Shown here piece after piece: positions 1 through 64,000 of a stretch of DNA of 64,000 nt. The notes beneath the pieces were generated by a model. That model saw only the letters and a list, made by a program, of their open reading frames with translations, made no database searches and was not told where the DNA came from. Origin of the DNA: Melittangium boletus DSM 14713 (lineage in GTDB: Bacteria; Myxococcota; Myxococcia; Myxococcales; Myxococcaceae); contig NZ_CP022163.1 of the NCBI RefSeq assembly GCF_002305855.1, forward strand, positions 7,195,765-7,259,764. The letters are read 5' to 3'. Positions within the stretch are counted from its first letter, which is position 1. Every line of letters starts with the position of its first letter. Made by a program: the position numbers and the translations under genes.

Positions 1-17300: not shown

Positions 17301-19815
17301 GGGAGTAGAGCGCCCCCAGGCTGCCCAGAAGACATGGGCGCTCGTCTTCCTGGCGCACCAGGGAGGGCAGCACGCGGGCCGGGTACGCGCCGGCGCGGAC
17401 GGCCTGCTCGATGGAGGGCAGGAGGATGGGGTGGGGGCTGAGCTCCAGGAAGACGTCGTGGCCGGAGGTCAGCAACTGCTCCACGGCCTGGAAGAAGAGG
17501 ACGGGCTGGCGCAGGTTGTCCACCCAGTAGGCGGGGCCGAGCGTGGCGCCGTCCAGCACCTGGGCCCGGACGGTCGAGTAGAAGGGCAACTCGCCGGCGC
17601 GGGGGGTGAGGCCCTGGAGGACCTGGAGCAGCTCCTCGCGCAGGGGATCCATCTGGGGGCTGTGGCTGGCGACGTCCACCTTGACGAGGCGGCAGAAGAC
17701 GTCGCGCCGCTGGAGCGAGTCGAGCACCCGCTGGAGGGCGGCGGGGTCTCCGGAGAGCACGGTGGAGCGGGGCCCGTTGGAGACGGCCACGGAGAGCGCG
17801 TCCTCGAAGCCCCGCAGGGCGAGGCGGGCCTCGTCGAGGGACAGCTCGACGAGCGCCATGGCGCCCTGGCCGCTGGTGCGGCGCAGCAGGAGGCTGCGCT
17901 GGCAGATGATGAGGGCGGCGTCCTGGAGCGAGAGGATGCCGGCGACATGGGCGGCGGCCACCTCGCCCATGCTGTGGCCGACGACGGCGTGAGGCCGCAC
18001 GCCCCACGAGCGCCAGAGGGCGGCCAGCGCCACCTGGAGGGCGAAGAGGACGGGTTGGATGACGTCGATGCGCTCGAGCAGGGGCGAGGCGGGCCAGGCG
18101 CGCAGCACCTCGAGCAGACGCCAGGAGACGTGGTGCGCGAAGGCGGCCTCACAGGCCTCGAGCGCTTCCCGGAAGACGGGCTCCTGCTCCAGCAGGCGGC
18201 GGCCCATGCCGGGCCACTGCGAGCCCTGTCCGGGGAACACGAACACCGGCTTGAGCGGCAGCTCCGCGCGCATGCCCGTGGACGTGCCCGGCCGGGCCTC
18301 GCCCCGCAGATGCGCGTCCAGGCGCTCGGCCAGCTCCTCCCGCGAGCGCCCCACCACCGCGAGCCGGTGGGCATGGTGCCCGCGGCGCACGCTCGCGGTG
18401 AAGCACAGCTCCTCCACGCGCTCCGCCCGAGGCTCGCTCAGCAGGGAGCGCCAGGCGCCGGCCAGGGCCTCCAGGGCCTCGGGGGCGTGCGCGGACAGGG
18501 GCAGCAGGAACGCCTCGTCCTCGCGGACGGGACGCGGGGGCGCGGCGGGGCGAGGGGCCTCCTCCAGCACCACGTGGGCGTTGGTCCCGGTGATGCCGAA
18601 CGCGCTCACGCCGGCCAGCGCGGGCTCCGCTCCGGGCCAGGGCGTCAGCGCCTGGGGAATGACGACGGGCAGCTCGTCCCAGGGAATCTGGGGGTTGGGC
18701 GTCTGGAAGTGGAGGCTGGGCGGAATGGCGCGGTGCTGGAGCGCCATCACCACCTTCATCATCCCGGCGAGCCCCGCCGCTCCCTCGGTGTGCCCGATGT
18801 TCGTCTTCACCGAGCCCACGAAACAGGGCCGCTCCCGCTCCCTGTTCTCGCCCAGCACCGACGCGAGCGCCCCGAGTTCGATCGGATCTCCCGCGCGCGT
18901 GCCGGTGCCGTGCGCCTCCACGTAGCCCACGCGCGAGGGCTCCACGCCCGCGGCGCGATAGGCCTCGCGCAGCAGCGCTTGCTGACCCTCGCGGCCTGGC
19001 GTGACGAGGTGCCCGCTGCTCTGCCCGTCGTTGTTGACCGCGCTGCCACGGATGACGGCGCGGATGGGATCTCCCTCCCGGAGCGCCTGGGAGAGCGGCT
19101 TGAGCACCAGCACCGCCACGCCCTCGCTGCGCACGTAGCCATTGGCGCGCGCGTCGCCGAACTTGCTGCGCCCGTCCGGCGACAGCATCGTCGAGCGCGA
19201 GTAGGCCAGGGTGACGTACGGCTCGAGGATCAGATTGCTGGCGCCGACCAGCGCCACCTGGCACTCGCCCTGCCGCAGGCTTTGACAGGCCAGGTGCACC
19301 GCCACCAGGGACGAGGAACAGGCCGTATCCACCGTCAGGCTGGGGCCTCGCACGTCCAGGAAGTAGGACAACCGGCCCGACGCCGCGTACCGCCCGCCGC
19401 CCGTCGTCGCATGGACGTCGAGCTCGGGCAGCGCCTCGTACATGCGCAGCTCGTAGTCGTTCGTCCACATGCCGACGAACACCCCGGTGGCGTGGCGCGG
19501 CAACTTCTCCGGTACCTGCCCGCCGTCCTCCAACGCCTCCCAGGCCACTTCCAGCAGCAGCCGCTGCTGGGGATCCATCAGGTTCGTTTCACGCGGGGAG
19601 AGCTGGAAGAAGCGCGCGTCGAAGCGGTCCACCTGCTCCAGGAAGCCGCCCTTGCGGCTGGCGATCCGCTCTTGCAACCGCTCGGCGTTGAACCGCTCCA
19701 ACGGGGCGTCGCCGATGGCGTCCACTCCGTCGCGGACCAGTTGCCAGAGCTGGCTCGCCGTGTTCACGCCGCCTGGAAAGCGGCACCCCATTCCAATGAT
19801 GGCAATAGGCTCCAT
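14335..19815 (-). CDS. Type I PKS module KS-AT-DH-KR-ACP, first gene of the assembly line, no loading or docking region
   Basis: Begins MEPIAIIGMGCRFPGG, that is KS directly. KS Cys present (TVDTACSSSL). AT motifs GHSMGE and VASH. DH motif LSDHRVHGQGVLP. KR motifs YLLTGGLGGLG and LDD. ACP motif LGFDSLMTLEL. Confidence 0.9.
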
Positions 19816-19904
19816 CGTGCCCTTCCCGTGTGCGTGTGTTCGGGGCCCTGCCGTCGCCGAGGTCTCCCGGGGGAGATCCGTCGGGGGGCAAGGTCCACAC
19901 CGGG

Positions 19905-19933
19905 TTTATACGGGAAAGCTGTAAGAATGTGAA
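19905..19933 (-). promoter_or_regulatory. Candidate sigma70-like promoter (TTCACA - 17 bp - TATAAA) for the PKS operon
   Basis: Read on the minus strand: -35 TTCACA (plus 19928-19933) and -10 TATAAA (plus 19905-19910) with a 17-bp spacer. Sits in an unusually AT-rich 129-bp gap between the STAND gene stop and the PKS start. RBS GGGAAGGG precedes the ATG at 19815. Confidence 0.35.
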
Positions 19934-19944
19934 CACCCAGGGAT

Positions 19945-22900
19945 TCAGGACTGGATCAGCCGGTCGATCGTTTCGAGTTCAAGGGCTCTCCATAGACCCA
20001 GGCTCAGCCATTCCTTCGCGAGCAGGGCGGCGCTGTCGTCGCCTGGCTGGATGCTCAGTCGGCCTGCGAGTTCATCCCATTCGCACTCGGAGAGGGATTG
20101 GCTGGAGAGCGCACGGCGGTGCAGGGCGAGAAGACGGTCCGCGGCGGAGGCATCCGCCAACTCCGCGAGCACCGGCTCCACGAGAGAGGGATCATCGACC
20201 CGCGACAGCTTCGCCAACCCTCGCAGCCGGAGTGACAGGAAGGCCTCTCCGTTCGGACCTGGCCATCGATCCCGGTAGCCGAGCTTGGCGCCTTGTGAGG
20301 TGAAACGCGCCAACCACTGCTCGCCGAGGGTCCGTCCATCCCGGGCGAGCGCCCGCAGCATGAGTTGGGTGGAGGTGGATTTCGGCAGCCCGGGGTATTC
20401 GGACAAGGCCCGGAGGGTCCAGGGAGAGAGTTCCGCGCCATGATCGGACACGAGCCGGATCACGAGGTCCGTGATGTTTTCCGGTGTATGGCCAAGCGCC
20501 GCCATGGCCTCGAGATGGTGAGGGGCCTCGTTCAGCCAGCTGTCGTGGTGAAACGAGTGCAGTCGCTCGATGAGGATGTCGATGCGACGTGGGGCGCTCA
20601 TGTCCGCCTGTTCGAGGACCTCGAGTGCCTCCTTGATATCGACGTGGCTGGGGAGCCAGAGCACCGCGTGCTGGAGGACGCTTCGAATCGAATCGTTGGG
20701 TGGCCTCAAGGACAGCAGGGTTCGCGCTCTCCGGAGGGATTCGGAAGGATAGACATGGGCGAACGCGTACACGGCCGCCTCGACCACGGGAATGAGCCGT
20801 TCGTCGCGGCCTCCCAACTCATGAAGCAGGCACGCCGCCTCCACTTGCAGGTCGAACAGCTGCTGCCGGTGGTCCGGGTCGCTCGTGGCGGTGGTGACAT
20901 CGATGCTCAGCGCTCGACGAAGAACCTCGATGCGCTTGCCGGTGAGCCGTCTTCCCGCTTTCGCCAGCCTGTCGAATCGGAGGATGGCGTGAAGTCCCTC
21001 GGGAGGCGTCCGGTGGCGGAGTGCGGTCCGGAGCCAGCGGCGCACGGTCCTTGGCGGAGGGGTGGACGGCTCCTTCCGGGACTTGCACCAGCCCTCGATG
21101 AAGGAGAGCGCGTCTTGCCCGATCCCGTCCTCAACGTGCTCGAAGGCGAGCTCGACGGCGAACAGGATGGCGTCGCGGGTGATAGGGACGCGGTACTGAA
21201 AGAGAAACGTGAACGCCGAGCGCCTCTCGGGGTTCTGCCTCCGGATGATGGCCCATGCATCCGGGAAGCGCTGGAGCCATTGATAGAGAAACAGCTCGTC
21301 GTCATCGAACCTCGTTCGAGCTGGATTCAAACGCGCGATCACCTGCTCCGACAGGCATGGAATCTGGAGGCCGCACCCCTCCGCGAGATGGAGCAGGGCG
21401 TCCAGCTGGCTCCTGTCGATCGTCCGAAGACGGGCCGTGAGTGCCGCTTGGACCGCGTCACGCGTGTCCTCGCGCTTCGCGAGGAACCTCGCGGCGCGGC
21501 GGAAGCGTGCCTCCTCCACGTCATCGAGCCACGCGGTGAGCCGGGCAATGCCCATGCCGGGCCGATAGACACACAGCGCGTGCATCGCCTCGGCATCGAC
21601 CCGTGGTTCCTCCCATTCATGGCGGAAATCATGCAGTGCCTCGTTCCACTCCGGTCCCTGGGCGATGACCCGTGATTCATAGGACGCCCCGAGTAGGAGG
21701 TGACGCTGCGTTCTCTTGTACGGGTGGCCCGCCCGTTCGAGCGCTTCCATCAATACCGCATGGGCTTTCTCCTCCAGGAAGCCACACCGCAGCGCGACGC
21801 GTGCCGCGTCCACCCGGAGCGAGGGGTCCGTGGCCTCGAGCACGCGTGCGATCGAGGGTTGGATCCATTCCCGGGTCTCCTGGGGAAAATGAACGGCGAG
21901 TGCTTCGGCGGCCTCCAGGACGCGTTCCACGGAGCTTCCGTCGAGCGCGAGCCGCCACAGGCGGGCCGCGTCGCTCTCCGCGCCCGCGTGATGGAGGCGT
22001 CCGGCGAGCCATTCCATCTGGCCCTGGGTCAGCTCATGAGGCGACATCACCCGGCAGGCCTCGATGGCGGCGGGGACCGTCTCCTCGTTGTCGAAGCTTC
22101 CCCACAGGAGCAGTCCGTACACCTCCCGCAGGCTCGCTCCCTCTCTCGAATGGAGCGCGAGGCGCTGGCGGACCGCCTCCCGGGCGAAGGACTGCTCTCG
22201 CATCAGGCGGAAGAGCGCGTCCGTTGCCACCTCTCCCACCAGGCCTGGCCGGCCCAGTGCCTCCAGCACGTGCTCCAGGGACGAAGGCTCCGCGGTCACG
22301 AGCCTCGCGAGCGTGGACGACCAACTGATCCGGGTGAATCCGTCCCTCTCTTTCGGCTCCCTGACGGACTCCACGGGAAGTCCTCGCAGGATGGCTTGCA
22401 CGGCCGTCGAGGCGAAGGCCTTCATGCGGCTCACGGGCCAATACATGTAATCCTTCACGTGCGTGTCCGTGGCGCGCGCGGCTTCCTCCGCGTCCACGGC
22501 CACGATCCGTGCATCCACCCGGTGGTGCCGCCAGATCAGCTCGGACGCCGCCTCCCGCCGGATGGTGGACACCGGGTCCTCCAGCAATTCATACAGGACA
22601 GGCACCACGAGGTCCTTGTCCTTCGTGGGCGCCGCGGACACGAGCTTCGCCGCGGCGAGCCGGGTCTCGACGGGGAGCTCCCGGGCCCTCGCGCATTCGA
22701 GCCACCCCTCGAGCGGCTTCCATTCCAGATGGGACATGAGCCCGTGCATGTGCTCGTACACGATGCCGAGCACGTCTGGATTTCCCGAGCGCGCGCAGGA
22801 GCGCAGCGTCGCCAGTGCCTCCTGGGTGAGCTCGGGCTGGCGGCCAGCCGCGAGCCAGGCCCAATGTGCCCGGGTGGCGTCGTCCGGGGAGCGCATGCCT

Positions 22901-25446
22901 CGCCGCAGCGCCGCGTGGAGATGCGTGTCATCCGGGGTGAAACGGCGGAGCAGGCGCGCGGCGCACATCCGCCGTTCGGGCTGCCGGTCCTCCAGCCATC
23001 GGCGGAGGGTGTCGAGGAGGCCGCGCCGCTCCTCTCCCGCTTGCTCCAGCAACCGTTCCAACTCCTGACGGACCCTGGAGTCGGTCTCGGCGGTTCGCTT
23101 CAGGACTTCCTCGAGCATCCCCTCGACCAGGGGGACCACTTCCTGGACGATTCCTCGCGCGTGGGCCCCCAGCGTCGAGTCATCGACCATCCAGTCGAGG
23201 AGGGCGTCACGCACGGGTTTCGAGTCGGCGCGCAGCTTCAACACGGCCTTGGCATCCTGCTCGCGGTGCGTGCCCTTGGAGAGCGTCTGCTTCAGCACCT
23301 CGGCCACGTCGCCGTCCCACATGCCGGCCACCGCGAGCAGCAGCGCCGATGACAGTCGGAGCTCCCGCTGGGCCTCCGGCTCGGGAATGGGCGTGCGGAC
23401 GAGTTCTTGTAATTCCTTTCGCAGGGCCTCTCCCCCGCGGCGTACCCGCTCGCCCACGGCCTCCGGGTGGGGTCTCCCGTAGGCCCTGCCAAAATGGCCC
23501 AGGACCTCGATGACCTCGTGACTCCACTCCCCCGCCGAGGCGAGGCCGAATGCGCCGAGGACGCGCAACTTCGTATCCAGGCGGCGCTCCAGCCAGCCTT
23601 CGCAGAGTTTCCGCGCGGTGGGAACGTCCGCGGCCTCGGGGGCGATGAGGGAGGCGATTCCATCCCGCACGTCGCTCACGCCATGGGGCTCGATGCGGGC
23701 GAAGCGCTCCAGGAGCTCCGGGGACAGCCGTGACGTCGGCCCCTTCGTGGCGAGGCGGCCAAAGACCTCCCAGAGGGGATTGGGCGGGGTCCGCTCGAGC
23801 AGGTCGGCCCAGGTGGACCACACCCGCTCGGTGAGTTCGGGGTCGAGGCGCAGGTCGTACTCGAGGCAGTCGGACAGGTCCCTCAGACCGGGACGAAGGA
23901 ACTGGCCCGCGCCACGCTTGTCCCGATCGAGCAACCCCTGGACGAGCGCGGTGACCTCGCCCGTGGCGCCACACACATGGTCGAGGTGCGCGGCGGCGAA
24001 CTTCAAGACCCACGGGGGAAACCTTGGCTCCGCGAGGATGCGCTCCGCGGCACCGCGCTCTCCATGGCGGACGAGCGCGCGGGCGGCGAGGAACTCGGCG
24101 AAGGTCGAGTGCCAGAAGACGAAGACCCCGCCTTCTTCCTGGATGAGTCCTGTTTCGAGCGCGAGGTGGAGTGCCTTGTCCGCAGACTCCCGGGTCACCG
24201 CGCCGAGCAGGCGGATGAAGAGCGCCCGCACGCCGCCGCCGCGTTGCTCCTGACGGACCAGCGCGAGCGCGACAGCGGACCAGACGTCCATGAGCCCGTC
24301 CGCCTCCGCGCGGGTCAGCCCCAGCGCGGAACGCCACTCCCAGAGGAGCGTGCGGATGAAGTTCTCGAAGACGAAGATCTCGTGCCGGGGGATTCCCTCT
24401 TCGTTCGTGGGCGAGAGCGCCAACAGCGTGAGCAGGAGCGGGTTGCCTCCCAGCCGTTGCAGCCGCTTTCCGGGCTGGAGTTCCCTCAACAGGGCGTTCG
24501 TGCGGTGGCGGGCGCGGGCCTCGCTCCCGGCGTCCTCGTCCTCGCGTCTCTCGAGGAGCCGGTGCAGGCGGGTGACCAGGTTGCGCCGCTGCCGGGGATG
24601 GAGGGGCGCCAGCTGGGTTTGCGCGAGGCGGGGGATGCGCGGGCGGTAGCCGTTGGGCCGCGAGGTCACCAGCAGCCGCACCGTCTCATACCGCTCGAAG
24701 AACGCCGTCAACGCCTCCACGACGGGCCTGCGCTGCTCCTCCGCAACCTCGTCGAGCCCATCGCAGAGCAGGAAGAGCCTTCCGGCCTCCAGCAACTCGC
24801 CGAGCCCGGCGGCGAGCTCGGGCGCCTTCTGGGCGTGGAGCTGGTCACGGATGAGCTGGTCCATGGACAGCCCCCCGGTGGACAGCGCGCCTCCAAGTCT
24901 GCCGAGTGACAGGCGCACGGGAAGCAGCTCACTCAGGGACTGGACCGCCCCCACCGCTTGCGCATCGAACGCATCGTCATCGCACAGCAGTTGACGGGCA
25001 CGCACCGCCGCGGCTCCCTCGGTACAGGCCAGGAACGCCAGCCGGGTGAGCACGGTCTTGCCCGTCCCCGGGTCGCCGATGACGGTGAGCCGGGAGTACT
25101 TGTGGAGCGCCTTGGCGAAGGAGATGGGCTCACCCGCGTGTTCCCACCGGCCGTCCTGGAGCCGCCGGAATTCCTCCTCGAGTTTTCGCCGCTCGTCCTG
25201 GGAGAGGCGCCGGTCGTTCAACCGGTCCATCAAGGTCTCGGCGCTGGGCACCCGCTGCTTGGACTCATCGTGCAGCGAGGAGGCCACCGCGAAGTCGAGC
25301 AGATCGAGCTCCGTCTCGTGGCGGCCTCGCTCAATGCCCGCGAGACGGCTGAGGTCGAGGCGGCGGAGGCTCGGCTCCTTCGCCCACGCTTGTTTGTACT
25401 TCGCCAGCGCTTGGGACACCGCGGGGGACGGACCGGGCAAGGACAT
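19945..25446 (-). CDS. STAND NTPase (NACHT-type NB domain) with about 1350-aa C-terminal HEAT/ARM-like helical repeats, 1833 aa
   Basis: Walker A GDPGTGKT (nt 25064-25087). Walker B LFLLCDGLDEV. Sensor-1-like LLVTSRP. GxP motif GGNPLLLTLLA. Short (about 115 aa) N-terminal helical region. No recognisable nuclease, TIR or HTH. Repeated ...L..LL.D....VR..A...L pattern throughout the C-terminus. Confidence 0.85.
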   Translation of the reverse strand: MSLPGPSPAVSQALAKYKQAWAKEPSLRRLDLSRLAGIERGRHETELDLLDFAVASSLHDESKQRVPSAETLMDRLNDRRLSQDERRKLEEEFRRLQDGRWEHAGEPISFAKALHKYSRLTVIGDPGTGKTVLTRLAFLACTEGAAAVRARQLLCDDDAFDAQAVGAVQSLSELLPVRLSLGRLGGALSTGGLSMDQLIRDQLHAQKAPELAAGLGELLEAGRLFLLCDGLDEVAEEQRRPVVEALTAFFERYETVRLLVTSRPNGYRPRIPRLAQTQLAPLHPRQRRNLVTRLHRLLERREDEDAGSEARARHRTNALLRELQPGKRLQRLGGNPLLLTLLALSPTNEEGIPRHEIFVFENFIRTLLWEWRSALGLTRAEADGLMDVWSAVALALVRQEQRGGGVRALFIRLLGAVTRESADKALHLALETGLIQEEGGVFVFWHSTFAEFLAARALVRHGERGAAERILAEPRFPPWVLKFAAAHLDHVCGATGEVTALVQGLLDRDKRGAGQFLRPGLRDLSDCLEYDLRLDPELTERVWSTWADLLERTPPNPLWEVFGRLATKGPTSRLSPELLERFARIEPHGVSDVRDGIASLIAPEAADVPTARKLCEGWLERRLDTKLRVLGAFGLASAGEWSHEVIEVLGHFGRAYGRPHPEAVGERVRRGGEALRKELQELVRTPIPEPEAQRELRLSSALLLAVAGMWDGDVAEVLKQTLSKGTHREQDAKAVLKLRADSKPVRDALLDWMVDDSTLGAHARGIVQEVVPLVEGMLEEVLKRTAETDSRVRQELERLLEQAGEERRGLLDTLRRWLEDRQPERRMCAARLLRRFTPDDTHLHAALRRGMRSPDDATRAHWAWLAAGRQPELTQEALATLRSCARSGNPDVLGIVYEHMHGLMSHLEWKPLEGWLECARARELPVETRLAAAKLVSAAPTKDKDLVVPVLYELLEDPVSTIRREAASELIWRHHRVDARIVAVDAEEAARATDTHVKDYMYWPVSRMKAFASTAVQAILRGLPVESVREPKERDGFTRISWSSTLARLVTAEPSSLEHVLEALGRPGLVGEVATDALFRLMREQSFAREAVRQRLALHSREGASLREVYGLLLWGSFDNEETVPAAIEACRVMSPHELTQGQMEWLAGRLHHAGAESDAARLWRLALDGSSVERVLEAAEALAVHFPQETREWIQPSIARVLEATDPSLRVDAARVALRCGFLEEKAHAVLMEALERAGHPYKRTQRHLLLGASYESRVIAQGPEWNEALHDFRHEWEEPRVDAEAMHALCVYRPGMGIARLTAWLDDVEEARFRRAARFLAKREDTRDAVQAALTARLRTIDRSQLDALLHLAEGCGLQIPCLSEQVIARLNPARTRFDDDELFLYQWLQRFPDAWAIIRRQNPERRSAFTFLFQYRVPITRDAILFAVELAFEHVEDGIGQDALSFIEGWCKSRKEPSTPPPRTVRRWLRTALRHRTPPEGLHAILRFDRLAKAGRRLTGKRIEVLRRALSIDVTTATSDPDHRQQLFDLQVEAACLLHELGGRDERLIPVVEAAVYAFAHVYPSESLRRARTLLSLRPPNDSIRSVLQHAVLWLPSHVDIKEALEVLEQADMSAPRRIDILIERLHSFHHDSWLNEAPHHLEAMAALGHTPENITDLVIRLVSDHGAELSPWTLRALSEYPGLPKSTSTQLMLRALARDGRTLGEQWLARFTSQGAKLGYRDRWPGPNGEAFLSLRLRGLAKLSRVDDPSLVEPVLAELADASAADRLLALHRRALSSQSLSECEWDELAGRLSIQPGDDSAALLAKEWLSLGLWRALELETIDRLIQS

Positions 25447-25458
25447 CGAGTTCTCGGC

Positions 25459-27546
25459 TCAGGACAGCGTCACGTCATAGTACGGACGTATCTCGCCCGT
25501 TCGCGCGTTGGGCCACTGTGGCTCGGGACCCCAGGCTCCGCCCTGCTTGGGACGGCTTCGGACATGGACCCGGAGCCGGTGGAGTTCCCTCTCCACCTCC
25601 AACAGGTTGTACAGGCGAGGCACCGACTCGGGCCGATCCCGGTAGGGAGCCCCGAAGCTCCCCGCTCCGATGACATGCATGCTCCGCCACGGGTGGGTGG
25701 GGTCGAGGAGGTCCGCCCGAATCTCGTGGACGTGGCCGTGGAGGCAGACGCGGACGTCCGCCTGGCTCAAGCGGCTCGTGAAGGCGTCATCCTTGATCTT
25801 CTCGTTGCCGGTGATGGGGTGATGCCAGACCGCCATCCGGAGGACGTTCGACTCCCGGCCGAGTTCCCTGTCCGCGGCTCGGAGTCCCCGGGACAGGGCA
25901 CCCTCGTGGATGCTGGAGCGTTCCGTGAAGTGCTTGTCGATCTCCCACGCGGAGTTCAGGGCCAGGAATTGAATGCGCGACTCGCGGAAGAAGAACGAGA
26001 GACACTGCTCCTCGGGCGGGAGTGGATAGGCTCGCTGGAAGAGCGGCTGATAGAAGAAGTCGGAGAAGTTCTTGAACCGCTCCGCGTAGACCTGGGCGCT
26101 CCAGTCCAGGTCATGGTTGCCCGGGACGATGATGCATTGCCGGGGCGTCAGCCCGAATTCCTCGAGGAGTTCCGAGACGAACGCGCGGGCCTTCTCGAAC
26201 TCCTGGGGCGAGGCCTTCTGGGTGAGATCTCCCGAGATGACCAGATGGTCCAATCGCTCGACGCCCAGCCCCCGGGGTGGCTTGCCTCGCAGGTCCGCGG
26301 CGAGCGGCTGGAGCAGGTTGTGGGGATCCTGTCCGGCCTCGACGTGCAGGTCGCTCAGATGGAGGATCCGGATGGGAGAGTCCGGACTGGGCGGCTCGGG
26401 ACGGGTGGGGCGGGGGGCCGGTGCCTCGGGAGCGCTCGGGGACACGGAGGACGGTCGCTCCTGGAGCAGCTCGGACCAGGGGATTTCGATGGACTCGCGG
26501 TCGCCGGACAGCGTTCGGGTGTCCGGCTCCAACACGAGCGTCCCGTCCTCCGTCATGAACGTGCTTCGCGGAAAGAGCTCGAGCCGTCCTCCCATGCCGG
26601 TGAGCTGGAGCTGTCCGGCGAGATAGCCCGAGCCCGGCGCGTGCGACGACCTGGGCAGCTCGCTGAAGAGGTCACTCGCGTGCAGCGAGCGGGACCAGGG
26701 ACGCGGCGGAACACCGAGGAGCGAACCGCCCTCGGTGAGCCGGTCGCCACACAGATGCAGGAGCGGGCGTCCCGGGAAGGCGAGCCGTTCTCCCAGCTCG
26801 GTGAGGAGCGCGTCGCGCAGCTTCGACGGGGGATGGTGCGTCAGCAGCAGGAGCGCGTCATGGGGGCGCGCCCAGGCCCGGAGGTCCTGCCCCGTGGCCG
26901 CTTCCACCTGCTCCACGTCGATCTCGTTCATGCCCTCCAAGCCGTCCCGGGCCGAGCTCCGGAAGCTGGAGTTGAGCCCGATGACGCCCACCGTCACGCC
27001 CTCGGAGGCCACGGTGGCGGCGAAGTCTCCGGGAAGCAGCCCCGGGCGGAAGGAGGTGAGCTGGGAGGACGGGTGCATGTGCCGCCAGGTGCTGAACCAG
27101 TCGTTGAAGGCCGCGAACCCCTTCCAGACGGTCCGCTCCACCTGGCCCGGGCTCTCCGCCCGGAAGGCCTTTCGTGCTTCCAGGGCCCGGTAGCGGCTTC
27201 CCAGATCCGGGAGCCGGGGGTTCGGGTCCCGCCGGATGTCATGGTCGCCGGGCACCACGAGCAGGCATGGCTCCGAGCCCAGCTCGCGCAGGAGCGTCCA
27301 CAGGGAGTCCAGCGCGGAGTTCAGCAGCTCGAATTCACGGGGACTGCCCGTCAGCGTGAGGTCGCCCGAGATGAGGACCAGACTCCACGGACCCGCGCGC
27401 GCATGGAGCCCGCGCAGGTCCTGATGGAGGGCTTCCCTGTACTCGGGTTGCAGCAGCCGTGAGCCATGGATGCCCAGGTGAAGATCCGACAGGTGCAGCC
27501 ATCCGAGTCGAGCCACCGTTCCCCCAGCGCGCGCGGAGGCCAGCAT
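25459..27546 (-). CDS. Tandem calcineurin-like metallophosphoesterase (two CpdA/Mre11-type MPP domains), 695 aa
   Basis: Domain 1: LHLSDLHLG, ISGDLTLTG, VPGDHD, LLLTHHPP, with the final GHxH motif replaced by CGDR (degenerate). Domain 2: LHLSDLHV, ISGDLTQKA, VPGNHD, AVWHHP, CLHGHVHE (complete motif set). The stop lies 12 nt before the STAND gene start. Confidence 0.85.
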   Translation of the reverse strand: MLASARAGGTVARLGWLHLSDLHLGIHGSRLLQPEYREALHQDLRGLHARAGPWSLVLISGDLTLTGSPREFELLNSALDSLWTLLRELGSEPCLLVVPGDHDIRRDPNPRLPDLGSRYRALEARKAFRAESPGQVERTVWKGFAAFNDWFSTWRHMHPSSQLTSFRPGLLPGDFAATVASEGVTVGVIGLNSSFRSSARDGLEGMNEIDVEQVEAATGQDLRAWARPHDALLLLTHHPPSKLRDALLTELGERLAFPGRPLLHLCGDRLTEGGSLLGVPPRPWSRSLHASDLFSELPRSSHAPGSGYLAGQLQLTGMGGRLELFPRSTFMTEDGTLVLEPDTRTLSGDRESIEIPWSELLQERPSSVSPSAPEAPAPRPTRPEPPSPDSPIRILHLSDLHVEAGQDPHNLLQPLAADLRGKPPRGLGVERLDHLVISGDLTQKASPQEFEKARAFVSELLEEFGLTPRQCIIVPGNHDLDWSAQVYAERFKNFSDFFYQPLFQRAYPLPPEEQCLSFFFRESRIQFLALNSAWEIDKHFTERSSIHEGALSRGLRAADRELGRESNVLRMAVWHHPITGNEKIKDDAFTSRLSQADVRVCLHGHVHEIRADLLDPTHPWRSMHVIGAGSFGAPYRDRPESVPRLYNLLEVERELHRLRVHVRSRPKQGGAWGPEPQWPNARTGEIRPYYDVTLS

Positions 27547-27577
27547 AGCAGGCGGCGGATTCCTCCCGACGAGGACC

Positions 27578-27947
27578 TCAGACGTTGAGGGACTGGAGCA
27601 GCAGCGAGAGCTGATCCCGGCTGGCGCCCTTGGGCAGGTAGTAGTGCGGCCCGGAGCGGAGCGCGCCGCCCACGTCCTGCACCGCCGCGGCCGTCAACAG
27701 CACCACGCGGGGCGGATCTCCTCGCGGCATCCGCTCCAGGACCTCGAGGCCGTTCATCCCGGGCATGTTCAGATCCAGGAGCATCACGCCGTAGCGCTGC
27801 CGCGCCAGCGAGTCGAGGGCCTCCTGACCATTGGCCGCTTCGATGGCTTCGTAACCGAGCTCTTCCAGGCACAAGCGAAGGAACTCCCGCCAATCTGCGT
27901 CGTCGTCGACGACCAGTACTTTGCGCGCGTCATCCGCGGAAGCCATT
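27578..27947 (-). CDS. Stand-alone CheY-like receiver (REC) domain protein
   Basis: VLVVDDD acidic pocket, phospho-acceptor Asp in MLLDLNMPGMNG, conserved T/S and Lys (LPKG). Start taken at the ATG at 27947. The track's 27955 start is TTG. Lies 31 nt upstream of the tandem MPP gene. Confidence 0.75.
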
Positions 27948-28052
27948 GATTCCAATCGTCCTCCCCGTACCAGTGGGAAAACTCATCGAGCATGGCCGAA
28001 CATTCTCCGGCGCCTGCTCGACTGGCCGGTTTCCAGGGGAGTGAGCGGGCCG

Positions 28053-28886
28053 CTAGAGCAGGGCGGCGGACAACTGCGAGGCCAGGTACTGCAGCGCGGG
28101 CATGACGTTGGGCGCCGAGCGCTGGCGCGTGGGCGGCAGGTGGGCCTGGCGCCAGACGGGCTCGCCCGTGAGGCGGCCGGCGGCGTGCGAGAAGACGCGG
28201 AATCGGCCCAGCTCGACGGAGCTGCCCGAGTTGTAGATGCGCAGTGAGCGTCCCCGGGGGTGGCCCAGGTCGAACTCGCGCGGCACGTGCCGGTGCCCGT
28301 GCAGGATGAGATCGCACCGGCCCTGGATGCGCTGGACCAGCTCGGCGCCCAGGGCGAGCTCCGAGGCGTGGGGCCAGCCCATTCGCGTCGCCAGCCGCTC
28401 GGGGAAGCTCTCCTCGGGGAGGGGCAGCACGTGGTGGTGCAGGAGGATCGCGGTGAGCGCGCCCAGGGGCGCGGCGCTCAGGGCGCTGTCCACGGCGTCC
28501 AGGACGGCGGGGGTCAGCACGCCGTGGCAGGCGAAGTAGTTGCGGTTGTGGGGACCCGTGGAGTCCACGCACACCAGGTACAGGCCCTCGTGGTGCTCCA
28601 CCCGGACCTTCTGGCCGTTCATCCACCGGCCGCCCGCGTCCTCGCCCGTGCGATCGTGGTTGCCGGGGACGAAGGTGAGCCGTCCGGTGTCGAGCAGCGG
28701 CGCGAAGATTTCCCGGAAGCGCCGGTACTCGCGCTGGCTGCCTTGGTGGGTCAGGTCGCCCGTCACCACCACGTGGTCCACGCGGCCGGAGAGCAGGCTC
28801 TCGACGAGCGCGCGGGCGGTGGTGTCACTGCCGGGGGTCAGGTCCAGGTGCAGGTCCGACAGGTGCGCCAGGGTTCTCAGGTGCAT
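28053..28886 (-). CDS. Metallophosphoesterase (CpdA/PlcP-like), about 278 aa
   Basis: Complete motif set LAHLSDLHLD, VTGDLTHQG, VPGNHD, LLHHHVLP, LHGHRHVP. Start placed at the internal ATG (MHLRTLAHLSDLHL) at 28886 rather than the track's 29177, which would overlap the upstream glycosyltransferase gene. Confidence 0.7.
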   Translation of the reverse strand: MHLRTLAHLSDLHLDLTPGSDTTARALVESLLSGRVDHVVVTGDLTHQGSQREYRRFREIFAPLLDTGRLTFVPGNHDRTGEDAGGRWMNGQKVRVEHHEGLYLVCVDSTGPHNRNYFACHGVLTPAVLDAVDSALSAAPLGALTAILLHHHVLPLPEESFPERLATRMGWPHASELALGAELVQRIQGRCDLILHGHRHVPREFDLGHPRGRSLRIYNSGSSVELGRFRVFSHAAGRLTGEPVWRQAHLPPTRQRSAPNVMPALQYLASQLSAALL

Positions 28887-28972
28887 GGTGCTCGAGTACC
28901 CCGGGGCTGAAACACCCCCGTGGCCCTCGGGTGAAGCTTCCGGGAGGAGCCGGTGACTTCGCGGTGAAGCGC

Positions 28973-30271
28973 TCAGCCCGCGAGCAGTTCCGCCGCGCGC
29001 TGGGGCTCGGGGAGCGCCGGGGACAGGGGCCGCTCCGGAGAGGGCGTCACGAGCCGCGAGCCCGCCATCACGCGCAGCGAATGGCCGCGCCAGTTCACCG
29101 AGCGGACCACCAGCCCGTGGGCCCAGGCCACGAAGAGCAGCGCGTCCTTGAGCAGCACCGCGGGCAGCGTCATCCACGGCGTCTTCTGCCCGGGCCGCAT
29201 GATGCGGAAGACGATCACATCATGGAGTCCCTTCACCACGGCCACCCCGCCCGCCATCGCGAGGGTCGGCGTCGAGGGCGACAGGGCCGCGCTCAGCAGG
29301 GCCCACGGCAGCGGGTTGAGGATGGACTGCGCCAGGTACAGCGGCGTGGGGATGCAGGAGTGGTGGATGATGCTCCAGCGCACGTAGCGCTGGAAGAAGG
29401 TCCGGACGCTCTTCTTCTGGGACACGTTGTAGACGGGCGAGCGGGCCACCACGGCCCGCTGGCCGCTGTAGCGCCTCATCCACTGGCCGATGACGAAGTC
29501 CTCCGCGAGCACGTTGCGGACCGAGTAGAAGCCGTCCAGCGCTTCCACCGCCTCGCGGCGCAGCGCCATGGACTTGCCCACCACGATGTCCTGGCCCGCG
29601 GCCCGCTTGGCGGCGATCTGTCCCGCGGCCGCCGTGGAGCACAGGTACAGGTTGTCCATCAGCGAGCCGAGCGACTGCTCGCCCACGCCGCTCACCGGGT
29701 GGGACACACAGCCCACGGAGGGATCCTCGAAGGCGCGGGAGATCTCCTCCAGGTAGCCGGGCCCCACGCGGGTGTTGGAGTCGCTGATGAGCAGGAGGTC
29801 GTAGCGCGCCGCGGCCGCCAGGGTGATGAGCTGGTTCACCTTGGGGTTGAGGCCGGGCTCGCCGTGCTGCATCTCCAGCTTCATCACATCGGGCCAGCGC
29901 GCCACGGCCGCCAGGGCCACGGGGTAGGCGGGATCGCGCGTGTCCTTCACCCCGAGGATCACCTCATAGGCGGGATGGCCGAGCGTGGCGAAGCACTCGA
30001 GGTTGGCCTCCAGGTCATCGTCCACGCCGCACAGGGGCTTGAGGATGGAGATGCCCGACAGCCGCTCCGTGGGCCCGGTGCCGGTGACGGGCTCCGAGGT
30101 GTCCCAGCGGTGGCGCAACACGCAGAAGAGCTGGACGCAGAGGGCGAGGGTTCCGAGGGCGGCCGCCGAGAGGAGGGCGAGGCTGAGCGCGTGAGCGGTG
30201 AACACGGATGTTCTCCTGGACTGACGGGCGCGGGGAGCGCGCGTCCTGTCCAGGGACGCTACGGACCACAT
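28973..30271 (-). CDS. Family-2 glycosyltransferase (ceramide glucosyltransferase / Pgt-Agt-HpnI-like), membrane
   Basis: N-terminal transmembrane helix. ISILKPLCGVDDDLEANLE and LISDSNTRV (DxD-type GT-A motifs). Hydrophobic C-terminal half. ATG at 30271, 65 nt after phoU. Confidence 0.75.
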   Translation of the reverse strand: MWSVASLDRTRAPRARQSRRTSVFTAHALSLALLSAAALGTLALCVQLFCVLRHRWDTSEPVTGTGPTERLSGISILKPLCGVDDDLEANLECFATLGHPAYEVILGVKDTRDPAYPVALAAVARWPDVMKLEMQHGEPGLNPKVNQLITLAAAARYDLLLISDSNTRVGPGYLEEISRAFEDPSVGCVSHPVSGVGEQSLGSLMDNLYLCSTAAAGQIAAKRAAGQDIVVGKSMALRREAVEALDGFYSVRNVLAEDFVIGQWMRRYSGQRAVVARSPVYNVSQKKSVRTFFQRYVRWSIIHHSCIPTPLYLAQSILNPLPWALLSAALSPSTPTLAMAGGVAVVKGLHDVIVFRIMRPGQKTPWMTLPAVLLKDALLFVAWAHGLVVRSVNWRGHSLRVMAGSRLVTPSPERPLSPALPEPQRAAELLAG

Positions 30272-30336
30272 ATGAAGACTTCATGAAGCCGCCGTGACGT
30301 CGCGGGGACACCTTCGTCCCTCGGGTGTCAGGCCGT

Positions 30337-31038
30337 TCAGCGACGGGACGAGCCGGGCGGGAGATTGCGGCTGCGCGGGTGGCGGATGTCCGTGCCGCGC
30401 ACCATGTAGATGACCATCTCCGCCACGTTGGTGGCGTGATCTCCGATGCGCTCCAGATGCTTGGCGATGAACATCAACGCCGTGGCGCGGCGGATGTTCT
30501 TCGAGTCCTCCATCATGTAGCCGAGCAGCTCGTTGAAGATCTTCAGGTAGAGGGCATCCAGGTGATCATCTTCCTTGAGCACTTCCTCGGCCTTGGCCGT
30601 GTCCGAGGAGACGAAGGAGTCCAGGGCCTTCTTCACCTGGTGCTGGGCCAGCTCCGCGAGCCGGGGCGTGTCCACATAGGCCTTGAGGGGTGGGGTCTGA
30701 TTGAGATCCTTGGCCCGCTCGGCGATGTTCACCGCCAGGTCGCCGATGCGCTCCAGGTCGGTCACGATCTTCAGGGCGGTGGTGATGAGGCGCAGATCGC
30801 TCGCGGCCGGCTGGCGCAGCGCGAGGATGCGGCGGCACGCCTCGTCGATCTCCACCTCCAGGAGGTTGACCTCCTTGTCTCCCTGGGCGACCTCCTCGGC
30901 GAGCGGCGTGTCCCGCTCCATGAGCGCGCGCATGCTGTCGGCGATGAGCGCTTCCACCTTGGCGCCCATGGCCAGCAGCTTCTCGCGCAAGTCCCTGAGA
31001 TCCGCCTCGAACGCCTTGTCCGTATGCACTGACGGCAT
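30337..31038 (-). CDS. phoU: Phosphate transport system regulator PhoU
   Basis: Two PhoU repeats (…DLERIGDLAVNIAERA… and …HLERIGDHATNVAEMV…), 233 aa, directly downstream of pstB. Confidence 0.9.
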   Translation of the reverse strand: MPSVHTDKAFEADLRDLREKLLAMGAKVEALIADSMRALMERDTPLAEEVAQGDKEVNLLEVEIDEACRRILALRQPAASDLRLITTALKIVTDLERIGDLAVNIAERAKDLNQTPPLKAYVDTPRLAELAQHQVKKALDSFVSSDTAKAEEVLKEDDHLDALYLKIFNELLGYMMEDSKNIRRATALMFIAKHLERIGDHATNVAEMVIYMVRGTDIRHPRSRNLPPGSSRR

Positions 31039-31057
31039 GTGCCGCTCTCCCCCCGGG

Positions 31058-31834
31058 TCAGCCGAACTTCCCGGTGACGTAGTCTTCGGTGCGCTTCTCG
31101 CGCGGATTGGTGAAGATGTTCTCGGTTGGCCCGCACTCCACCAGCTCCCCCATGTAGAAGAAAGCGGTGCGCTCGCTCACCCGCGCGGCCTGCTGCATGT
31201 TGTGGGTGACGATGGCGATGGTGTAGCGGGCCTTGAGCTCGTAGATGAGCTCCTCGATCTTCGCCGTGGCGATGGGATCCAGGGCGCTCGCGGGCTCGTC
31301 CATGAGGAGCACCTCGGGTTCGATCGCCAGGGCGCGCGCGATGCACAGGCGCTGCTGCTGGCCGCCGGACAGGCCCAGGGCACTGTCGTCGAGACGGTCC
31401 TTCACCTCGTCCCAGAGCGCCGCGCCTTGAAGCGACTTCTCCACCCGGGCGGCGAGCGCCGCCTTGTCCTTCATCCCCCCCACGCGCAGACCGTAGGCCA
31501 CGTTCTCGAAGATGCTCTTGGGGAAGGGGTTGGACTTCTGGAAGACCATGCCCACGCGGCGGCGCAGGTCCACCACGTCCACGTTCCGGTCGTGGATGCT
31601 CGTGCCGTCCAGGAGCACGGTGCCCTCGTGGCTGGCGCCGGAGATGAGATCGTTCATCCGGTTGAGCGAGCGCAGGAAGGTGGACTTGCCGCAGCCCGAG
31701 GGGCCGATGAGCGCCGTCACCTGGTGCTCGGGCAGGGTGAGGCTCACCGACTTCACGGCCACCTTGGCGCCATAGCGCAGGGTGAGCGCGCGGGATTCCA
31801 TCTTGATGCGCGCGGTGGGGGAGGACTGGGGCAT
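31058..31834 (-). CDS. pstB: Phosphate ABC transporter ATP-binding protein PstB
   Basis: Walker [10 protein letters not shown], signature LSGGQQQRL, Walker [12 protein letters not shown]. Start at the internal ATG at 31834 (MPQSSP...), 11 nt after the pstA stop. The longer track ORF 31058..32323 overlaps pstA and is rejected. Confidence 0.85.
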
Positions 31835-31845
31835 GGCGGAGACGC

Positions 31846-32757
31846 TCAGTGGGCCGCGGCGGCGCGCCGGCGGGTGCGGGCGCGGATGAGCACCGCGACG
31901 AGGTTGAGGGCGAAGGTGAGCGCGAGCAGCACCAGCACGGTGGCGTACAGCAGCGGCCGGGTGGCCTCCACGTCCGGCGACTGGGTGGCGAGCACGTACG
32001 AGTGATAGCCCAGGTGCATGAACTGGGAGTTGAGCGCGTGGGGCAGGTCCGGCAGGAAGTAGGCCGCGCCGGTGAAGAGGATGGGCGCCACCTCGCCCGC
32101 GCCGCGAGACACGGCGAGCACCGCGCCCGTGAGGATGCCCGGCAGCGCGCCCGGCAGCACCACCCGCATGAGCGTCTGGCTCTGCGTGGCCCCGAGGGCG
32201 AGGCTCGCCGTGCGGTGCTCCAGGGGCACCGCGCGCAGCGCTTCCTCCGTGGACACGATGACCACCGGCAGGGTGAGCACCGCCAGCGTGAGCGAGGCCC
32301 AGAGGATGCCTGGCTGGGCCCAATGCAGCTCCTGGTAGCCGAGCAGCCGATCGAGGCTGCCTCCCACGAAGTGGATGAAGAAGCCCACGCCGAACAGGCC
32401 GAAGACGATGGAGGGCACGCCCGCCAGGTTGACGACGGCCACGCGCACCGCCCGGGCCAGGAGCGAGCCCGGCGGCGCGTACTCGTGCAGGTACACCGCC
32501 GTGAGCACGCCCACCGGCATCACCGCGAGCGTCATCAGCAGGGTGAGCGCCGCCGTGCCGTAGAGCGCCGGGAAGATGCCTCCGCCCATCATGCCGTCCG
32601 AGGGCGGCTCGGTGAGGAAGCGCCAGGACACCGTGCCGATGCCCCCGCGCACCACGTCCAGGAAGATGACGGCCAGCAGCGCCACGATGAGGAGCGCGGC
32701 GAGGCCCGTGAGGGACGTGAGCGCTCCGCCCACGCCTCGGCGCCAGGAGAGCTTCAT
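31846..32757 (-). CDS. pstA: Phosphate ABC transporter permease PstA
   Basis: Multi-TM permease with the ABC permease EAA-like loop. Start at the internal ATG at 32757 (MKLSWRR...), forming an ATGA overlap with the pstC stop. Confidence 0.85.
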
Positions 32758-33770
32758 GCGCCCGCTCCCGACAAACGCTTGAGGACCCGGCGGGTCCAGG
32801 TGTTCGCCAGCATGTTGAGGAGGAAGGTGAAGACGAAGAGCTCCACCCCGATGAAGAAGAGCAGCGAATAGTGGGGGCTGCCCACCACCACCTCGCCCAT
32901 CTCCGCGGCGATGGTGGCCGACAGCGTGCGCACCGAGTCCGACAGGGAGGCCGAGACGATGGCCGCGTTGCCCGAGGCCATCAGGACGATCATCGTCTCG
33001 CCGATGGCCCGGCCGAAGCCCAGCACGCACGCGGCGAGGATGCCCGGGGCGGCCGCGGGCAGCACCACCTTCCAGGCCGTCTCCCAGGGCGTCGCGCCGA
33101 GCGCCAGCGACGCCTCGCGGTAGCTGCGCGGCACCGCCGTGAGCGCGTCCTCCGCCACGGTGAAGATGACGGGGACGATCGCGAGCGACAGGCCCAGCCC
33201 CGCCACCAGCGCGTTGAGCCGCGAGCCCAGCCCGAACGTGTCCTGCATGAAGCTGGCGAACACCATCAGCGCCACGAAGCCCAGCACCACCGAGGGAATG
33301 CCCGCGAGCATCTCGATGGTGGGCTTGAGCAGCTCGCGCAGCCGCCGGGACGCGAACTCGGCCACGAACAGCGCGGCCGCCACGCCCACCGGCACCGCCA
33401 CCAGCATGGACACGAGCGTCGTCTTCAGCGTGCCGATGAAGAGCGGAATCATGCTCACCTTGGGCACCGACGACACCGGCTGCCAGACGAAGGCCGGGGG
33501 CTTGCCCGCGCGCACCACCTGCGGCAGGAACATCTTCGACGGGCTCGCCTCGTGGCGGGCCTCGGCGTCGAGGAAGAGCCCCAGCGCCTCCTTGGCCACG
33601 AAGACGAGGATGAGCACCAGCGCCGCGATGCCCGTGAAGGCCATGGCCGTGATGATGCCGGCGATGACCTTCTCGCGCAGTTGTCTGCGCCGGGCCGCGG
33701 AGGAGAGCCGCGGCGCCACCGCCGCCGTTCCCACGAGTCCCTGACCCTGCATGCTGACCTGTCTATCCAT
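32754..33770 (-). CDS. pstC: Phosphate ABC transporter permease PstC
   Basis: Multi-TM permease. Position between pstS and pstA. Confidence 0.85.
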
Positions 33771-33815
33771 CTTTGCCTCGGGGCCCGTGTGACAATCGCG
33801 TGACGCCTGGGCGGA

Positions 33816-34637
33816 CTACTTCACCGGGAAGTAGCCCACCTGGGTGGCGAGCGCCTGGCCCTCGGGCGAGAGGATGAAGTCGATGAAGGCCTTGGCGTCC
33901 CCGGTGGGCTGGGTGCGCAGGTAGAAGTACAGCTCGCGCGAGAGGGGGTACTTGCCGCTCTGGATGTTCTCCGCGCTCGGGGAGATGGCCTCCTTGCCCT
34001 GGAGGACCTTGAGCTCCTTGACGCCCTTGGCGTAGGCGGCGCCGCCGTAGCCGATGCCGTTCTTCTCCTTGGCCACCGCGTTCACCACCGCGGCGGTGCC
34101 CGGCAGCGTCTGGGCGCTGGCGGTATAGTCCTCGCCCTTGAGCAGGTGATCCTTCACGAACACGTAGGTACCCGAGGAGTTCTCGCGCGAGTAGACGACC
34201 AGGGGCGCGTCCGCGCCGCCCACGTCCTTCCAGCTCGTCACGTCGCCCAGGTAGATGTCGCGCAGCTGCTCCGCGGTGAGCGCGTCGAGCTTGTTGGACT
34301 CGTGGACGTAGAAGGTGACGCCGTCCTTGGCCACGGCGATCTGCGTGGCGGGGGACTTGGAGCGGGCGCGCAGCTTCTCGTTCTCGGCGTCCTTGATGGG
34401 CCGGCTGGACATGGCGATGTCGGTGGTGCCGTTGACGAGCGCCGCCAGGCCCACGCCCGAGCCTCCGCCCGTCACCTGGAGCTTGATGGAGGGGTTCTTC
34501 TTCATGAACGCCTCGGCCCAGCGCTGGCCGAGGATGACGAGGGTGTCCGAGCCCTTCACGGTGACCGTGCCCGCGCGAGCGGCGCCCGGCAGGAGGAGCA
34601 GCAGCACCGCGGTGAGCGAGGCGATGAACGTCTTCAT
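33816..34637 (-). CDS. pstS: Phosphate-binding periplasmic protein PstS
   Basis: Signal peptide MKTFIASLTAVLLLLLPGAARA, then TVKGSDTL....GGGSGVG typical of PstS. Start ATG at 34637. The longer track ORF is rejected. Confidence 0.85.
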   Translation of the reverse strand: MKTFIASLTAVLLLLLPGAARAGTVTVKGSDTLVILGQRWAEAFMKKNPSIKLQVTGGGSGVGLAALVNGTTDIAMSSRPIKDAENEKLRARSKSPATQIAVAKDGVTFYVHESNKLDALTAEQLRDIYLGDVTSWKDVGGADAPLVVYSRENSSGTYVFVKDHLLKGEDYTASAQTLPGTAAVVNAVAKEKNGIGYGGAAYAKGVKELKVLQGKEAISPSAENIQSGKYPLSRELYFYLRTQPTGDAKAFIDFILSPEGQALATQVGYFPVK

Positions 34638-34706
34638 GGAAGGTGTCCTGGGGAAGGAGAGACGGTGTGGCTCTACGGGACTCACATGGCCATTCGAGGG
34701 CCACGG

Positions 34707-34724
34707 TGTGACAAATGCGTCACG
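34707..34724 (-). promoter_or_regulatory. Candidate Pho-box-like element upstream of pstS
   Basis: On the gene strand: cGTGACGcatttGTCACa, containing a TGTCAC half-site. 70-87 nt upstream of the pstS ATG. Confidence 0.2.
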
Positions 34725-34728
34725 GGGC

Positions 34729-35418
34729 TCAGGCCTCTCCTGGCTCGACGAGGCGGTAGCCGACCCCTCGTACCGTCTCCAGATAGGCCCGGGCGGAGCC
34801 GAGCTTGTCGCGCAGGCGCATGATGTGCGTGTCGATGGTGCGCGTCTCCAGGTGGCTGGACAGCCCCCACACCTCCTCGAGCAACAGCTCTCGCGACTGC
34901 ACCCGGCCCATGCGCGATAACAGGTGCTCGAGGAGCTTGAACTCGAGCGCGGTGAGCACCACCTCCTTGCCGTCCACGAAGAAGCGGTGGGAGGAGGTGT
35001 CGAGCAGCAGGGGGCCGAGCCGGAGCGCGACGGACTCCTCCCGGCTCGAGCCTCCCCGGCGCAGGATGGCCTTGAGCCGCAGGACGAGCTCCCGGACGCT
35101 GAAGGGCTTGGTGACGTAGTCGTCGGCCCCCACCTCGAAGCCCCGCACCCGGTCCGTCTCCTCGCCCTTGGCGGTGAGCATGACGACGAGCACATCCCGC
35201 GTGGGCGGGGTGGTGCGCAGTTGGCGGCACACGTCCACGCCGGACATGTCCGGCAACATCACGTCCAGGAGGACGACATCCGTGGGCTGCTCGCGGGCGG
35301 CCGACAGCGCGGCCTCTCCCGTGGACGCGACCCGGGTGGAGAAGCCGGCGGCGCGCAGATTGAAGTCGATGAGCTCGGCGAGGTCCTGCTCATCATCGAC
35401 GATGAGGATGTGGGGCAT
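34729..35418 (-). CDS. OmpR/PhoB-family response regulator (orphan, Pho-associated)
   Basis: REC domain (ILIVDDEQD, LLDVMLPDMSG) plus winged-helix output (VRGVGYRL). Start at the ATG at 35418 (MPHILIV...). Confidence 0.85.
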   Translation of the reverse strand: MPHILIVDDEQDLAELIDFNLRAAGFSTRVASTGEAALSAAREQPTDVVLLDVMLPDMSGVDVCRQLRTTPPTRDVLVVMLTAKGEETDRVRGFEVGADDYVTKPFSVRELVLRLKAILRRGGSSREESVALRLGPLLLDTSSHRFFVDGKEVVLTALEFKLLEHLLSRMGRVQSRELLLEEVWGLSSHLETRTIDTHIMRLRDKLGSARAYLETVRGVGYRLVEPGEA

Positions 35419-35465
35419 GACGGTGGCCCACTCTGGGCCGCACCGTTCGCGGTGCCGTGGCACCC

Positions 35466-35485
35466 GTGCGACAAGTTCGTGACAT
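35466..35485 (-). promoter_or_regulatory. Candidate Pho box (direct repeat TGTCAC-N5-TGTCGC, 11-bp periodicity)
   Basis: On the gene strand: aTGTCACgaactTGTCGCac, 48-67 nt upstream of the response-regulator ATG. Resembles the E. coli PhoB consensus CTGTCAT-N4-CTGTCAT. Confidence 0.35.
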
Positions 35486-35493
35486 CGACCCGG

Positions 35494-36438
35494 CTAGCCG
35501 TCGAGATCCTGTGCCACGGCCAGGGGAAGCGGCTCCTCGTCGATGGGCAGGGGCGCTCCCTCCTCGGAGTCGGCCGAGCGCAGGGCCGCGGGGTCCACCG
35601 CGGGCAATTCGATCGGCGTGGGCCGGTGGGGGAGGTTGGAGCCGGGGGGCGGGCGCAGCACCGGACCGGGCGGCGGCAGCCCCGAGTGGCGGCGCGCGGC
35701 CTCCATCAACGCCTTGTGGTGGCGGTAGCGCGCCTCCACGAGCTTGTGGATGAGGAGCGGACCCCCGGGCACGCGGCGCGCGGTGAGCGCCTGGGTGGCC
35801 TTGCGCACCGGATAGCGCACCCGGCGGATCTGCACGCGCCAGCCCCGGGGCGTGAAGGTGAAGACGCCGTAGGCGGGGCGCAGGTCTCCGTCCCGGGGGA
35901 TGCCGGCGCTGGCCACGTCGGCGATCAGCAGCCGGCCCACGCGGCGGCGGTAGGGGAAGTGCAGGTGGCCGAACGCCACCGCGGCCGCGTCCAGGTTCTG
36001 GAAGTAGCGGCGCACGGTGTTCTCGTCCAGCGTGGGGTCCAGCGAGTCCTCGAGGTTGCGCGGGTTGGCGTGGCAGACGAAGAGGTCCTGCCCGCGGCGA
36101 GGCGAGTAGCGCGTGGAGAAGGGCATGGAGCCCAGGCGCTTGAGCCACGCCTCCCCGAGTTGATCCCGGGACCACTGCAACAGCTCCGTCTTCCAGTGGT
36201 CGCGCTCGCGGTAGGCGCCCCCCAGGTAGTTACCGGCGAGGTAGCAGTCGGTGTTGCCCATGATGAGGGCGTGACAGCGATCGAAGAGCAGCTCCACCGT
36301 TTCGCGCGGGTGCGCGCCGCGCAGGGCGAGATCGCCGGCGGCCACGATGTAGTCGGGCGCGACACGGGCGATGTCCTCGAGGACCGCCTCGCAGGCAGGG
36401 AGGTTGCCGTGTATGTCGGCGAGGATTGCGACCCGCAT
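35494..36438 (-). CDS. Metallophosphoesterase (YfcE/ApaH-like), 314 aa
   Basis: VAILADIHGN, AAGDLALRG, IMGNTD, AFGHLHFP. Lies between phoR and the orphan response regulator. Confidence 0.8.
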   Translation of the reverse strand: MRVAILADIHGNLPACEAVLEDIARVAPDYIVAAGDLALRGAHPRETVELLFDRCHALIMGNTDCYLAGNYLGGAYRERDHWKTELLQWSRDQLGEAWLKRLGSMPFSTRYSPRRGQDLFVCHANPRNLEDSLDPTLDENTVRRYFQNLDAAAVAFGHLHFPYRRRVGRLLIADVASAGIPRDGDLRPAYGVFTFTPRGWRVQIRRVRYPVRKATQALTARRVPGGPLLIHKLVEARYRHHKALMEAARRHSGLPPPGPVLRPPPGSNLPHRPTPIELPAVDPAALRSADSEEGAPLPIDEEPLPLAVAQDLDG

Positions 36439-36450
36439 GGATGCCGCATC

Positions 36451-37824
36451 CTAACCCGCGGATGCATCCGAGGGCACCGCCGCTGGAAGTAAAATCGTAA
36501 AGGTAGAGCCCTCGTTCGGTTGGCTTTCGACCCGGACCTCGCCCCCCATGGCGCCGAGCAGGTGCTTGACGATGGACAGGCCCAGGCCCGTGCCCCCCAT
36601 GTCCCGGCTGCGGCCCTTGTCCACCCGGTAGAAGCGCTCGAAGATGCGCGCCAGGTGCCTCGCCTCGATGCCGACCCCGCTGTCGCTCACGTGCACCACG
36701 CAGCGCCCGTCCTCCTGCCCGCCCGTCACCGTCACCCGGCCTCCCTCGGGCGTGTACTTCACCGCGTTGTCCAGGAGGTTGAGCAGCACCTGCTCCAGCC
36801 CTCGCTCGTCGCCCCGGGCCTGGAGATCCGGGGGAACATTCAATTCCAGGGAAATGCGTTTGCCCTGGGCCTTGTGCCGGACCGCCTCGGCCGCCCGGGA
36901 GGCCGCCACCGCGAGCGGCACGTCCTGGAGCCTGAGCTTCACTTCGCGTGACTCCAACCGGGACAGCTCGAGCAGATCCTCGACGAGCTCCGACAGCCGC
37001 TCGGATTGACGGTGGATGATGTCCACCATCTTCGTCGCGACCTGGGGGTTGGCCAGGGCCCCGGACTGGAGGGTTTCCGCGTAGCCGCGGATGGCGGTGA
37101 TGGGGGTGCGCAGCTCGTGGGAGACGTTGGCGACGAAGTCCTTGCGCACCTTCTCCAGGTGGCGCAGCTCGGTGACGTCGTGGAAGACGGCGGCGCTGCC
37201 GGGCAGGTCTCCGCCCAGCGGCGTCACCCGGATGGCGAGCGTGCGCGACAGCACGTCATCCAGCGTCAGCTCCAGGCGGGTGGAGGCGCCCTCGTGGCAG
37301 GCCCGGTGCACGGCCTCGTTGAGCGAGCCATGGCGCAGCAGCGTCAGCGGACGCTGGCCGATGATGTCCCCGGTGGACAGGAGCATGCCGCGCAGCGCGT
37401 CGTTGTGGCGCACCACGGTGCCCTCGACGTCCGTCACCCAGATGCCCTCGGCCATGCCGTCCAGCACGGCGGTGAGGGTGCGTGCTTCCTGGAGGTGGCC
37501 GGCGTTGAGCGTGGCGTGCCGCTGGTGCAGTGCGTCGAGGGTGCGCTGGAGGAGCGCCACCTCCTCGAGCTCCTCCTCGTCGGGAGGGGGCGAGGGCGTG
37601 GTGGCGGGGGCGGGGACTTCCTCGGGGCGGGTGAGCGCCCGCTGGGCGAGTTCGGAGAGGCGCCGCTGGAGCAGGCCGCGCGCCGCCACCAGCGTCAGCC
37701 CGGAGCCGAGCAGGGTGGAGAGCGAGACATAGACGGCGTCCATGTTCCAGCCCAGCAGCAGGAACAGCACGAGCGCCACCAGGGCCGGAGCCAGCAGCGC
37801 GAGCAGGTAGGGGCGCGGAGGCAT
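36451..37824 (-). CDS. phoR: Phosphate-sensing histidine kinase PhoR
   Basis: N-terminal transmembrane helix, PAS-like region, H-box HELRTPITAIRGYAETL, then N/G1/G2 boxes (LLDNAVKYT, DSGVGI, GGTGLGLSIV). Start 1 nt after the phoB stop. Confidence 0.85.
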   Translation of the reverse strand: MPPRPYLLALLAPALVALVLFLLLGWNMDAVYVSLSTLLGSGLTLVAARGLLQRRLSELAQRALTRPEEVPAPATTPSPPPDEEELEEVALLQRTLDALHQRHATLNAGHLQEARTLTAVLDGMAEGIWVTDVEGTVVRHNDALRGMLLSTGDIIGQRPLTLLRHGSLNEAVHRACHEGASTRLELTLDDVLSRTLAIRVTPLGGDLPGSAAVFHDVTELRHLEKVRKDFVANVSHELRTPITAIRGYAETLQSGALANPQVATKMVDIIHRQSERLSELVEDLLELSRLESREVKLRLQDVPLAVAASRAAEAVRHKAQGKRISLELNVPPDLQARGDERGLEQVLLNLLDNAVKYTPEGGRVTVTGGQEDGRCVVHVSDSGVGIEARHLARIFERFYRVDKGRSRDMGGTGLGLSIVKHLLGAMGGEVRVESQPNEGSTFTILLPAAVPSDASAG

Positions 37825-37825
37825 T

Positions 37826-38509
37826 TCAGGGAGGGGTGAGTTTGTAGCCCACGCCGCGCACCGTCTCGATGATGTCGCCCGCGGGGCCGAGCTTCTCGCG
37901 CAGGCGCTTGATGTGCGTGTCCACCGTGCGCGTGTGGATCTCCGCCTGGATGCCCCACACGTCCGAGAGCAGCACCTCGCGCGTCTGCACGCGCTCGGTG
38001 CGCTCCATCAACGTGCGCAGCAGCCGGAACTCCAGCGCGGTCAGGGCCACCTCCTGGCCCCTGGCGCGCACCTGGTGCCGCGTGGTGTCGAGCTGGATGT
38101 CCCCGGCGGACAGCTGCGCGGGCTCTCCCTCCTCCAGGTCCGAGCGCCGCAGCACGGCCTTGACCCGCAGGAGCAGCTCGCGCACGGAGAAGGGCTTCAC
38201 CACGTAGTCATCCGCGCCCAGCTCCAGGCCCTGGATGCGATCGGACTCCTGGCCCTTGGCGCTGACGATGATGACCGGCACCTTGCGCAGCTCGGTGTCG
38301 CTCTTGAACAGGCGCAGCACCTCGCTGCCCGCGAGGTCCGGCAACATCAAATCCAGCAGCAACAGGTCCGGCAGGTTCGCGCGCGCCCGGGCCAGGCCGC
38401 TCGCGCCCGAGCCCACCGCTTCCGCCTCGAACCCCGCGGCCCGCAGGTTGTACTCCACCAGTCCGGCCAGATCCTGCTCGTCCTCGATGATCAGGATGCG
38501 TGCCATCAT
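37826..38509 (-). CDS. phoB: Phosphate regulon response regulator PhoB-like
   Basis: REC (ILIIEDEQD, LLDLMLPDLAG) plus winged-helix (TVRGVGYKL). Tandem ATG ATG start. The second ATG (38506) has better RBS spacing to GGGAGGA. Confidence 0.85.
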   Translation of the reverse strand: MMARILIIEDEQDLAGLVEYNLRAAGFEAEAVGSGASGLARARANLPDLLLLDLMLPDLAGSEVLRLFKSDTELRKVPVIIVSAKGQESDRIQGLELGADDYVVKPFSVRELLLRVKAVLRRSDLEEGEPAQLSAGDIQLDTTRHQVRARGQEVALTALEFRLLRTLMERTERVQTREVLLSDVWGIQAEIHTRTVDTHIKRLREKLGPAGDIIETVRGVGYKLTPP

Positions 38510-38567
38510 TCCTCCCGGCTTCCAGCTTTCACCCCGCCTGGACTAGCAGAGACGCCGTGTCGGCTGA

Positions 38568-38586
38568 ATGAAGGGGATGTGACGCC
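38568..38586 (-). promoter_or_regulatory. Candidate Pho box upstream of phoB-phoR
   Basis: On the gene strand: tTGTCACgaaggCGTCACa, two (T/C)GTCAC half-sites with 11-bp periodicity. Shares TGTCACGAA with the box at 35466-35485. Confidence 0.35.
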
Positions 38587-38601
38587 TTCGTGACAAAACC
38601 C

Positions 38602-39102
38602 TCAAGGGGGGAAGGTGGGATCGCAATCGACGGCCGCGAGGGTGATGGGGGCGGCGATGAGGGGATCGTTGCGAGGGCTGACGGCGCCCAGGTAGTTGCA
38701 GGAGCTGCCGAGGAAGCGCGGCGGGCTGGTGCGCGAGAGCGCCTCGATGATGACGACGTAGTCGCGGCCCACGGGGATGTTCACGCCCAGCTCCTGGACG
38801 CCCTCCGAGAGCTTGGTGGGAAAGAGCAGCGCGCGCCCCGTCTTGCCCGCGGTGTCCTGGATGACGAGCGGCTCGTTCGCCTTCACCTGCTGCTGCACGC
38901 ACGAGCGCTGCAGGTCGACGCACCGGCGCGAGCGCCCGTCCGGCAGCACCACCACCTGGAAGGAGCCCAGCTCATCGGCGACGGCTTGCTCCATGACCAG
39001 CTCCAGGCCCAGGTGCTCGCCCACGGACTCGGGCGGGGCACCACAACCCGAGGCGGCGAGGGCGGCGGCCAGCAGGACGAGTCGGAAGGGATGTGGGCTC
39101 AT
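38602..39102 (-). CDS. Hypothetical lipoprotein
   Basis: Signal peptide with lipobox LAASGC. ATGA overlap with the upstream gene. Confidence 0.6.
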   Translation of the reverse strand: MSPHPFRLVLLAAALAASGCGAPPESVGEHLGLELVMEQAVADELGSFQVVVLPDGRSRRCVDLQRSCVQQQVKANEPLVIQDTAGKTGRALLFPTKLSEGVQELGVNIPVGRDYVVIIEALSRTSPPRFLGSSCNYLGAVSPRNDPLIAAPITLAAVDCDPTFPP

Positions 39103-40001
39103 GGGTTGACGCGGACGGTGATGGGGACGAGGGCCCGGTTGTCGGAGGTGGCGTACACGACGGCGCCCGCGGTGCCCGCCACGGCGACCGCGCCCACCGC
39201 GACCCAGAGCCAGGGGCTCTTGTACCAGGGGCGCTCGCTCACCGTGGCGACCGCGCCGGCCTCGGGCAGGACCTGGAAGATGAGCGGATTGAAGGCGTCA
39301 CCCCGGCCCGCGAGCCGCCGCTGGGCCGCGTCCGCCACCTCGAAGTAGTACTCCACCTCATAGGCGGCGGAGCTGGGGGGCAGCTCATAGGCGGGCAGGG
39401 TGGCGACGAAGTGCTCCTTGTTCGCCCGATCCCTCGTGAAGTCCACCGAGCTGTAGGCTTGCGCGCCCGCGCGCCGGTAGAAGAGGCGTGCCCGCGCCCC
39501 GAGCGCCATGTCCGTGATGCGCGCCTCCGCCACCACGGGCTCGCGCCCCTCGGAGTCCGGAATGGGGTCCACCTGGAGGGTGACGGGCCGCACGCGCCGG
39601 TTCTTGATGTCCTCCTTGATGCGCGCGTAGAGGGCGCGGATCTTCGGCGGCGCGGTGCGCGGCAGCTCGTAGTCCGGCCGCGCCTGCAGGAGCATTTCGT
39701 AGGCCTCGCGCGCCCGGGCCTCGTCTCCCAGGTACAGGGACGTGACCCCGAGCAGCCGGTAGAGCTCCACGAGCTGGTCGTCCGTGACGTCCGGGGCGTC
39801 GAGTCCGGCCTCCAGGGTTCGGACCGCCTCCTCGAATTCGCCGTCCTCGATCTGCTCCTGCGCGCGCGCGATCTCCGGGCGCGCCGGGGCCGTCTGGAAC
39901 AAGAGCGGCCGAGGGAAAAGGGGTTTAGCCAGCGAGGCGCCAGGGATCAGCAGGCTCGCCATCAAGATGCTCGCCACCACGCGATACCGCTGCACGTCCA
40001 T
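39099..40001 (-). CDS. Hypothetical secreted/membrane-anchored helical-repeat (TPR-like) protein
   Basis: N-terminal signal peptide (ASILMASLLIPGASLA), helical repeats, C-terminal hydrophobic helix (WLWVAVGAVAVAGTAGAVVY). Confidence 0.6.
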   Translation of the reverse strand: MDVQRYRVVASILMASLLIPGASLAKPLFPRPLLFQTAPARPEIARAQEQIEDGEFEEAVRTLEAGLDAPDVTDDQLVELYRLLGVTSLYLGDEARAREAYEMLLQARPDYELPRTAPPKIRALYARIKEDIKNRRVRPVTLQVDPIPDSEGREPVVAEARITDMALGARARLFYRRAGAQAYSSVDFTRDRANKEHFVATLPAYELPPSSAAYEVEYYFEVADAAQRRLAGRGDAFNPLIFQVLPEAGAVATVSERPWYKSPWLWVAVGAVAVAGTAGAVVYATSDNRALVPITVRVNP

Positions 40002-40166
40002 TGGCCGCTACCCTAGCAGACGAACGGGCCCTCCTCCACTTTGGGTGTAGTGCTCATGCAACGGCGCGGCGTCTGGCGCATCCATGGGAGTTCAGGTGCG
40101 TTGACTGCGGGGGAACGGCTCCCCATGATGCGCGCCCCTTTTTGGACAGGAAGAGACGCCGTGGCG

Positions 40167-40745
40167 ATGCGCGTAAAGATTGAAGAGATTCGGGACCAAG
40201 GGCTCCAGCTCAACGAGTCGCTGAGCCTGGAACAGCTCGGCACCGCGCTCGAGGGGTCGGGCTTCCGGGCCACCGAGCCCCTGGCGTTCTCGGCGGACCT
40301 GCGCAAGGTGAGCGGGGGCGTGCTGCTCAACGGCAAGTTCACCGAGCGCGTGATGACGCAGTGCAAGCGCTGCCTCGCCGACGCGACGCTGGCGCTGCCG
40401 GTGTCCTTCACCCTCAACCTCGTGCCCGAGTCCCTGGCCCGGGCCGAGGACGTGCTGGACGAGAAGGAAGTGGAGGAGAAGGACCGCGGCCAGGGTGAGT
40501 CGGGGGGCTCCTTCACCATGGATGACACGGACGAGGAGCTCTTCGATGGCAAGGTCATCGACCTGGAGCCCATCGTGCGCGAGCAGGTGCTGCTGGCCCT
40601 GCCGATGAACGCCGTGTGCCGGGAGGACTGCCAGGGCCTGTGCGCCCAGTGCGGCCAGAACCTCAATGAGAAGCAGTGCGGCTGCGAGGTGAAGTTCGTG
40701 GACCCTCGCCTCGAGGTGCTCAAGAACTTCAAGCTCAAGAGCTGA
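40167..40745 (+). CDS. yceD: YceD/DUF177 family protein (large-subunit rRNA maturation)
   Basis: C-terminal CxxC...CxxC (CREDCQGLCAQC) and overall DUF177 pattern. Start at the ATG at 40167 (MRVKIEEI...). Confidence 0.8.
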   Translation: MRVKIEEIRDQGLQLNESLSLEQLGTALEGSGFRATEPLAFSADLRKVSGGVLLNGKFTERVMTQCKRCLADATLALPVSFTLNLVPESLARAEDVLDEKEVEEKDRGQGESGGSFTMDDTDEELFDGKVIDLEPIVREQVLLALPMNAVCREDCQGLCAQCGQNLNEKQCGCEVKFVDPRLEVLKNFKLKS

Positions 40746-40801
40746 GGCGCCCTCCGCCCCCGTCCTCGGGACGGGGGCCTGGCGCCCGGTGCGGAAAATG
40801 G

Positions 40802-40839
40802 AAAGGCCGCCCCTCATCGAGAGGGAGCGGCCTTTTGAC
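40802..40839. terminator. Bidirectional intrinsic terminator between convergent yceD and rpmF
   Basis: Hairpin GGCCGCCCCTC-atcga-GAGGGAGCGGCC, flanked by AAA on one side and TTTT on the other. Confidence 0.4.
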
Positions 40840-40864
40840 CTTCCAGCGAAGCTGGAGCCCGGGA

Positions 40865-41053
40865 CTATCCCTGGGCGGCGGGGATCGTCTCGCGGCCCTT
40901 GTAGTAGCCGCAGGCGCCGCAGGCGCGGTGGGGAAGCACGGGCTCGCTGCACTTGCCGCACTTGATCACCTGCACCGCGCTCCGCAGGTTGTTGTTGGCC
41001 GCCCGGCGGCGGTCACGACGCATCTTGGACGTACGCTTCTTGGGAACACCCAC
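40865..41053 (-). CDS. rpmF: 50S ribosomal protein L32
   Basis: (M)GVPKKRTSKMRRDRRRA...CGKCSEPVLPHRACGACGYYKGRE zinc-ribbon L32. GTG start. On the strand opposite to yceD and plsX. Confidence 0.85.
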   Translation of the reverse strand: MGVPKKRTSKMRRDRRRAANNNLRSAVQVIKCGKCSEPVLPHRACGACGYYKGRETIPAAQG

Positions 41054-41244
41054 GGCTCACCTCTATATCGTCACGGCCGAGGTTTCCGGAGATGTTCTCA
41101 CCAGACCCGACCGGCAAAAGCTTGGAAGGCGGCGGACCCTAGCCGCTCGGGACGTGTGAGTCAACGCGCCAATCGGGATCATCGCTCACCCGCCTGTTCT
41201 TAACCCCCCCGGCTCCGGGGCGTCCATGGAAGGATGCGCCCGCG

Positions 41245-42309
41245 ATGAGGCTCGTCCTGGATGCGATGGGGGGTGATCACGCCCCCGAGGCCCCCGTGCG
41301 AGGCGCCGTCCTGTTCGCCCGGGAGCGCCCGGAGCACGAGGTGGTGCTGGTGGGAGATCCGGCGCGCCTGCGCGACTCCCTGTCCCGAGGGGGAGGCGTC
41401 CCGGGCAATGTGCACCTGCATCCCGCCTCCCAGGTGGTGGACATGGGCGATCAGGCCTTCTCCGCCATCCGCCGCAAGCGGGATTCCTCCCTCCGGGTGG
41501 GCTTCGAACTCGTGCGCCGGGGCGAGGCCGCGGCGCTCGTGTCGGCGGGGCACTCGGGCGCGGTGATGGCGGGGGCGCTGCTCGTGCTCGGCCGCCTGCC
41601 GGGGGTGGATCGTCCGGCGATCGCCACCCTCCTGCCGGCCCTCAAGGGGAGCGGGCGCTGTCTGCTGTTGGACTCGGGCGCCAACGTGGAGTGCCGGCCC
41701 GAACACCTCGCCCAGTGGGCGGTGCTCGGCAGTGCCTATGTGCGAGCCCGTCTGGGCCTGCCACGTCCCCGGGTGGCCGTGCTCTCCAACGGGGAGGAGC
41801 CCTCCAAGGGGACCGTCCTGACCCGGAAGGCCGCCGAGCTGCTGCGCGCCTCGGATCTGAACTTCGTGGGCTACGCGGAGGGGAGGGATCTCTTCTCCGG
41901 GGACGTGGAGGTGGTTGTCACCGACGGCTTCACGGGCAACGTGGTGCTCAAGGCCTCCGAGGGCGTGGCCGCGGGGATGACGGGCATTCTCCGCTCGGCC
42001 ATCGAGCGGCGCGGGGGCCTGTCGGAGAAACTGGGGGCCCTGCTCTTGCGGCCCACGTTCGCGGGCCTCAAGAAGATGGTGGACTACGCGGAGCATGGCG
42101 GGGCGCCGTTGCTCGGAATCCAGGGCGTTGGAATCGTGGCCCACGGCCGCAGCTCGCCCCGGGCGCTGCAACAGGCCCTGGAAGCGGCCCTCCAGACGGC
42201 CCAGGTGGGCGGACACGCCGAGTTGACGCGGTGCATCGCCCAAGCCGCCGCCTGGCTTCCCGTCCGCCAGAGGGGAAAGAGAGCGACAGGGGAGACTCTT
42301 TCCGATTAG
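41245..42309 (+). CDS. plsX: Phosphate acyltransferase PlsX
   Basis: MRLVLDAMGGDHAP... typical PlsX N-terminus, 354 aa. Confidence 0.9.
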   Translation: MRLVLDAMGGDHAPEAPVRGAVLFARERPEHEVVLVGDPARLRDSLSRGGGVPGNVHLHPASQVVDMGDQAFSAIRRKRDSSLRVGFELVRRGEAAALVSAGHSGAVMAGALLVLGRLPGVDRPAIATLLPALKGSGRCLLLDSGANVECRPEHLAQWAVLGSAYVRARLGLPRPRVAVLSNGEEPSKGTVLTRKAAELLRASDLNFVGYAEGRDLFSGDVEVVVTDGFTGNVVLKASEGVAAGMTGILRSAIERRGGLSEKLGALLLRPTFAGLKKMVDYAEHGGAPLLGIQGVGIVAHGRSSPRALQQALEAALQTAQVGGHAELTRCIAQAAAWLPVRQRGKRATGETLSD

Positions 42310-42357
42310 AGAGCGCGCGCGAGACGTTCGTGTTCCGAGATACCAACTGGGGGATAC

Positions 42358-43341
42358 GTGGCGCGCACGCAGATCATCGGAACGGGTTCCTACGCACCGG
42401 AGAAGGTCCTGACCAACGCCGATCTGGAGAAGATCGTCGACACGTCGGACGCCTGGATCACCGAGCGTACGGGCATCCGGGAGCGCCGGTTGGCGGCGCC
42501 CGGTGAGGCCACCAGCGACATGGCCGTGCGAGCCGCCCAACGGGCGCTGGAGCAGGCCGGTGTGCGGCCCGAGGAGCTGGACCTCATCGTGGTGGGGACC
42601 GTCACGGCGGACATGCCCATGCCCTCCTGCGCGGCGCTCGTGCAGGCGAAGCTGGGGGCGCGGCGGGCCTTCGCCTTCGACGTGGCGGCGGCCTGCGCCG
42701 GAGCGCTCTATGCCCTGTCGGTGGCCGACCAGTTCATCCGCACCGGCCAGGTCAAGCGCGCGCTGGTGATTGGCGCCGAGCTGCTCAGCCGCGCGCTCAA
42801 CTGGGAGGATCGCAACACGTGCGTGCTCTTCGGGGATGGCGCGGGGGCCCTGGTGATCGCGCCCACCGAGGACCCGGAGCGGGGCCTGTTGTCCACCCAC
42901 CTGTACACGGATGGCACCTTCGCGGACATCCTCGCCATCCCGGGGGGAGGCAGCCTCCATCCTCCGAGCGAGCGGGTGCTCGAGGAGCGGCTGCACACGG
43001 TGCACATGAATGGCCGCGAGGTATTCAAGTTCGCGGTGCGTGCCCTGGCGGAGTCCACCCACACGGCGCTCAAGGCCAATGGACTGCACCCGCGGGACGT
43101 GGCGCACGTCATCGCCCATCAGGCCAACGTCCGCATCATCGAGTCCGTGATGCAGCGGTTGGAAATGCCCATCGAGAAGTGCTGGCTGAACCTGGGCGAA
43201 TACGGCAATACGTCCTCCGCCTCCCTGCCCATGACGCTCGATGAGGCCCACCGCTCTGGCCGGCTCGAGTCGGGAGACGTGGTGGCGATGATGGCGATTG
43301 GCGCGGGGATGACGTGGGGCAGCGCGGTGATGCGCTGGTAG
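42358..43341 (+). CDS. fabH: 3-oxoacyl-ACP synthase III FabH
   Basis: Active-site Cys region AFDVAAACAG, plus His/Asn motifs (HQAN, GNTSSAS). GTG start. Confidence 0.9.
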   Translation: MARTQIIGTGSYAPEKVLTNADLEKIVDTSDAWITERTGIRERRLAAPGEATSDMAVRAAQRALEQAGVRPEELDLIVVGTVTADMPMPSCAALVQAKLGARRAFAFDVAAACAGALYALSVADQFIRTGQVKRALVIGAELLSRALNWEDRNTCVLFGDGAGALVIAPTEDPERGLLSTHLYTDGTFADILAIPGGGSLHPPSERVLEERLHTVHMNGREVFKFAVRALAESTHTALKANGLHPRDVAHVIAHQANVRIIESVMQRLEMPIEKCWLNLGEYGNTSSASLPMTLDEAHRSGRLESGDVVAMMAIGAGMTWGSAVMRW

Positions 43342-43369
43342 TCGATTCACGAGGGAGGGAGCACGCGAC

Positions 43370-44308
43370 ATGTCGAAGATCGCATTCGTCTTCCCCGGCC
43401 AGGGCAGCCAAGCCGTTGGCATGGGGAAGGACCTGTACGAGAAGTTTCCCGAGGCCCGGGCCGTCTTCGAGGCGGCCGATGAGGCGTTGGGCGAGAAGTT
43501 CACCCAGATCCTGTTCGAGGGCCCCGAGGCCTCGCTCAAGCTGACGGCCAACACGCAGCCGGCCATCCTCACCGTGTCGGTGGCGGCGCACGCCGTGTTC
43601 GCCTCGAAGCTGGGACTCACGCCCGCGTTCGTGGCGGGCCACTCGCTCGGCGAGTACTCGGCGCTGGTGGTGGCGGGCGCGCTGTCGCTGCCGGATGCCG
43701 TCCGGGCGGTGCGCGCGCGCGGCACCTTCATGCAGGAGGCGGTGCCCGAGGGCGTGGGCGCCATGTCCGCCATCCTCGGCCTGACTCCGGACAAGGTGAA
43801 GCAGGCGTGTGACGAGGCGGCCCAGGATCAGGTGGTGTCCCCCGCCAACTACAACTCGCCCGAGCAGACGGTCATCGCGGGCCATGCCCAGGCGGTGGAG
43901 CGGGCCGGGGCCCGGTGCAAGGAGCTGGGCGCCAAGCGCGTCATGCCCCTGCCCGTGTCCGCTCCCTTCCATTGCTCGCTGATGGATCCCGTCAAGCCGC
44001 GCCTGGGCGAGGTGCTCGCCCAGGTGAAGGTGAACGCTCCCAGCGTGCCGGTGGTGACGAACGTGGAGGCTCGCCCCAACGGTGACGCGGCGCGCGTGGT
44101 GCCGCTGCTCCTCGAGCAGGTCAGCTCCGTGGTGCGGTGGATCGAGTGCGTGGAGGCGCTCAAGGCCGAGGGCGTCACGCGCATCGTCGAGCTGGGACCG
44201 GGCAAGGTGCTCAGCGGGCTCACCAAGCGCATCACCAAGGACATCGAGTCGTTCAACGTGGAAGATTCCGCGAGCCTGGAGAAGGTCCTCGCGGCCCTGG
44301 GAGCTTGA
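43370..44308 (+). CDS. fabD: Malonyl-CoA:ACP transacylase FabD
   Basis: FVFPGQGSQ and GHSLGEYSALV. Confidence 0.9.
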   Translation: MSKIAFVFPGQGSQAVGMGKDLYEKFPEARAVFEAADEALGEKFTQILFEGPEASLKLTANTQPAILTVSVAAHAVFASKLGLTPAFVAGHSLGEYSALVVAGALSLPDAVRAVRARGTFMQEAVPEGVGAMSAILGLTPDKVKQACDEAAQDQVVSPANYNSPEQTVIAGHAQAVERAGARCKELGAKRVMPLPVSAPFHCSLMDPVKPRLGEVLAQVKVNAPSVPVVTNVEARPNGDAARVVPLLLEQVSSVVRWIECVEALKAEGVTRIVELGPGKVLSGLTKRITKDIESFNVEDSASLEKVLAALGA

Positions 44309-44309
44309 G

Positions 44310-45056
44310 ATGAGCGCGTTCAAGGACAAGGTGGTGATGGTGACGGGCGGCTCGCGGGGCATTGGCCGGGCCATCTCCGTGGCGTTCGCGAAGCAGGGGG
44401 CCACGGTGGTCATCGGCTACGCGGGCAATGACGCGGCGGCTCAGGAAGCGCTGGAGCTCGTGCGGGCCGTGGGCGCCCAGGGCGAGGTGGTGCGCTTCGA
44501 CGTGGCGGACACCTCCGCGTGCGCCAGCGCCGTGGACGCCTGCGTCAAGACGCACGGCCGGCTGGACGTGCTCGTCAACAACGCGGGCATCTCCGTGGAC
44601 GGACTCGTCATGCGCGTGAAGGACGAGGACTGGGACAAACAGTTGGACACCAACCTCCGGGGTGCCTTCGCCCTCATCCGCGCGGCCAGCCGCCCGATGA
44701 TGAAGCAGAAGGGCGGCGCCATCATCAACCTCACCTCCGTGGTGGGGGAGATGGGCAACGGGGGGCAGGCGGCCTACTCGGCCTCCAAAGCTGGCCTCAT
44801 CGGTCTGACCAAGTCCGTCGCCCGGGAGCTCGCCAGCCGCAACATCCGGGTGAACGCCGTCTCGCCGGGCTTCATCGCCACGGACATGACGTCCTACCTC
44901 GAGGGCGCGACGCGCGAGAAGATGGAGGGCGCCATCCCGCTGGGCCGCCTGGGCTCGGCCGAGGACGTGGCCAACGCCGTGTTGTTCCTGGCCGGTGACT
45001 CCGCCGCCTACATCACCGGAGAGGTCCTCAAGGTGAACGGCGGCATGTACATGTAG
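44310..45056 (+). CDS. fabG: 3-oxoacyl-ACP reductase FabG
   Basis: [11 protein letters not shown]ossmann motif and SDR catalytic YSASK. Start ATG at 44310, 1 nt after the fabD stop. Confidence 0.9.
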
Positions 45057-45160
45057 CCAAGGGTTGGATCGGCGCGGGGGCTGGAGTATACCGCGCCCGC
45101 CTTTACAGGGTCCGGGGAGTATGCTGGGCCGCCACGTGGTTTCCGGAGGATTCAATACCC

Positions 45161-45403
45161 ATGACGACGTCTACAATCGAAGGCAAGATCAAGAGCATCA
45201 TCGCCGACCAGCTGGGCGTGGGGGAGGAAGAGATCAAGCCAGAGGCCTCCTTCATCGAGGACCTGGGCGCCGACAGCCTCGACATCGTGGAGCTGGTGAT
45301 GGCGATGGAGGAGGAGTTCGAGGTCGAGATCCCCGACGAGGAGGCCGAGAACATCAAGACGGTGGGCGACGCCATCAACTACGTCAACACCCACAAGAAG
45401 TAG
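45161..45403 (+). CDS. acpP: Acyl carrier protein
   Basis: [17 protein letters not shown] with the phosphopantetheine Ser, 80 aa. Confidence 0.95.
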
Positions 45404-45421
45404 GCATCAATCGTAGGGCCG

Positions 45422-45440
45422 GGGCGCGTGGGTTGCGCCC
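45422..45440 (+). terminator. Stem-loop after acpP (attenuator/partial terminator)
   Basis: GGGCGC-gtgggtt-GCGCCC. Confidence 0.25.
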
Positions 45441-45469
45441 AGCGTTCCATCGTAGCAGCGCGGTAGGGA

Positions 45470-46738
45470 GTGGAGAGTCACGTGTCAAACCGTCGAGTCG
45501 TCATCACCGGTACCGGCATCCTCACGGCACTGGGCACCGGTACCGAGAAGAACTGGAAGGCGATGCTCGCCGGGCAGTCCGGTATCGCGAACATCACCCG
45601 CTTCGATGTGGGCAAGATCGACACCCGCTTCGCCGGTGAGGTGAAGGACTTCCAGCCCGAGCAGTTCATCGAGAAGCGCGAAGTGCGCCGGATGGACTTG
45701 TTCGCCCAGTTCGCGCTCGCGGCGGCCGAGATGGCCGTCAAGGAGAGCGGTCTGCCCATCGGGCCGGACGCTCCCCACGGCTACACGCCCGAGAAGGTGG
45801 GCGTCATCGTCGGCTCGGGCATTGGTGGCATCTCCTCGCTCGAGGAGCAGTACCGCAAGGGGGCCGAGAAGGGGTTCGATCGGCTCTCGCCCTTCTTCAT
45901 CATCCAGATGATCATCAACATGGCGCCTGGCCTCATCTCCATGCGCTATGGGTGCAAGGGCCCCAACTGGTCGCCCGTGTCCGCCTGCGCCACCAGCGCG
46001 CACGCCATTGGCGAGGCGTGGAAGTCCATCCGCCTGGGCGAGTGCGACGCGGTCATCGCCGGCGGCGCCGAGGCGGCCATCACCCCGCTGGGCATGGGCG
46101 GCTTCTCCGTGATGAAGGCCCTGTCCAACTACAACGAGGATCCGTCTCGCGCGAGCCGTCCGTTCGACAAGGACCGGGATGGCTTCGTGATGGGCGAGGG
46201 CGCGGGCATCATCGTGCTCGAGGAGCTGGAGCACGCGAAGAAGCGCGGTGCCCGCATCCTGGCGGAGCTGGTGGGCTACGGGGCCAATTCGGACGCTCAC
46301 CACGTGACGCAGCCCGCTCCGGAAGGCGAGGGCGCGGCGCGCTGCATGCGCCTGGCGCTCGCGTCCGCGGGGATGAACCCCGAGGACGTGGGCTACATCA
46401 ACGCGCACGGCACCTCCACGCCCTTCAACGACGCCAACGAGACCAAGGCCATCAAGACGGTGTTCGGCGCGCACGCGAAGAAGCTTCCCGTGTCGTCCAC
46501 CAAGTCCATGACGGGCCACATGCTGGGCGCGGCCGGTGGCGCAGAGGCCGTGGTGAGCGTGATGACGCTCCTGCACGGCATCATCCCGCCGACCATCAAC
46601 TACGCCACGCCGGATCCGGACTGCGATCTCGACTACGTGCCCAACCAGGCGCGGGAGCAGCGCGTGAACGCGGTGATGAGCAATTCGTTTGGTTTTGGTG
46701 GCACCAACGCGGTGCTGCTGTTCAAACGCTTCCAGTAA
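45470..46738 (+). CDS. fabF: 3-oxoacyl-ACP synthase II FabF
   Basis: [12 protein letters not shown], active-site Cys ([11 protein letters not shown]), HGTSTP and GHMLGAAG motifs. Start is GTG at 45470 or 45482. Confidence 0.9.
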
Positions 46739-46789
46739 CACTGCCCGGGCCTCCCTTTCGGGGGCCCGTCGTGTGTGGCGAGGGCTCCC

Positions 46790-47239
46790 ATGAAGGTCAT
46801 CATCGCGTCGGATCACGCGGGCCTGGAGTTGCGCCGCGAACTCGTGAAGGCACTCCAGGAGTCGCGCGCCGAGGTGGATGACCTGGGCCCGGCCACGGCC
46901 GAGTCCGTGGACTACCCGGACTTCGCCCGCCAGGTGGCGCTCGCGGTGGCCGAGGGCCGCGCCACCTATGGCGTGCTCGTGTGTGGCACCGGCATGGGCA
47001 TGGCGATCACCGCCAACAAGTTCCCGGGCATCCGCGCCGCGCTGTGCACGGACGAGTTCGTGGCCCGCATGTCCCGCGCCCACAACGACGCCAACGTGCT
47101 GTGTCTGGGCCAGCGGGTGGTGGGCCCGGGACTCGCCCGGAGCATCCTGGACGCCTTCCTGGCCACCCCCTTCGAGGGCGGACGCCATCAGCGGCGCCTG
47201 GACAAGATTCGCGAGGCCGAGTCCGGCAACGGGCGCTGA
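46790..47239 (+). CDS. rpiB: Ribose-5-phosphate isomerase B
   Basis: [11 protein letters not shown]...[10 protein letters not shown] typical RpiB/LacAB. Confidence 0.8.
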
Positions 47240-47271
47240 CGGCCATCATTCCAACCGAGGAGACACAATCC

Positions 47272-48528
47272 ATGGAGAACACCCGCAAGCTGGCCGAGGT
47301 CGACCCGGAGATCGCCAAGGTCCTCGTGGAGGAGACGCGGCGCCAGGAAGAAGGCCTGGAGCTCATCGCCTCGGAGAACTTCGTCAGTCCCGCCGTGATG
47401 GAGGCCGTGGGCTCGGTCCTCACCAACAAGTACGCGGAGGGCTACCCCGGCAAGCGCTACTACGGCGGCTGCGAGGTGGTGGACGTGGCCGAGTCCCTGG
47501 CCATCTCCCGCGCCAAGGAGCTCTTCGGCGCCGAGTACGTCAACGTGCAGGCCCACTCGGGCAGCCAGGCCAACATGGGCGCCTACATGGCGCTGATGAA
47601 GCCGGGCGACACGCTGCTCGCCCTGGACTTGAATTCGGGTGGCCACCTCACCCACGGCTCCGCGTTCAACTTCTCCGGCAAGCTCTACAAGGCCGTGCAC
47701 TACGGGCTCACCCGTGACACGGAGACGATCGACTACGCGCAGGCCGCCGCCCTGGCCAAGGAGCACAAGCCCCGCGTGGTGGTGGTGGGCGCCTCGGCCT
47801 ATCCGCGCGTCATCGACTTCGCCAAGTTCCGCGAGATCGCCGACAGCGTGGGCGCCGCGCTCATGGTGGACATGGCCCACATCGCCGGTCTCGTGGCCGC
47901 GGGCATCCACCCCTCGCCCGTGCCCCTGGCCGACATCGTCACCAGCACCACGCACAAGACGCTGCGCGGCCCGCGCGGAGGCCTCGTGCTCGCCAAGGAG
48001 CCCTACGGCAAGACGCTCAACAGCCAGATCTTCCCGGGCATCCAGGGCGGCCCGCTCATGCACGTCATCGCCGGCAAGGCCGTGGCCTTCCGCGAGGCGC
48101 TGTCGCCCGAGTTCAAGGCCTACCAGAAGCAGATCGTCGCCAATGCCCAGGCGCTCGCCGAGGCCCTGCAGAAGGGCGGCCTGCGCCTGTGCTCCGGCGG
48201 CACGGACAACCACCTGATGCTCGTGGACCTGCGCCCCAAGAAGCTCGTGGGCAAGGTGGCCGAGGAGGTGCTGGGCAAGGCCGGCATCACGGTGAACAAG
48301 AACATGATTCCGTTCGATCCGGAGAAGCCCACGGTGACGTCCGGCGTGCGCATCGGCACCCCGGCCCTCACCTCGCGCGGCATGAAGGAAGCGGAGATGG
48401 CCACCGTGGGCGCGCTGGTGGTGGAGGCGTTGGACCACGCCTCGGACGAGCCGCGTCTGGGCCACATCCGCGCCCGCATCCAGGAGTTCACCCAGGGCTT
48501 TCCGCTCTACGCCTCGCGCCTGAAGTAG
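47272..48528 (+). CDS. glyA: Serine hydroxymethyltransferase
   Basis: [23 protein letters not shown] (PLP Lys). RBS GAGGAG before the ATG at 47272. Confidence 0.9.
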
Positions 48529-48548
48529 CGGGAGGCCCCCCCCCGCCC

Positions 48549-49046
48549 ATGCGCTGCCCCTTCTGCCAGGACGCCGAGAACAAGGTCATCGACTCGCGCG
48601 AGTCTCAGGAGGGGTCCGTCATCCGACGGCGCCGCGAGTGTCTGAGCTGCAAGCGGCGCTTCACGACGTACGAGCGGGTGGAGGAGCTCGCTCCGCTCAT
48701 CGTGAAGAAGGATGGGCGGCGCGAGACGTTCGATCGGGACAAGCTGCTCGCGGGCCTGCAGAAGGCCTGTGAGAAGCGCCCGGTGTCCTCGGATCGCCTG
48801 GAGGAGACGGTGGCCGCCGTCGAGCGGCTGCTGCAGGGGATGGGGGAGAAGGAAGTTCCCTCGTCGGTCATCGGCGAGGAGGTGATGCGTCGGTTGCAGG
48901 CGCTGGATGAAGTGGCCTACGTCCGCTTCGCCTCGGTGTACCGCAGCTTCCACGACATCACCGAGTTCATGGAGGAGCTCAAGGACTTGCTGTCGGAACG
49001 GGCACGGGAGCGCAAGCCGCCGCGTCCTCCGGACAAGGAAGGTTGA
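48549..49046 (+). CDS. nrdR: Transcriptional repressor NrdR
   Basis: MRCPFCQ...[12 protein letters not shown] zinc ribbon plus ATP-cone. Confidence 0.85.
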
Positions 49047-49052
49047 CGGGCG

Positions 49053-50228
49053 ATGCGGCTCTTGACGCGAGCGCGGTTGCAGGCGGGGCGTGCGCCCCGG
49101 GCGAAGCGCACGGCGGACTTCGATCAGGCCGTGGCGGAGTTCTTCATGCGCCTGGCGCTGGAGGAAGCCGCCAAGGGGCTCGGGCGGACCAGTCCCAACC
49201 CGGCGGTGGGCGTGGTGCTGGTGAAGAGCGGCCGCATCATCGCGCGGGGCTACCATCGCCGGGCCGGAACCGCTCACGCCGAGGTGGTGGCGCTCGAGTC
49301 CGCCGGCTCCAAGGCACGGGGCGCGGACCTCTACACGACGCTGGAGCCGTGTGATCACTACGGGCGCACGCCTCCGTGCAGCCAGGCCATCCTGGACGCG
49401 GGCGTGCGCCGCGTCATCAGCGCCTCGTCGGATCCCAACCCCAAGGTGAATGGCAAGGGCATCTCCCGGCTGCGGCGCGCTGGAGTGGAGGTGCTCACCG
49501 GCGTCCTCGTGGAGGAGGCGGATCGCCTCAATCGTCCGTTCTTCAAGGCGATGACCACGGGGCTCCCCTACGTCTCGCTCAAGGCGGCGGTGACCCTGGA
49601 TGGCAAGCTGGCCACCGCCACGGGAGATTCCCGCTGGGTGACGGGCGAGCAGGCCCGGGCGTGGGTGCACCGGCTGCGCGATCAGGTGGATGTCATCCTC
49701 GTGGGCGCCAACACCGCTCGCAGGGACAATCCCCAGCTCACCACCCGGCTGCCGGGCGGCGAGGGGAAGGATCCCGTGCGGGTGGTGGTGGATTCACGCC
49801 TGCGCCTGCCCGCCACGCTGACCGTCTTCACCCAGCGCTCGCCCGCGCGCACCGTGGTGGCCACGTTGGAGGACCCCGCGGGCCGCAAGGCGAAGCGCTT
49901 CCTCGCGGCCGGGGTCGACGTCTGGCAACTGCCCGAGAAGAAGGATCAGGTGGACCTGGAAGCGCTCATGCGCCGGCTGGCCAAGGAGGGCCTGAACCAC
50001 GTCCTGGTGGAGGGCGGAGCGGAGATGTACGGCTCCTTCCTGCGCGAGGAGCTGGCGGATGAGTTGCTGCTGTTCGTCGCCCCCAAGCTGATTGGCGGCG
50101 AGGGCCTGTCCTGGTCGGGTTCCCTGGGGGTCAAGCAGATGGCGCGGGCCCTCACCGTGAGCGCGCTCTCCTACGAGCAGGTCGGAGAGGATCTGCTGCT
50201 CCGGGCCAGGCTGCCCGGGTCACGTTGA
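49053..50228 (+). CDS. ribD: Riboflavin biosynthesis deaminase/reductase RibD
   Basis: Deaminase HAEVVAL...PCDHYGRTPPC plus C-terminal reductase domain. N-terminal start is uncertain. Confidence 0.85.
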   Translation: MRLLTRARLQAGRAPRAKRTADFDQAVAEFFMRLALEEAAKGLGRTSPNPAVGVVLVKSGRIIARGYHRRAGTAHAEVVALESAGSKARGADLYTTLEPCDHYGRTPPCSQAILDAGVRRVISASSDPNPKVNGKGISRLRRAGVEVLTGVLVEEADRLNRPFFKAMTTGLPYVSLKAAVTLDGKLATATGDSRWVTGEQARAWVHRLRDQVDVILVGANTARRDNPQLTTRLPGGEGKDPVRVVVDSRLRLPATLTVFTQRSPARTVVATLEDPAGRKAKRFLAAGVDVWQLPEKKDQVDLEALMRRLAKEGLNHVLVEGGAEMYGSFLREELADELLLFVAPKLIGGEGLSWSGSLGVKQMARALTVSALSYEQVGEDLLLRARLPGSR

Positions 50229-50256
50229 GTTCCCCGGGCGTCTGGACAGGCGGGGC

Positions 50257-51489
50257 CTAGAGGGCCACGCGCAGCGTCTCCAGGCGGCGCCGGATGGGAG
50301 GCAGCGGCCGGTAGTCGGGCTTGTTCACGTCGAAGAGCGGCCGGATGTTGGGCATGCGGTGGATGATCTCCCGGAGGCAGATCTGCGTCTCCATGCGCGC
50401 CAGCGCCGTGCCCAGGCAGTAGAACGAGCCCAGGCCGAACGCCAGGCTGCGCACCGTGGTGGGCCGGGTGATGTCGAACCGGTCGGGATTGGGGTACAGG
50501 GCCGGATCGCGGCTGCCCGCGCGCAGCATGAGGATCATCATGCTGTTGGCCGGCACGTGTCCTCCCACCAGCTCCAGGGGCTTGGGCGTCACGCGGGTGA
50601 TCAGGTCCACCGGGCCGTCATAACGCAGCGTTTCCTCGACGGCGGCGGGGATGAGCTCGGGCCGATCCTTGATCATCTGGAACTGCTCGGGATTCTGCAT
50701 CAGCGCCAGCAGGGCGTTGGCGATGAGGTACACCGTGGTCTCGTGGCCTCCGAACATCAGGGCCACGCAGTTGCCCAGGATTTCCGCGTCGCTCTTCATC
50801 TGGCCCTCGGCCTGGGCCGTGGCGAGCACGCTGGGCAGATCGTCCAGGGGCGCGTGACGGCGCGCCTCGACGATGGGCTTCATGTAGTCCTGGATGGCCA
50901 GGATGGCCTTCTGGGTTTCCAGCAGCGTGGGCAGGTCGGCGATGCGGAACAGGTTGAGCGCTTGCTGGGACCACTGCTGGAGCTGATCGCGATCCTCCTG
51001 GGGCACCCCGAGCAGCTCCCCGATGATGTTGCAGGGCAGGGGATTGGCGATCTCCTGGATGATGTCGACCTCGGTCTTGCCCTCCACGGCGTCGAACAGC
51101 GACTTGACGAGGCTCTCGACGCGGGGGCGCAGACTCTCGATGGTGGCCGACGTGAGGTAGCGCCGCAGGACGCGCTGGATGCGCTGGTGATCGTCGTTGT
51201 TCTTGTGGCCCATCCACAAATCCAGCGACGCGCGCAACGGTTGGAGTTGCTCCTGGGCCTCCTGGGGCATCTGGTCGATCCACCCCGTGAGCATCGCGGA
51301 GCCCATGTCCGGATCCTTGAGCACCATGACGATGTCGTCGTAGCGCGTCAGCACGTACCCCTGGAGCTGAGGGCTGTAATACACCGGGTTCTCCGCCCGC
51401 AGCCGGGTCAGGAGCTCGGTGGGATCCTCGAGGACCGAAGGAGCGAACAGATCGTAATTCGAGGTGGAAACGGCGGGCGCAGCGCTCAT
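50257..51489 (-). CDS. Cytochrome P450
   Basis: ETLR (ExxR) and heme-binding [10 protein letters not shown], 410 aa. On the strand opposite to the flanking rib genes. Confidence 0.85.
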
Positions 51490-51697
51490 TGGGTGACCTC
51501 TCGAATCCAGAGTTTATGAGGATAGCCCGGGTCAGGATGGGCCTCCAAGCAAGCGGCCTCGTGAGGCGCGCTCCCCCCATGCATGGATTTGCCTGGGTTG
51601 TATTTATTGGATTTCGCCGACCCGATAAAGGGCCCCCGGCCCTGGCCTCGTGTGGGGGCGGATCCCCAGGCGGGAATCCGTTATAAGTCCGCGCGAC

Positions 51698-52342
51698 ATG
51701 TTCACCGGACTCATCCAGGACATTGGCGTGGTGGAGCGGGTCATCCCCGGCGGGATGACGGATGTATGGATTCGTACGGCGCTGGGCGCCAAGGACTTCG
51801 AGCTGGGCGAGTCCATCGCGGTCGATGGGGCCTGTCTCACCGTGGTGGAGTGCGCGGGGGAGTCCTTCCGGGTCCAGGCCGCGCCGGAAACCCTGCGGCG
51901 CACCACGCTCGGCTCGCGCACGCCCGGCACCCGCGTCAACCTCGAGCGGGCGCTCGCGCTGGGGGATCGGCTGGGAGGCCACCTCGTCAGTGGCCACGTG
52001 GATGCCGTGAGCGAGGTGCTGGAGGCGCGGCCCGAGGGAGGCTCGTGGGTGATGCACTTCCGGCTCTCCGCGGACATCGCCCCCTTCTTCATCGAGAAGG
52101 GCTCGGTGGCCATCGACGGCGTCAGCCTCACCGTCAACTCGGTGGGGGTGGACCGCTTCGGCGTGCAGCTCATCCCCGAGACGCAGGCGCGCACCACGCT
52201 GCGCTCGCGCGCGGTGGGCGAGCGGGTGAACCTGGAGGCGGACATGATTGGCAAGTACGTGGCGCGGCTCGTGTCGCTGCGCCAGGGCCCGGGTGGCGGG
52301 CTCACCGAGGCGGCGCTCAAGGCGGCCGGCTTCGGGGGTTGA
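51698..52342 (+). CDS. ribE: Riboflavin synthase alpha subunit
   Basis: [10 protein letters not shown] and two lumazine-binding repeats. Start ATG at 51698. Confidence 0.85.
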
Positions 52343-52367
52343 GCTCAAGGAAGGACCAGGAATTCTC

Positions 52368-53564
52368 ATGGCGCACGGCAAGCAGCGGGAAACGGACAGC
52401 ATCGCCCTGGTGGAGCGGGCGCTCGCGGAGATCCGCAAGGGTCGGATGGTCATCCTCACGGATGACGAGGACCGGGAGAACGAGGGGGACCTCGTCATGG
52501 CGGCGGAGAAGGTGACGCCCCAGGACATCAACTTCATGGCCACCCACGGGCGCGGGCTCATCTGCCTGGCGCTCAACGAGGAGCGCATCCGCCGGCTCAA
52601 CCTGCCCCTCATGGTGCAGGACAACACCTCCTCCTTCCAGACGGCCTTCACCGTCTCCATCGAGGCCGCGCAGGGCGTGTCCACCGGCATCTCCGCCGCG
52701 GACCGTGCCCACACCATCCAGGTGGCCGTGGCGCCGAACGCCAAACCGGCGGATCTCTCGCGTCCCGGGCACATCTTCCCCCTCCGGGCCCGGGAGGGCG
52801 GGGTGCTGGTGCGCACCGGTCAGACGGAGGGCAGCGTGGACCTGGCGCGGATGGCGGGACTGCGGCCCGCGGGCGTCATCTGCGAGATCATGAACGCGGA
52901 TGGCAGCATGGCGCGCCGGCCGGACCTGGTGAAGTTCGCCCGCAAGCACCAGATGGTGCTCCTGTCCGTGGCCGACATCATCCGCTACCGGCTGGAGCGC
53001 GAGCGGCTGGTCAAGCGGCTCGGCGAGGTGAAGCTGGAGCGCCGGGGCCAGGGCTCCTTCCAGGCCTACACCTACGGCAGCGACGTGGACAACGCCGTGC
53101 ACGTGGCCCTGGTGAAGGGGGACCTGTCCGGCCGGGAGCCCGTGCTCACCCGCGTCCACCGCTCCTGCCTGATGGGGGACGTGCTGGGCAGCGCCGGGTG
53201 CGAGTGCGGCATCCAGCTGGAGCGGGCCTTCCAGCGCATCCACGAGGCGGGGCGCGGAGTGGTCGTCATCCTCCAGCGCGACGCCTCCGCGAAGAACCAG
53301 CTGCGCTGCACCCACGTGCCCAACGAGGAGATGGTCCCCGGGCACAAGGATCAGACGCGCCTGCGCGAGTTCGGGGTGGGCGCGCAGATCCTCAAGGATC
53401 TGAGGCTCACCCGGTTGCGCCTGCTCACCAACAACCCCAAGAAAATCGTGGGGTTGGAGAGCTATTCGCTGGAAGTGGTGGAGCAGGTCCCCCTGGCCGA
53501 GGCTTCCGCGCCCACCCGGAAGGTGGCCGCTCGCCGGCCCCCTCGCCCCCGGCAGGTGCCTTGA
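52368..53564 (+). CDS. ribBA: Bifunctional DHBP synthase / GTP cyclohydrolase II
   Basis: RENEGDLV (RibB) and [10 protein letters not shown]...CECG (RibA zinc site). Confidence 0.9.
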
Positions 53565-53626
53565 GCGGGGCCGGGGAAAACTCGGGGGGGACGCCAGCCG
53601 GGTGGCTGGTGTAGAGAGGGCGCCAC

Positions 53627-54115
53627 ATGCCTCGTTACATCGAAGGTGACTTTCTTCCCCCCAAGGGCCGCTTCGCCATCTGCGTGGCCCGCTTCAACGC
53701 GTTCATCACCGAGGAGCTGGTGAAGGGCGCGGTGGACACGTTGGTGCGCCACGGCGTCGCCGATGGGGACATCGACGTGTTCCGTTGTCCCGGTACCTAC
53801 GAGCTGCCGGCGCTCACCCGGCGCGTGTCGGAAACCCGCGCGTACGTGGGCATCGTCACCCTGGGGGCCGTCATCCGCGGGGGCACGCCCCACTTCGACT
53901 ACGTGTCGGGGGAGTGCACCAAGGGCATCGGCCAGGTGGCCTTCACCTCGCAGGCGGCCGTCACCTTCGGCGTGCTCACGTGCGACACGGTGGAGCAGGC
54001 CATCGACCGGGCCGGCGTGAAGGCGGGCAACAAGGGCTCGGAGGCGGCCCTCGCCTGCATCGAGATGGTCAACCTCCACGCGCGGCTCGCCGCCCTGCCG
54101 CAAGGAAAGAGCTGA
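53627..54115 (+). CDS. ribH: 6,7-dimethyl-8-ribityllumazine synthase
   Basis: ARFNAFITEELVKGA...GTYELP typical RibH. Confidence 0.9.
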   Translation: MPRYIEGDFLPPKGRFAICVARFNAFITEELVKGAVDTLVRHGVADGDIDVFRCPGTYELPALTRRVSETRAYVGIVTLGAVIRGGTPHFDYVSGECTKGIGQVAFTSQAAVTFGVLTCDTVEQAIDRAGVKAGNKGSEAALACIEMVNLHARLAALPQGKS

Positions 54116-54117
54116 CC

Positions 54118-54537
54118 ATGGGCGCGCGCAGAACGGCTCGCGAGCGGGCGCTCCAGGCGCTCTATCAGGTGGAGATGACGCCGGGCCCCATCCTGGCCGC
54201 CCTCGAGGACGCGTGGGCCGCGGCCGAGGTGGCCAACAAGGAGGCCGAGGCGGTGAAGTTCGCCCGTGAGCTCGCCGAGGGCGTCATGGCCCACCGCAAG
54301 GAGATCGATCAGCTCATCGAGGCGCACAGCCACAACTGGCGCCTGGACCGCATGTCGCGCATCGACCGCAACGTGCTGCGCCTGGGCGTCTTCGAGCTGA
54401 AATACCGCCCGGACATCCCCAAGAAGGTGTCGCTCAACGAGGCCGTGGAGCTGGGCAAGAACTTCGGCACCGAGGAGTCCAGCGCCTTCGTCAACGGGTT
54501 GTTGGATCGCGTGGCCGTCGCCCTGGGGAAGCTGTGA
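54118..54537 (+). CDS. nusB: Transcription antitermination factor NusB
   Basis: RERALQALYQ... NusB signature. 2 nt after the ribH stop. Confidence 0.9.
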   Translation: MGARRTARERALQALYQVEMTPGPILAALEDAWAAAEVANKEAEAVKFARELAEGVMAHRKEIDQLIEAHSHNWRLDRMSRIDRNVLRLGVFELKYRPDIPKKVSLNEAVELGKNFGTEESSAFVNGLLDRVAVALGKL

Positions 54538-55022
54538 ACGTCTCCACCCACGAACTCGGCCTGGGGGGCCTGGACTCGCTGCGGGAGGTGGATGCCCTCT
54601 GCCTCTTCGTGGCCGAGGACGATCGTCCCCTGCCGGGCATCGCGGGTTATGTGGACTGGCGGCTGTGCGGCGCGTTGTCGCGCGTGCTCCAATCCGGCTT
54701 CTTCGTGGGTTCCCGGGATGACTCCCTGCTGTTGCCCTCCGATGGAGGCTTTACCGTCCCCCGCGTCTTCGTCCTGGGGCTGGGCCGCCGTGGCGGCATG
54801 GATGCCGCCGCGTTGGGCGAGGCGCTCGCCTCCGCCGGTCAGGTGCTCGCCCGGGCCAAGGTGGATGCGGTGGCACTGGAAATCCCAGGTCAGGGCGCTC
54901 TGGACGACTCCGCGCGTCTCTCCGCCTTCCAGGAGCGCTTCCTGCCCGCCTTCAAGGGCAAGAAGGTGGCCGTCCTGGCGGACAAGGAGTTCGCCCGCCG
55001 TCTTCCCTCCCGCAAGGGCTGA
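54534..55022 (+). CDS. Hypothetical protein, translationally coupled to nusB
   Basis: GTG start overlapping the nusB stop (GTGA). 162 aa, no recognised motif. Confidence 0.5.
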   Translation: MNVSTHELGLGGLDSLREVDALCLFVAEDDRPLPGIAGYVDWRLCGALSRVLQSGFFVGSRDDSLLLPSDGGFTVPRVFVLGLGRRGGMDAAALGEALASAGQVLARAKVDAVALEIPGQGALDDSARLSAFQERFLPAFKGKKVAVLADKEFARRLPSRKG

Positions 55023-55074
55023 GGCGCACCGCTTCTCATCCTTCTGGTAGGATGTCCGGACCGGTTCCTGACAC

Positions 55075-55449
55075 ATGACGTTCAAGATTCTGATCGTGGA
55101 GGATTCGAGGGCCTCGCGGGAATTGATTGCCGCGACGGTGGAGTCCATCCCAGGTCTTGAAGCCGTTACCTCCAGCAGCGGCCTGGAGGCGCTCAAGTTG
55201 CTGCCCCGACACGTCTTCTCGCTCATCATCACCGACATCAACATGCCCGACATCAACGGGCTGGAACTCATCCGCTTCATCAAGAACAACCCGGCCCTGC
55301 GCGACACGCCGCTGTTCATCGTCACCACCGAGGGACGCGAGACGGATCGCGACCGGGGGCTGGCCCTGGGCGCGGTGGAGTACCTCGTGAAGCCCTTCTC
55401 CCCACGCAGCCTGGAAGGGCTCGTGCGGCGCTACCTCCAACTCGCGTGA
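55075..55449 (+). CDS. cheY: Chemotaxis response regulator CheY-like
   Basis: ILIVEDS, IITDINMPDINGLE, conserved Lys (VKPF). 124 aa. Confidence 0.85.
   Translation: MTFKILIVEDSRASRELIAATVESIPGLEAVTSSSGLEALKLLPRHVFSLIITDINMPDINGLELIRFIKNNPALRDTPLFIVTTEGRETDRDRGLALGAVEYLVKPFSPRSLEGLVRRYLQLA

Positions 55450-64000: not shown

Follow-up and report, generated by a model that had tools for sequence, protein, structure and literature searches.

Among the described systems closest to the locus considered here is DS-8, a single-protein metallophosphatase-NACHT anti-phage system of E. coli (DefensePredictor), which has been validated experimentally and which requires for defence both the catalytic residues of its metallophosphoesterase (MPP) and a residue of its NACHT NTPase (PMC13092281). 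For bNACHT proteins, the N-terminal effectors named by Kibby et al. (10.1101/2022.07.19.500537) include calcineurin-like phosphoesterases, and the sensors include HEAT repeats. The Calcineurin-CE enzyme of PUA-Cal-HAD converts dADP to dAMP, cleaves NAD+ and collapses dNTP pools (bioRxiv 10.64898/2026.01.15.699771), and Kaur et al. have tied EAD-linked/ternary NTPase conflict systems to multicellular prokaryotes (PMC7159879, PMC8195603), with stand-alone receivers occurring in some conflict systems (PMC8195603).

The window (the whole stretch of 64,000 nucleotides of Melittangium boletus DNA that was analysed) contains, between the Pho regulon on one side and a PKS cluster on the other, three ORFs that a preliminary description had joined into one cassette: a receiver (REC), a tandem phosphoesterase (MPP695) and a STAND NTPase. 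We found these ORFs as described, co-directional on the minus strand and separated by gaps of 31 nt (REC to MPP695) and 12 nt (MPP695 to NACHT). The real unit, however, is the pair formed by MPP695 and the NACHT-HEAT protein. We consider it rather probable, judging from sequence comparisons and from the analysis below, that this pair is an NLR-like two-gene conflict system, most likely one of anti-phage abortive infection, with a nucleotide-targeting effector encoded in trans. The features of the junction are as follows.

27578-27955, minus strand: REC single-domain receiver, 125 aa from TTG or 122 aa from ATG at 27946 (ORF, Pfam Response_reg)
27566-27567: synteny breakpoint, the upstream edge of the variable region (DNA alignment to L089-L091)
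25459-27546, minus strand: tandem MPP protein MPP695, 695 aa (ORF, Pfam Metallophos in two stretches); the NCBI start is a GTG at 27516, 10 codons in, giving 685 aa
26497-27516, minus strand: N-terminal degenerate MPP domain, residues ~11-350 (motif inspection)
25462-26379, minus strand: C-terminal MPP domain, residues ~390-695, Calcineurin-CE-like (motifs, NCBIfam, model)
25447-25458, minus strand: 12-nt junction separating the stop of MPP695 from the start of the NACHT gene, purine-rich GCCGAGAACTCG; GGAG in orthologues
19945-25446, minus strand: NACHT-HEAT STAND NTPase, 1833 aa (ORF, Pfam NACHT and NPHP3_N)
25116-25446, minus strand: pre-NACHT helical region, residues 1-110, homologous to the linker after the fused effector in paralogues
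24067-25095, minus strand: NTPase module, residues ~118-460, including the winged-helix region (sequence, alignment, AlphaFold, Foldseek)
25054-25077, minus strand: Walker A GDPGTGKT, residues 124-131
24745-24777, minus strand: Walker B LFLLCDGLDEV, residues 224-234
19948-24015, minus strand: HEAT/ARM-like alpha-solenoid, residues ~478-1833, presumed sensor (AlphaFold for residues 478-1200, Foldseek)
19933-19905, minus strand: promoter-like TTCACA-17 nt-TATAAA, in the spacer that separates the NACHT stop from the PKS start

The NACHT protein is a NACHT-clade STAND NTPase with the architecture of a superstructure-forming repeat sensor; P0121 of M. boletus, annotated "NACHT domain-containing protein", has the same sequence (100% identity). 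Its match to Pfam NACHT (PF05729) reaches 35 bits against a cut-off of 26.7, and the Walker A, Walker B and GNPLLLTLLA motifs recognised earlier are all present, the last at residues 333-342 in the GxP region, with the key residues (G124, G127, G129, K130, D229, D232, E233 and N335-L341) invariant in 34 homologues (alignment A2). By Foldseek the NTPase part matches NLRP9, NLRP3 and NLRC4. Residues 478-1200 are modelled by AlphaFold entirely as helix pairs (pLDDT ~85-90) that match CAND1, PP2A-A (PR65/A) and karyopherins, which bears out the HEAT/ARM-like repeats proposed earlier for this part of the protein; the Pfam HEAT matches are weak. Identity to orthologues is 48-58% in the solenoid as opposed to 67-73% in the NTPase. 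The absence of a fused effector (by Pfam, and with no extension before the pre-NACHT region) and of an HTH, LuxR or other DNA-binding output (by Pfam and NCBIfam at E <= 0.1) was also correctly read from the sequence, and a PDB sequence search with the protein gave no matches. The PADLOC search that had been suggested for the STAND protein yielded, among the PADLOC-DB models, only mad8 with an E-value of 0.052, i.e. chance level, which counts against a defence reading.

Over its full length the NACHT protein is 38-59% identical to 33 myxobacterial homologues, and its family, 34 myxobacterial proteins, was found in Myxococcota only. Among 34 full-length homologues, 31 (38-49% identical across the entire query) carry an N-terminal extension of 150-350 aa, and when six extensions, chosen as representatives of length classes, were scanned with Pfam they proved to be of Metallophos, TIR, PNP_UDP, CHAT and Lon_C-like types (for the ~231-aa class two representatives were scanned, one with a match to Lon_C and one with none). 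The comparison with bNACHT/Avs-type logic made in the preliminary description is thus upheld by the paralogues, whose NACHT bodies carry fused MPP, TIR, PNP, CHAT or Lon-like effectors. The fused proteins P0124/P0125 (MPP-NACHT), P0127 (PNP-NACHT) and P0126 (TIR-NACHT) have the pre-NACHT region, NTPase and solenoid in common with the window's protein at 38-49% identity, and in BLASTP residue 5 of the latter falls opposite residue 367 of the MPP-fused P0124. Their effectors, in contrast, are covalently attached, and where the effector is an MPP it consists of one intact domain, which shares only 25-31% identity with each of the two MPP domains in the window.

Effector-less members of the family occur in this clade only. 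Three orthologues without an effector could be evaluated (those of the window, L002/L003 and L088), and in each case the gene directly upstream encodes the tandem MPP, in agreement with the proposed STAND sensor with a separate enzymatic partner; the check that had been asked for, co-occurrence of MPP and STAND genes elsewhere, is answered by the last two of these loci. Since the stop, the 12 nt and the start of the junction are arranged identically in the window, L002 and L088, the split must be ancestral to the clade rather than a sequencing artefact. The genes neighbouring the pair are unrelated among the three loci, and REC is missing from both of the other contexts. A separate MPP gene beside a STAND NTPase was also seen in L176 and L175, with caspase/CHAT or GT4-conflict neighbours. 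When metagenomes were scanned with patterns from the NACHT alignment, 79 distant NACHT loci (21-31% identity) came back together with a single member of the family, and an MPP695-like neighbour was present in none of them; the patterns are too generic for the scan to be taken as a census of the split clade.

MPP695 is 100% identical to M. boletus P0001 and has only two full-length homologues, P0002 (67%) and P0003 (62%). Two stretches match Pfam Metallophos (77 bits), so the tandem phosphoesterase claimed earlier stands, although not as two equal domains, as the C-terminal one is intact and of the defence-associated type, and the N-terminal one is degenerate. The latter retains motifs I, II and IV, whereas motif III reads GDHD where GNHD is expected and GHxH is replaced by CGDRL, so that it fails the metal-binding motifs III and V/VI of active superfamily members; motifs III-V are decayed in the closest homologues too and intact in distant ones. 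Over 242 aa it shares 28% identity with the MPP that is fused in P0124; its structure model is of low confidence, and it is probably a pseudo-enzyme or adaptor. In the C-terminal domain the two-metal-ion motif set DxH, GD, GNH(D/E), H and GHxH is complete, and its residues (D399/H401, G439/D440, G476-N-H-D479, H575/H576 and G604-H-x-H607) are invariant in 34 homologues (alignment A1); by these motifs the domain is predicted to be catalytically intact. It is modelled with pLDDT >90 in a fold matching YydB, Rv0805, GpdQ, ASMase and SMPDL3A, and its relatives at 50-60% identity are fused to Ras-GTPase/WD40, kinase+PNP, TIR, NACHT, caspase, CHAT or EAD modules. MPP695 is thus, as far as sequence can tell, most likely the trans-encoded effector of the NACHT protein. 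ShfP, a secreted calcineurin-like enzyme, is irrelevant to the pair. The direct repeat D2 (47 nt) is explained by the duplication of the MPP within the gene and by nothing else.

How, then, does the pair relate to the known systems? It resembles DS-8 in joining an MPP effector to a NACHT NTPase and in keeping intact the residues that are essential there, and its C-terminal MPP matches the start of the NCBIfam model DS8_antiphage (NF053861). This match, however, amounts to 77.2 bits over profile positions 1-89 only, far from the equivalog cut-off, which asks for at least 790 bits across a single MPP-NACHT polypeptide; DS-8 is a single chain of ~1000 aa, whereas the window has a separate 695-aa effector with an extra degenerate MPP, and a NACHT protein whose 1833 aa include a very long HEAT solenoid and which does not match the DS8 model. 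Among family models the active MPP instead fits DS9_1_antiphage (NF053862) best, at 140.6 bits (E 7e-41; profile 194-482 of 486) over the whole phosphoesterase part, above the generic Pfam Metallophos score and below the 420-bit equivalog cut-off. In contrast to PUA-Cal-HAD / DS-9 there is no PUA sensor domain (profile positions 1-193 are unmatched), a HAD domain is absent from all genes neighbouring the pair, and the place of the sensor is taken by the NACHT-HEAT protein. With bNACHT the pair shares the NACHT module, the C-terminal HEAT repeats ("antigen receptor type") and the variability of effectors between close relatives; there, however, the effector is usually fused outside clade 14 and bNACHT01 functions as a single gene, and no tested bNACHT member is closely related to the window's protein. 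The claim that the partner set was undescribed is therefore half right, MPP-NACHT having been validated in DS-8 and phosphoesterases having been listed as bNACHT effectors. As in the systems of Kaur et al., which are found in Myxococcota and cyanobacteria and include MPP domains of both the N-type and the C-type of the window, a STAND NTPase adjoins a separately encoded effector. EAD domains are present in the relatives P0092, P0101, P0111, P0112 and P0219 and in the L176 NTPase, whereas Pfam detects neither EAD families (PF199xx) nor a Death-like adaptor on MPP695 or the NACHT protein, although highly divergent adaptors could escape such a search. The coupling principle therefore either differs from that of the EAD systems or is hidden.

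If the pair is indeed an NLR-like conflict system, the solenoid would recognise a trigger (a phage protein, or else a host state that is being guarded), upon which the NACHT protein would oligomerise in an ATP-dependent manner and recruit or cluster the tandem MPP, possibly by way of the inactive N-terminal domain as docking or regulatory partner. The C-terminal dinuclear-metal phosphoesterase, switched on by this assembly, might then destroy nucleotides (dNDP/dNTP, NAD+ or a nucleotide signal), and their loss would halt replication of the invader or kill the cell. Here we infer the interaction of the two proteins, the trigger and the substrate alike. One may also consider, as a tentative and somewhat doubtful extension, that the pair represents a distinct two-component NLR design in which a pseudo-phosphoesterase, rather than an EAD or Death-like adaptor, tethers and gates an active, nucleotide-degrading enzyme of the Calcineurin-CE type on an effector-less NACHT-HEAT sensor, perhaps in answer to non-phage triggers in the social life of myxobacteria.

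With respect to its origin, 47 related loci were informative and lack the pair, as do contigs that are 95% identical in DNA: the metagenome contigs L089 and L090 match the window at 95.1% identity from 37952 to 27567, L091 ends at the same base, and nothing aligns beyond this point, 11 nt past the REC stop. Because it is absent at this locus in all relatives examined, these contigs included, the pair appears to be a strain-specific module, acquired or variable. The earlier suggestion of an acquired module thus finds support in synteny across relatives, but not in any mobility signature, since the searches brought up neither a tRNA, flanking repeats or an IS element beside the pair nor a copy on a plasmid or phage. 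The AT-rich promoter-like element after the cassette, also cited in favour of acquisition, does exist, but it is part of the PKS gene and not a mobility boundary. Likewise, the lower GC content is real but modest (GC3 of 0.84 and 0.86 for the pair compared with 0.90 +/- 0.03 for other genes), and since the conserved REC gene is equally low (0.83) the compositional evidence for transfer is too weak to use.

The arrangement of the genes allows for other readings. In one of them REC, MPP695 and the NACHT gene were acquired jointly, with phosphorylation of the receiver controlling both the MPP and the STAND protein. The co-directional order, the short REC-MPP gap with no predicted terminator, the conserved acidic pocket, Thr and Lys of REC (84.5 bits to Pfam Response_reg) and the receivers known from some conflict systems would fit. 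Yet REC is found in 51 of 80 related phoU loci, at the same position and with 72-90% identity (those bearing it come from Archangium, Myxococcus, Corallococcus, Hyalangium, Pyxidicoccus and others), and none of the 51 has the pair; an exact protein look-up finds the identical REC protein in L089-L091, where the pair is missing; and L002/L003 have the pair without REC, with a divergent esterase gene upstream instead. Conserved co-occurrence of REC with the pair was thus seen neither in the phoU loci nor in L002/L003, and the three-gene reading, largely refuted, is in our view extremely improbable. REC is a conserved core gene of the pst-phoU-GT21-MPP locus that lies outside the two-gene system, a bystander that would at most be a source of read-through transcription for the pair. 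A "TGCTAT" motif after the REC stop, considered as a retained promoter, is too short to tell from chance; it recurs in Archangium relatives, within the spacer that separates REC from corC. In another reading the STAND ATPase would regulate the adjacent PKS-NRPS cluster in a LAL/MalT-like manner, or sense phosphate status, with MPP695 as a metabolic phosphatase of the Pho regulon: the pair does sit between the Pho locus, which has other MPP genes, and the PKS gene, whose promoter-like element directly follows the NACHT stop. MPP695 is, however, distant from that locus's own MPP374 and MPP318, Pfam and NCBIfam found no DNA-binding domain of a regulator in the NACHT protein, orthologous pairs elsewhere have no PKS or pst genes nearby, and the TIR, CHAT and PNP effectors of the paralogues make no sense for a pathway regulator; we give this explanation hardly any credence.

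The pair might also be the decaying remnant of an ancestral fused MPP-NACHT that broke, lost one MPP active site and is no longer functional. The decay of the N-terminal MPP (GDHD, CGDRL) is indeed further advanced in the window than in orthologues, a related tandem MPP in L084 is disrupted by IS elements, and towards its end, over the final third, the NACHT gene has a GC3 of only ~0.80. Nevertheless, both ORFs run uninterrupted through their 695 and 1833 codons, the family shows no variation in the NTPase residues, and the split, the 12-nt junction and the NTPase and C-terminal MPP motifs have been kept in three lineages only 59-67% identical, which makes decay very improbable. A more serious contender, though still an unlikely one, assigns the same machine another role, which by sequence alone looks no different from defence: in the social life of myxobacteria (developmental lysis, recognition of non-self) it would be an NLR-like switch for cell death or kin discrimination that answers an endogenous or competitor signal rather than phage. 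This would agree with the confinement of the family to Myxococcota and its diversified effectors, with the link between such NTPase systems and multicellular prokaryotes drawn by Kaur et al., with the lack of a recognisable defence island among the neighbouring genes inspected, which counts against a defence reading, and with the lack of close relatives of either gene on phage, viral or plasmid records (the single phage-record match, to the MPP, is partial, 25% identical and from an unannotated faecal phage record). On the other hand, every bacterial NACHT or MPP-NACHT protein put to experiment so far acts against phage, defence genes are typically present in one genome and missing from another that is nearly identical, and some paralogues of the NACHT body adjoin Mrr-like nuclease or TIR genes.

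Short intergenic gaps alone can mislead a genome scan, as they did here by drawing a conserved Pho receiver into a "cassette". MPP-NACHT has only recently been validated as an anti-phage design, in DS-8, and the pair described here is a natural split form of it, so that the effector could be isolated and its activity measured without the giant sensor. The built-in pseudo-enzyme domain may offer a handle on how NACHT assembly activates a dinuclear-metal phosphoesterase, and the myxobacterial family, with five or more effector types on one sensor body, is a compact system suited to effector swaps in a social and developmentally complex host, a kind of bacterium in which NLR-like proteins have been little studied. 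Should the distinct two-component design prove true, it would be a bacterial [quoted passage not shown].

The three co-directional genes that the preliminary description took for one cassette, with gaps of 31 nt between REC (the single-domain receiver) and MPP695 (the tandem metallophosphoesterase, MPP) and of 12 nt between MPP695 and the NACHT protein, were recovered as such by ORF calls:

19945-25446, minus strand, NACHT protein, ORF of 1833 aa
25459-27546, minus strand, MPP695, ORF of 695 aa
27578-27955, minus strand, REC, ORF of 125 aa from TTG, or 122 aa from the ATG at 27946

MPP695 and the NACHT protein are each 100% identical to annotated Melittangium boletus proteins (P0001 and P0121) on a 9.9-Mb contig. 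Pfam assigned Response_reg to REC (84.5 bits), Metallophos to two stretches of MPP695 (77 bits), and NACHT (35 bits against a cut-off of 26.7), NPHP3_N and weak HEAT matches to the NACHT protein. The quoted Walker A, Walker B and GNPLLLTL motifs are present in the latter, with key residues invariant in an alignment of 34 homologues, and Pfam and NCBIfam searches found no HTH or other output domain, a LuxR/HTH output at the C-terminus included, as the claim of a STAND protein without fused effector or HTH had it. The proposed HEAT/ARM-like repeats, weakly matched in Pfam, are better seen in an AlphaFold model of residues 1-1200 (mean pLDDT 85), in which a helical N-terminal region is followed by an alpha/beta NTPase with helical/winged-helix elements (about 118-460) and by paired helices only from 478. 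Since the model's NTPase part matched NLRP9, NLRP3 and NLRC4 in Foldseek, and its repeat part CAND1, PP2A PR65/A and karyopherins, the predicted structure confirms a NACHT with a HEAT-like solenoid over the modelled residues. GC3 falls along this gene from about 0.88 in the NTPase part to about 0.80 in the last third (19945-21500, minus strand), where orthologues are also least alike (48-55% identity).

The two halves of MPP695 differ in their catalytic motifs. The C-terminal (C-type) domain (residues about 390-695) retains all metal-binding motifs (SDLH, SGD, GNHD, HHP, GHVH), at positions invariant in 34 homologues. Its model (pLDDT above 90) resembles YydB, Rv0805, GpdQ and acid sphingomyelinase/SMPDL3A and, to a lesser degree, Mre11. 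Elsewhere, a domain sharing 50-60% identity with it occurs in fusions with Ras-like GTPase+WD40, Ser/Thr kinase+PNP, TIR, NACHT, caspase, CHAT or EAD. NCBIfam NF053862 ('DS9_1 anti-phage phosphoesterase') matches it with 140.6 bits, the phosphoesterase portion of the profile being fully covered, and NF053861 ('DS8 anti-phage protein') with 77 bits, in both cases below the equivalog cut-off. The N-terminal (N-type) domain keeps SDLH, SGD and HHP, with GDHD in place of GNHD and CGDRL in place of GHxH, where orthologues have CGSRH, CGGRH or CSSQH. In a dedicated search this domain formed a small family of 22 clusters; because motifs III-V are lost in a scattered manner among its closest members and are intact in distant ones, the loss looks like the pattern of a pseudo-enzyme. 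The distant active relatives are separate genes adjoining STAND NTPases, as in the order MPP - NB-ARC/WD40 - GT4-conflict (L175) and in a compact conflict-type cluster (L176, 926-11848) of two caspases (Peptidase_C14), a 597-aa MPP, an EAD2-STAND gene with overlapping start, AAA_35 and CHAT/TPR. At another locus (L084, 9998-17619) a related tandem MPP is cut into N-type (53%) and C-type (58%) halves separated by two DDE transposase genes and a WD40 gene, with no NACHT within 10 kb. Inside the MPP695 gene itself, a 47-nt direct repeat of 74% identity (26194-26240 and 27328-27374) is the DNA trace of the ISGDLT...EFE region duplicated in both phosphoesterase domains.

Full-length homologues of MPP695 were limited to P0002 (67%) and P0003 (62%), and NACHT homologues lacking an N-terminal extension to P0122 (59%) and P0123 (57%). 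At two loci (L002 and L003) P0002 is directly followed by a 1860-aa NACHT orthologue, between a divergent esterase upstream and an Lnb_N gene downstream, and REC is absent; at a third (L088) a tandem MPP (63% identity) precedes P0122; in L001, P0123 begins at the contig end, which leaves its upstream side uncovered, and is followed by cysS and ffh. The recurrence of MPP with STAND, suggested earlier as a check, is thus seen outside the window. The junction was alike wherever it could be evaluated, namely in the window, in L002/L003 and in L088 (...YYDV(T/P)L(S/P) and a stop, 12 nt containing GAG/GGAG, then the start codon), and therefore the split into two genes is conserved rather than artefactual, and the genes are probably translationally coupled. 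No adaptor domain that would explain the pairing was detected.

The inclusion of REC in the cassette did not hold. Using the PhoU protein of the neighbouring locus as query and scanning one genome per species, we collected 80 phoU loci and searched them by tblastn. The order phoU, GT21 glycosyltransferase, 374-aa MPP, REC (72-90% identity) is conserved in Archangium, Vitiosangium, Myxococcus, Pyxidicoccus, Corallococcus, Hyalangium and Citreicoccus, and in more distant Myxococcaceae REC directly follows phoU. REC was found in 51 of the 80 loci, 47 of them continuing for 3 kb or more past it, and tblastn found neither MPP695, nor the NACHT protein, nor the PKS in any of these 51. Searching for exact copies of the REC protein (122 aa) retrieved three metagenome contigs (L089-L091) with 95.1% DNA identity to the window from 37952 down to 27567, where all similarity ends, 11 nt past the REC stop. 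The breakpoint lies as follows:

window, 27566/27567
L004-L016, about 13460-13560
L089, 10380

Beyond it, Archangium, Myxococcus and Corallococcus carry a gene whose product, in Archangium-type genomes, begins ...ILLLILANGIFAGAELAL and which is putatively a DUF21/CorC-type transporter (a membrane protein); the near-identical contigs carry a convergent cupin/JmjC gene, a CmcI-like methyltransferase, lactamase_B and other genes; and the window carries the MPP-NACHT pair and the PKS. Given these different downstream genes, the site after REC is a synteny breakpoint with at least three states, the window's being unique to this genome. By gene order, then, REC does not belong to the MPP-NACHT system, and the real unit is the two-gene pair.

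The pair is absent from the related phoU loci and from the 95.1%-identical contigs; this comparison argues strongly against its being a core feature of the locus, and to this extent the idea of an acquired module stands. Marks of integration are missing: there is no tRNA or flanking repeat around the pair, the stretch from REC to the PKS has neither an IS element nor an integrase, and no copy was found on plasmid or phage records. The lower GC reported for the cassette is real for the pair (GC3 of 0.84 and 0.86 versus 0.90 +/- 0.03), but REC, a core gene, has just as low a value (0.83). The variable region extends past the PKS genes, and its far end falls outside the window; orthologous pairs elsewhere have no PKS nearby.

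Other features of the region may be recorded here. The promoter-like TTCACA-17 nt-TATAAA (19905-19933, minus strand) sits 90 nt ahead of the PKS ATG (19815), within the 129 nt that separate this ATG from the NACHT stop, and was passed over by a consensus scan because position 6 of its -10 hexamer is A. The GT21 gene and an MPP of about 277-374 aa directly downstream of phoU (28053-30271, minus strand; L004-L045), found in most Cystobacterineae, presumably resemble the PlcP/Agt phosphate-starvation lipid-remodelling pair. As called, the 374-aa ORF shares about 200 nt with GT21; since relatives align from residue about 95 only and L089 annotates 277 aa, its true start is probably near 28886. Upstream of pstSCAB (34729-38542, minus strand), two OmpR-type response regulators, a PAS histidine kinase and a third MPP (318 aa), also found in L089, look like a PhoR/PhoP-like module with its own phosphoesterase.

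A further 31 Myxococcota proteins, from genomes and metagenome assemblies (Archangium, Corallococcus, Pyxidicoccus and Hyalangium among the sources), align across the whole NACHT query at 38-49% identity, and all 31 have 150-350 extra N-terminal residues. The effector types below were read from representative extensions.

Types of N-terminal extension among the NACHT paralogues
Metallophos (P0124, P0125)
TIR, about 150 aa
PNP_UDP phosphorylase, about 340 aa
CHAT (P0139)
domain of about 231 aa, Lon_C-like match in one (P0154) of two scanned representatives (not in P0142)

Residue 5 of the NACHT protein aligns pairwise with residue 367 of P0124, so that the window protein represents the family body without its effector. 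A DsbA-family gene adjoins both the MPP-fused P0124 and the PNP-fused P0127; a Lon-like member adjoins an Mrr_cat gene, and a TIR member a second TIR gene. In L085 (10001-17923) and L087 (10001-17872) a small reverse-strand gene and the DsbA-family gene lie directly downstream of MPP- and PNP-fused paralogues, respectively, and these shared neighbours suggest that different species have exchanged effectors at the same chromosomal locus. In Corallococcus caeni (L172, 5441-14291), P0142, whose own extension of the 231-aa class has no Pfam match, follows an overlapping 497-aa gene without known function and a DUF8426/Mrr_cat nuclease gene; after it come genes for 791 aa and 131 aa, also of unknown function. 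It may belong to a larger multi-gene system.

Building on the demonstrated domain anatomy, intact catalytic sites, conserved pairing and family-wide effector modularity, we propose that a trigger would be bound by the solenoid and that the NACHT would then oligomerise with ATP. The tandem MPP would be recruited or clustered, perhaps via its inactive domain; Rv0805/GpdQ-type MPPs are dimers. The active site would then degrade nucleotides, cleavage of nucleic acid instead being less likely because the similarity of the C-terminal MPP to Mre11/SbcD is weaker. As precedents, Calcineurin-CE of PUA-Cal-HAD turns dADP into dAMP, is able to cleave NAD+ and causes dNTP pools to collapse (bioRxiv 10.64898/2026.01.15.699771), and in DS-8, where MPP and NACHT form a single protein, activity against phage requires MPP catalytic residues and a NACHT residue (PMC13092281). 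The partner set is thus not undescribed, as had been thought, and Kibby et al. (10.1101/2022.07.19.500537) list calcineurin-like phosphoesterases among the effectors, and HEAT repeats among the sensors, of their swappable-effector pattern.

By analogy, the pair would work like bNACHT/DS-8-type NLR-related defence proteins, although by the families' own thresholds the window proteins are not members of DS-8 or DS-9, nor the system of any PADLOC family. The core intuition of the preliminary description, a STAND sensor with a separately encoded enzyme and an immune logic, was right. What is new is the arrangement: a NACHT-HEAT sensor without effector, and a conserved trans-encoded effector, probably translationally coupled, that joins a pseudo-MPP to a predicted active MPP. 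The pair belongs, moreover, to a myxobacterial family in which at least five types of effector occur, and a shared sensor body with exchangeable heads (TIR, PNP, protease or phosphoesterase) fits the pattern of immune/conflict STAND proteins also described by Kaur et al. (PMC8195603).

What the first reader, a model, noticed from the sequence alone, without database searches (positions are those of the whole stretch)
19945..25446. 1833-aa NACHT STAND with minimal N-terminus and giant HEAT-like sensor region
The architecture is a short (about 115 aa, coiled-coil-like) N-terminus, then the NACHT domain, then roughly 1350 aa of degenerate alpha-helical repeats. No TIR, nuclease, protease or transmembrane domain is recognisable. 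The output therefore probably depends on the neighbouring genes. Its stop is followed by the only strongly AT-rich patch in the region.
Basis: seen in the sequence. Interest (0 to 1): 0.6.

Follow-up and report, generated by a model that had tools for sequence, protein, structure and literature searches.

The report
Split-effector bacterial NLR-like immune gene pair
The 1833-residue protein is a real bacterial relative of animal NLR immune sensors that has lost its built-in "weapon" domain. It is always found just downstream of a separate gene for a two-domain phosphoesterase, which most likely acts as that weapon, so the pair is a two-gene variant of a known kind of anti-phage system.

Summary
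Window 19945-25446 (-) encodes an 1833-aa protein of Melittangium boletus (WP_095980637.1). It has a short N-terminus, an intact NACHT module (Pfam; predicted fold closest to NLRC4/NOD2/NLRP3) and about 1350 aa of HEAT-type solenoid (confident AlphaFold2 model; closest to CAND1, karyopherins, mTOR). No effector, HTH or membrane segment was found.

About 31 full-length myxobacterial homologs carry a swappable N-terminal effector: TIR, nucleoside phosphorylase, metallophosphoesterase (MPE), CHAT or Lon-like protease. The query and its three orthologs begin exactly at the effector/NACHT junction. All four have a ~700-aa double-MPE gene 12-40 nt upstream on the same strand, in four unrelated genomic contexts.

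That partner joins a catalytically degenerate MPE domain to an intact one. Elsewhere both cassette types are fused to NACHT, TIR or WD40-Roc GTPase proteins. Their best curated matches are the anti-phage systems DS-8 (MPP-NACHT) and DS-9.

The PKS/NRPS genes downstream are unrelated. The "AT-rich patch" is a modest 50% GC stretch of the intergenic spacer upstream of the PKS gene.

Verdict: a new split-effector variant of bacterial NLR-like defence. Function and substrate are inferred, not shown.

The parts
19945..25446 (-). NACHT-HEAT sensor gene (1833 aa, WP_095980637.1), with no effector domain in cis
   Evidence: ORF; GC3 0.84; 100% identical to the NCBI protein; Pfam NACHT above cut-off
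25096..25446 (-). N-terminal extension, aa 1-117. It is the family-wide conserved segment that, in fused relatives, lies directly after the effector domain. No domain of its own.
   Evidence: Only 11 residues precede the conserved QALAKYK helix, against 160-372 in fused homologs. No Pfam match. Modelled as helix 8-22, short strands and helix 83-99.
24559..25095 (-). NACHT nucleotide-binding domain, aa 118-296. Walker A is aa 124-131 (nt 25054-25077); Walker B is aa 224-233 (nt 24748-24777).
   Evidence: Pfam NACHT/NPHP3_N; motif search; invariant columns G124, G127, G129, K130, D229, D232, E233, R263
24007..24558 (-). Helical and winged-helix parts of the NOD module, about aa 297-480, including FWHSTFAEFLAA (H446)
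   Evidence: AlphaFold2 model m4b4f2c841a7e and Foldseek matches to NLRC4/NOD2/NLRP3 over about 630 aligned columns; invariant F444, W445, H446
19948..24006 (-). HEAT-type alpha-solenoid, about aa 481-1833: the presumed sensor. It is conserved along its whole length across the family.
   Evidence: AlphaFold2 pLDDT 87.3, about 70 helices. Foldseek matches CAND1, Kap121p, RanBP5, mTOR, SF3B1. Identity to homologs over this part is 31-56%.
25447..25458 (-). 12-nt spacer between the stop of the MPE gene and the ATG of the NACHT gene (operon junction)
   Evidence: Sequence. Orthologous junctions are 13, 40 and 13 nt and lie in different relative frames.
25459..27546 (-). Partner gene: double metallophosphoesterase. 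The longest ORF is 695 aa. NCBI starts it 10 codons later (685 aa, WP_170115618.1), i.e. at about 27516.
   Evidence: ORF; Pfam Metallophos with 2 stretches; NCBI protein; orthologs 62-67% identical, all upstream of NACHT orthologs
26512..27513 (-). N-type MPE domain, aa 12-345, catalytically degenerate. GNHD has become GDHD, and GHxH is replaced by GDRL.
   Evidence: Motifs. GHxH is present in 121 of 139 homologs but absent in this clade and its closest relatives.
26377..26511 (-). Proline-rich linker between the two MPE domains, about aa 346-390
   Evidence: Translation; variable and gapped in the ortholog alignment
25462..26376 (-). C-type MPE domain, aa 391-695. All metal-binding and catalytic motifs are intact: DLH, GD, GNHD, HH, GHVH. 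This is the presumed active effector.
   Evidence: Motifs; invariant in orthologs and in 13 diverse homologs; best curated matches are DS9_1 (4e-27) and DS8 (3e-15)
19816..19944 (-). NOT part of the system: the 129-nt spacer between the NACHT stop and the start of the PKS gene. It holds the 50% GC patch and, read by eye, TTCACA-17 nt-TATAAA at 19905-19933.
   Evidence: Sequence; composition. The scan tool called no promoter and no terminator here.

Best explanation
The two genes 25459-27546 and 19945-25446 (- strand) form one operon that encodes a bacterial NLR-like conflict system, most likely anti-phage, with the sensor and the effector on separate polypeptides.

**Shown**
- The large protein is an intact NACHT ATPase followed by a roughly 1350-aa HEAT solenoid.
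- Its relatives carry interchangeable N-terminal effector domains, and this lineage lacks one.
- This lineage always has a pseudo-MPE + MPE protein encoded immediately upstream.
- Both MPE cassette types are covalently fused to NACHT, TIR or WD40-Roc proteins elsewhere.

**Inferred**
1. The HEAT solenoid binds an invader-derived (phage) protein or another danger signal.
2. This releases the NACHT module to exchange or bind ATP and to oligomerise, as in NLRC4 and Avs.
3. The oligomer recruits or clusters the separately encoded MPE protein. The degenerate N-type MPE domain may be the docking or regulatory half.
4. Clustering activates the intact C-type MPE, which hydrolyses phosphodiester bonds. 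The substrate is unknown: either nucleic acid or a nucleotide/cyclic-nucleotide pool. The result would be growth arrest or abortive infection.

**Likely origin (inferred).** The MPE protein probably derives from a 'bookend' protein (N-type MPE, WD40, Roc GTPase, C-type MPE) by loss of the central part. It would then have become the in-trans output of an effector-less NACHT-HEAT scaffold.
For: **Sensor**
- NACHT is supported by Pfam, by intact and family-invariant Walker A/B, R263 and H446, and by fold: NLRC4/NOD2/NLRP3 at E from 5e-11 to 1e-8.
- HEAT solenoid is supported by a confident model and fold matches.

**Effector swapping in the family**
- There are 33 full-length homologs at 34-59% identity.
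- 31 of them have 160-372 extra N-terminal residues: Metallophos, TIR, PNP_UDP_1, CHAT or Lon_C-like.
- The query, P0002 and P0003 have only 9-11 residues before the conserved helix.
- The query's N-terminus aligns to the segment just after the fused MPE of P0004/P0005.
- On a neighbour-joining tree of the shared region, the split clade is monophyletic. It arises at the same unresolved node as the MPE-fused pair.

**Conserved pairing**
- All four effector-less loci have the double-MPE gene directly upstream on the same strand: the window, L002, L003/L004, and L005+L001.
- The gaps are 12, 13, 40 and 13 nt.
- The flanks differ in each: PKS here; cysS/ffh in L001; esterase and Lnb_N/deacetylase in L003.
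- The stop and start are in frame only in the window, so this is not a sequencing artefact.

**Effector character of the MPE domains**
- The C-type domain has 635 word-index hits. It always sits at the extreme C-terminus of Roc-WD40, kinase-PNP, TIR, CHAT, caspase, EAD or NACHT (P0122) proteins.
- The N-type domain has 1930 hits among 1.84 billion representative proteins. It usually sits at the N-terminus of large proteins, including NACHT (P0337), NACHT-FGE-sulfatase (P0234) and TIR (P0224).
- Both types flank WD40-Roc in P0213, P0216, P0221 and P0222.
- The best NCBIfam families for both domains are the anti-phage DS9_1 and DS8 models.

**Literature**
- DS-8 is a metallophosphatase-NACHT protein that protects E. 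coli from phage and needs both its MPP catalytic residues and its NACHT ATPase residue (PMC13092281).
- Bacterial NACHT proteins are anti-phage. Calcineurin-like phosphoesterases are listed among their N-terminal effectors and HEAT repeats among their sensors (bioRxiv 10.1101/2022.07.19.500537).

**Foreign signature.** GC3 of the pair is 0.84-0.86 against 0.94-0.95 for the adjacent PKS genes.
Against: - No experiment exists for this protein or its family. The anti-phage role, the trigger, the physical NACHT-MPE contact and the substrate are all inferred.
- Neither protein has a recognisable adaptor domain (EAD or Death-like) that could explain recruitment in trans.
- No PADLOC model for Avs or bNACHT matches the NACHT protein. 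The DS-8/DS-9 matches are far below the equivalog cut-offs.
- The locus is not in a defence island. Its neighbours are a PKS/NRPS cluster, the Pho regulon, two-component systems and fatty-acid synthesis genes. No tRNA, integrase or flanking repeat marks mobility.
- No relative was found on viral contigs.
- The pairing rests on only four loci.
- The window's C-type MPE lacks segments of about 34 and about 9 aa that all homologs keep. Its N-type domain has lost more catalytic residues than its orthologs have. This copy could therefore be weakened.
Confidence: 0.62

Rival explanations
1. It is the same two-gene machine, but its trigger is endogenous rather than viral. It would be a regulated cell-death, kin-discrimination or developmental-lysis switch of a social myxobacterium, as proposed for many STAND 'conflict systems' of multicellular bacteria.
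For: The family is confined to Myxococcota (Melittangium, Archangium, Corallococcus, Pyxidicoccus, Hyalangium). It sits in ordinary chromosomal contexts rather than defence islands. No copy was found on viral contigs. Kaur et al. link such systems to bacteria with a multicellular habit (PMC8195603).
Against: [quoted passage not shown] The only tested MPP-NACHT protein, DS-8, is anti-phage. Nothing here separates the two triggers.
Confidence: 0.15
2. The NACHT-HEAT protein works without the MPE protein. It could be a sensor or decoy that co-oligomerises with an effector-bearing paralog (as in NAIP-NLRC4), or a scaffold with some other output. The upstream MPE gene would be only a hitch-hiking neighbour.
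For: There is no detectable docking domain. Only four loci support the pairing. The closest structural matches include NAIP5/NLRC4, which work as sensor-helper pairs.
Against: The pairing holds in 4 of 4 loci with 12-40 nt gaps and different flanks. Both MPE cassette types are fused to NACHT proteins elsewhere. Sister proteins P0004/P0005 carry a fused MPE. No second member of this family from M. boletus appears among the 92 hits.
Confidence: 0.1
3. The M. boletus copy is a decaying remnant. The ORFs are intact but the effector no longer works.
For: The window's C-type MPE lacks about 34 aa and about 9 aa that are present in all orthologs and in more than 100 homologs, including three nearly invariant residues. 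Its N-type domain has GDHD and GDRL where its orthologs keep GNHD and one His.
Against: Both ORFs are full length with coding-type GC3. All C-type metal-ligand motifs and all NACHT motifs are intact. The N-type domain is degenerate in the whole subfamily, not only here.
Confidence: 0.08
4. It is a STAND-type transcriptional or pathway regulator (MalT, AfsR or LuxR-like) of the adjacent PKS/NRPS cluster or of the Pho regulon.
For: It sits directly upstream of two type I PKS genes and an NRPS gene on the same strand. Several phosphoesterase and Pho genes lie on the other side.
Against: There is no HTH or any DNA-binding domain. Orthologs lie next to cysS/ffh or Lnb_N/deacetylase genes, never next to a PKS. 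Homologs carry TIR, PNP, CHAT and Lon-like effectors. GC3 differs from that of the PKS genes. A 129-nt spacer containing a promoter-like sequence separates it from the PKS gene.
Confidence: 0.03

Closest known systems
DS-8 (DefensePredictor system 8; metallophosphatase-NACHT single protein of E. coli; PMC13092281)
   Same: It combines a calcineurin-like metallophosphoesterase output with a NACHT ATPase. In DS-8 both are needed for phage defence. The DS8 and DS9_1 NCBIfam models are the best curated matches for both MPE domains here, and for the fused MPE of sister protein P0004, which matches model positions 1-256 of 994 at 1e-27.
   Different: DS-8 is one polypeptide with a model length of 994. 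Here the MPE is a separate 695-aa protein with two MPE domains, one of them degenerate. The NACHT protein is 1833 aa with a giant HEAT solenoid. The NACHT part does not match the DS8 model, and all scores are far below the equivalog cut-offs of 790 and 420 bits. The host is a myxobacterium.
Bacterial NLR-related proteins (bNACHT; Kibby et al., bioRxiv 10.1101/2022.07.19.500537)
   Same: It has a NACHT module with a C-terminal 'antigen-receptor-type' repeat sensor (HEAT is listed) and N-terminal conflict effectors that vary between close relatives. The listed effectors include calcineurin-like phosphoesterase, TIR, PNPase and peptidases. Their Table S1 contains 'Calcineurin-conf+NACHT+FGE-sulfatase' architectures.
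   Different: [quoted passage not shown] Here the effector sits on a separate, strictly conserved upstream gene. No PADLOC bNACHT model matches. The protein is not in the held part of their Table S1, so its clade is not assigned.
Avs (antiviral STAND) proteins, e.g. Avs3 bound to phage terminase (PDB 8dgc)
   Same: The logic is the same: effector, STAND ATPase, and a large helical-repeat sensor that recognises a phage protein and drives oligomerisation. The Foldseek match to Avs3 is E 4.6e-4.
   Different: The ATPase is NACHT-type and is much closer to animal NLRs than to Avs3. No PADLOC Avs model matches. The sensor is HEAT-type and the effector acts in trans.
'Bookend' proteins: N-type MPE, WD40, Ras/Roc GTPase, C-type MPE (P0213, P0216, P0221, P0222). 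These are NTPase-centred conflict systems of multicellular bacteria (Kaur et al., PMC8195603).
   Same: They contain the closest relatives of both halves of the 695-aa partner protein: the N-type domain at 40-53% identity (53% is P0196, a related partial protein) and the C-type at about 60%. They show the same combination of a degenerate N-type and an intact C-type domain.
   Different: In those proteins the two MPE domains flank a WD40-Roc core in a single polypeptide. Here the core is absent, and a NACHT-HEAT protein is encoded next door instead.
Animal NLR inflammasomes (NLRC4/NAIP, NLRP3-ASC-caspase-1)
   Same: These are the best structural matches of the NOD module. The principle is shared: an NLR oligomer activates an enzyme encoded by another gene.
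   Different: There is no CARD, PYD or Death-like adaptor. The sensor is HEAT, not LRR, and the effector is a phosphoesterase, not a protease. The resemblance is one of logic only. Sequence identity is 12-15%.

Membership tests
NACHT clade of STAND P-loop NTPases | Match to the NACHT profile above the curated threshold | tested here: met
   PF05729 scores 35 bits against 26.7; PF24883 NPHP3_N scores 30.1 against 24.8
NACHT clade of STAND P-loop NTPases | Intact Walker A (GxxxxGK[ST]), Walker B (hhhhDGhDE) and sensor-1 Arg | tested here: met
   GDPGTGKT at 124, LFLLCDGLDE at 224, R263; all invariant across 34 family members
NACHT clade of STAND P-loop NTPases | NBD, helical and winged-helix fold as in solved NLRs | tested here: met
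   AlphaFold2 pLDDT 85.5; Foldseek NLRC4 5e-11, NOD2 5e-10, NLRP3 7e-9
bNACHT / bacterial NLR-related anti-phage proteins (Kibby et al.) | Effector or adaptor domain on the same polypeptide (usually N-terminal) | tested here: not met
   Only 11 residues precede the conserved family helix; no domain in aa 1-117
bNACHT / bacterial NLR-related anti-phage proteins (Kibby et al.) | C-terminal repeat-type sensor (LRR, TPR or HEAT) or FGS domain | tested here: met
   HEAT solenoid in the model and fold search
bNACHT / bacterial NLR-related anti-phage proteins (Kibby et al.) | Protection against phage | not testable with these tools
   Requires expression and phage challenge
bNACHT / bacterial NLR-related anti-phage proteins (Kibby et al.) | Placement in one of the 25 published NACHT clades | tested here: inconclusive
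   The accession is absent from the held part of Table S1, and no reference sequences were available for a tree
Avs1-5 (antiviral STAND) | Match to the Avs profile models | tested here: not met
   The PADLOC scan gave only one noise hit (mad8, E 0.052); Avs3 ranks 33rd in the fold search
DS-8 (MPP-NACHT anti-phage protein) | Single polypeptide with an N-terminal metallophosphatase and a NACHT | tested here: not met
   The MPE is a separate gene, and the split is conserved in 4 orthologous loci
DS-8 (MPP-NACHT anti-phage protein) | Equivalog-level match to NF053861 | tested here: not met
   The NACHT protein has no hit. The MPE protein scores 77 bits against a cut-off of 790.
Calcineurin-like metallophosphoesterase superfamily (C-type domain, MPE aa 391-695) | Motifs DxH, GD, GNH[DE], H, GHxH | tested here: met
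   DLH 399, GD 439, GNHD 476, HH 575, GHVH 604; invariant in orthologs and homologs; Pfam Metallophos 2.9e-21
Calcineurin-like metallophosphoesterase superfamily (N-type domain, MPE aa 12-345) | Motifs DxH, GD, GNH[DE], H, GHxH | tested here: not met
   DLH, GD and HH are present, but GNHD has become GDHD and GHxH has become GDRL. GHxH is kept in 121 of 139 homologs. The fold is homologous; the catalytic set is incomplete.
MalT/AfsR/LuxR-type STAND transcription regulators | DNA-binding HTH domain | tested here: not met
   None found by Pfam or NCBIfam. The models show only the NOD module and the solenoid.
HEAT-repeat proteins | Pfam HEAT/HEAT_2 above threshold | tested here: not met
   HEAT scores 22.6 against 23.5; HEAT_2 scores 17.5 against 27.7. 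The HEAT assignment rests on the predicted fold only.

The most novel reading that the evidence does not exclude
The effector-less NACHT-HEAT protein activates its enzyme in trans through a pseudo-enzyme adaptor. The degenerate N-type MPE domain would have given up catalysis to become the docking or regulatory partner that couples the intact C-type MPE to whichever NTPase scaffold is present: WD40-Roc in cis, or NACHT-HEAT in trans. That would be a bacterial counterpart of NLR-adaptor-enzyme inflammasome logic built without Death-fold adaptors. It would also show that one effector unit can be exchanged between GTPase-based and STAND-based immune scaffolds.
Probability: 0.25. Interest if true: 0.65.

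Novelty: new variant of a known kind. Interest (0 to 1): 0.45.

Why it matters
- Almost all bacterial NLR-like defence proteins studied so far are single polypeptides. Here the sensor and the enzyme are separate proteins, which gives a natural system for asking how a NACHT oligomer switches an effector on. Interaction, stoichiometry and activation could be studied with separable parts.
- The family (about 35 myxobacterial members, with one conserved 1700-aa NACHT-HEAT chassis) carries TIR, PNP, MPE, CHAT and Lon-like heads. It is a clean example of effector swapping on a fixed sensor, and a route to finding what the HEAT sensor recognises.
- The pseudo-MPE + MPE pairing recurs in Roc-WD40 proteins. 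This suggests a conserved but undescribed regulatory relation between the two domains.
- The substrate of these defence metallophosphatases is still unknown, including for DS-8 and DS-9.
- For annotation: the gene should not be counted as part of the neighbouring PKS/NRPS biosynthetic cluster.

Tried and rejected
- **Genome-contig scan with the family alignment.** No family contexts were obtained. Contexts were taken instead from exact-protein look-ups.
- **Two metagenome-contig scans.** They used the double-MPE alignment and the split-clade NACHT alignment. Neither found a further instance.
- **Viral contigs.** No NACHT relative was found, and only generic MPEs.
- **Promoter and terminator scan.** It found no promoter and no terminator at the gene ends.
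- **tRNA and repeat searches.** No mobility hallmarks were found.
- **PDB sequence searches of the MPE, single sequence and profile.** Only weak matches to the N-terminal motifs were found, spread over cyclic-nucleotide phosphodiesterases (Rv0805, Lmo2642), GpdQ, SbcD/Mre11 and MPPED2. The question of nuclease versus nucleotide phosphodiesterase stays open.
- **Simple gene-fission idea.** The idea was that the upstream MPE is the detached effector of a P0004-like ancestor. It is not supported as stated. Both MPE domains are only 25-31% identical to the P0004/P0005 effector, and their nearest relatives are WD40-Roc 'bookend' proteins.
- **In-frame TGA between the two genes as read-through or sequencing error.** Rejected, because the orthologous junctions are out of frame.
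- **Clade assignment in Kibby et al.** It failed: the accession is not in the held supplement text.
- **Not modelled.** No complex prediction was possible.


Full report
**1. What is at the coordinates**

The window is 70% GC. It comes from the Melittangium boletus DSM 14713 chromosome: the ORF product is 100% identical to WP_095980637.1/ATB32463.1, which lies on a 9.9-Mb contig.

The ORF at 19945-25446 (- strand, ATG to TGA, 1833 aa) exists exactly as described. In such a genome long ORFs occur by chance in many frames; for example, an 1880-aa ORF lies antisense to the PKS gene. I therefore checked codon-position GC. GC1/GC2/GC3 are 0.73/0.47/0.84, the pattern of a real gene. Homologs of conserved length confirm it.

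**2. Anatomy of the protein**

*NACHT module*
- Pfam NACHT and NPHP3_N exceed their gathering scores over aa 118-296.
- Walker A (GDPGTGKT, 124), Walker B (LFLLCDGLDE, 224), R263 and the winged-helix motif FWHSTFAEFLAA (H446) are present. They are invariant across 34 family members.
- An AlphaFold2 model of aa 1-650, built on the family alignment, has pLDDT 85.5 and pTM 0.82.
- Its best PDB matches are animal NLRs: NLRC4 at 5e-11, NOD2 at 5e-10, then NLRP9, NLRP3 and NAIP5. Avs3 scores only 4.6e-4.

*N-terminus (aa 1-117)*
- It has no Pfam family.
- The model shows helix 8-22, three short strands and one helix (83-99) leading into the P-loop strand. This is an extension of the NOD module rather than a coiled coil or an adaptor.

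*C-terminal region*
- The model of aa 641-1833 (pLDDT 87.3) consists of about 70 helices of 8-20 residues.
- It matches CAND1, Kap121p/RanBP5, mTOR, SF3B1 and Utp10/20 at E from 1e-8 to 1e-6.
- By sequence alone HEAT is sub-threshold.

*Absent features*
- No TIR, nuclease, protease or HTH domain is reported by Pfam, PADLOC or NCBIfam.
- No transmembrane segment is predicted.

**3. The family shows what is missing**

The protein search returned 33 further full-length homologs, at 34-59% identity and 98-100% coverage. All are from Myxococcota or from metagenomes.

I aligned them and counted the residues ahead of the conserved QALAKYK helix:

| Residues before the helix | Members | N-terminal domain |
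|---|---|---|
| 9-11 | query, P0002, P0003 | none |
| 160-170 | TIR group | TIR |
| about 250 | 'unknown' group | Lon_C-like; P0034 above the Pfam cut-off, others weak, all with the SCGLAVALAALS...ATGEV motif |
| 278-372 | remaining members | PNP_UDP_1, Metallophos or CHAT |

- The query's first residues align with the segment of P0004/P0005 that directly follows their fused metallophosphoesterase.
- The shared NACHT-HEAT chassis is conserved along its whole length: 44-68% identity over aa 1-650 and 31-56% over aa 641-1833.
- A neighbour-joining tree on the shared columns groups members largely by effector, with TIR appearing twice. The three effector-less members form one clade, which leaves the same unresolved node as the two MPE-fused proteins.

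This is the effector-swapping pattern described for bacterial NACHT proteins. This lineage has no effector in cis.

**4. The partner gene**

*Position and domains*
- Twelve nucleotides upstream on the same strand lies ORF 25459-27546. It is 695 aa; NCBI annotates 685 aa as WP_170115618.1.
- It contains two calcineurin-like phosphoesterase domains.

*Conservation of the pair*

All known effector-less orthologs share the arrangement.

| Locus | Source | NACHT | MPE gene upstream | Gap |
|---|---|---|---|---|
| window | M. boletus | query | query | 12 nt |
| L002 | Logan SRR9290677 | P0002 | 63% identical | 13 nt |
| L003/L004 | GCA_034691105 / GCA_034691145 | 1860 aa, 60% identical | P0094, 67% identical | 40 nt |
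| L005 + L001 | JGI 3300073950 | P0003 | P0095 | 13 nt |

- L005 and L001 are two contigs of one locus. The 32 residues after the MPE gene in L005 equal the start of P0003, and L001 begins with the '...YYDVALT*' end of the MPE gene.
- The flanks differ everywhere:
  - the window has PKS genes on one side and a receiver-domain gene on the other;
  - L001 has cysS, ffh and Big-domain genes;
  - L003 has esterase and ATP-grasp genes on one side and Lnb_N and deacetylase genes on the other.
- The conserved unit is therefore exactly these two genes.
- In the window the MPE stop and the NACHT start happen to be in frame (15 nt apart). In the other loci they are not (16, 43 and 16 nt). The split is genuine.

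**5. What the partner is**

*C-type domain (aa 391-695)*
- It has every metal-binding and catalytic motif (DLH, GD, GNHD, HH, GHVH). All are invariant in orthologs and in diverse homologs.
- It belongs to a large family (635 hits) in which it always sits at the extreme C-terminus. Its host proteins are Ras/Roc-WD40 proteins, kinase-PNP proteins, and TIR, CHAT, caspase, EAD and NACHT (P0122) proteins.

*N-type domain (aa 12-345)*
- It has 1930 relatives among 1.84 billion representative proteins, 495 of them at E of 1e-30 or better. They sit mostly at the N-terminus of proteins of 400-2200 aa.
- Examples are MPE-NACHT (P0337), MPE-NACHT-FGE-sulfatase (P0234) and MPE-TIR (P0224).

*Degeneracy of the N-type domain*
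- Most N-type domains keep GHxH (121 of 139).
- The subgroup closest to the query does not: it reads LHLCG[SGD]... instead. Some of its members also lack DxH or GNH.
- The window copy has gone furthest, with GDHD and GDRL.

*'Bookend' proteins*
- This degenerate subgroup includes P0213, P0216, P0221 and P0222. They have N-type MPE, then WD40, then Ras/Roc, and finally a C-type MPE at the C-terminus.
- The 695-aa protein therefore looks like a bookend protein without its WD40-Roc core. The two halves are joined by a proline-rich linker.
- I infer that pseudo-MPE plus MPE is a conserved effector unit, and that here it serves a NACHT-HEAT scaffold encoded next door.
- The simpler idea, that it is the detached effector of a P0004-like ancestor, is not supported. 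Both domains are only 25-31% identical to that effector.

**6. Link to known defence systems**

- The best NCBIfam models are DS9_1_antiphage and DS8_antiphage:
  - the whole partner scores 6.9e-41 and 6.2e-22;
  - each domain alone also hits them;
  - P0004's fused MPE matches DS8 model positions 1-256 of 994 at 1e-27.
  
  All scores are far below the equivalog cut-offs.
- PADLOC also matches an 'Effector' model and PDC-S60.
- According to DeWeirdt et al. (PMC13092281):
  - DS-8 is a single metallophosphatase-NACHT protein that protects E. coli from phage;
  - it needs both its MPP catalytic residues and its NACHT ATPase residue;
  - its MPP is homologous to SMPDL3A;
  - its substrate is unknown.
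- Kibby et al. list calcineurin-like phosphoesterases among bNACHT effectors and HEAT among the sensors. They note that the tested bNACHT genes were rarely in operons. Their Table S1 contains 'Calcineurin-conf+NACHT+FGE-sulfatase' proteins.
- The NACHT protein itself matches no PADLOC Avs or bNACHT model. I could not place it in the published clades.

**7. Substrate**

- Sequence searches of the PDB, with the protein and with a 14-sequence profile of the C-type domain, give only weak matches restricted to the N-terminal motifs.
- The matches are spread over cyclic-nucleotide and other phosphodiesterases (Rv0805, Icc, Lmo2642, GpdQ, MPPED2, acid sphingomyelinase-like) and over nucleases (SbcD, Mre11).
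- The class of substrate is unresolved.

**8. Surroundings**

- Downstream on the same strand are two KS-AT-DH-KR-ACP type I PKS genes (14335-19815 and 8813-14338). After them comes an NRPS with a TubC_N docking domain (5370-8834).
- Upstream are the following:
  - a lone receiver-domain gene, a third MPE and a GT21 glycosyltransferase;
  - PhoU and pst permease genes, and two-component systems;
  - further on, plsX/fabH/fabF, glyA, ribD, a P450 and cheA.
- This is not a defence island. There is no tRNA, integrase or flanking repeat.
- GC3 of the pair (0.84-0.86) is below that of the PKS genes (0.94-0.95). That fits later acquisition.
- The 129-nt spacer after the NACHT stop holds the '50% GC' patch at 19900-19959. 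It is no lower than 21280-21339 inside the gene.
- Read by eye, the spacer contains TTCACA-17 nt-TATAAA, ending 90 nt before the PKS start codon. The scan tool does not call it, and it finds no terminator. It most plausibly belongs to PKS expression, not to the NACHT gene.
- Fused relatives also sit in ordinary chromosomal contexts.

**9. Mechanism and confidence**

*Shown*
- An intact NACHT ATPase with a HEAT solenoid.
- A family with swappable effectors.
- A lineage-specific lack of a cis effector.
- Strict linkage to a pseudo-MPE/MPE gene.
- Fusion of both MPE types to NACHT proteins elsewhere.

*Inferred*
- Ligand binding by the solenoid.
- ATP-dependent oligomerisation.
- Recruitment or clustering of the MPE protein, possibly through its degenerate domain.
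- Phosphodiester hydrolysis that causes arrest or abortive infection.

I put 0.62 on this two-gene sensor-effector conflict system. The rivals are:

| Rival | Confidence |
|---|---|
| Same machine with an endogenous (developmental or kin) trigger | 0.15 |
| NACHT acting without the MPE | 0.10 |
| A decaying copy (the window's C-type MPE lacks about 34 and about 9 aa kept by all homologs) | 0.08 |
| A regulator of the PKS or Pho genes | 0.03 |

**10. Novelty**

- The kind is known: a bacterial NLR-like defence protein with a metallophosphatase output.
- Neither this family nor a conserved operon with the effector in trans and a tandem pseudo-MPE/MPE turned up in the papers I searched and read.
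- I rate it a new variant of a known kind, with moderate interest.

Noticed in passing
window 5370-19815 (- strand), and probably beyond 5370 towards position 1: A hybrid PKS/NRPS biosynthetic cluster: two KS-AT-DH-KR-ACP modules (14335-19815 and 8813-14338, with a 4-nt overlap) followed by a C-A-PCP NRPS with a TubC_N docking domain (5370-8834). Its GC3 of 0.94-0.95 is higher than that of the NACHT/MPE pair.
   Followed up: partly
window 19905-19933 (- strand): TTCACA-17 nt-TATAAA, a near-consensus sigma-70-like pair of hexamers ending 90 nt before the PKS start codon, inside the 50% GC patch. The scan tool did not call it because the last base of the -10 hexamer is A.
   Followed up: partly
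window 25459-25461 / 25446: The TGA of the MPE gene and the ATG of the NACHT gene are in the same reading frame, 15 nt apart. This is a coincidence of this genome, since the three orthologous junctions are out of frame.
   Followed up: yes
window about 26080 (after MPE aa 488) and about 25860 (near aa 562), - strand: The M. boletus C-type MPE lacks segments of about 34 aa and about 9 aa that are present in its three orthologs and in more than 100 homologs. Three nearly invariant residues are among those lost. Whether this is a variant or decay is unexplained.
   Followed up: partly
window 27578-27955 and 28053-29177 (- strand): A lone CheY-like receiver-domain gene lies 31 nt upstream of the longest MPE ORF (about 61 nt from the NCBI start). 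A third, single-domain metallophosphoesterase gene lies further upstream. Both have the lower GC3 (0.83-0.86) of the NACHT/MPE pair. Neither is found next to the orthologous pairs. A fourth MPE gene (35494-36438) sits among the phoR/phoB-like genes.
   Followed up: partly
L086 6826-7980 and L088 6711-7943: The fused relatives P0004 (MPE head) and P0009 (PNP head) lie at what looks like the same chromosomal spot, with a DSBA gene downstream in both. They have different same-strand genes immediately upstream: DUF1963 and a PLD-like (PLDc_2) protein. These could be additional partners.
   Followed up: no
P0015, P0020-P0028, P0032-P0034 (family members), N-terminal about 250 aa: The largest effector group of the family has a divergent Lon_C-like serine protease head with the motif SCGLAVALAALS...ATGEV. 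Pfam detects it above threshold only in P0034.
   Followed up: partly
P0213, P0216, P0221, P0222: 'Bookend' proteins: a degenerate N-type MPE, a WD40 propeller, a Ras/Roc GTPase and an intact C-type MPE at the extreme C-terminus. P0213 has a further MPE-like domain in front. The recurring pseudo-enzyme/enzyme pairing is unexplained.
   Followed up: partly
window 8915-14557 (+), 15901-19932 (+), 24958-27462 (+): Very long ORFs (1880, 1343 and 834 aa) lie antisense to real genes. They failed the coding-type codon-GC filter (GC3 above 0.82 and GC2 below 0.6), so they are high-GC artefacts, not genes.
   Followed up: yes
window 58849-60825 (+) next to 55446-57695 (+): A 658-aa protein with strong Pfam HEAT_2 repeats (1e-46) lies shortly downstream of a CheA-type kinase gene (two short ORFs lie between them). 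It is unrelated to the NACHT solenoid by position and was not examined further.
   Followed up: no

Follow-up and report, generated by a model that had tools for sequence, protein, structure and literature searches.

A tandem metallophosphoesterase with a degenerate and a catalytic-type domain, encoded beside a NACHT STAND gene in Melittangium boletus

Introduction

A role of metallophosphoesterase (MPE) conflict effectors in phage defence is a recent finding, made in DS-8 and in the DS-9/Metis/PUA-Cal systems, and control of the off state of such effectors is known just for the PUA-sensor type. A 64,000-nucleotide stretch of the genome of Melittangium boletus DSM 14713 (contig NZ_CP022163.1, positions 7,195,765 to 7,259,764; hereafter the window, with coordinates counted from its first letter) encodes a protein with two MPE domains in tandem, immediately followed by a large STAND gene. 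This locus raises the question of what an apparently half-degenerate phosphoesterase does beside an NLR-like protein, and whether it serves as its effector.

Gene structure and domain layout

The tandem MPE gene occupies 25459..27546 on the reverse strand, as defined by the open reading frame list, its translation and Pfam Metallophos matches in two stretches, and it is a genuine coding gene with 695 codons from the ATG at 27546 and a GC3 of 0.85. NCBI places the start at a GTG (27516), giving a protein of 685 aa to which the database entry (P0001, 685 aa) is 100% identical, and this GTG is probably the true start, with the orthologue P0002 beginning at the equivalent of V11. The whole protein scores 77.2 bits against PF00149 (cut-off 21.5; E 2.9e-21), again in two stretches, and this score together with a beta-alpha-beta-alpha-beta sandwich fold places it in the PF00149 superfamily. 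Homology between the two halves, D1 and D2, is confined to motifs I–III (44% identity, E 2e-10). They are joined by a Pro/Ser-rich linker (residues 364–391; 26374..26457, reverse strand), which has pLDDT values <50 at residues 364–379 and differs in length among the three orthologues. No signal peptide was detected on the tandem MPE, in which motif I begins at residue 17, in agreement with the original prediction made from the DNA letters. The AF2 model of the whole protein, computed from a 24-sequence alignment, reached a pTM of 0.56, a summary confidence from which the packing of D1 against D2 is not readable. As judged from sequence, the tandem MPE combines a catalytically dead calcineurin-like domain with a second one that looks active.

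A degenerate domain tied to a catalytic paralogue

D1 (residues 11–365; 26452..27516, reverse strand) was delimited by Pfam, by its AF2 fold and by a D1-family HMM and alignments. On its own it scores 30.2 bits against Pfam Metallophos (cut-off 21.5) and is modelled by AF2 as an MPE-type alternating beta/alpha domain with pLDDT mostly >85. It keeps D21/H23, G61D62, G100-D-H-D103 and H237H238, and lacks the complete set of five motifs (DxH, GD, GNH(D/E), H and GHxH) that characterises the superfamily. Two departures had been singled out in the original prediction, GDHD in place of GNHD and CGDR in place of GHxH; both are present, while of the two only the loss of GHxH extends beyond this strain. 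The Asn-to-Asp change in motif III (27238..27249, reverse strand) is peculiar to M. boletus, with GNHD found in the orthologues P0002 and P0003 and motif III variable across the degenerate clade. The motif V remnant C266-G-D-R269 (26740..26751, reverse strand) aligns with the GHxH of active relatives (in alignments of 30 and then ~85 D1-family domains), the GHxH place itself reading GDRL. GHxH is absent from every member of the myxobacterial D1 sub-clade, in which motifs I–IV are drifting, and the consistent lesion of D1 is, on these alignments, the loss of motif V. H264/C266 ('HLC') was considered as a substitute for GHxH and rejected, because active relatives read HLCGHxHE and the His-Leu-Cys therefore stands before the true motif V.

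The degenerate state of D1 is closely associated with the presence of D2. Of the informative loci in which D1 lacks GHxH, 23 of 23 have a D2-type domain downstream in the same orientation, as against 0 of 44 loci with intact-GHxH relatives; this contrast amounts to approximately one evolutionary event and not to 67 independent observations. The loss of GHxH, the retained fold and the obligate co-occurrence indicate that D1 is a pseudoenzyme tied to its catalytic paralogue D2, and the earlier suggestion of a regulatory pseudo-domain combined with one active site is borne out to this extent. An independent parallel is provided by P0192, in which a STAND-like ATPase is joined to a tandem pair of D2-type domains, one of them with GHIY.

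The catalytic-type domain and its missing loop

D2 (residues 392–695; 25462..26373, reverse strand) was recognised as a catalytic-type MPE of a conflict-effector family from its motifs, its relatives and NCBIfam. All five motifs are there (LSD399LH401, G439D440, G476NHD479, WH575H576P and H603GH605VH607E), supplying D399/H401, D440, N477/H478, H575/H576 and H605/H607, and the motif residues are invariant or almost so among 113 family members. Relatives of D2 form >1000 clusters at E<1e-30, and D2 is 40–62% identical to C-terminal modules of Roc/WD40, kinase-PNP, TIR, NACHT (P0030), caspase, CHAT and EAD proteins. From these relationships, D2 looks like a widespread conflict-effector MPE, resembling a defence effector.

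The full motif series had been reported correctly, whereas the absence of a 33-residue segment after GNHD had gone unnoticed. GNHD and RFxNF are separated by 10 aa in M. boletus compared with 38–47 aa in 111 of the 113 relatives, and DNA alignment with the L001 and L003 loci places a cleanly in-frame deletion of ~33 codons at V486–Y487 (26086..26091, reverse strand). The missing segment is the positional equivalent of loop 295–316 of E. coli PUA-Cal, a post-GNHD loop that is required for activation and shifts to the dimer interface when activation occurs, W316 stacking on the adjacent subunit's substrate (10.64898/2026.01.15.699771). As the equivalent of this loop is missing, the M. boletus copy of D2 may, by analogy, be hypomorphic.

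Family assignment and candidate chemistry

For both D1 and D2 the top NCBIfam family was DS9_1 (NF053862; 140.6 bits, below the equivalog cut-off of 420), with the match restricted to the Cal part of the profile (positions 194–482), and the second was DS8_antiphage (NF053861; 77.2 bits, below the cut-off of 790), while the D2-family HMM scored 67.6 bits against E. coli PUA-Cal. Membership of D2 in Calcineurin-CE is judged from these NCBIfam and HMM proxies, and the NCBIfam scores are far under the equivalog cut-offs, so that the activities of DS-9A and DS-8 are not simply transferable to D2. In DS-8, an MPE-NACHT protein, defence is lost on mutation of predicted catalytic MPE residues or of a NACHT ATPase residue, and in DS-9 on mutation of the DS-9A MPE at its catalytic residues (PMC13092281). 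MisA converts NAD+ to NMN and AMP (10.1101/2025.11.05.686725), and PUA-Cal, acting via Cal-Cal dimers, converts dNDP to dNMP (10.64898/2026.01.15.699771); the activity reported for DS-9A-type enzymes is the destruction of NAD+ or dNDPs, with no cAMP phosphodiesterase or DNA nuclease activity reported (10.1101/2025.11.05.686725; 10.64898/2026.01.15.699771). The choice between a CpdA-like phosphodiesterase and an Mre11/SbcD-like nuclease, as originally posed, is not the appropriate frame, the NCBIfam scores for both being far under their cut-offs and the best families being DS-9A/MisA/PUA-Cal and DS-8.

The best matches among solved structures were class III cNMP phosphodiesterases (Rv0805/CpdA, GpdQ), ASM and SMPDL3A/B, at identities of 15–22%. 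The top Foldseek match was YydB of the YydD-YydB model (9a6c_B). B. subtilis ShfP was rejected as a comparison, being a secreted MPE.

The STAND partner and conservation of the gene pair

The STAND gene (19945..25446, reverse strand; 1833 aa) begins after a spacer of 12 nt between the MPE stop and the STAND ATG (25447..25458, reverse strand), with both open reading frames in the same reading frame. It encodes a short pre-NACHT region, a NACHT ATPase and a long region of HEAT-like repeats (about 1350 aa). The NACHT NTPase module (~residues 118–480; 24007..25095, reverse strand), located by motif search and Pfam, contains intact Walker A (G124DPGTGKT) and Walker B (LLCDGLDE, 226–233) motifs, TSRP (261) and GGNPLLL (333). 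Pfam returned NACHT at 35 bits (cut-off 26.7), NPHP3_N and weak HEAT; the Pfam score, the two Walker motifs and a conserved Arg after strand 4 assign the protein to the NACHT clade of STAND NTPases, and no PADLOC model matched it. The window STAND shares 61% identity with its L001 orthologue and is colinear with it over the full length, the C-terminal repeats diverging faster (49–57% identity) than the NACHT module (~70%).

In all three known cases (window, L001/L002 and L003), which have differing flanks, the tandem MPE gene is followed by the same NACHT-HEAT STAND gene; the intervening spacer measures 40 nt in L001 and 13 nt in L003, and in both of these loci the two genes lie in different reading frames. 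The nearest relatives of the NACHT occur in proteins that fuse it to a PNP, MPE or FGE-sulfatase domain. One of them (P0144) is 53% identical to the window STAND from residue 6 on and carries ~345 aa of PNP_UDP_1, a phosphorylase domain, ahead of this point, and another (P0145/L088) is 50% identical with an active-type MPE fused in front. The effector position filled in these two proteins is empty in the window STAND, which lacks the single-protein arrangement of effector, NTPase and sensor. On these comparisons the link between MPE and STAND is well supported, and the original proposal that the MPE is an effector or partner of the STAND gains from both the retained pairing and the N-terminal fusions. 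MPE-NACHT fusions recur elsewhere as analogies to the window pair (P0030, NACHT with D2; P0136, D1-type with NACHT); both were rejected as orthologues, their NACHT domains being distantly related or undetectably so.

Distribution and genomic setting

The degenerate-D1/D2 architecture is confined to Myxococcota, where it usually takes the form of one ~1600-aa protein with the order D1-WD40-Roc GTPase-D2, and a search of 1.84 billion cluster representatives turned up the direct D1-D2 fusion in one 50%-identity cluster. These giants (e.g. L010 10001-14794) are the closest relatives of both tandem halves and share with them both MPE sub-families in identical order. They differ in carrying ~900 aa (a WD40 propeller, a Roc GTPase and a further region) between D1 and D2 in one chain, whereas the window lacks the WD40-Roc core and encodes a NACHT-HEAT protein in trans. 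The tandem locus may be derived from such giants. Two scans of metagenome contigs, one based on the tandem-MPE alignment and one on the STAND alignment, gave no match with peptide patterns that were overly specific. At 90% identity P0001 is alone in its cluster, so no close copy is on record from another genome.

The right-hand edge of a strain-variable region, on the upstream side of the MPE gene, is marked by a synteny breakpoint at 27566..27567, identified by alignment with L090. Positions 1–10380 of L090 match the window from 37952 to 27567 at 95% identity and then diverge into unrelated genes without the MPE-STAND pair, so that homology with this close relative stops 21 nt ahead of the ATG of the MPE gene. 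The MPE-STAND cassette sits in a strain-variable region. In the window the pair has PKS and pst/phoU genes as neighbours, in L001 esterase and Lnb_N genes, and no defence island is apparent around it in either. A scan for sigma-70 promoters and terminators remained at background level.

Proposed function

The tandem MPE most likely supplies a killing or nucleotide-destroying enzyme for the downstream NLR-like STAND, and we consider it reasonably probable that the two genes make up an NLR-like module for conflict or phage defence whose effector and receptor have separate genes. The STAND would sense a trigger via its HEAT-like repeats and then oligomerise, with the tandem MPE as the output of this receptor. 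D2 would, most likely and by analogy, hydrolyse pyrophosphate or phosphodiester bonds of nucleotides such as NAD+ or (d)NDP/(d)NTP, and the ensuing collapse of metabolite pools would halt growth or phage replication. The functioning of PUA-Cal as a Cal-Cal dimer provides a rationale for the D1-D2 pair: D1 would be an in-built partner of D2, forming a pseudo-dimer that imitates the Cal-Cal dimer of active relatives and restraining or scaffolding D2 until the STAND assembles. In this explanation, the trigger, the substrate, the physical contact between the proteins and the consequence for the cell are all inferred.

A more specific form of the mechanism, which we put forward tentatively and regard as doubtful in its detail, is that D1 acts as a safety-catch occupying the dimer interface of D2 in cis. 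Oligomerisation of the NTPase (the Roc GTPase in the giants, the NACHT in trans here) would then exchange D1:D2 for a competent D2:D2 or reposition D1 to complete the D2 site. If true, immune effectors that deplete nucleotides would be activated through a pseudoenzyme gate, and this mechanism would have been reused with two NTPase switches of unrelated kinds. More generally, the locus and the giants point to a second solution to the control of MPE effectors, in which a dead paralogue beside a live enzyme is coupled to a GTPase or a STAND ATPase. The split arrangement, with effector and receptor separately expressible, makes in-trans activation, the role of the pseudo-domain and the nucleotide target testable, and the M. 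boletus loop deletion and the loop-containing orthologue form a natural structure-function pair.

Alternative explanations

D2 might instead degrade a cyclic or linear nucleotide second messenger, in which case the MPE would tune or end signalling under control of the STAND and would not arrest growth. This appears unlikely, as the conserved pair includes no cyclase, SMODS/CD-NTase or nucleotide-sensor gene, and NCBIfam CpdA (PRK11148) matched the tandem MPE at 12.5 bits (E 0.074; cut-off 225), with a negligible score for SpdA. In its relatives D2 occupies the terminal slot that is also held by TIR, caspase, PNP and other effectors, and the two biochemically studied DS-9A-type enzymes deplete NAD+ or dNTPs.

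A non-immune signalling module, serving a developmental or regulatory programme not aimed at invaders, would be in keeping with the large STAND and Roc/WD40 repertoires of myxobacteria, the restriction of the degenerate-D1/D2 architecture to Myxococcota and the lack of a recognisable defence island. In M. boletus a receiver-domain gene also lies 31 nt upstream of the MPE, but it belongs to the conserved pst/phoU block, on the far side of the synteny breakpoint, and L001 lacks it; it was rejected as a third component on these grounds. The strain-variable cassette with its singleton MPE, the swapping of effectors (PNP, MPE) on one STAND clade, which is typical of conflict systems, and the faster divergence of the STAND repeats relative to the NACHT module likewise argue against this possibility, to which we attach little probability.

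It is similarly improbable that the M. boletus copy is a decaying relic of a system that works elsewhere, non-functional because D2 has lost 33 codons and D1 carries Asp in place of Asn. The deletion is common to just one other of the 113 members and removes the equivalent of a functionally important PUA-Cal loop, but both open reading frames are full length, without frameshift or stop over 7.6 kb, the D2 metal ligands are all intact and the deletion is cleanly in frame. In addition, AF2 models the junction confidently (pLDDT 80–95) and a short-loop form exists elsewhere (P0112).

An Mre11/SbcD-type DNA or RNA nuclease effector is considerably harder to sustain and seems very improbable. The SbcD score (TIGR00619; 37.1 bits, cut-off 77.65) covers profile positions 1–86 only, corresponding to the universal N-terminal motifs, and there is no capping domain, SbcC/Rad50 partner or SMC-like neighbour. 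The structural comparison with CpdA/Rv0805 and Mre11 that had been suggested at the outset came out in favour of the former, Rv0805 being among the best matches, while Mre11/SbcD gave weaker fold matches than Rv0805 and acid-sphingomyelinase-like enzymes.

A housekeeping phosphate-scavenging phosphatase of the Pho regulon, suggested by pstSCAB-phoU and two other MPE genes just upstream, can be practically dismissed given the lack of a signal peptide, the breakpoint separating the tandem MPE from the pho block, close relatives that have the same block without the tandem MPE, and a STAND pairing kept elsewhere without pst genes.

Comparison with known systems

The conflict module favoured here resembles DS-8, a single E. 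coli protein, in combining a calcineurin-like MPE with a NACHT ATPase and in placing the MPE on the N-terminal side of the NACHT. Unlike DS-8, the window pair divides MPE and NACHT between two genes separated by 12 nt, has two copies of the MPE domain, of which one is dead, and has a HEAT-like sensor and a NACHT from another clade. With DS-9, Metis MisA-MisB and PUA-Cal-HAD, the tandem MPE shares the catalytic motifs of D2, but it lacks an N-terminal PUA-like sensor, with motif I already at residue 17, and no HAD gene is found among its neighbours in the window, whereas one follows in L093. In contrast to PUA-Cal, control of the window MPE would come from the STAND and not from m6dAMP binding, and M. 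boletus D2 is without the loop equivalent to residues 295–316.

Class III cNMP phosphodiesterases and ASM-like phosphodiesterases have the same five-motif dimetal site as D2 in unrelated genomic and domain contexts. Compared with inactive MPE-fold subunits (the B-subunits of DNA polymerases alpha, delta and epsilon, and Vps29), D1 keeps motifs I and II; it is not specifically related to the polymerase B-subunits or Vps29, being tied instead to a catalytic paralogue.

The accessible portions of work on STAND- and GTPase-centred systems in multicellular prokaryotes and on bNACHT proteins list calcineurin-like phosphoesterases among their effectors (Kaur, Burroughs, Iyer, Aravind 2020/2021; Kibby et al.), and those portions of the STAND/GTPase-conflict and bNACHT literature contain no description of the dead-MPE/active-MPE pair, the D1-WD40-Roc-D2 giants or the split pair of tandem MPE and NACHT-HEAT protein. 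The locus has in common with these systems an NTPase switch, a repeat sensor, a swappable effector and a myxobacterial host, and the proposed split module is a rare variant of a known bacterial immune design.

Two distinct domains in the tandem metallophosphoesterase

The tandem calcineurin-like metallophosphoesterase (MPE) gene (25459–27546, minus strand) is a 695-aa ORF in a window of ~70% G+C from Melittangium boletus, with a start equivalent to V11 (GTG 27516) both in the NCBI annotation (P0001, 100% identical) and in the orthologue P0002. Third-position GC (GC3) supports this ORF (0.85) and the adjacent STAND ORF (0.84) as genes, compared with 0.93 for the downstream polyketide synthase (PKS) genes. 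Pfam Metallophos matched the protein twice. In translation, the C-terminal domain D2 (residues 392–695) carries DxH, GD, GNHD, HH and GHVH, while the N-terminal domain D1 (residues 11–365) carries DxH, GD, GDHD and HH, with CGDR where GHxH is expected. Every motif listed in the original prediction was found at its place, and its observation of one degenerate and one intact domain is confirmed and sharpened, with complete motifs in D2 and placement of D1 in a GHxH-less clade. The GDHD of D1 is present in M. boletus but is private to it, GNHD being kept by both orthologues (P0002 and P0003).

Likeness between D1 and D2 is confined to motifs I–III (44% identity, E 2e-10), and the two represent distinct MPE sub-families. 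In the D1-family alignment, distant members read HLCGHxHE and CGDR aligns with GHxH; the conserved His-Leu-Cys was ruled out as a GHxH substitute, as it sits upstream of the motif. A scan with the D1 alignment, limited to one genome per species, returned 80 loci, in which all MPE domains were typed with purpose-built D1- and D2-family HMMs. Among these loci, the GHxH-less D1 domains are all from Myxococcota and are followed by a D2-type domain on the same strand in 23/23 informative loci, whereas D1 domains with intact GHxH are spread over many phyla and had a D2-type domain at none of 44 informative loci (Fisher's test p = 2e-18; as the contrast is in essence between a single clade and all others, the value gauges how persistent the association is rather than a number of independent events). 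The other motifs also vary inside the GHxH-less clade: DxH has become DLQ or DLL, GD has become GN or GG, GNHD has become GDHD, GTHD, GPRD or GDMD, and HH has become HY, YF or HR. Such drift would be expected once two-metal binding has been lost and, judged from these sequences, places D1 in a clade of pseudoenzymes.

Probable origin from D1-WD40-Roc-D2 giants

At most loci, D1 and D2 form opposite ends of one ~1600-aa ORF, exemplified by L010 10001–14794 (D1 1–350, WD40 propeller 409–707, Roc GTPase 719–885, a ~370-aa region and D2 1255–1598). This myxobacterial giant family, with a dead N-terminal and a live C-terminal MPE, was seen at L010, L011–L024, L030, L075 and L007 (5033–9781); gene callers often truncate or split its members, and D1 is missing from P0010 and P0041 as called. 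Some copies are two genes and others are interrupted by IS elements, as at L005/L008 (8001–15625), where apparently two IS (DDE transposase) insertions leave three ORFs (D1, WD40-Roc and D2). One giant, P0185 (1987 aa), has an additional active-type MPE preceding D1-WD40-Roc-D2. The closest relatives of both halves of the window protein are these giants, and the short D1-linker-D2 form turned up in only one 50%-identity cluster (P0003) when 1.84 billion cluster representatives were searched exhaustively with phmmer, which makes the window protein a rare derivative without the WD40-Roc core. A Planctomycetota MAG (L038 10001–14745) may offer a parallel to this pairing of MPE domains, with two D1-family domains of the intact type on the same strand, separated by 2.6 kb.

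Association with the STAND receptor

The STAND gene (19945–25446, minus strand) is an 1833-aa ORF with Pfam NACHT/NPHP3_N and weak HEAT matches, and its Walker A, Walker B and TSRP motifs are intact. The same STAND lies downstream of all three distinct tandem MPE genes. In the window, the MPE stop (TGA) and STAND ATG (25447–25461, minus strand) are separated by a 12-nt spacer and share a reading frame, with a single stop within a potential 2500-aa fusion; the shared frame is probably a coincidence, since the frames differ in L001 and L003. The spacer is 40 nt in L001/L002 (P0002, 67% identical to the window MPE) and 13 nt in L003 (P0003, 62% identical), a contig that covers only codons 1–32 of the downstream gene, which align with the window STAND N-terminus. 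Genes flanking the pair differ between the window and L001, and the STAND orthologues are colinear and 61% identical, with conservation of ~70% in NACHT versus 49–57% in the repeats.

Sequence comparison with the closest STAND homologues provides the strongest evidence for the link. P0144 (Archangium) is 53% identical to the window STAND from residue 6 onwards, preceded by ~345 aa that include a PNP_UDP_1 nucleoside-phosphorylase domain, while P0145 (L088; 50% identical) has in front an active-type MPE (GNHD...HHPP...GHTHD). With these fused N-terminal domains in its homologues, the window STAND appears to be the same receptor with its effector position vacant, the upstream gene providing the effector. 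Comparative evidence supports the proposal that the tandem MPE is an effector linked to the STAND and that one of its domains is a regulatory pseudo-domain.

Likely chemistry of D2

D2 is 40–62% identical to the extreme C-terminal module of proteins with Roc/WD40, Ser/Thr kinase + PNP, TIR, NACHT, caspase, CHAT or EAD domains, a position described by Kaur et al. and Kibby et al. as the effector slot of conflict systems. The top NCBIfam matches of D1 and D2 alike are DS9_1 and DS8 'antiphage', with scores under the model cut-offs. DS-8 is an MPE-NACHT protein that loses defence when the MPE catalytic site or NACHT ATPase is mutated, as does DS-9 upon catalytic mutation of the DS-9A MPE (PMC13092281). 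Of the DS-9A type, Metis MisA converts NAD+ to NMN and AMP (10.1101/2025.11.05.686725), and PUA-Cal turns dNDP into dNMP and assembles into Cal-Cal dimers, hexamers and filaments (10.64898/2026.01.15.699771). The E. coli plasmid PUA-Cal (549 aa, followed by a HAD gene) scores 67.6 bits with the D2-family HMM. In fold searches with an AF2 model (pLDDT 82), Rv0805 and acid-sphingomyelinase-like enzymes matched better than Mre11/SbcD. The NCBIfam CpdA and SbcD models scored far under their cut-offs, so the enzymology first proposed, a CpdA-type phosphodiesterase or Mre11/SbcD nuclease, is not the best fit. Given these scores and the D2 family evidence, the best-supported guess for D2 is an effector of the pyrophosphatase type acting on nucleotides or NAD+, with cAMP phosphodiesterase or DNA nuclease activity less likely.

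On the same E. coli plasmid (L093, NZ_ON934556.1, IncHI1B conjugative), the PUA-Cal and HAD-IA pair (2925–7906) adjoins Hachiman (hamA + helicase), forming a small defence island.

The distance from GNHD to RFxNF is 10 residues in M. boletus D2 versus 38–47 in 111 of 113 relatives, and DNA alignment shows two Tyr codons flanking a deletion that cleanly preserves the frame. As the PUA-Cal GNHD occupies residues 291–294, the deleted segment matches PUA-Cal loop 295–316 by position; this loop is reported to shift to the dimer interface upon activation, where its W316 stacks against the ligand in the active site of the adjacent subunit (10.64898/2026.01.15.699771). The deletion may weaken the M. 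boletus copy; alternatively, D1 could make up for it.

Genomic setting

A stand-alone CheY-like receiver gene (27578–27946, minus strand, 122 aa) lies 31 nt upstream of the tandem MPE gene and is co-oriented with it. An identical receiver protein occurs on L090/L091, where the MPE-STAND cassette is absent; contigs with this protein match window 37952–27567 at 95% identity (metagenome contig L090) and then diverge completely. The matching contigs conserve a block of a two-component system, pstSCAB, phoU, GT21, an MPE and the receiver, which was rejected as a system component because it belongs to this block and occurs without the cassette. Homology with L090 stops abruptly at 27567, 21 nt before the MPE ATG, placing the MPE-STAND pair and PKS genes spanning at least 19.8 kb in a strain-variable region of at least 27.5 kb with its edge at this breakpoint. 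A phosphate-scavenging role is ruled out by the breakpoint between the pair and the pst/phoU block. The large type I PKS genes (KS-AT-DH-KR-ACP modules; 3–19815, minus strand) are immediately downstream of STAND (GC3 0.93 versus 0.84 for the cassette).

A third, unrelated MPE gene (28053–29177, minus strand) adjoins the GT21 glycosyltransferase gene and phoU, scores just ~31–38 bits with the D1 and D2 HMMs and is probably housekeeping; its start is uncertain (374 aa versus 277 aa for the equivalent gene called on L090).

Comparison with known systems

The MPE-STAND pair belongs to a known kind of system, in which an NLR-like receptor is combined with a conflict effector of the calcineurin type. 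D1 could gate D2 as a pseudo-dimer, with the activated effector depleting nucleotides and abortive growth arrest as the predicted outcome. Other MPE-NACHT fusions, P0030 and P0136, are found on unrelated NACHT clades, and P0192 (1357 aa) carries two tandem D2-type domains after a STAND-like ATPase, with GHIY in the first of them. What is new in the MPE-STAND system is that the effector is encoded in trans and that a dead MPE is paired with a live one.
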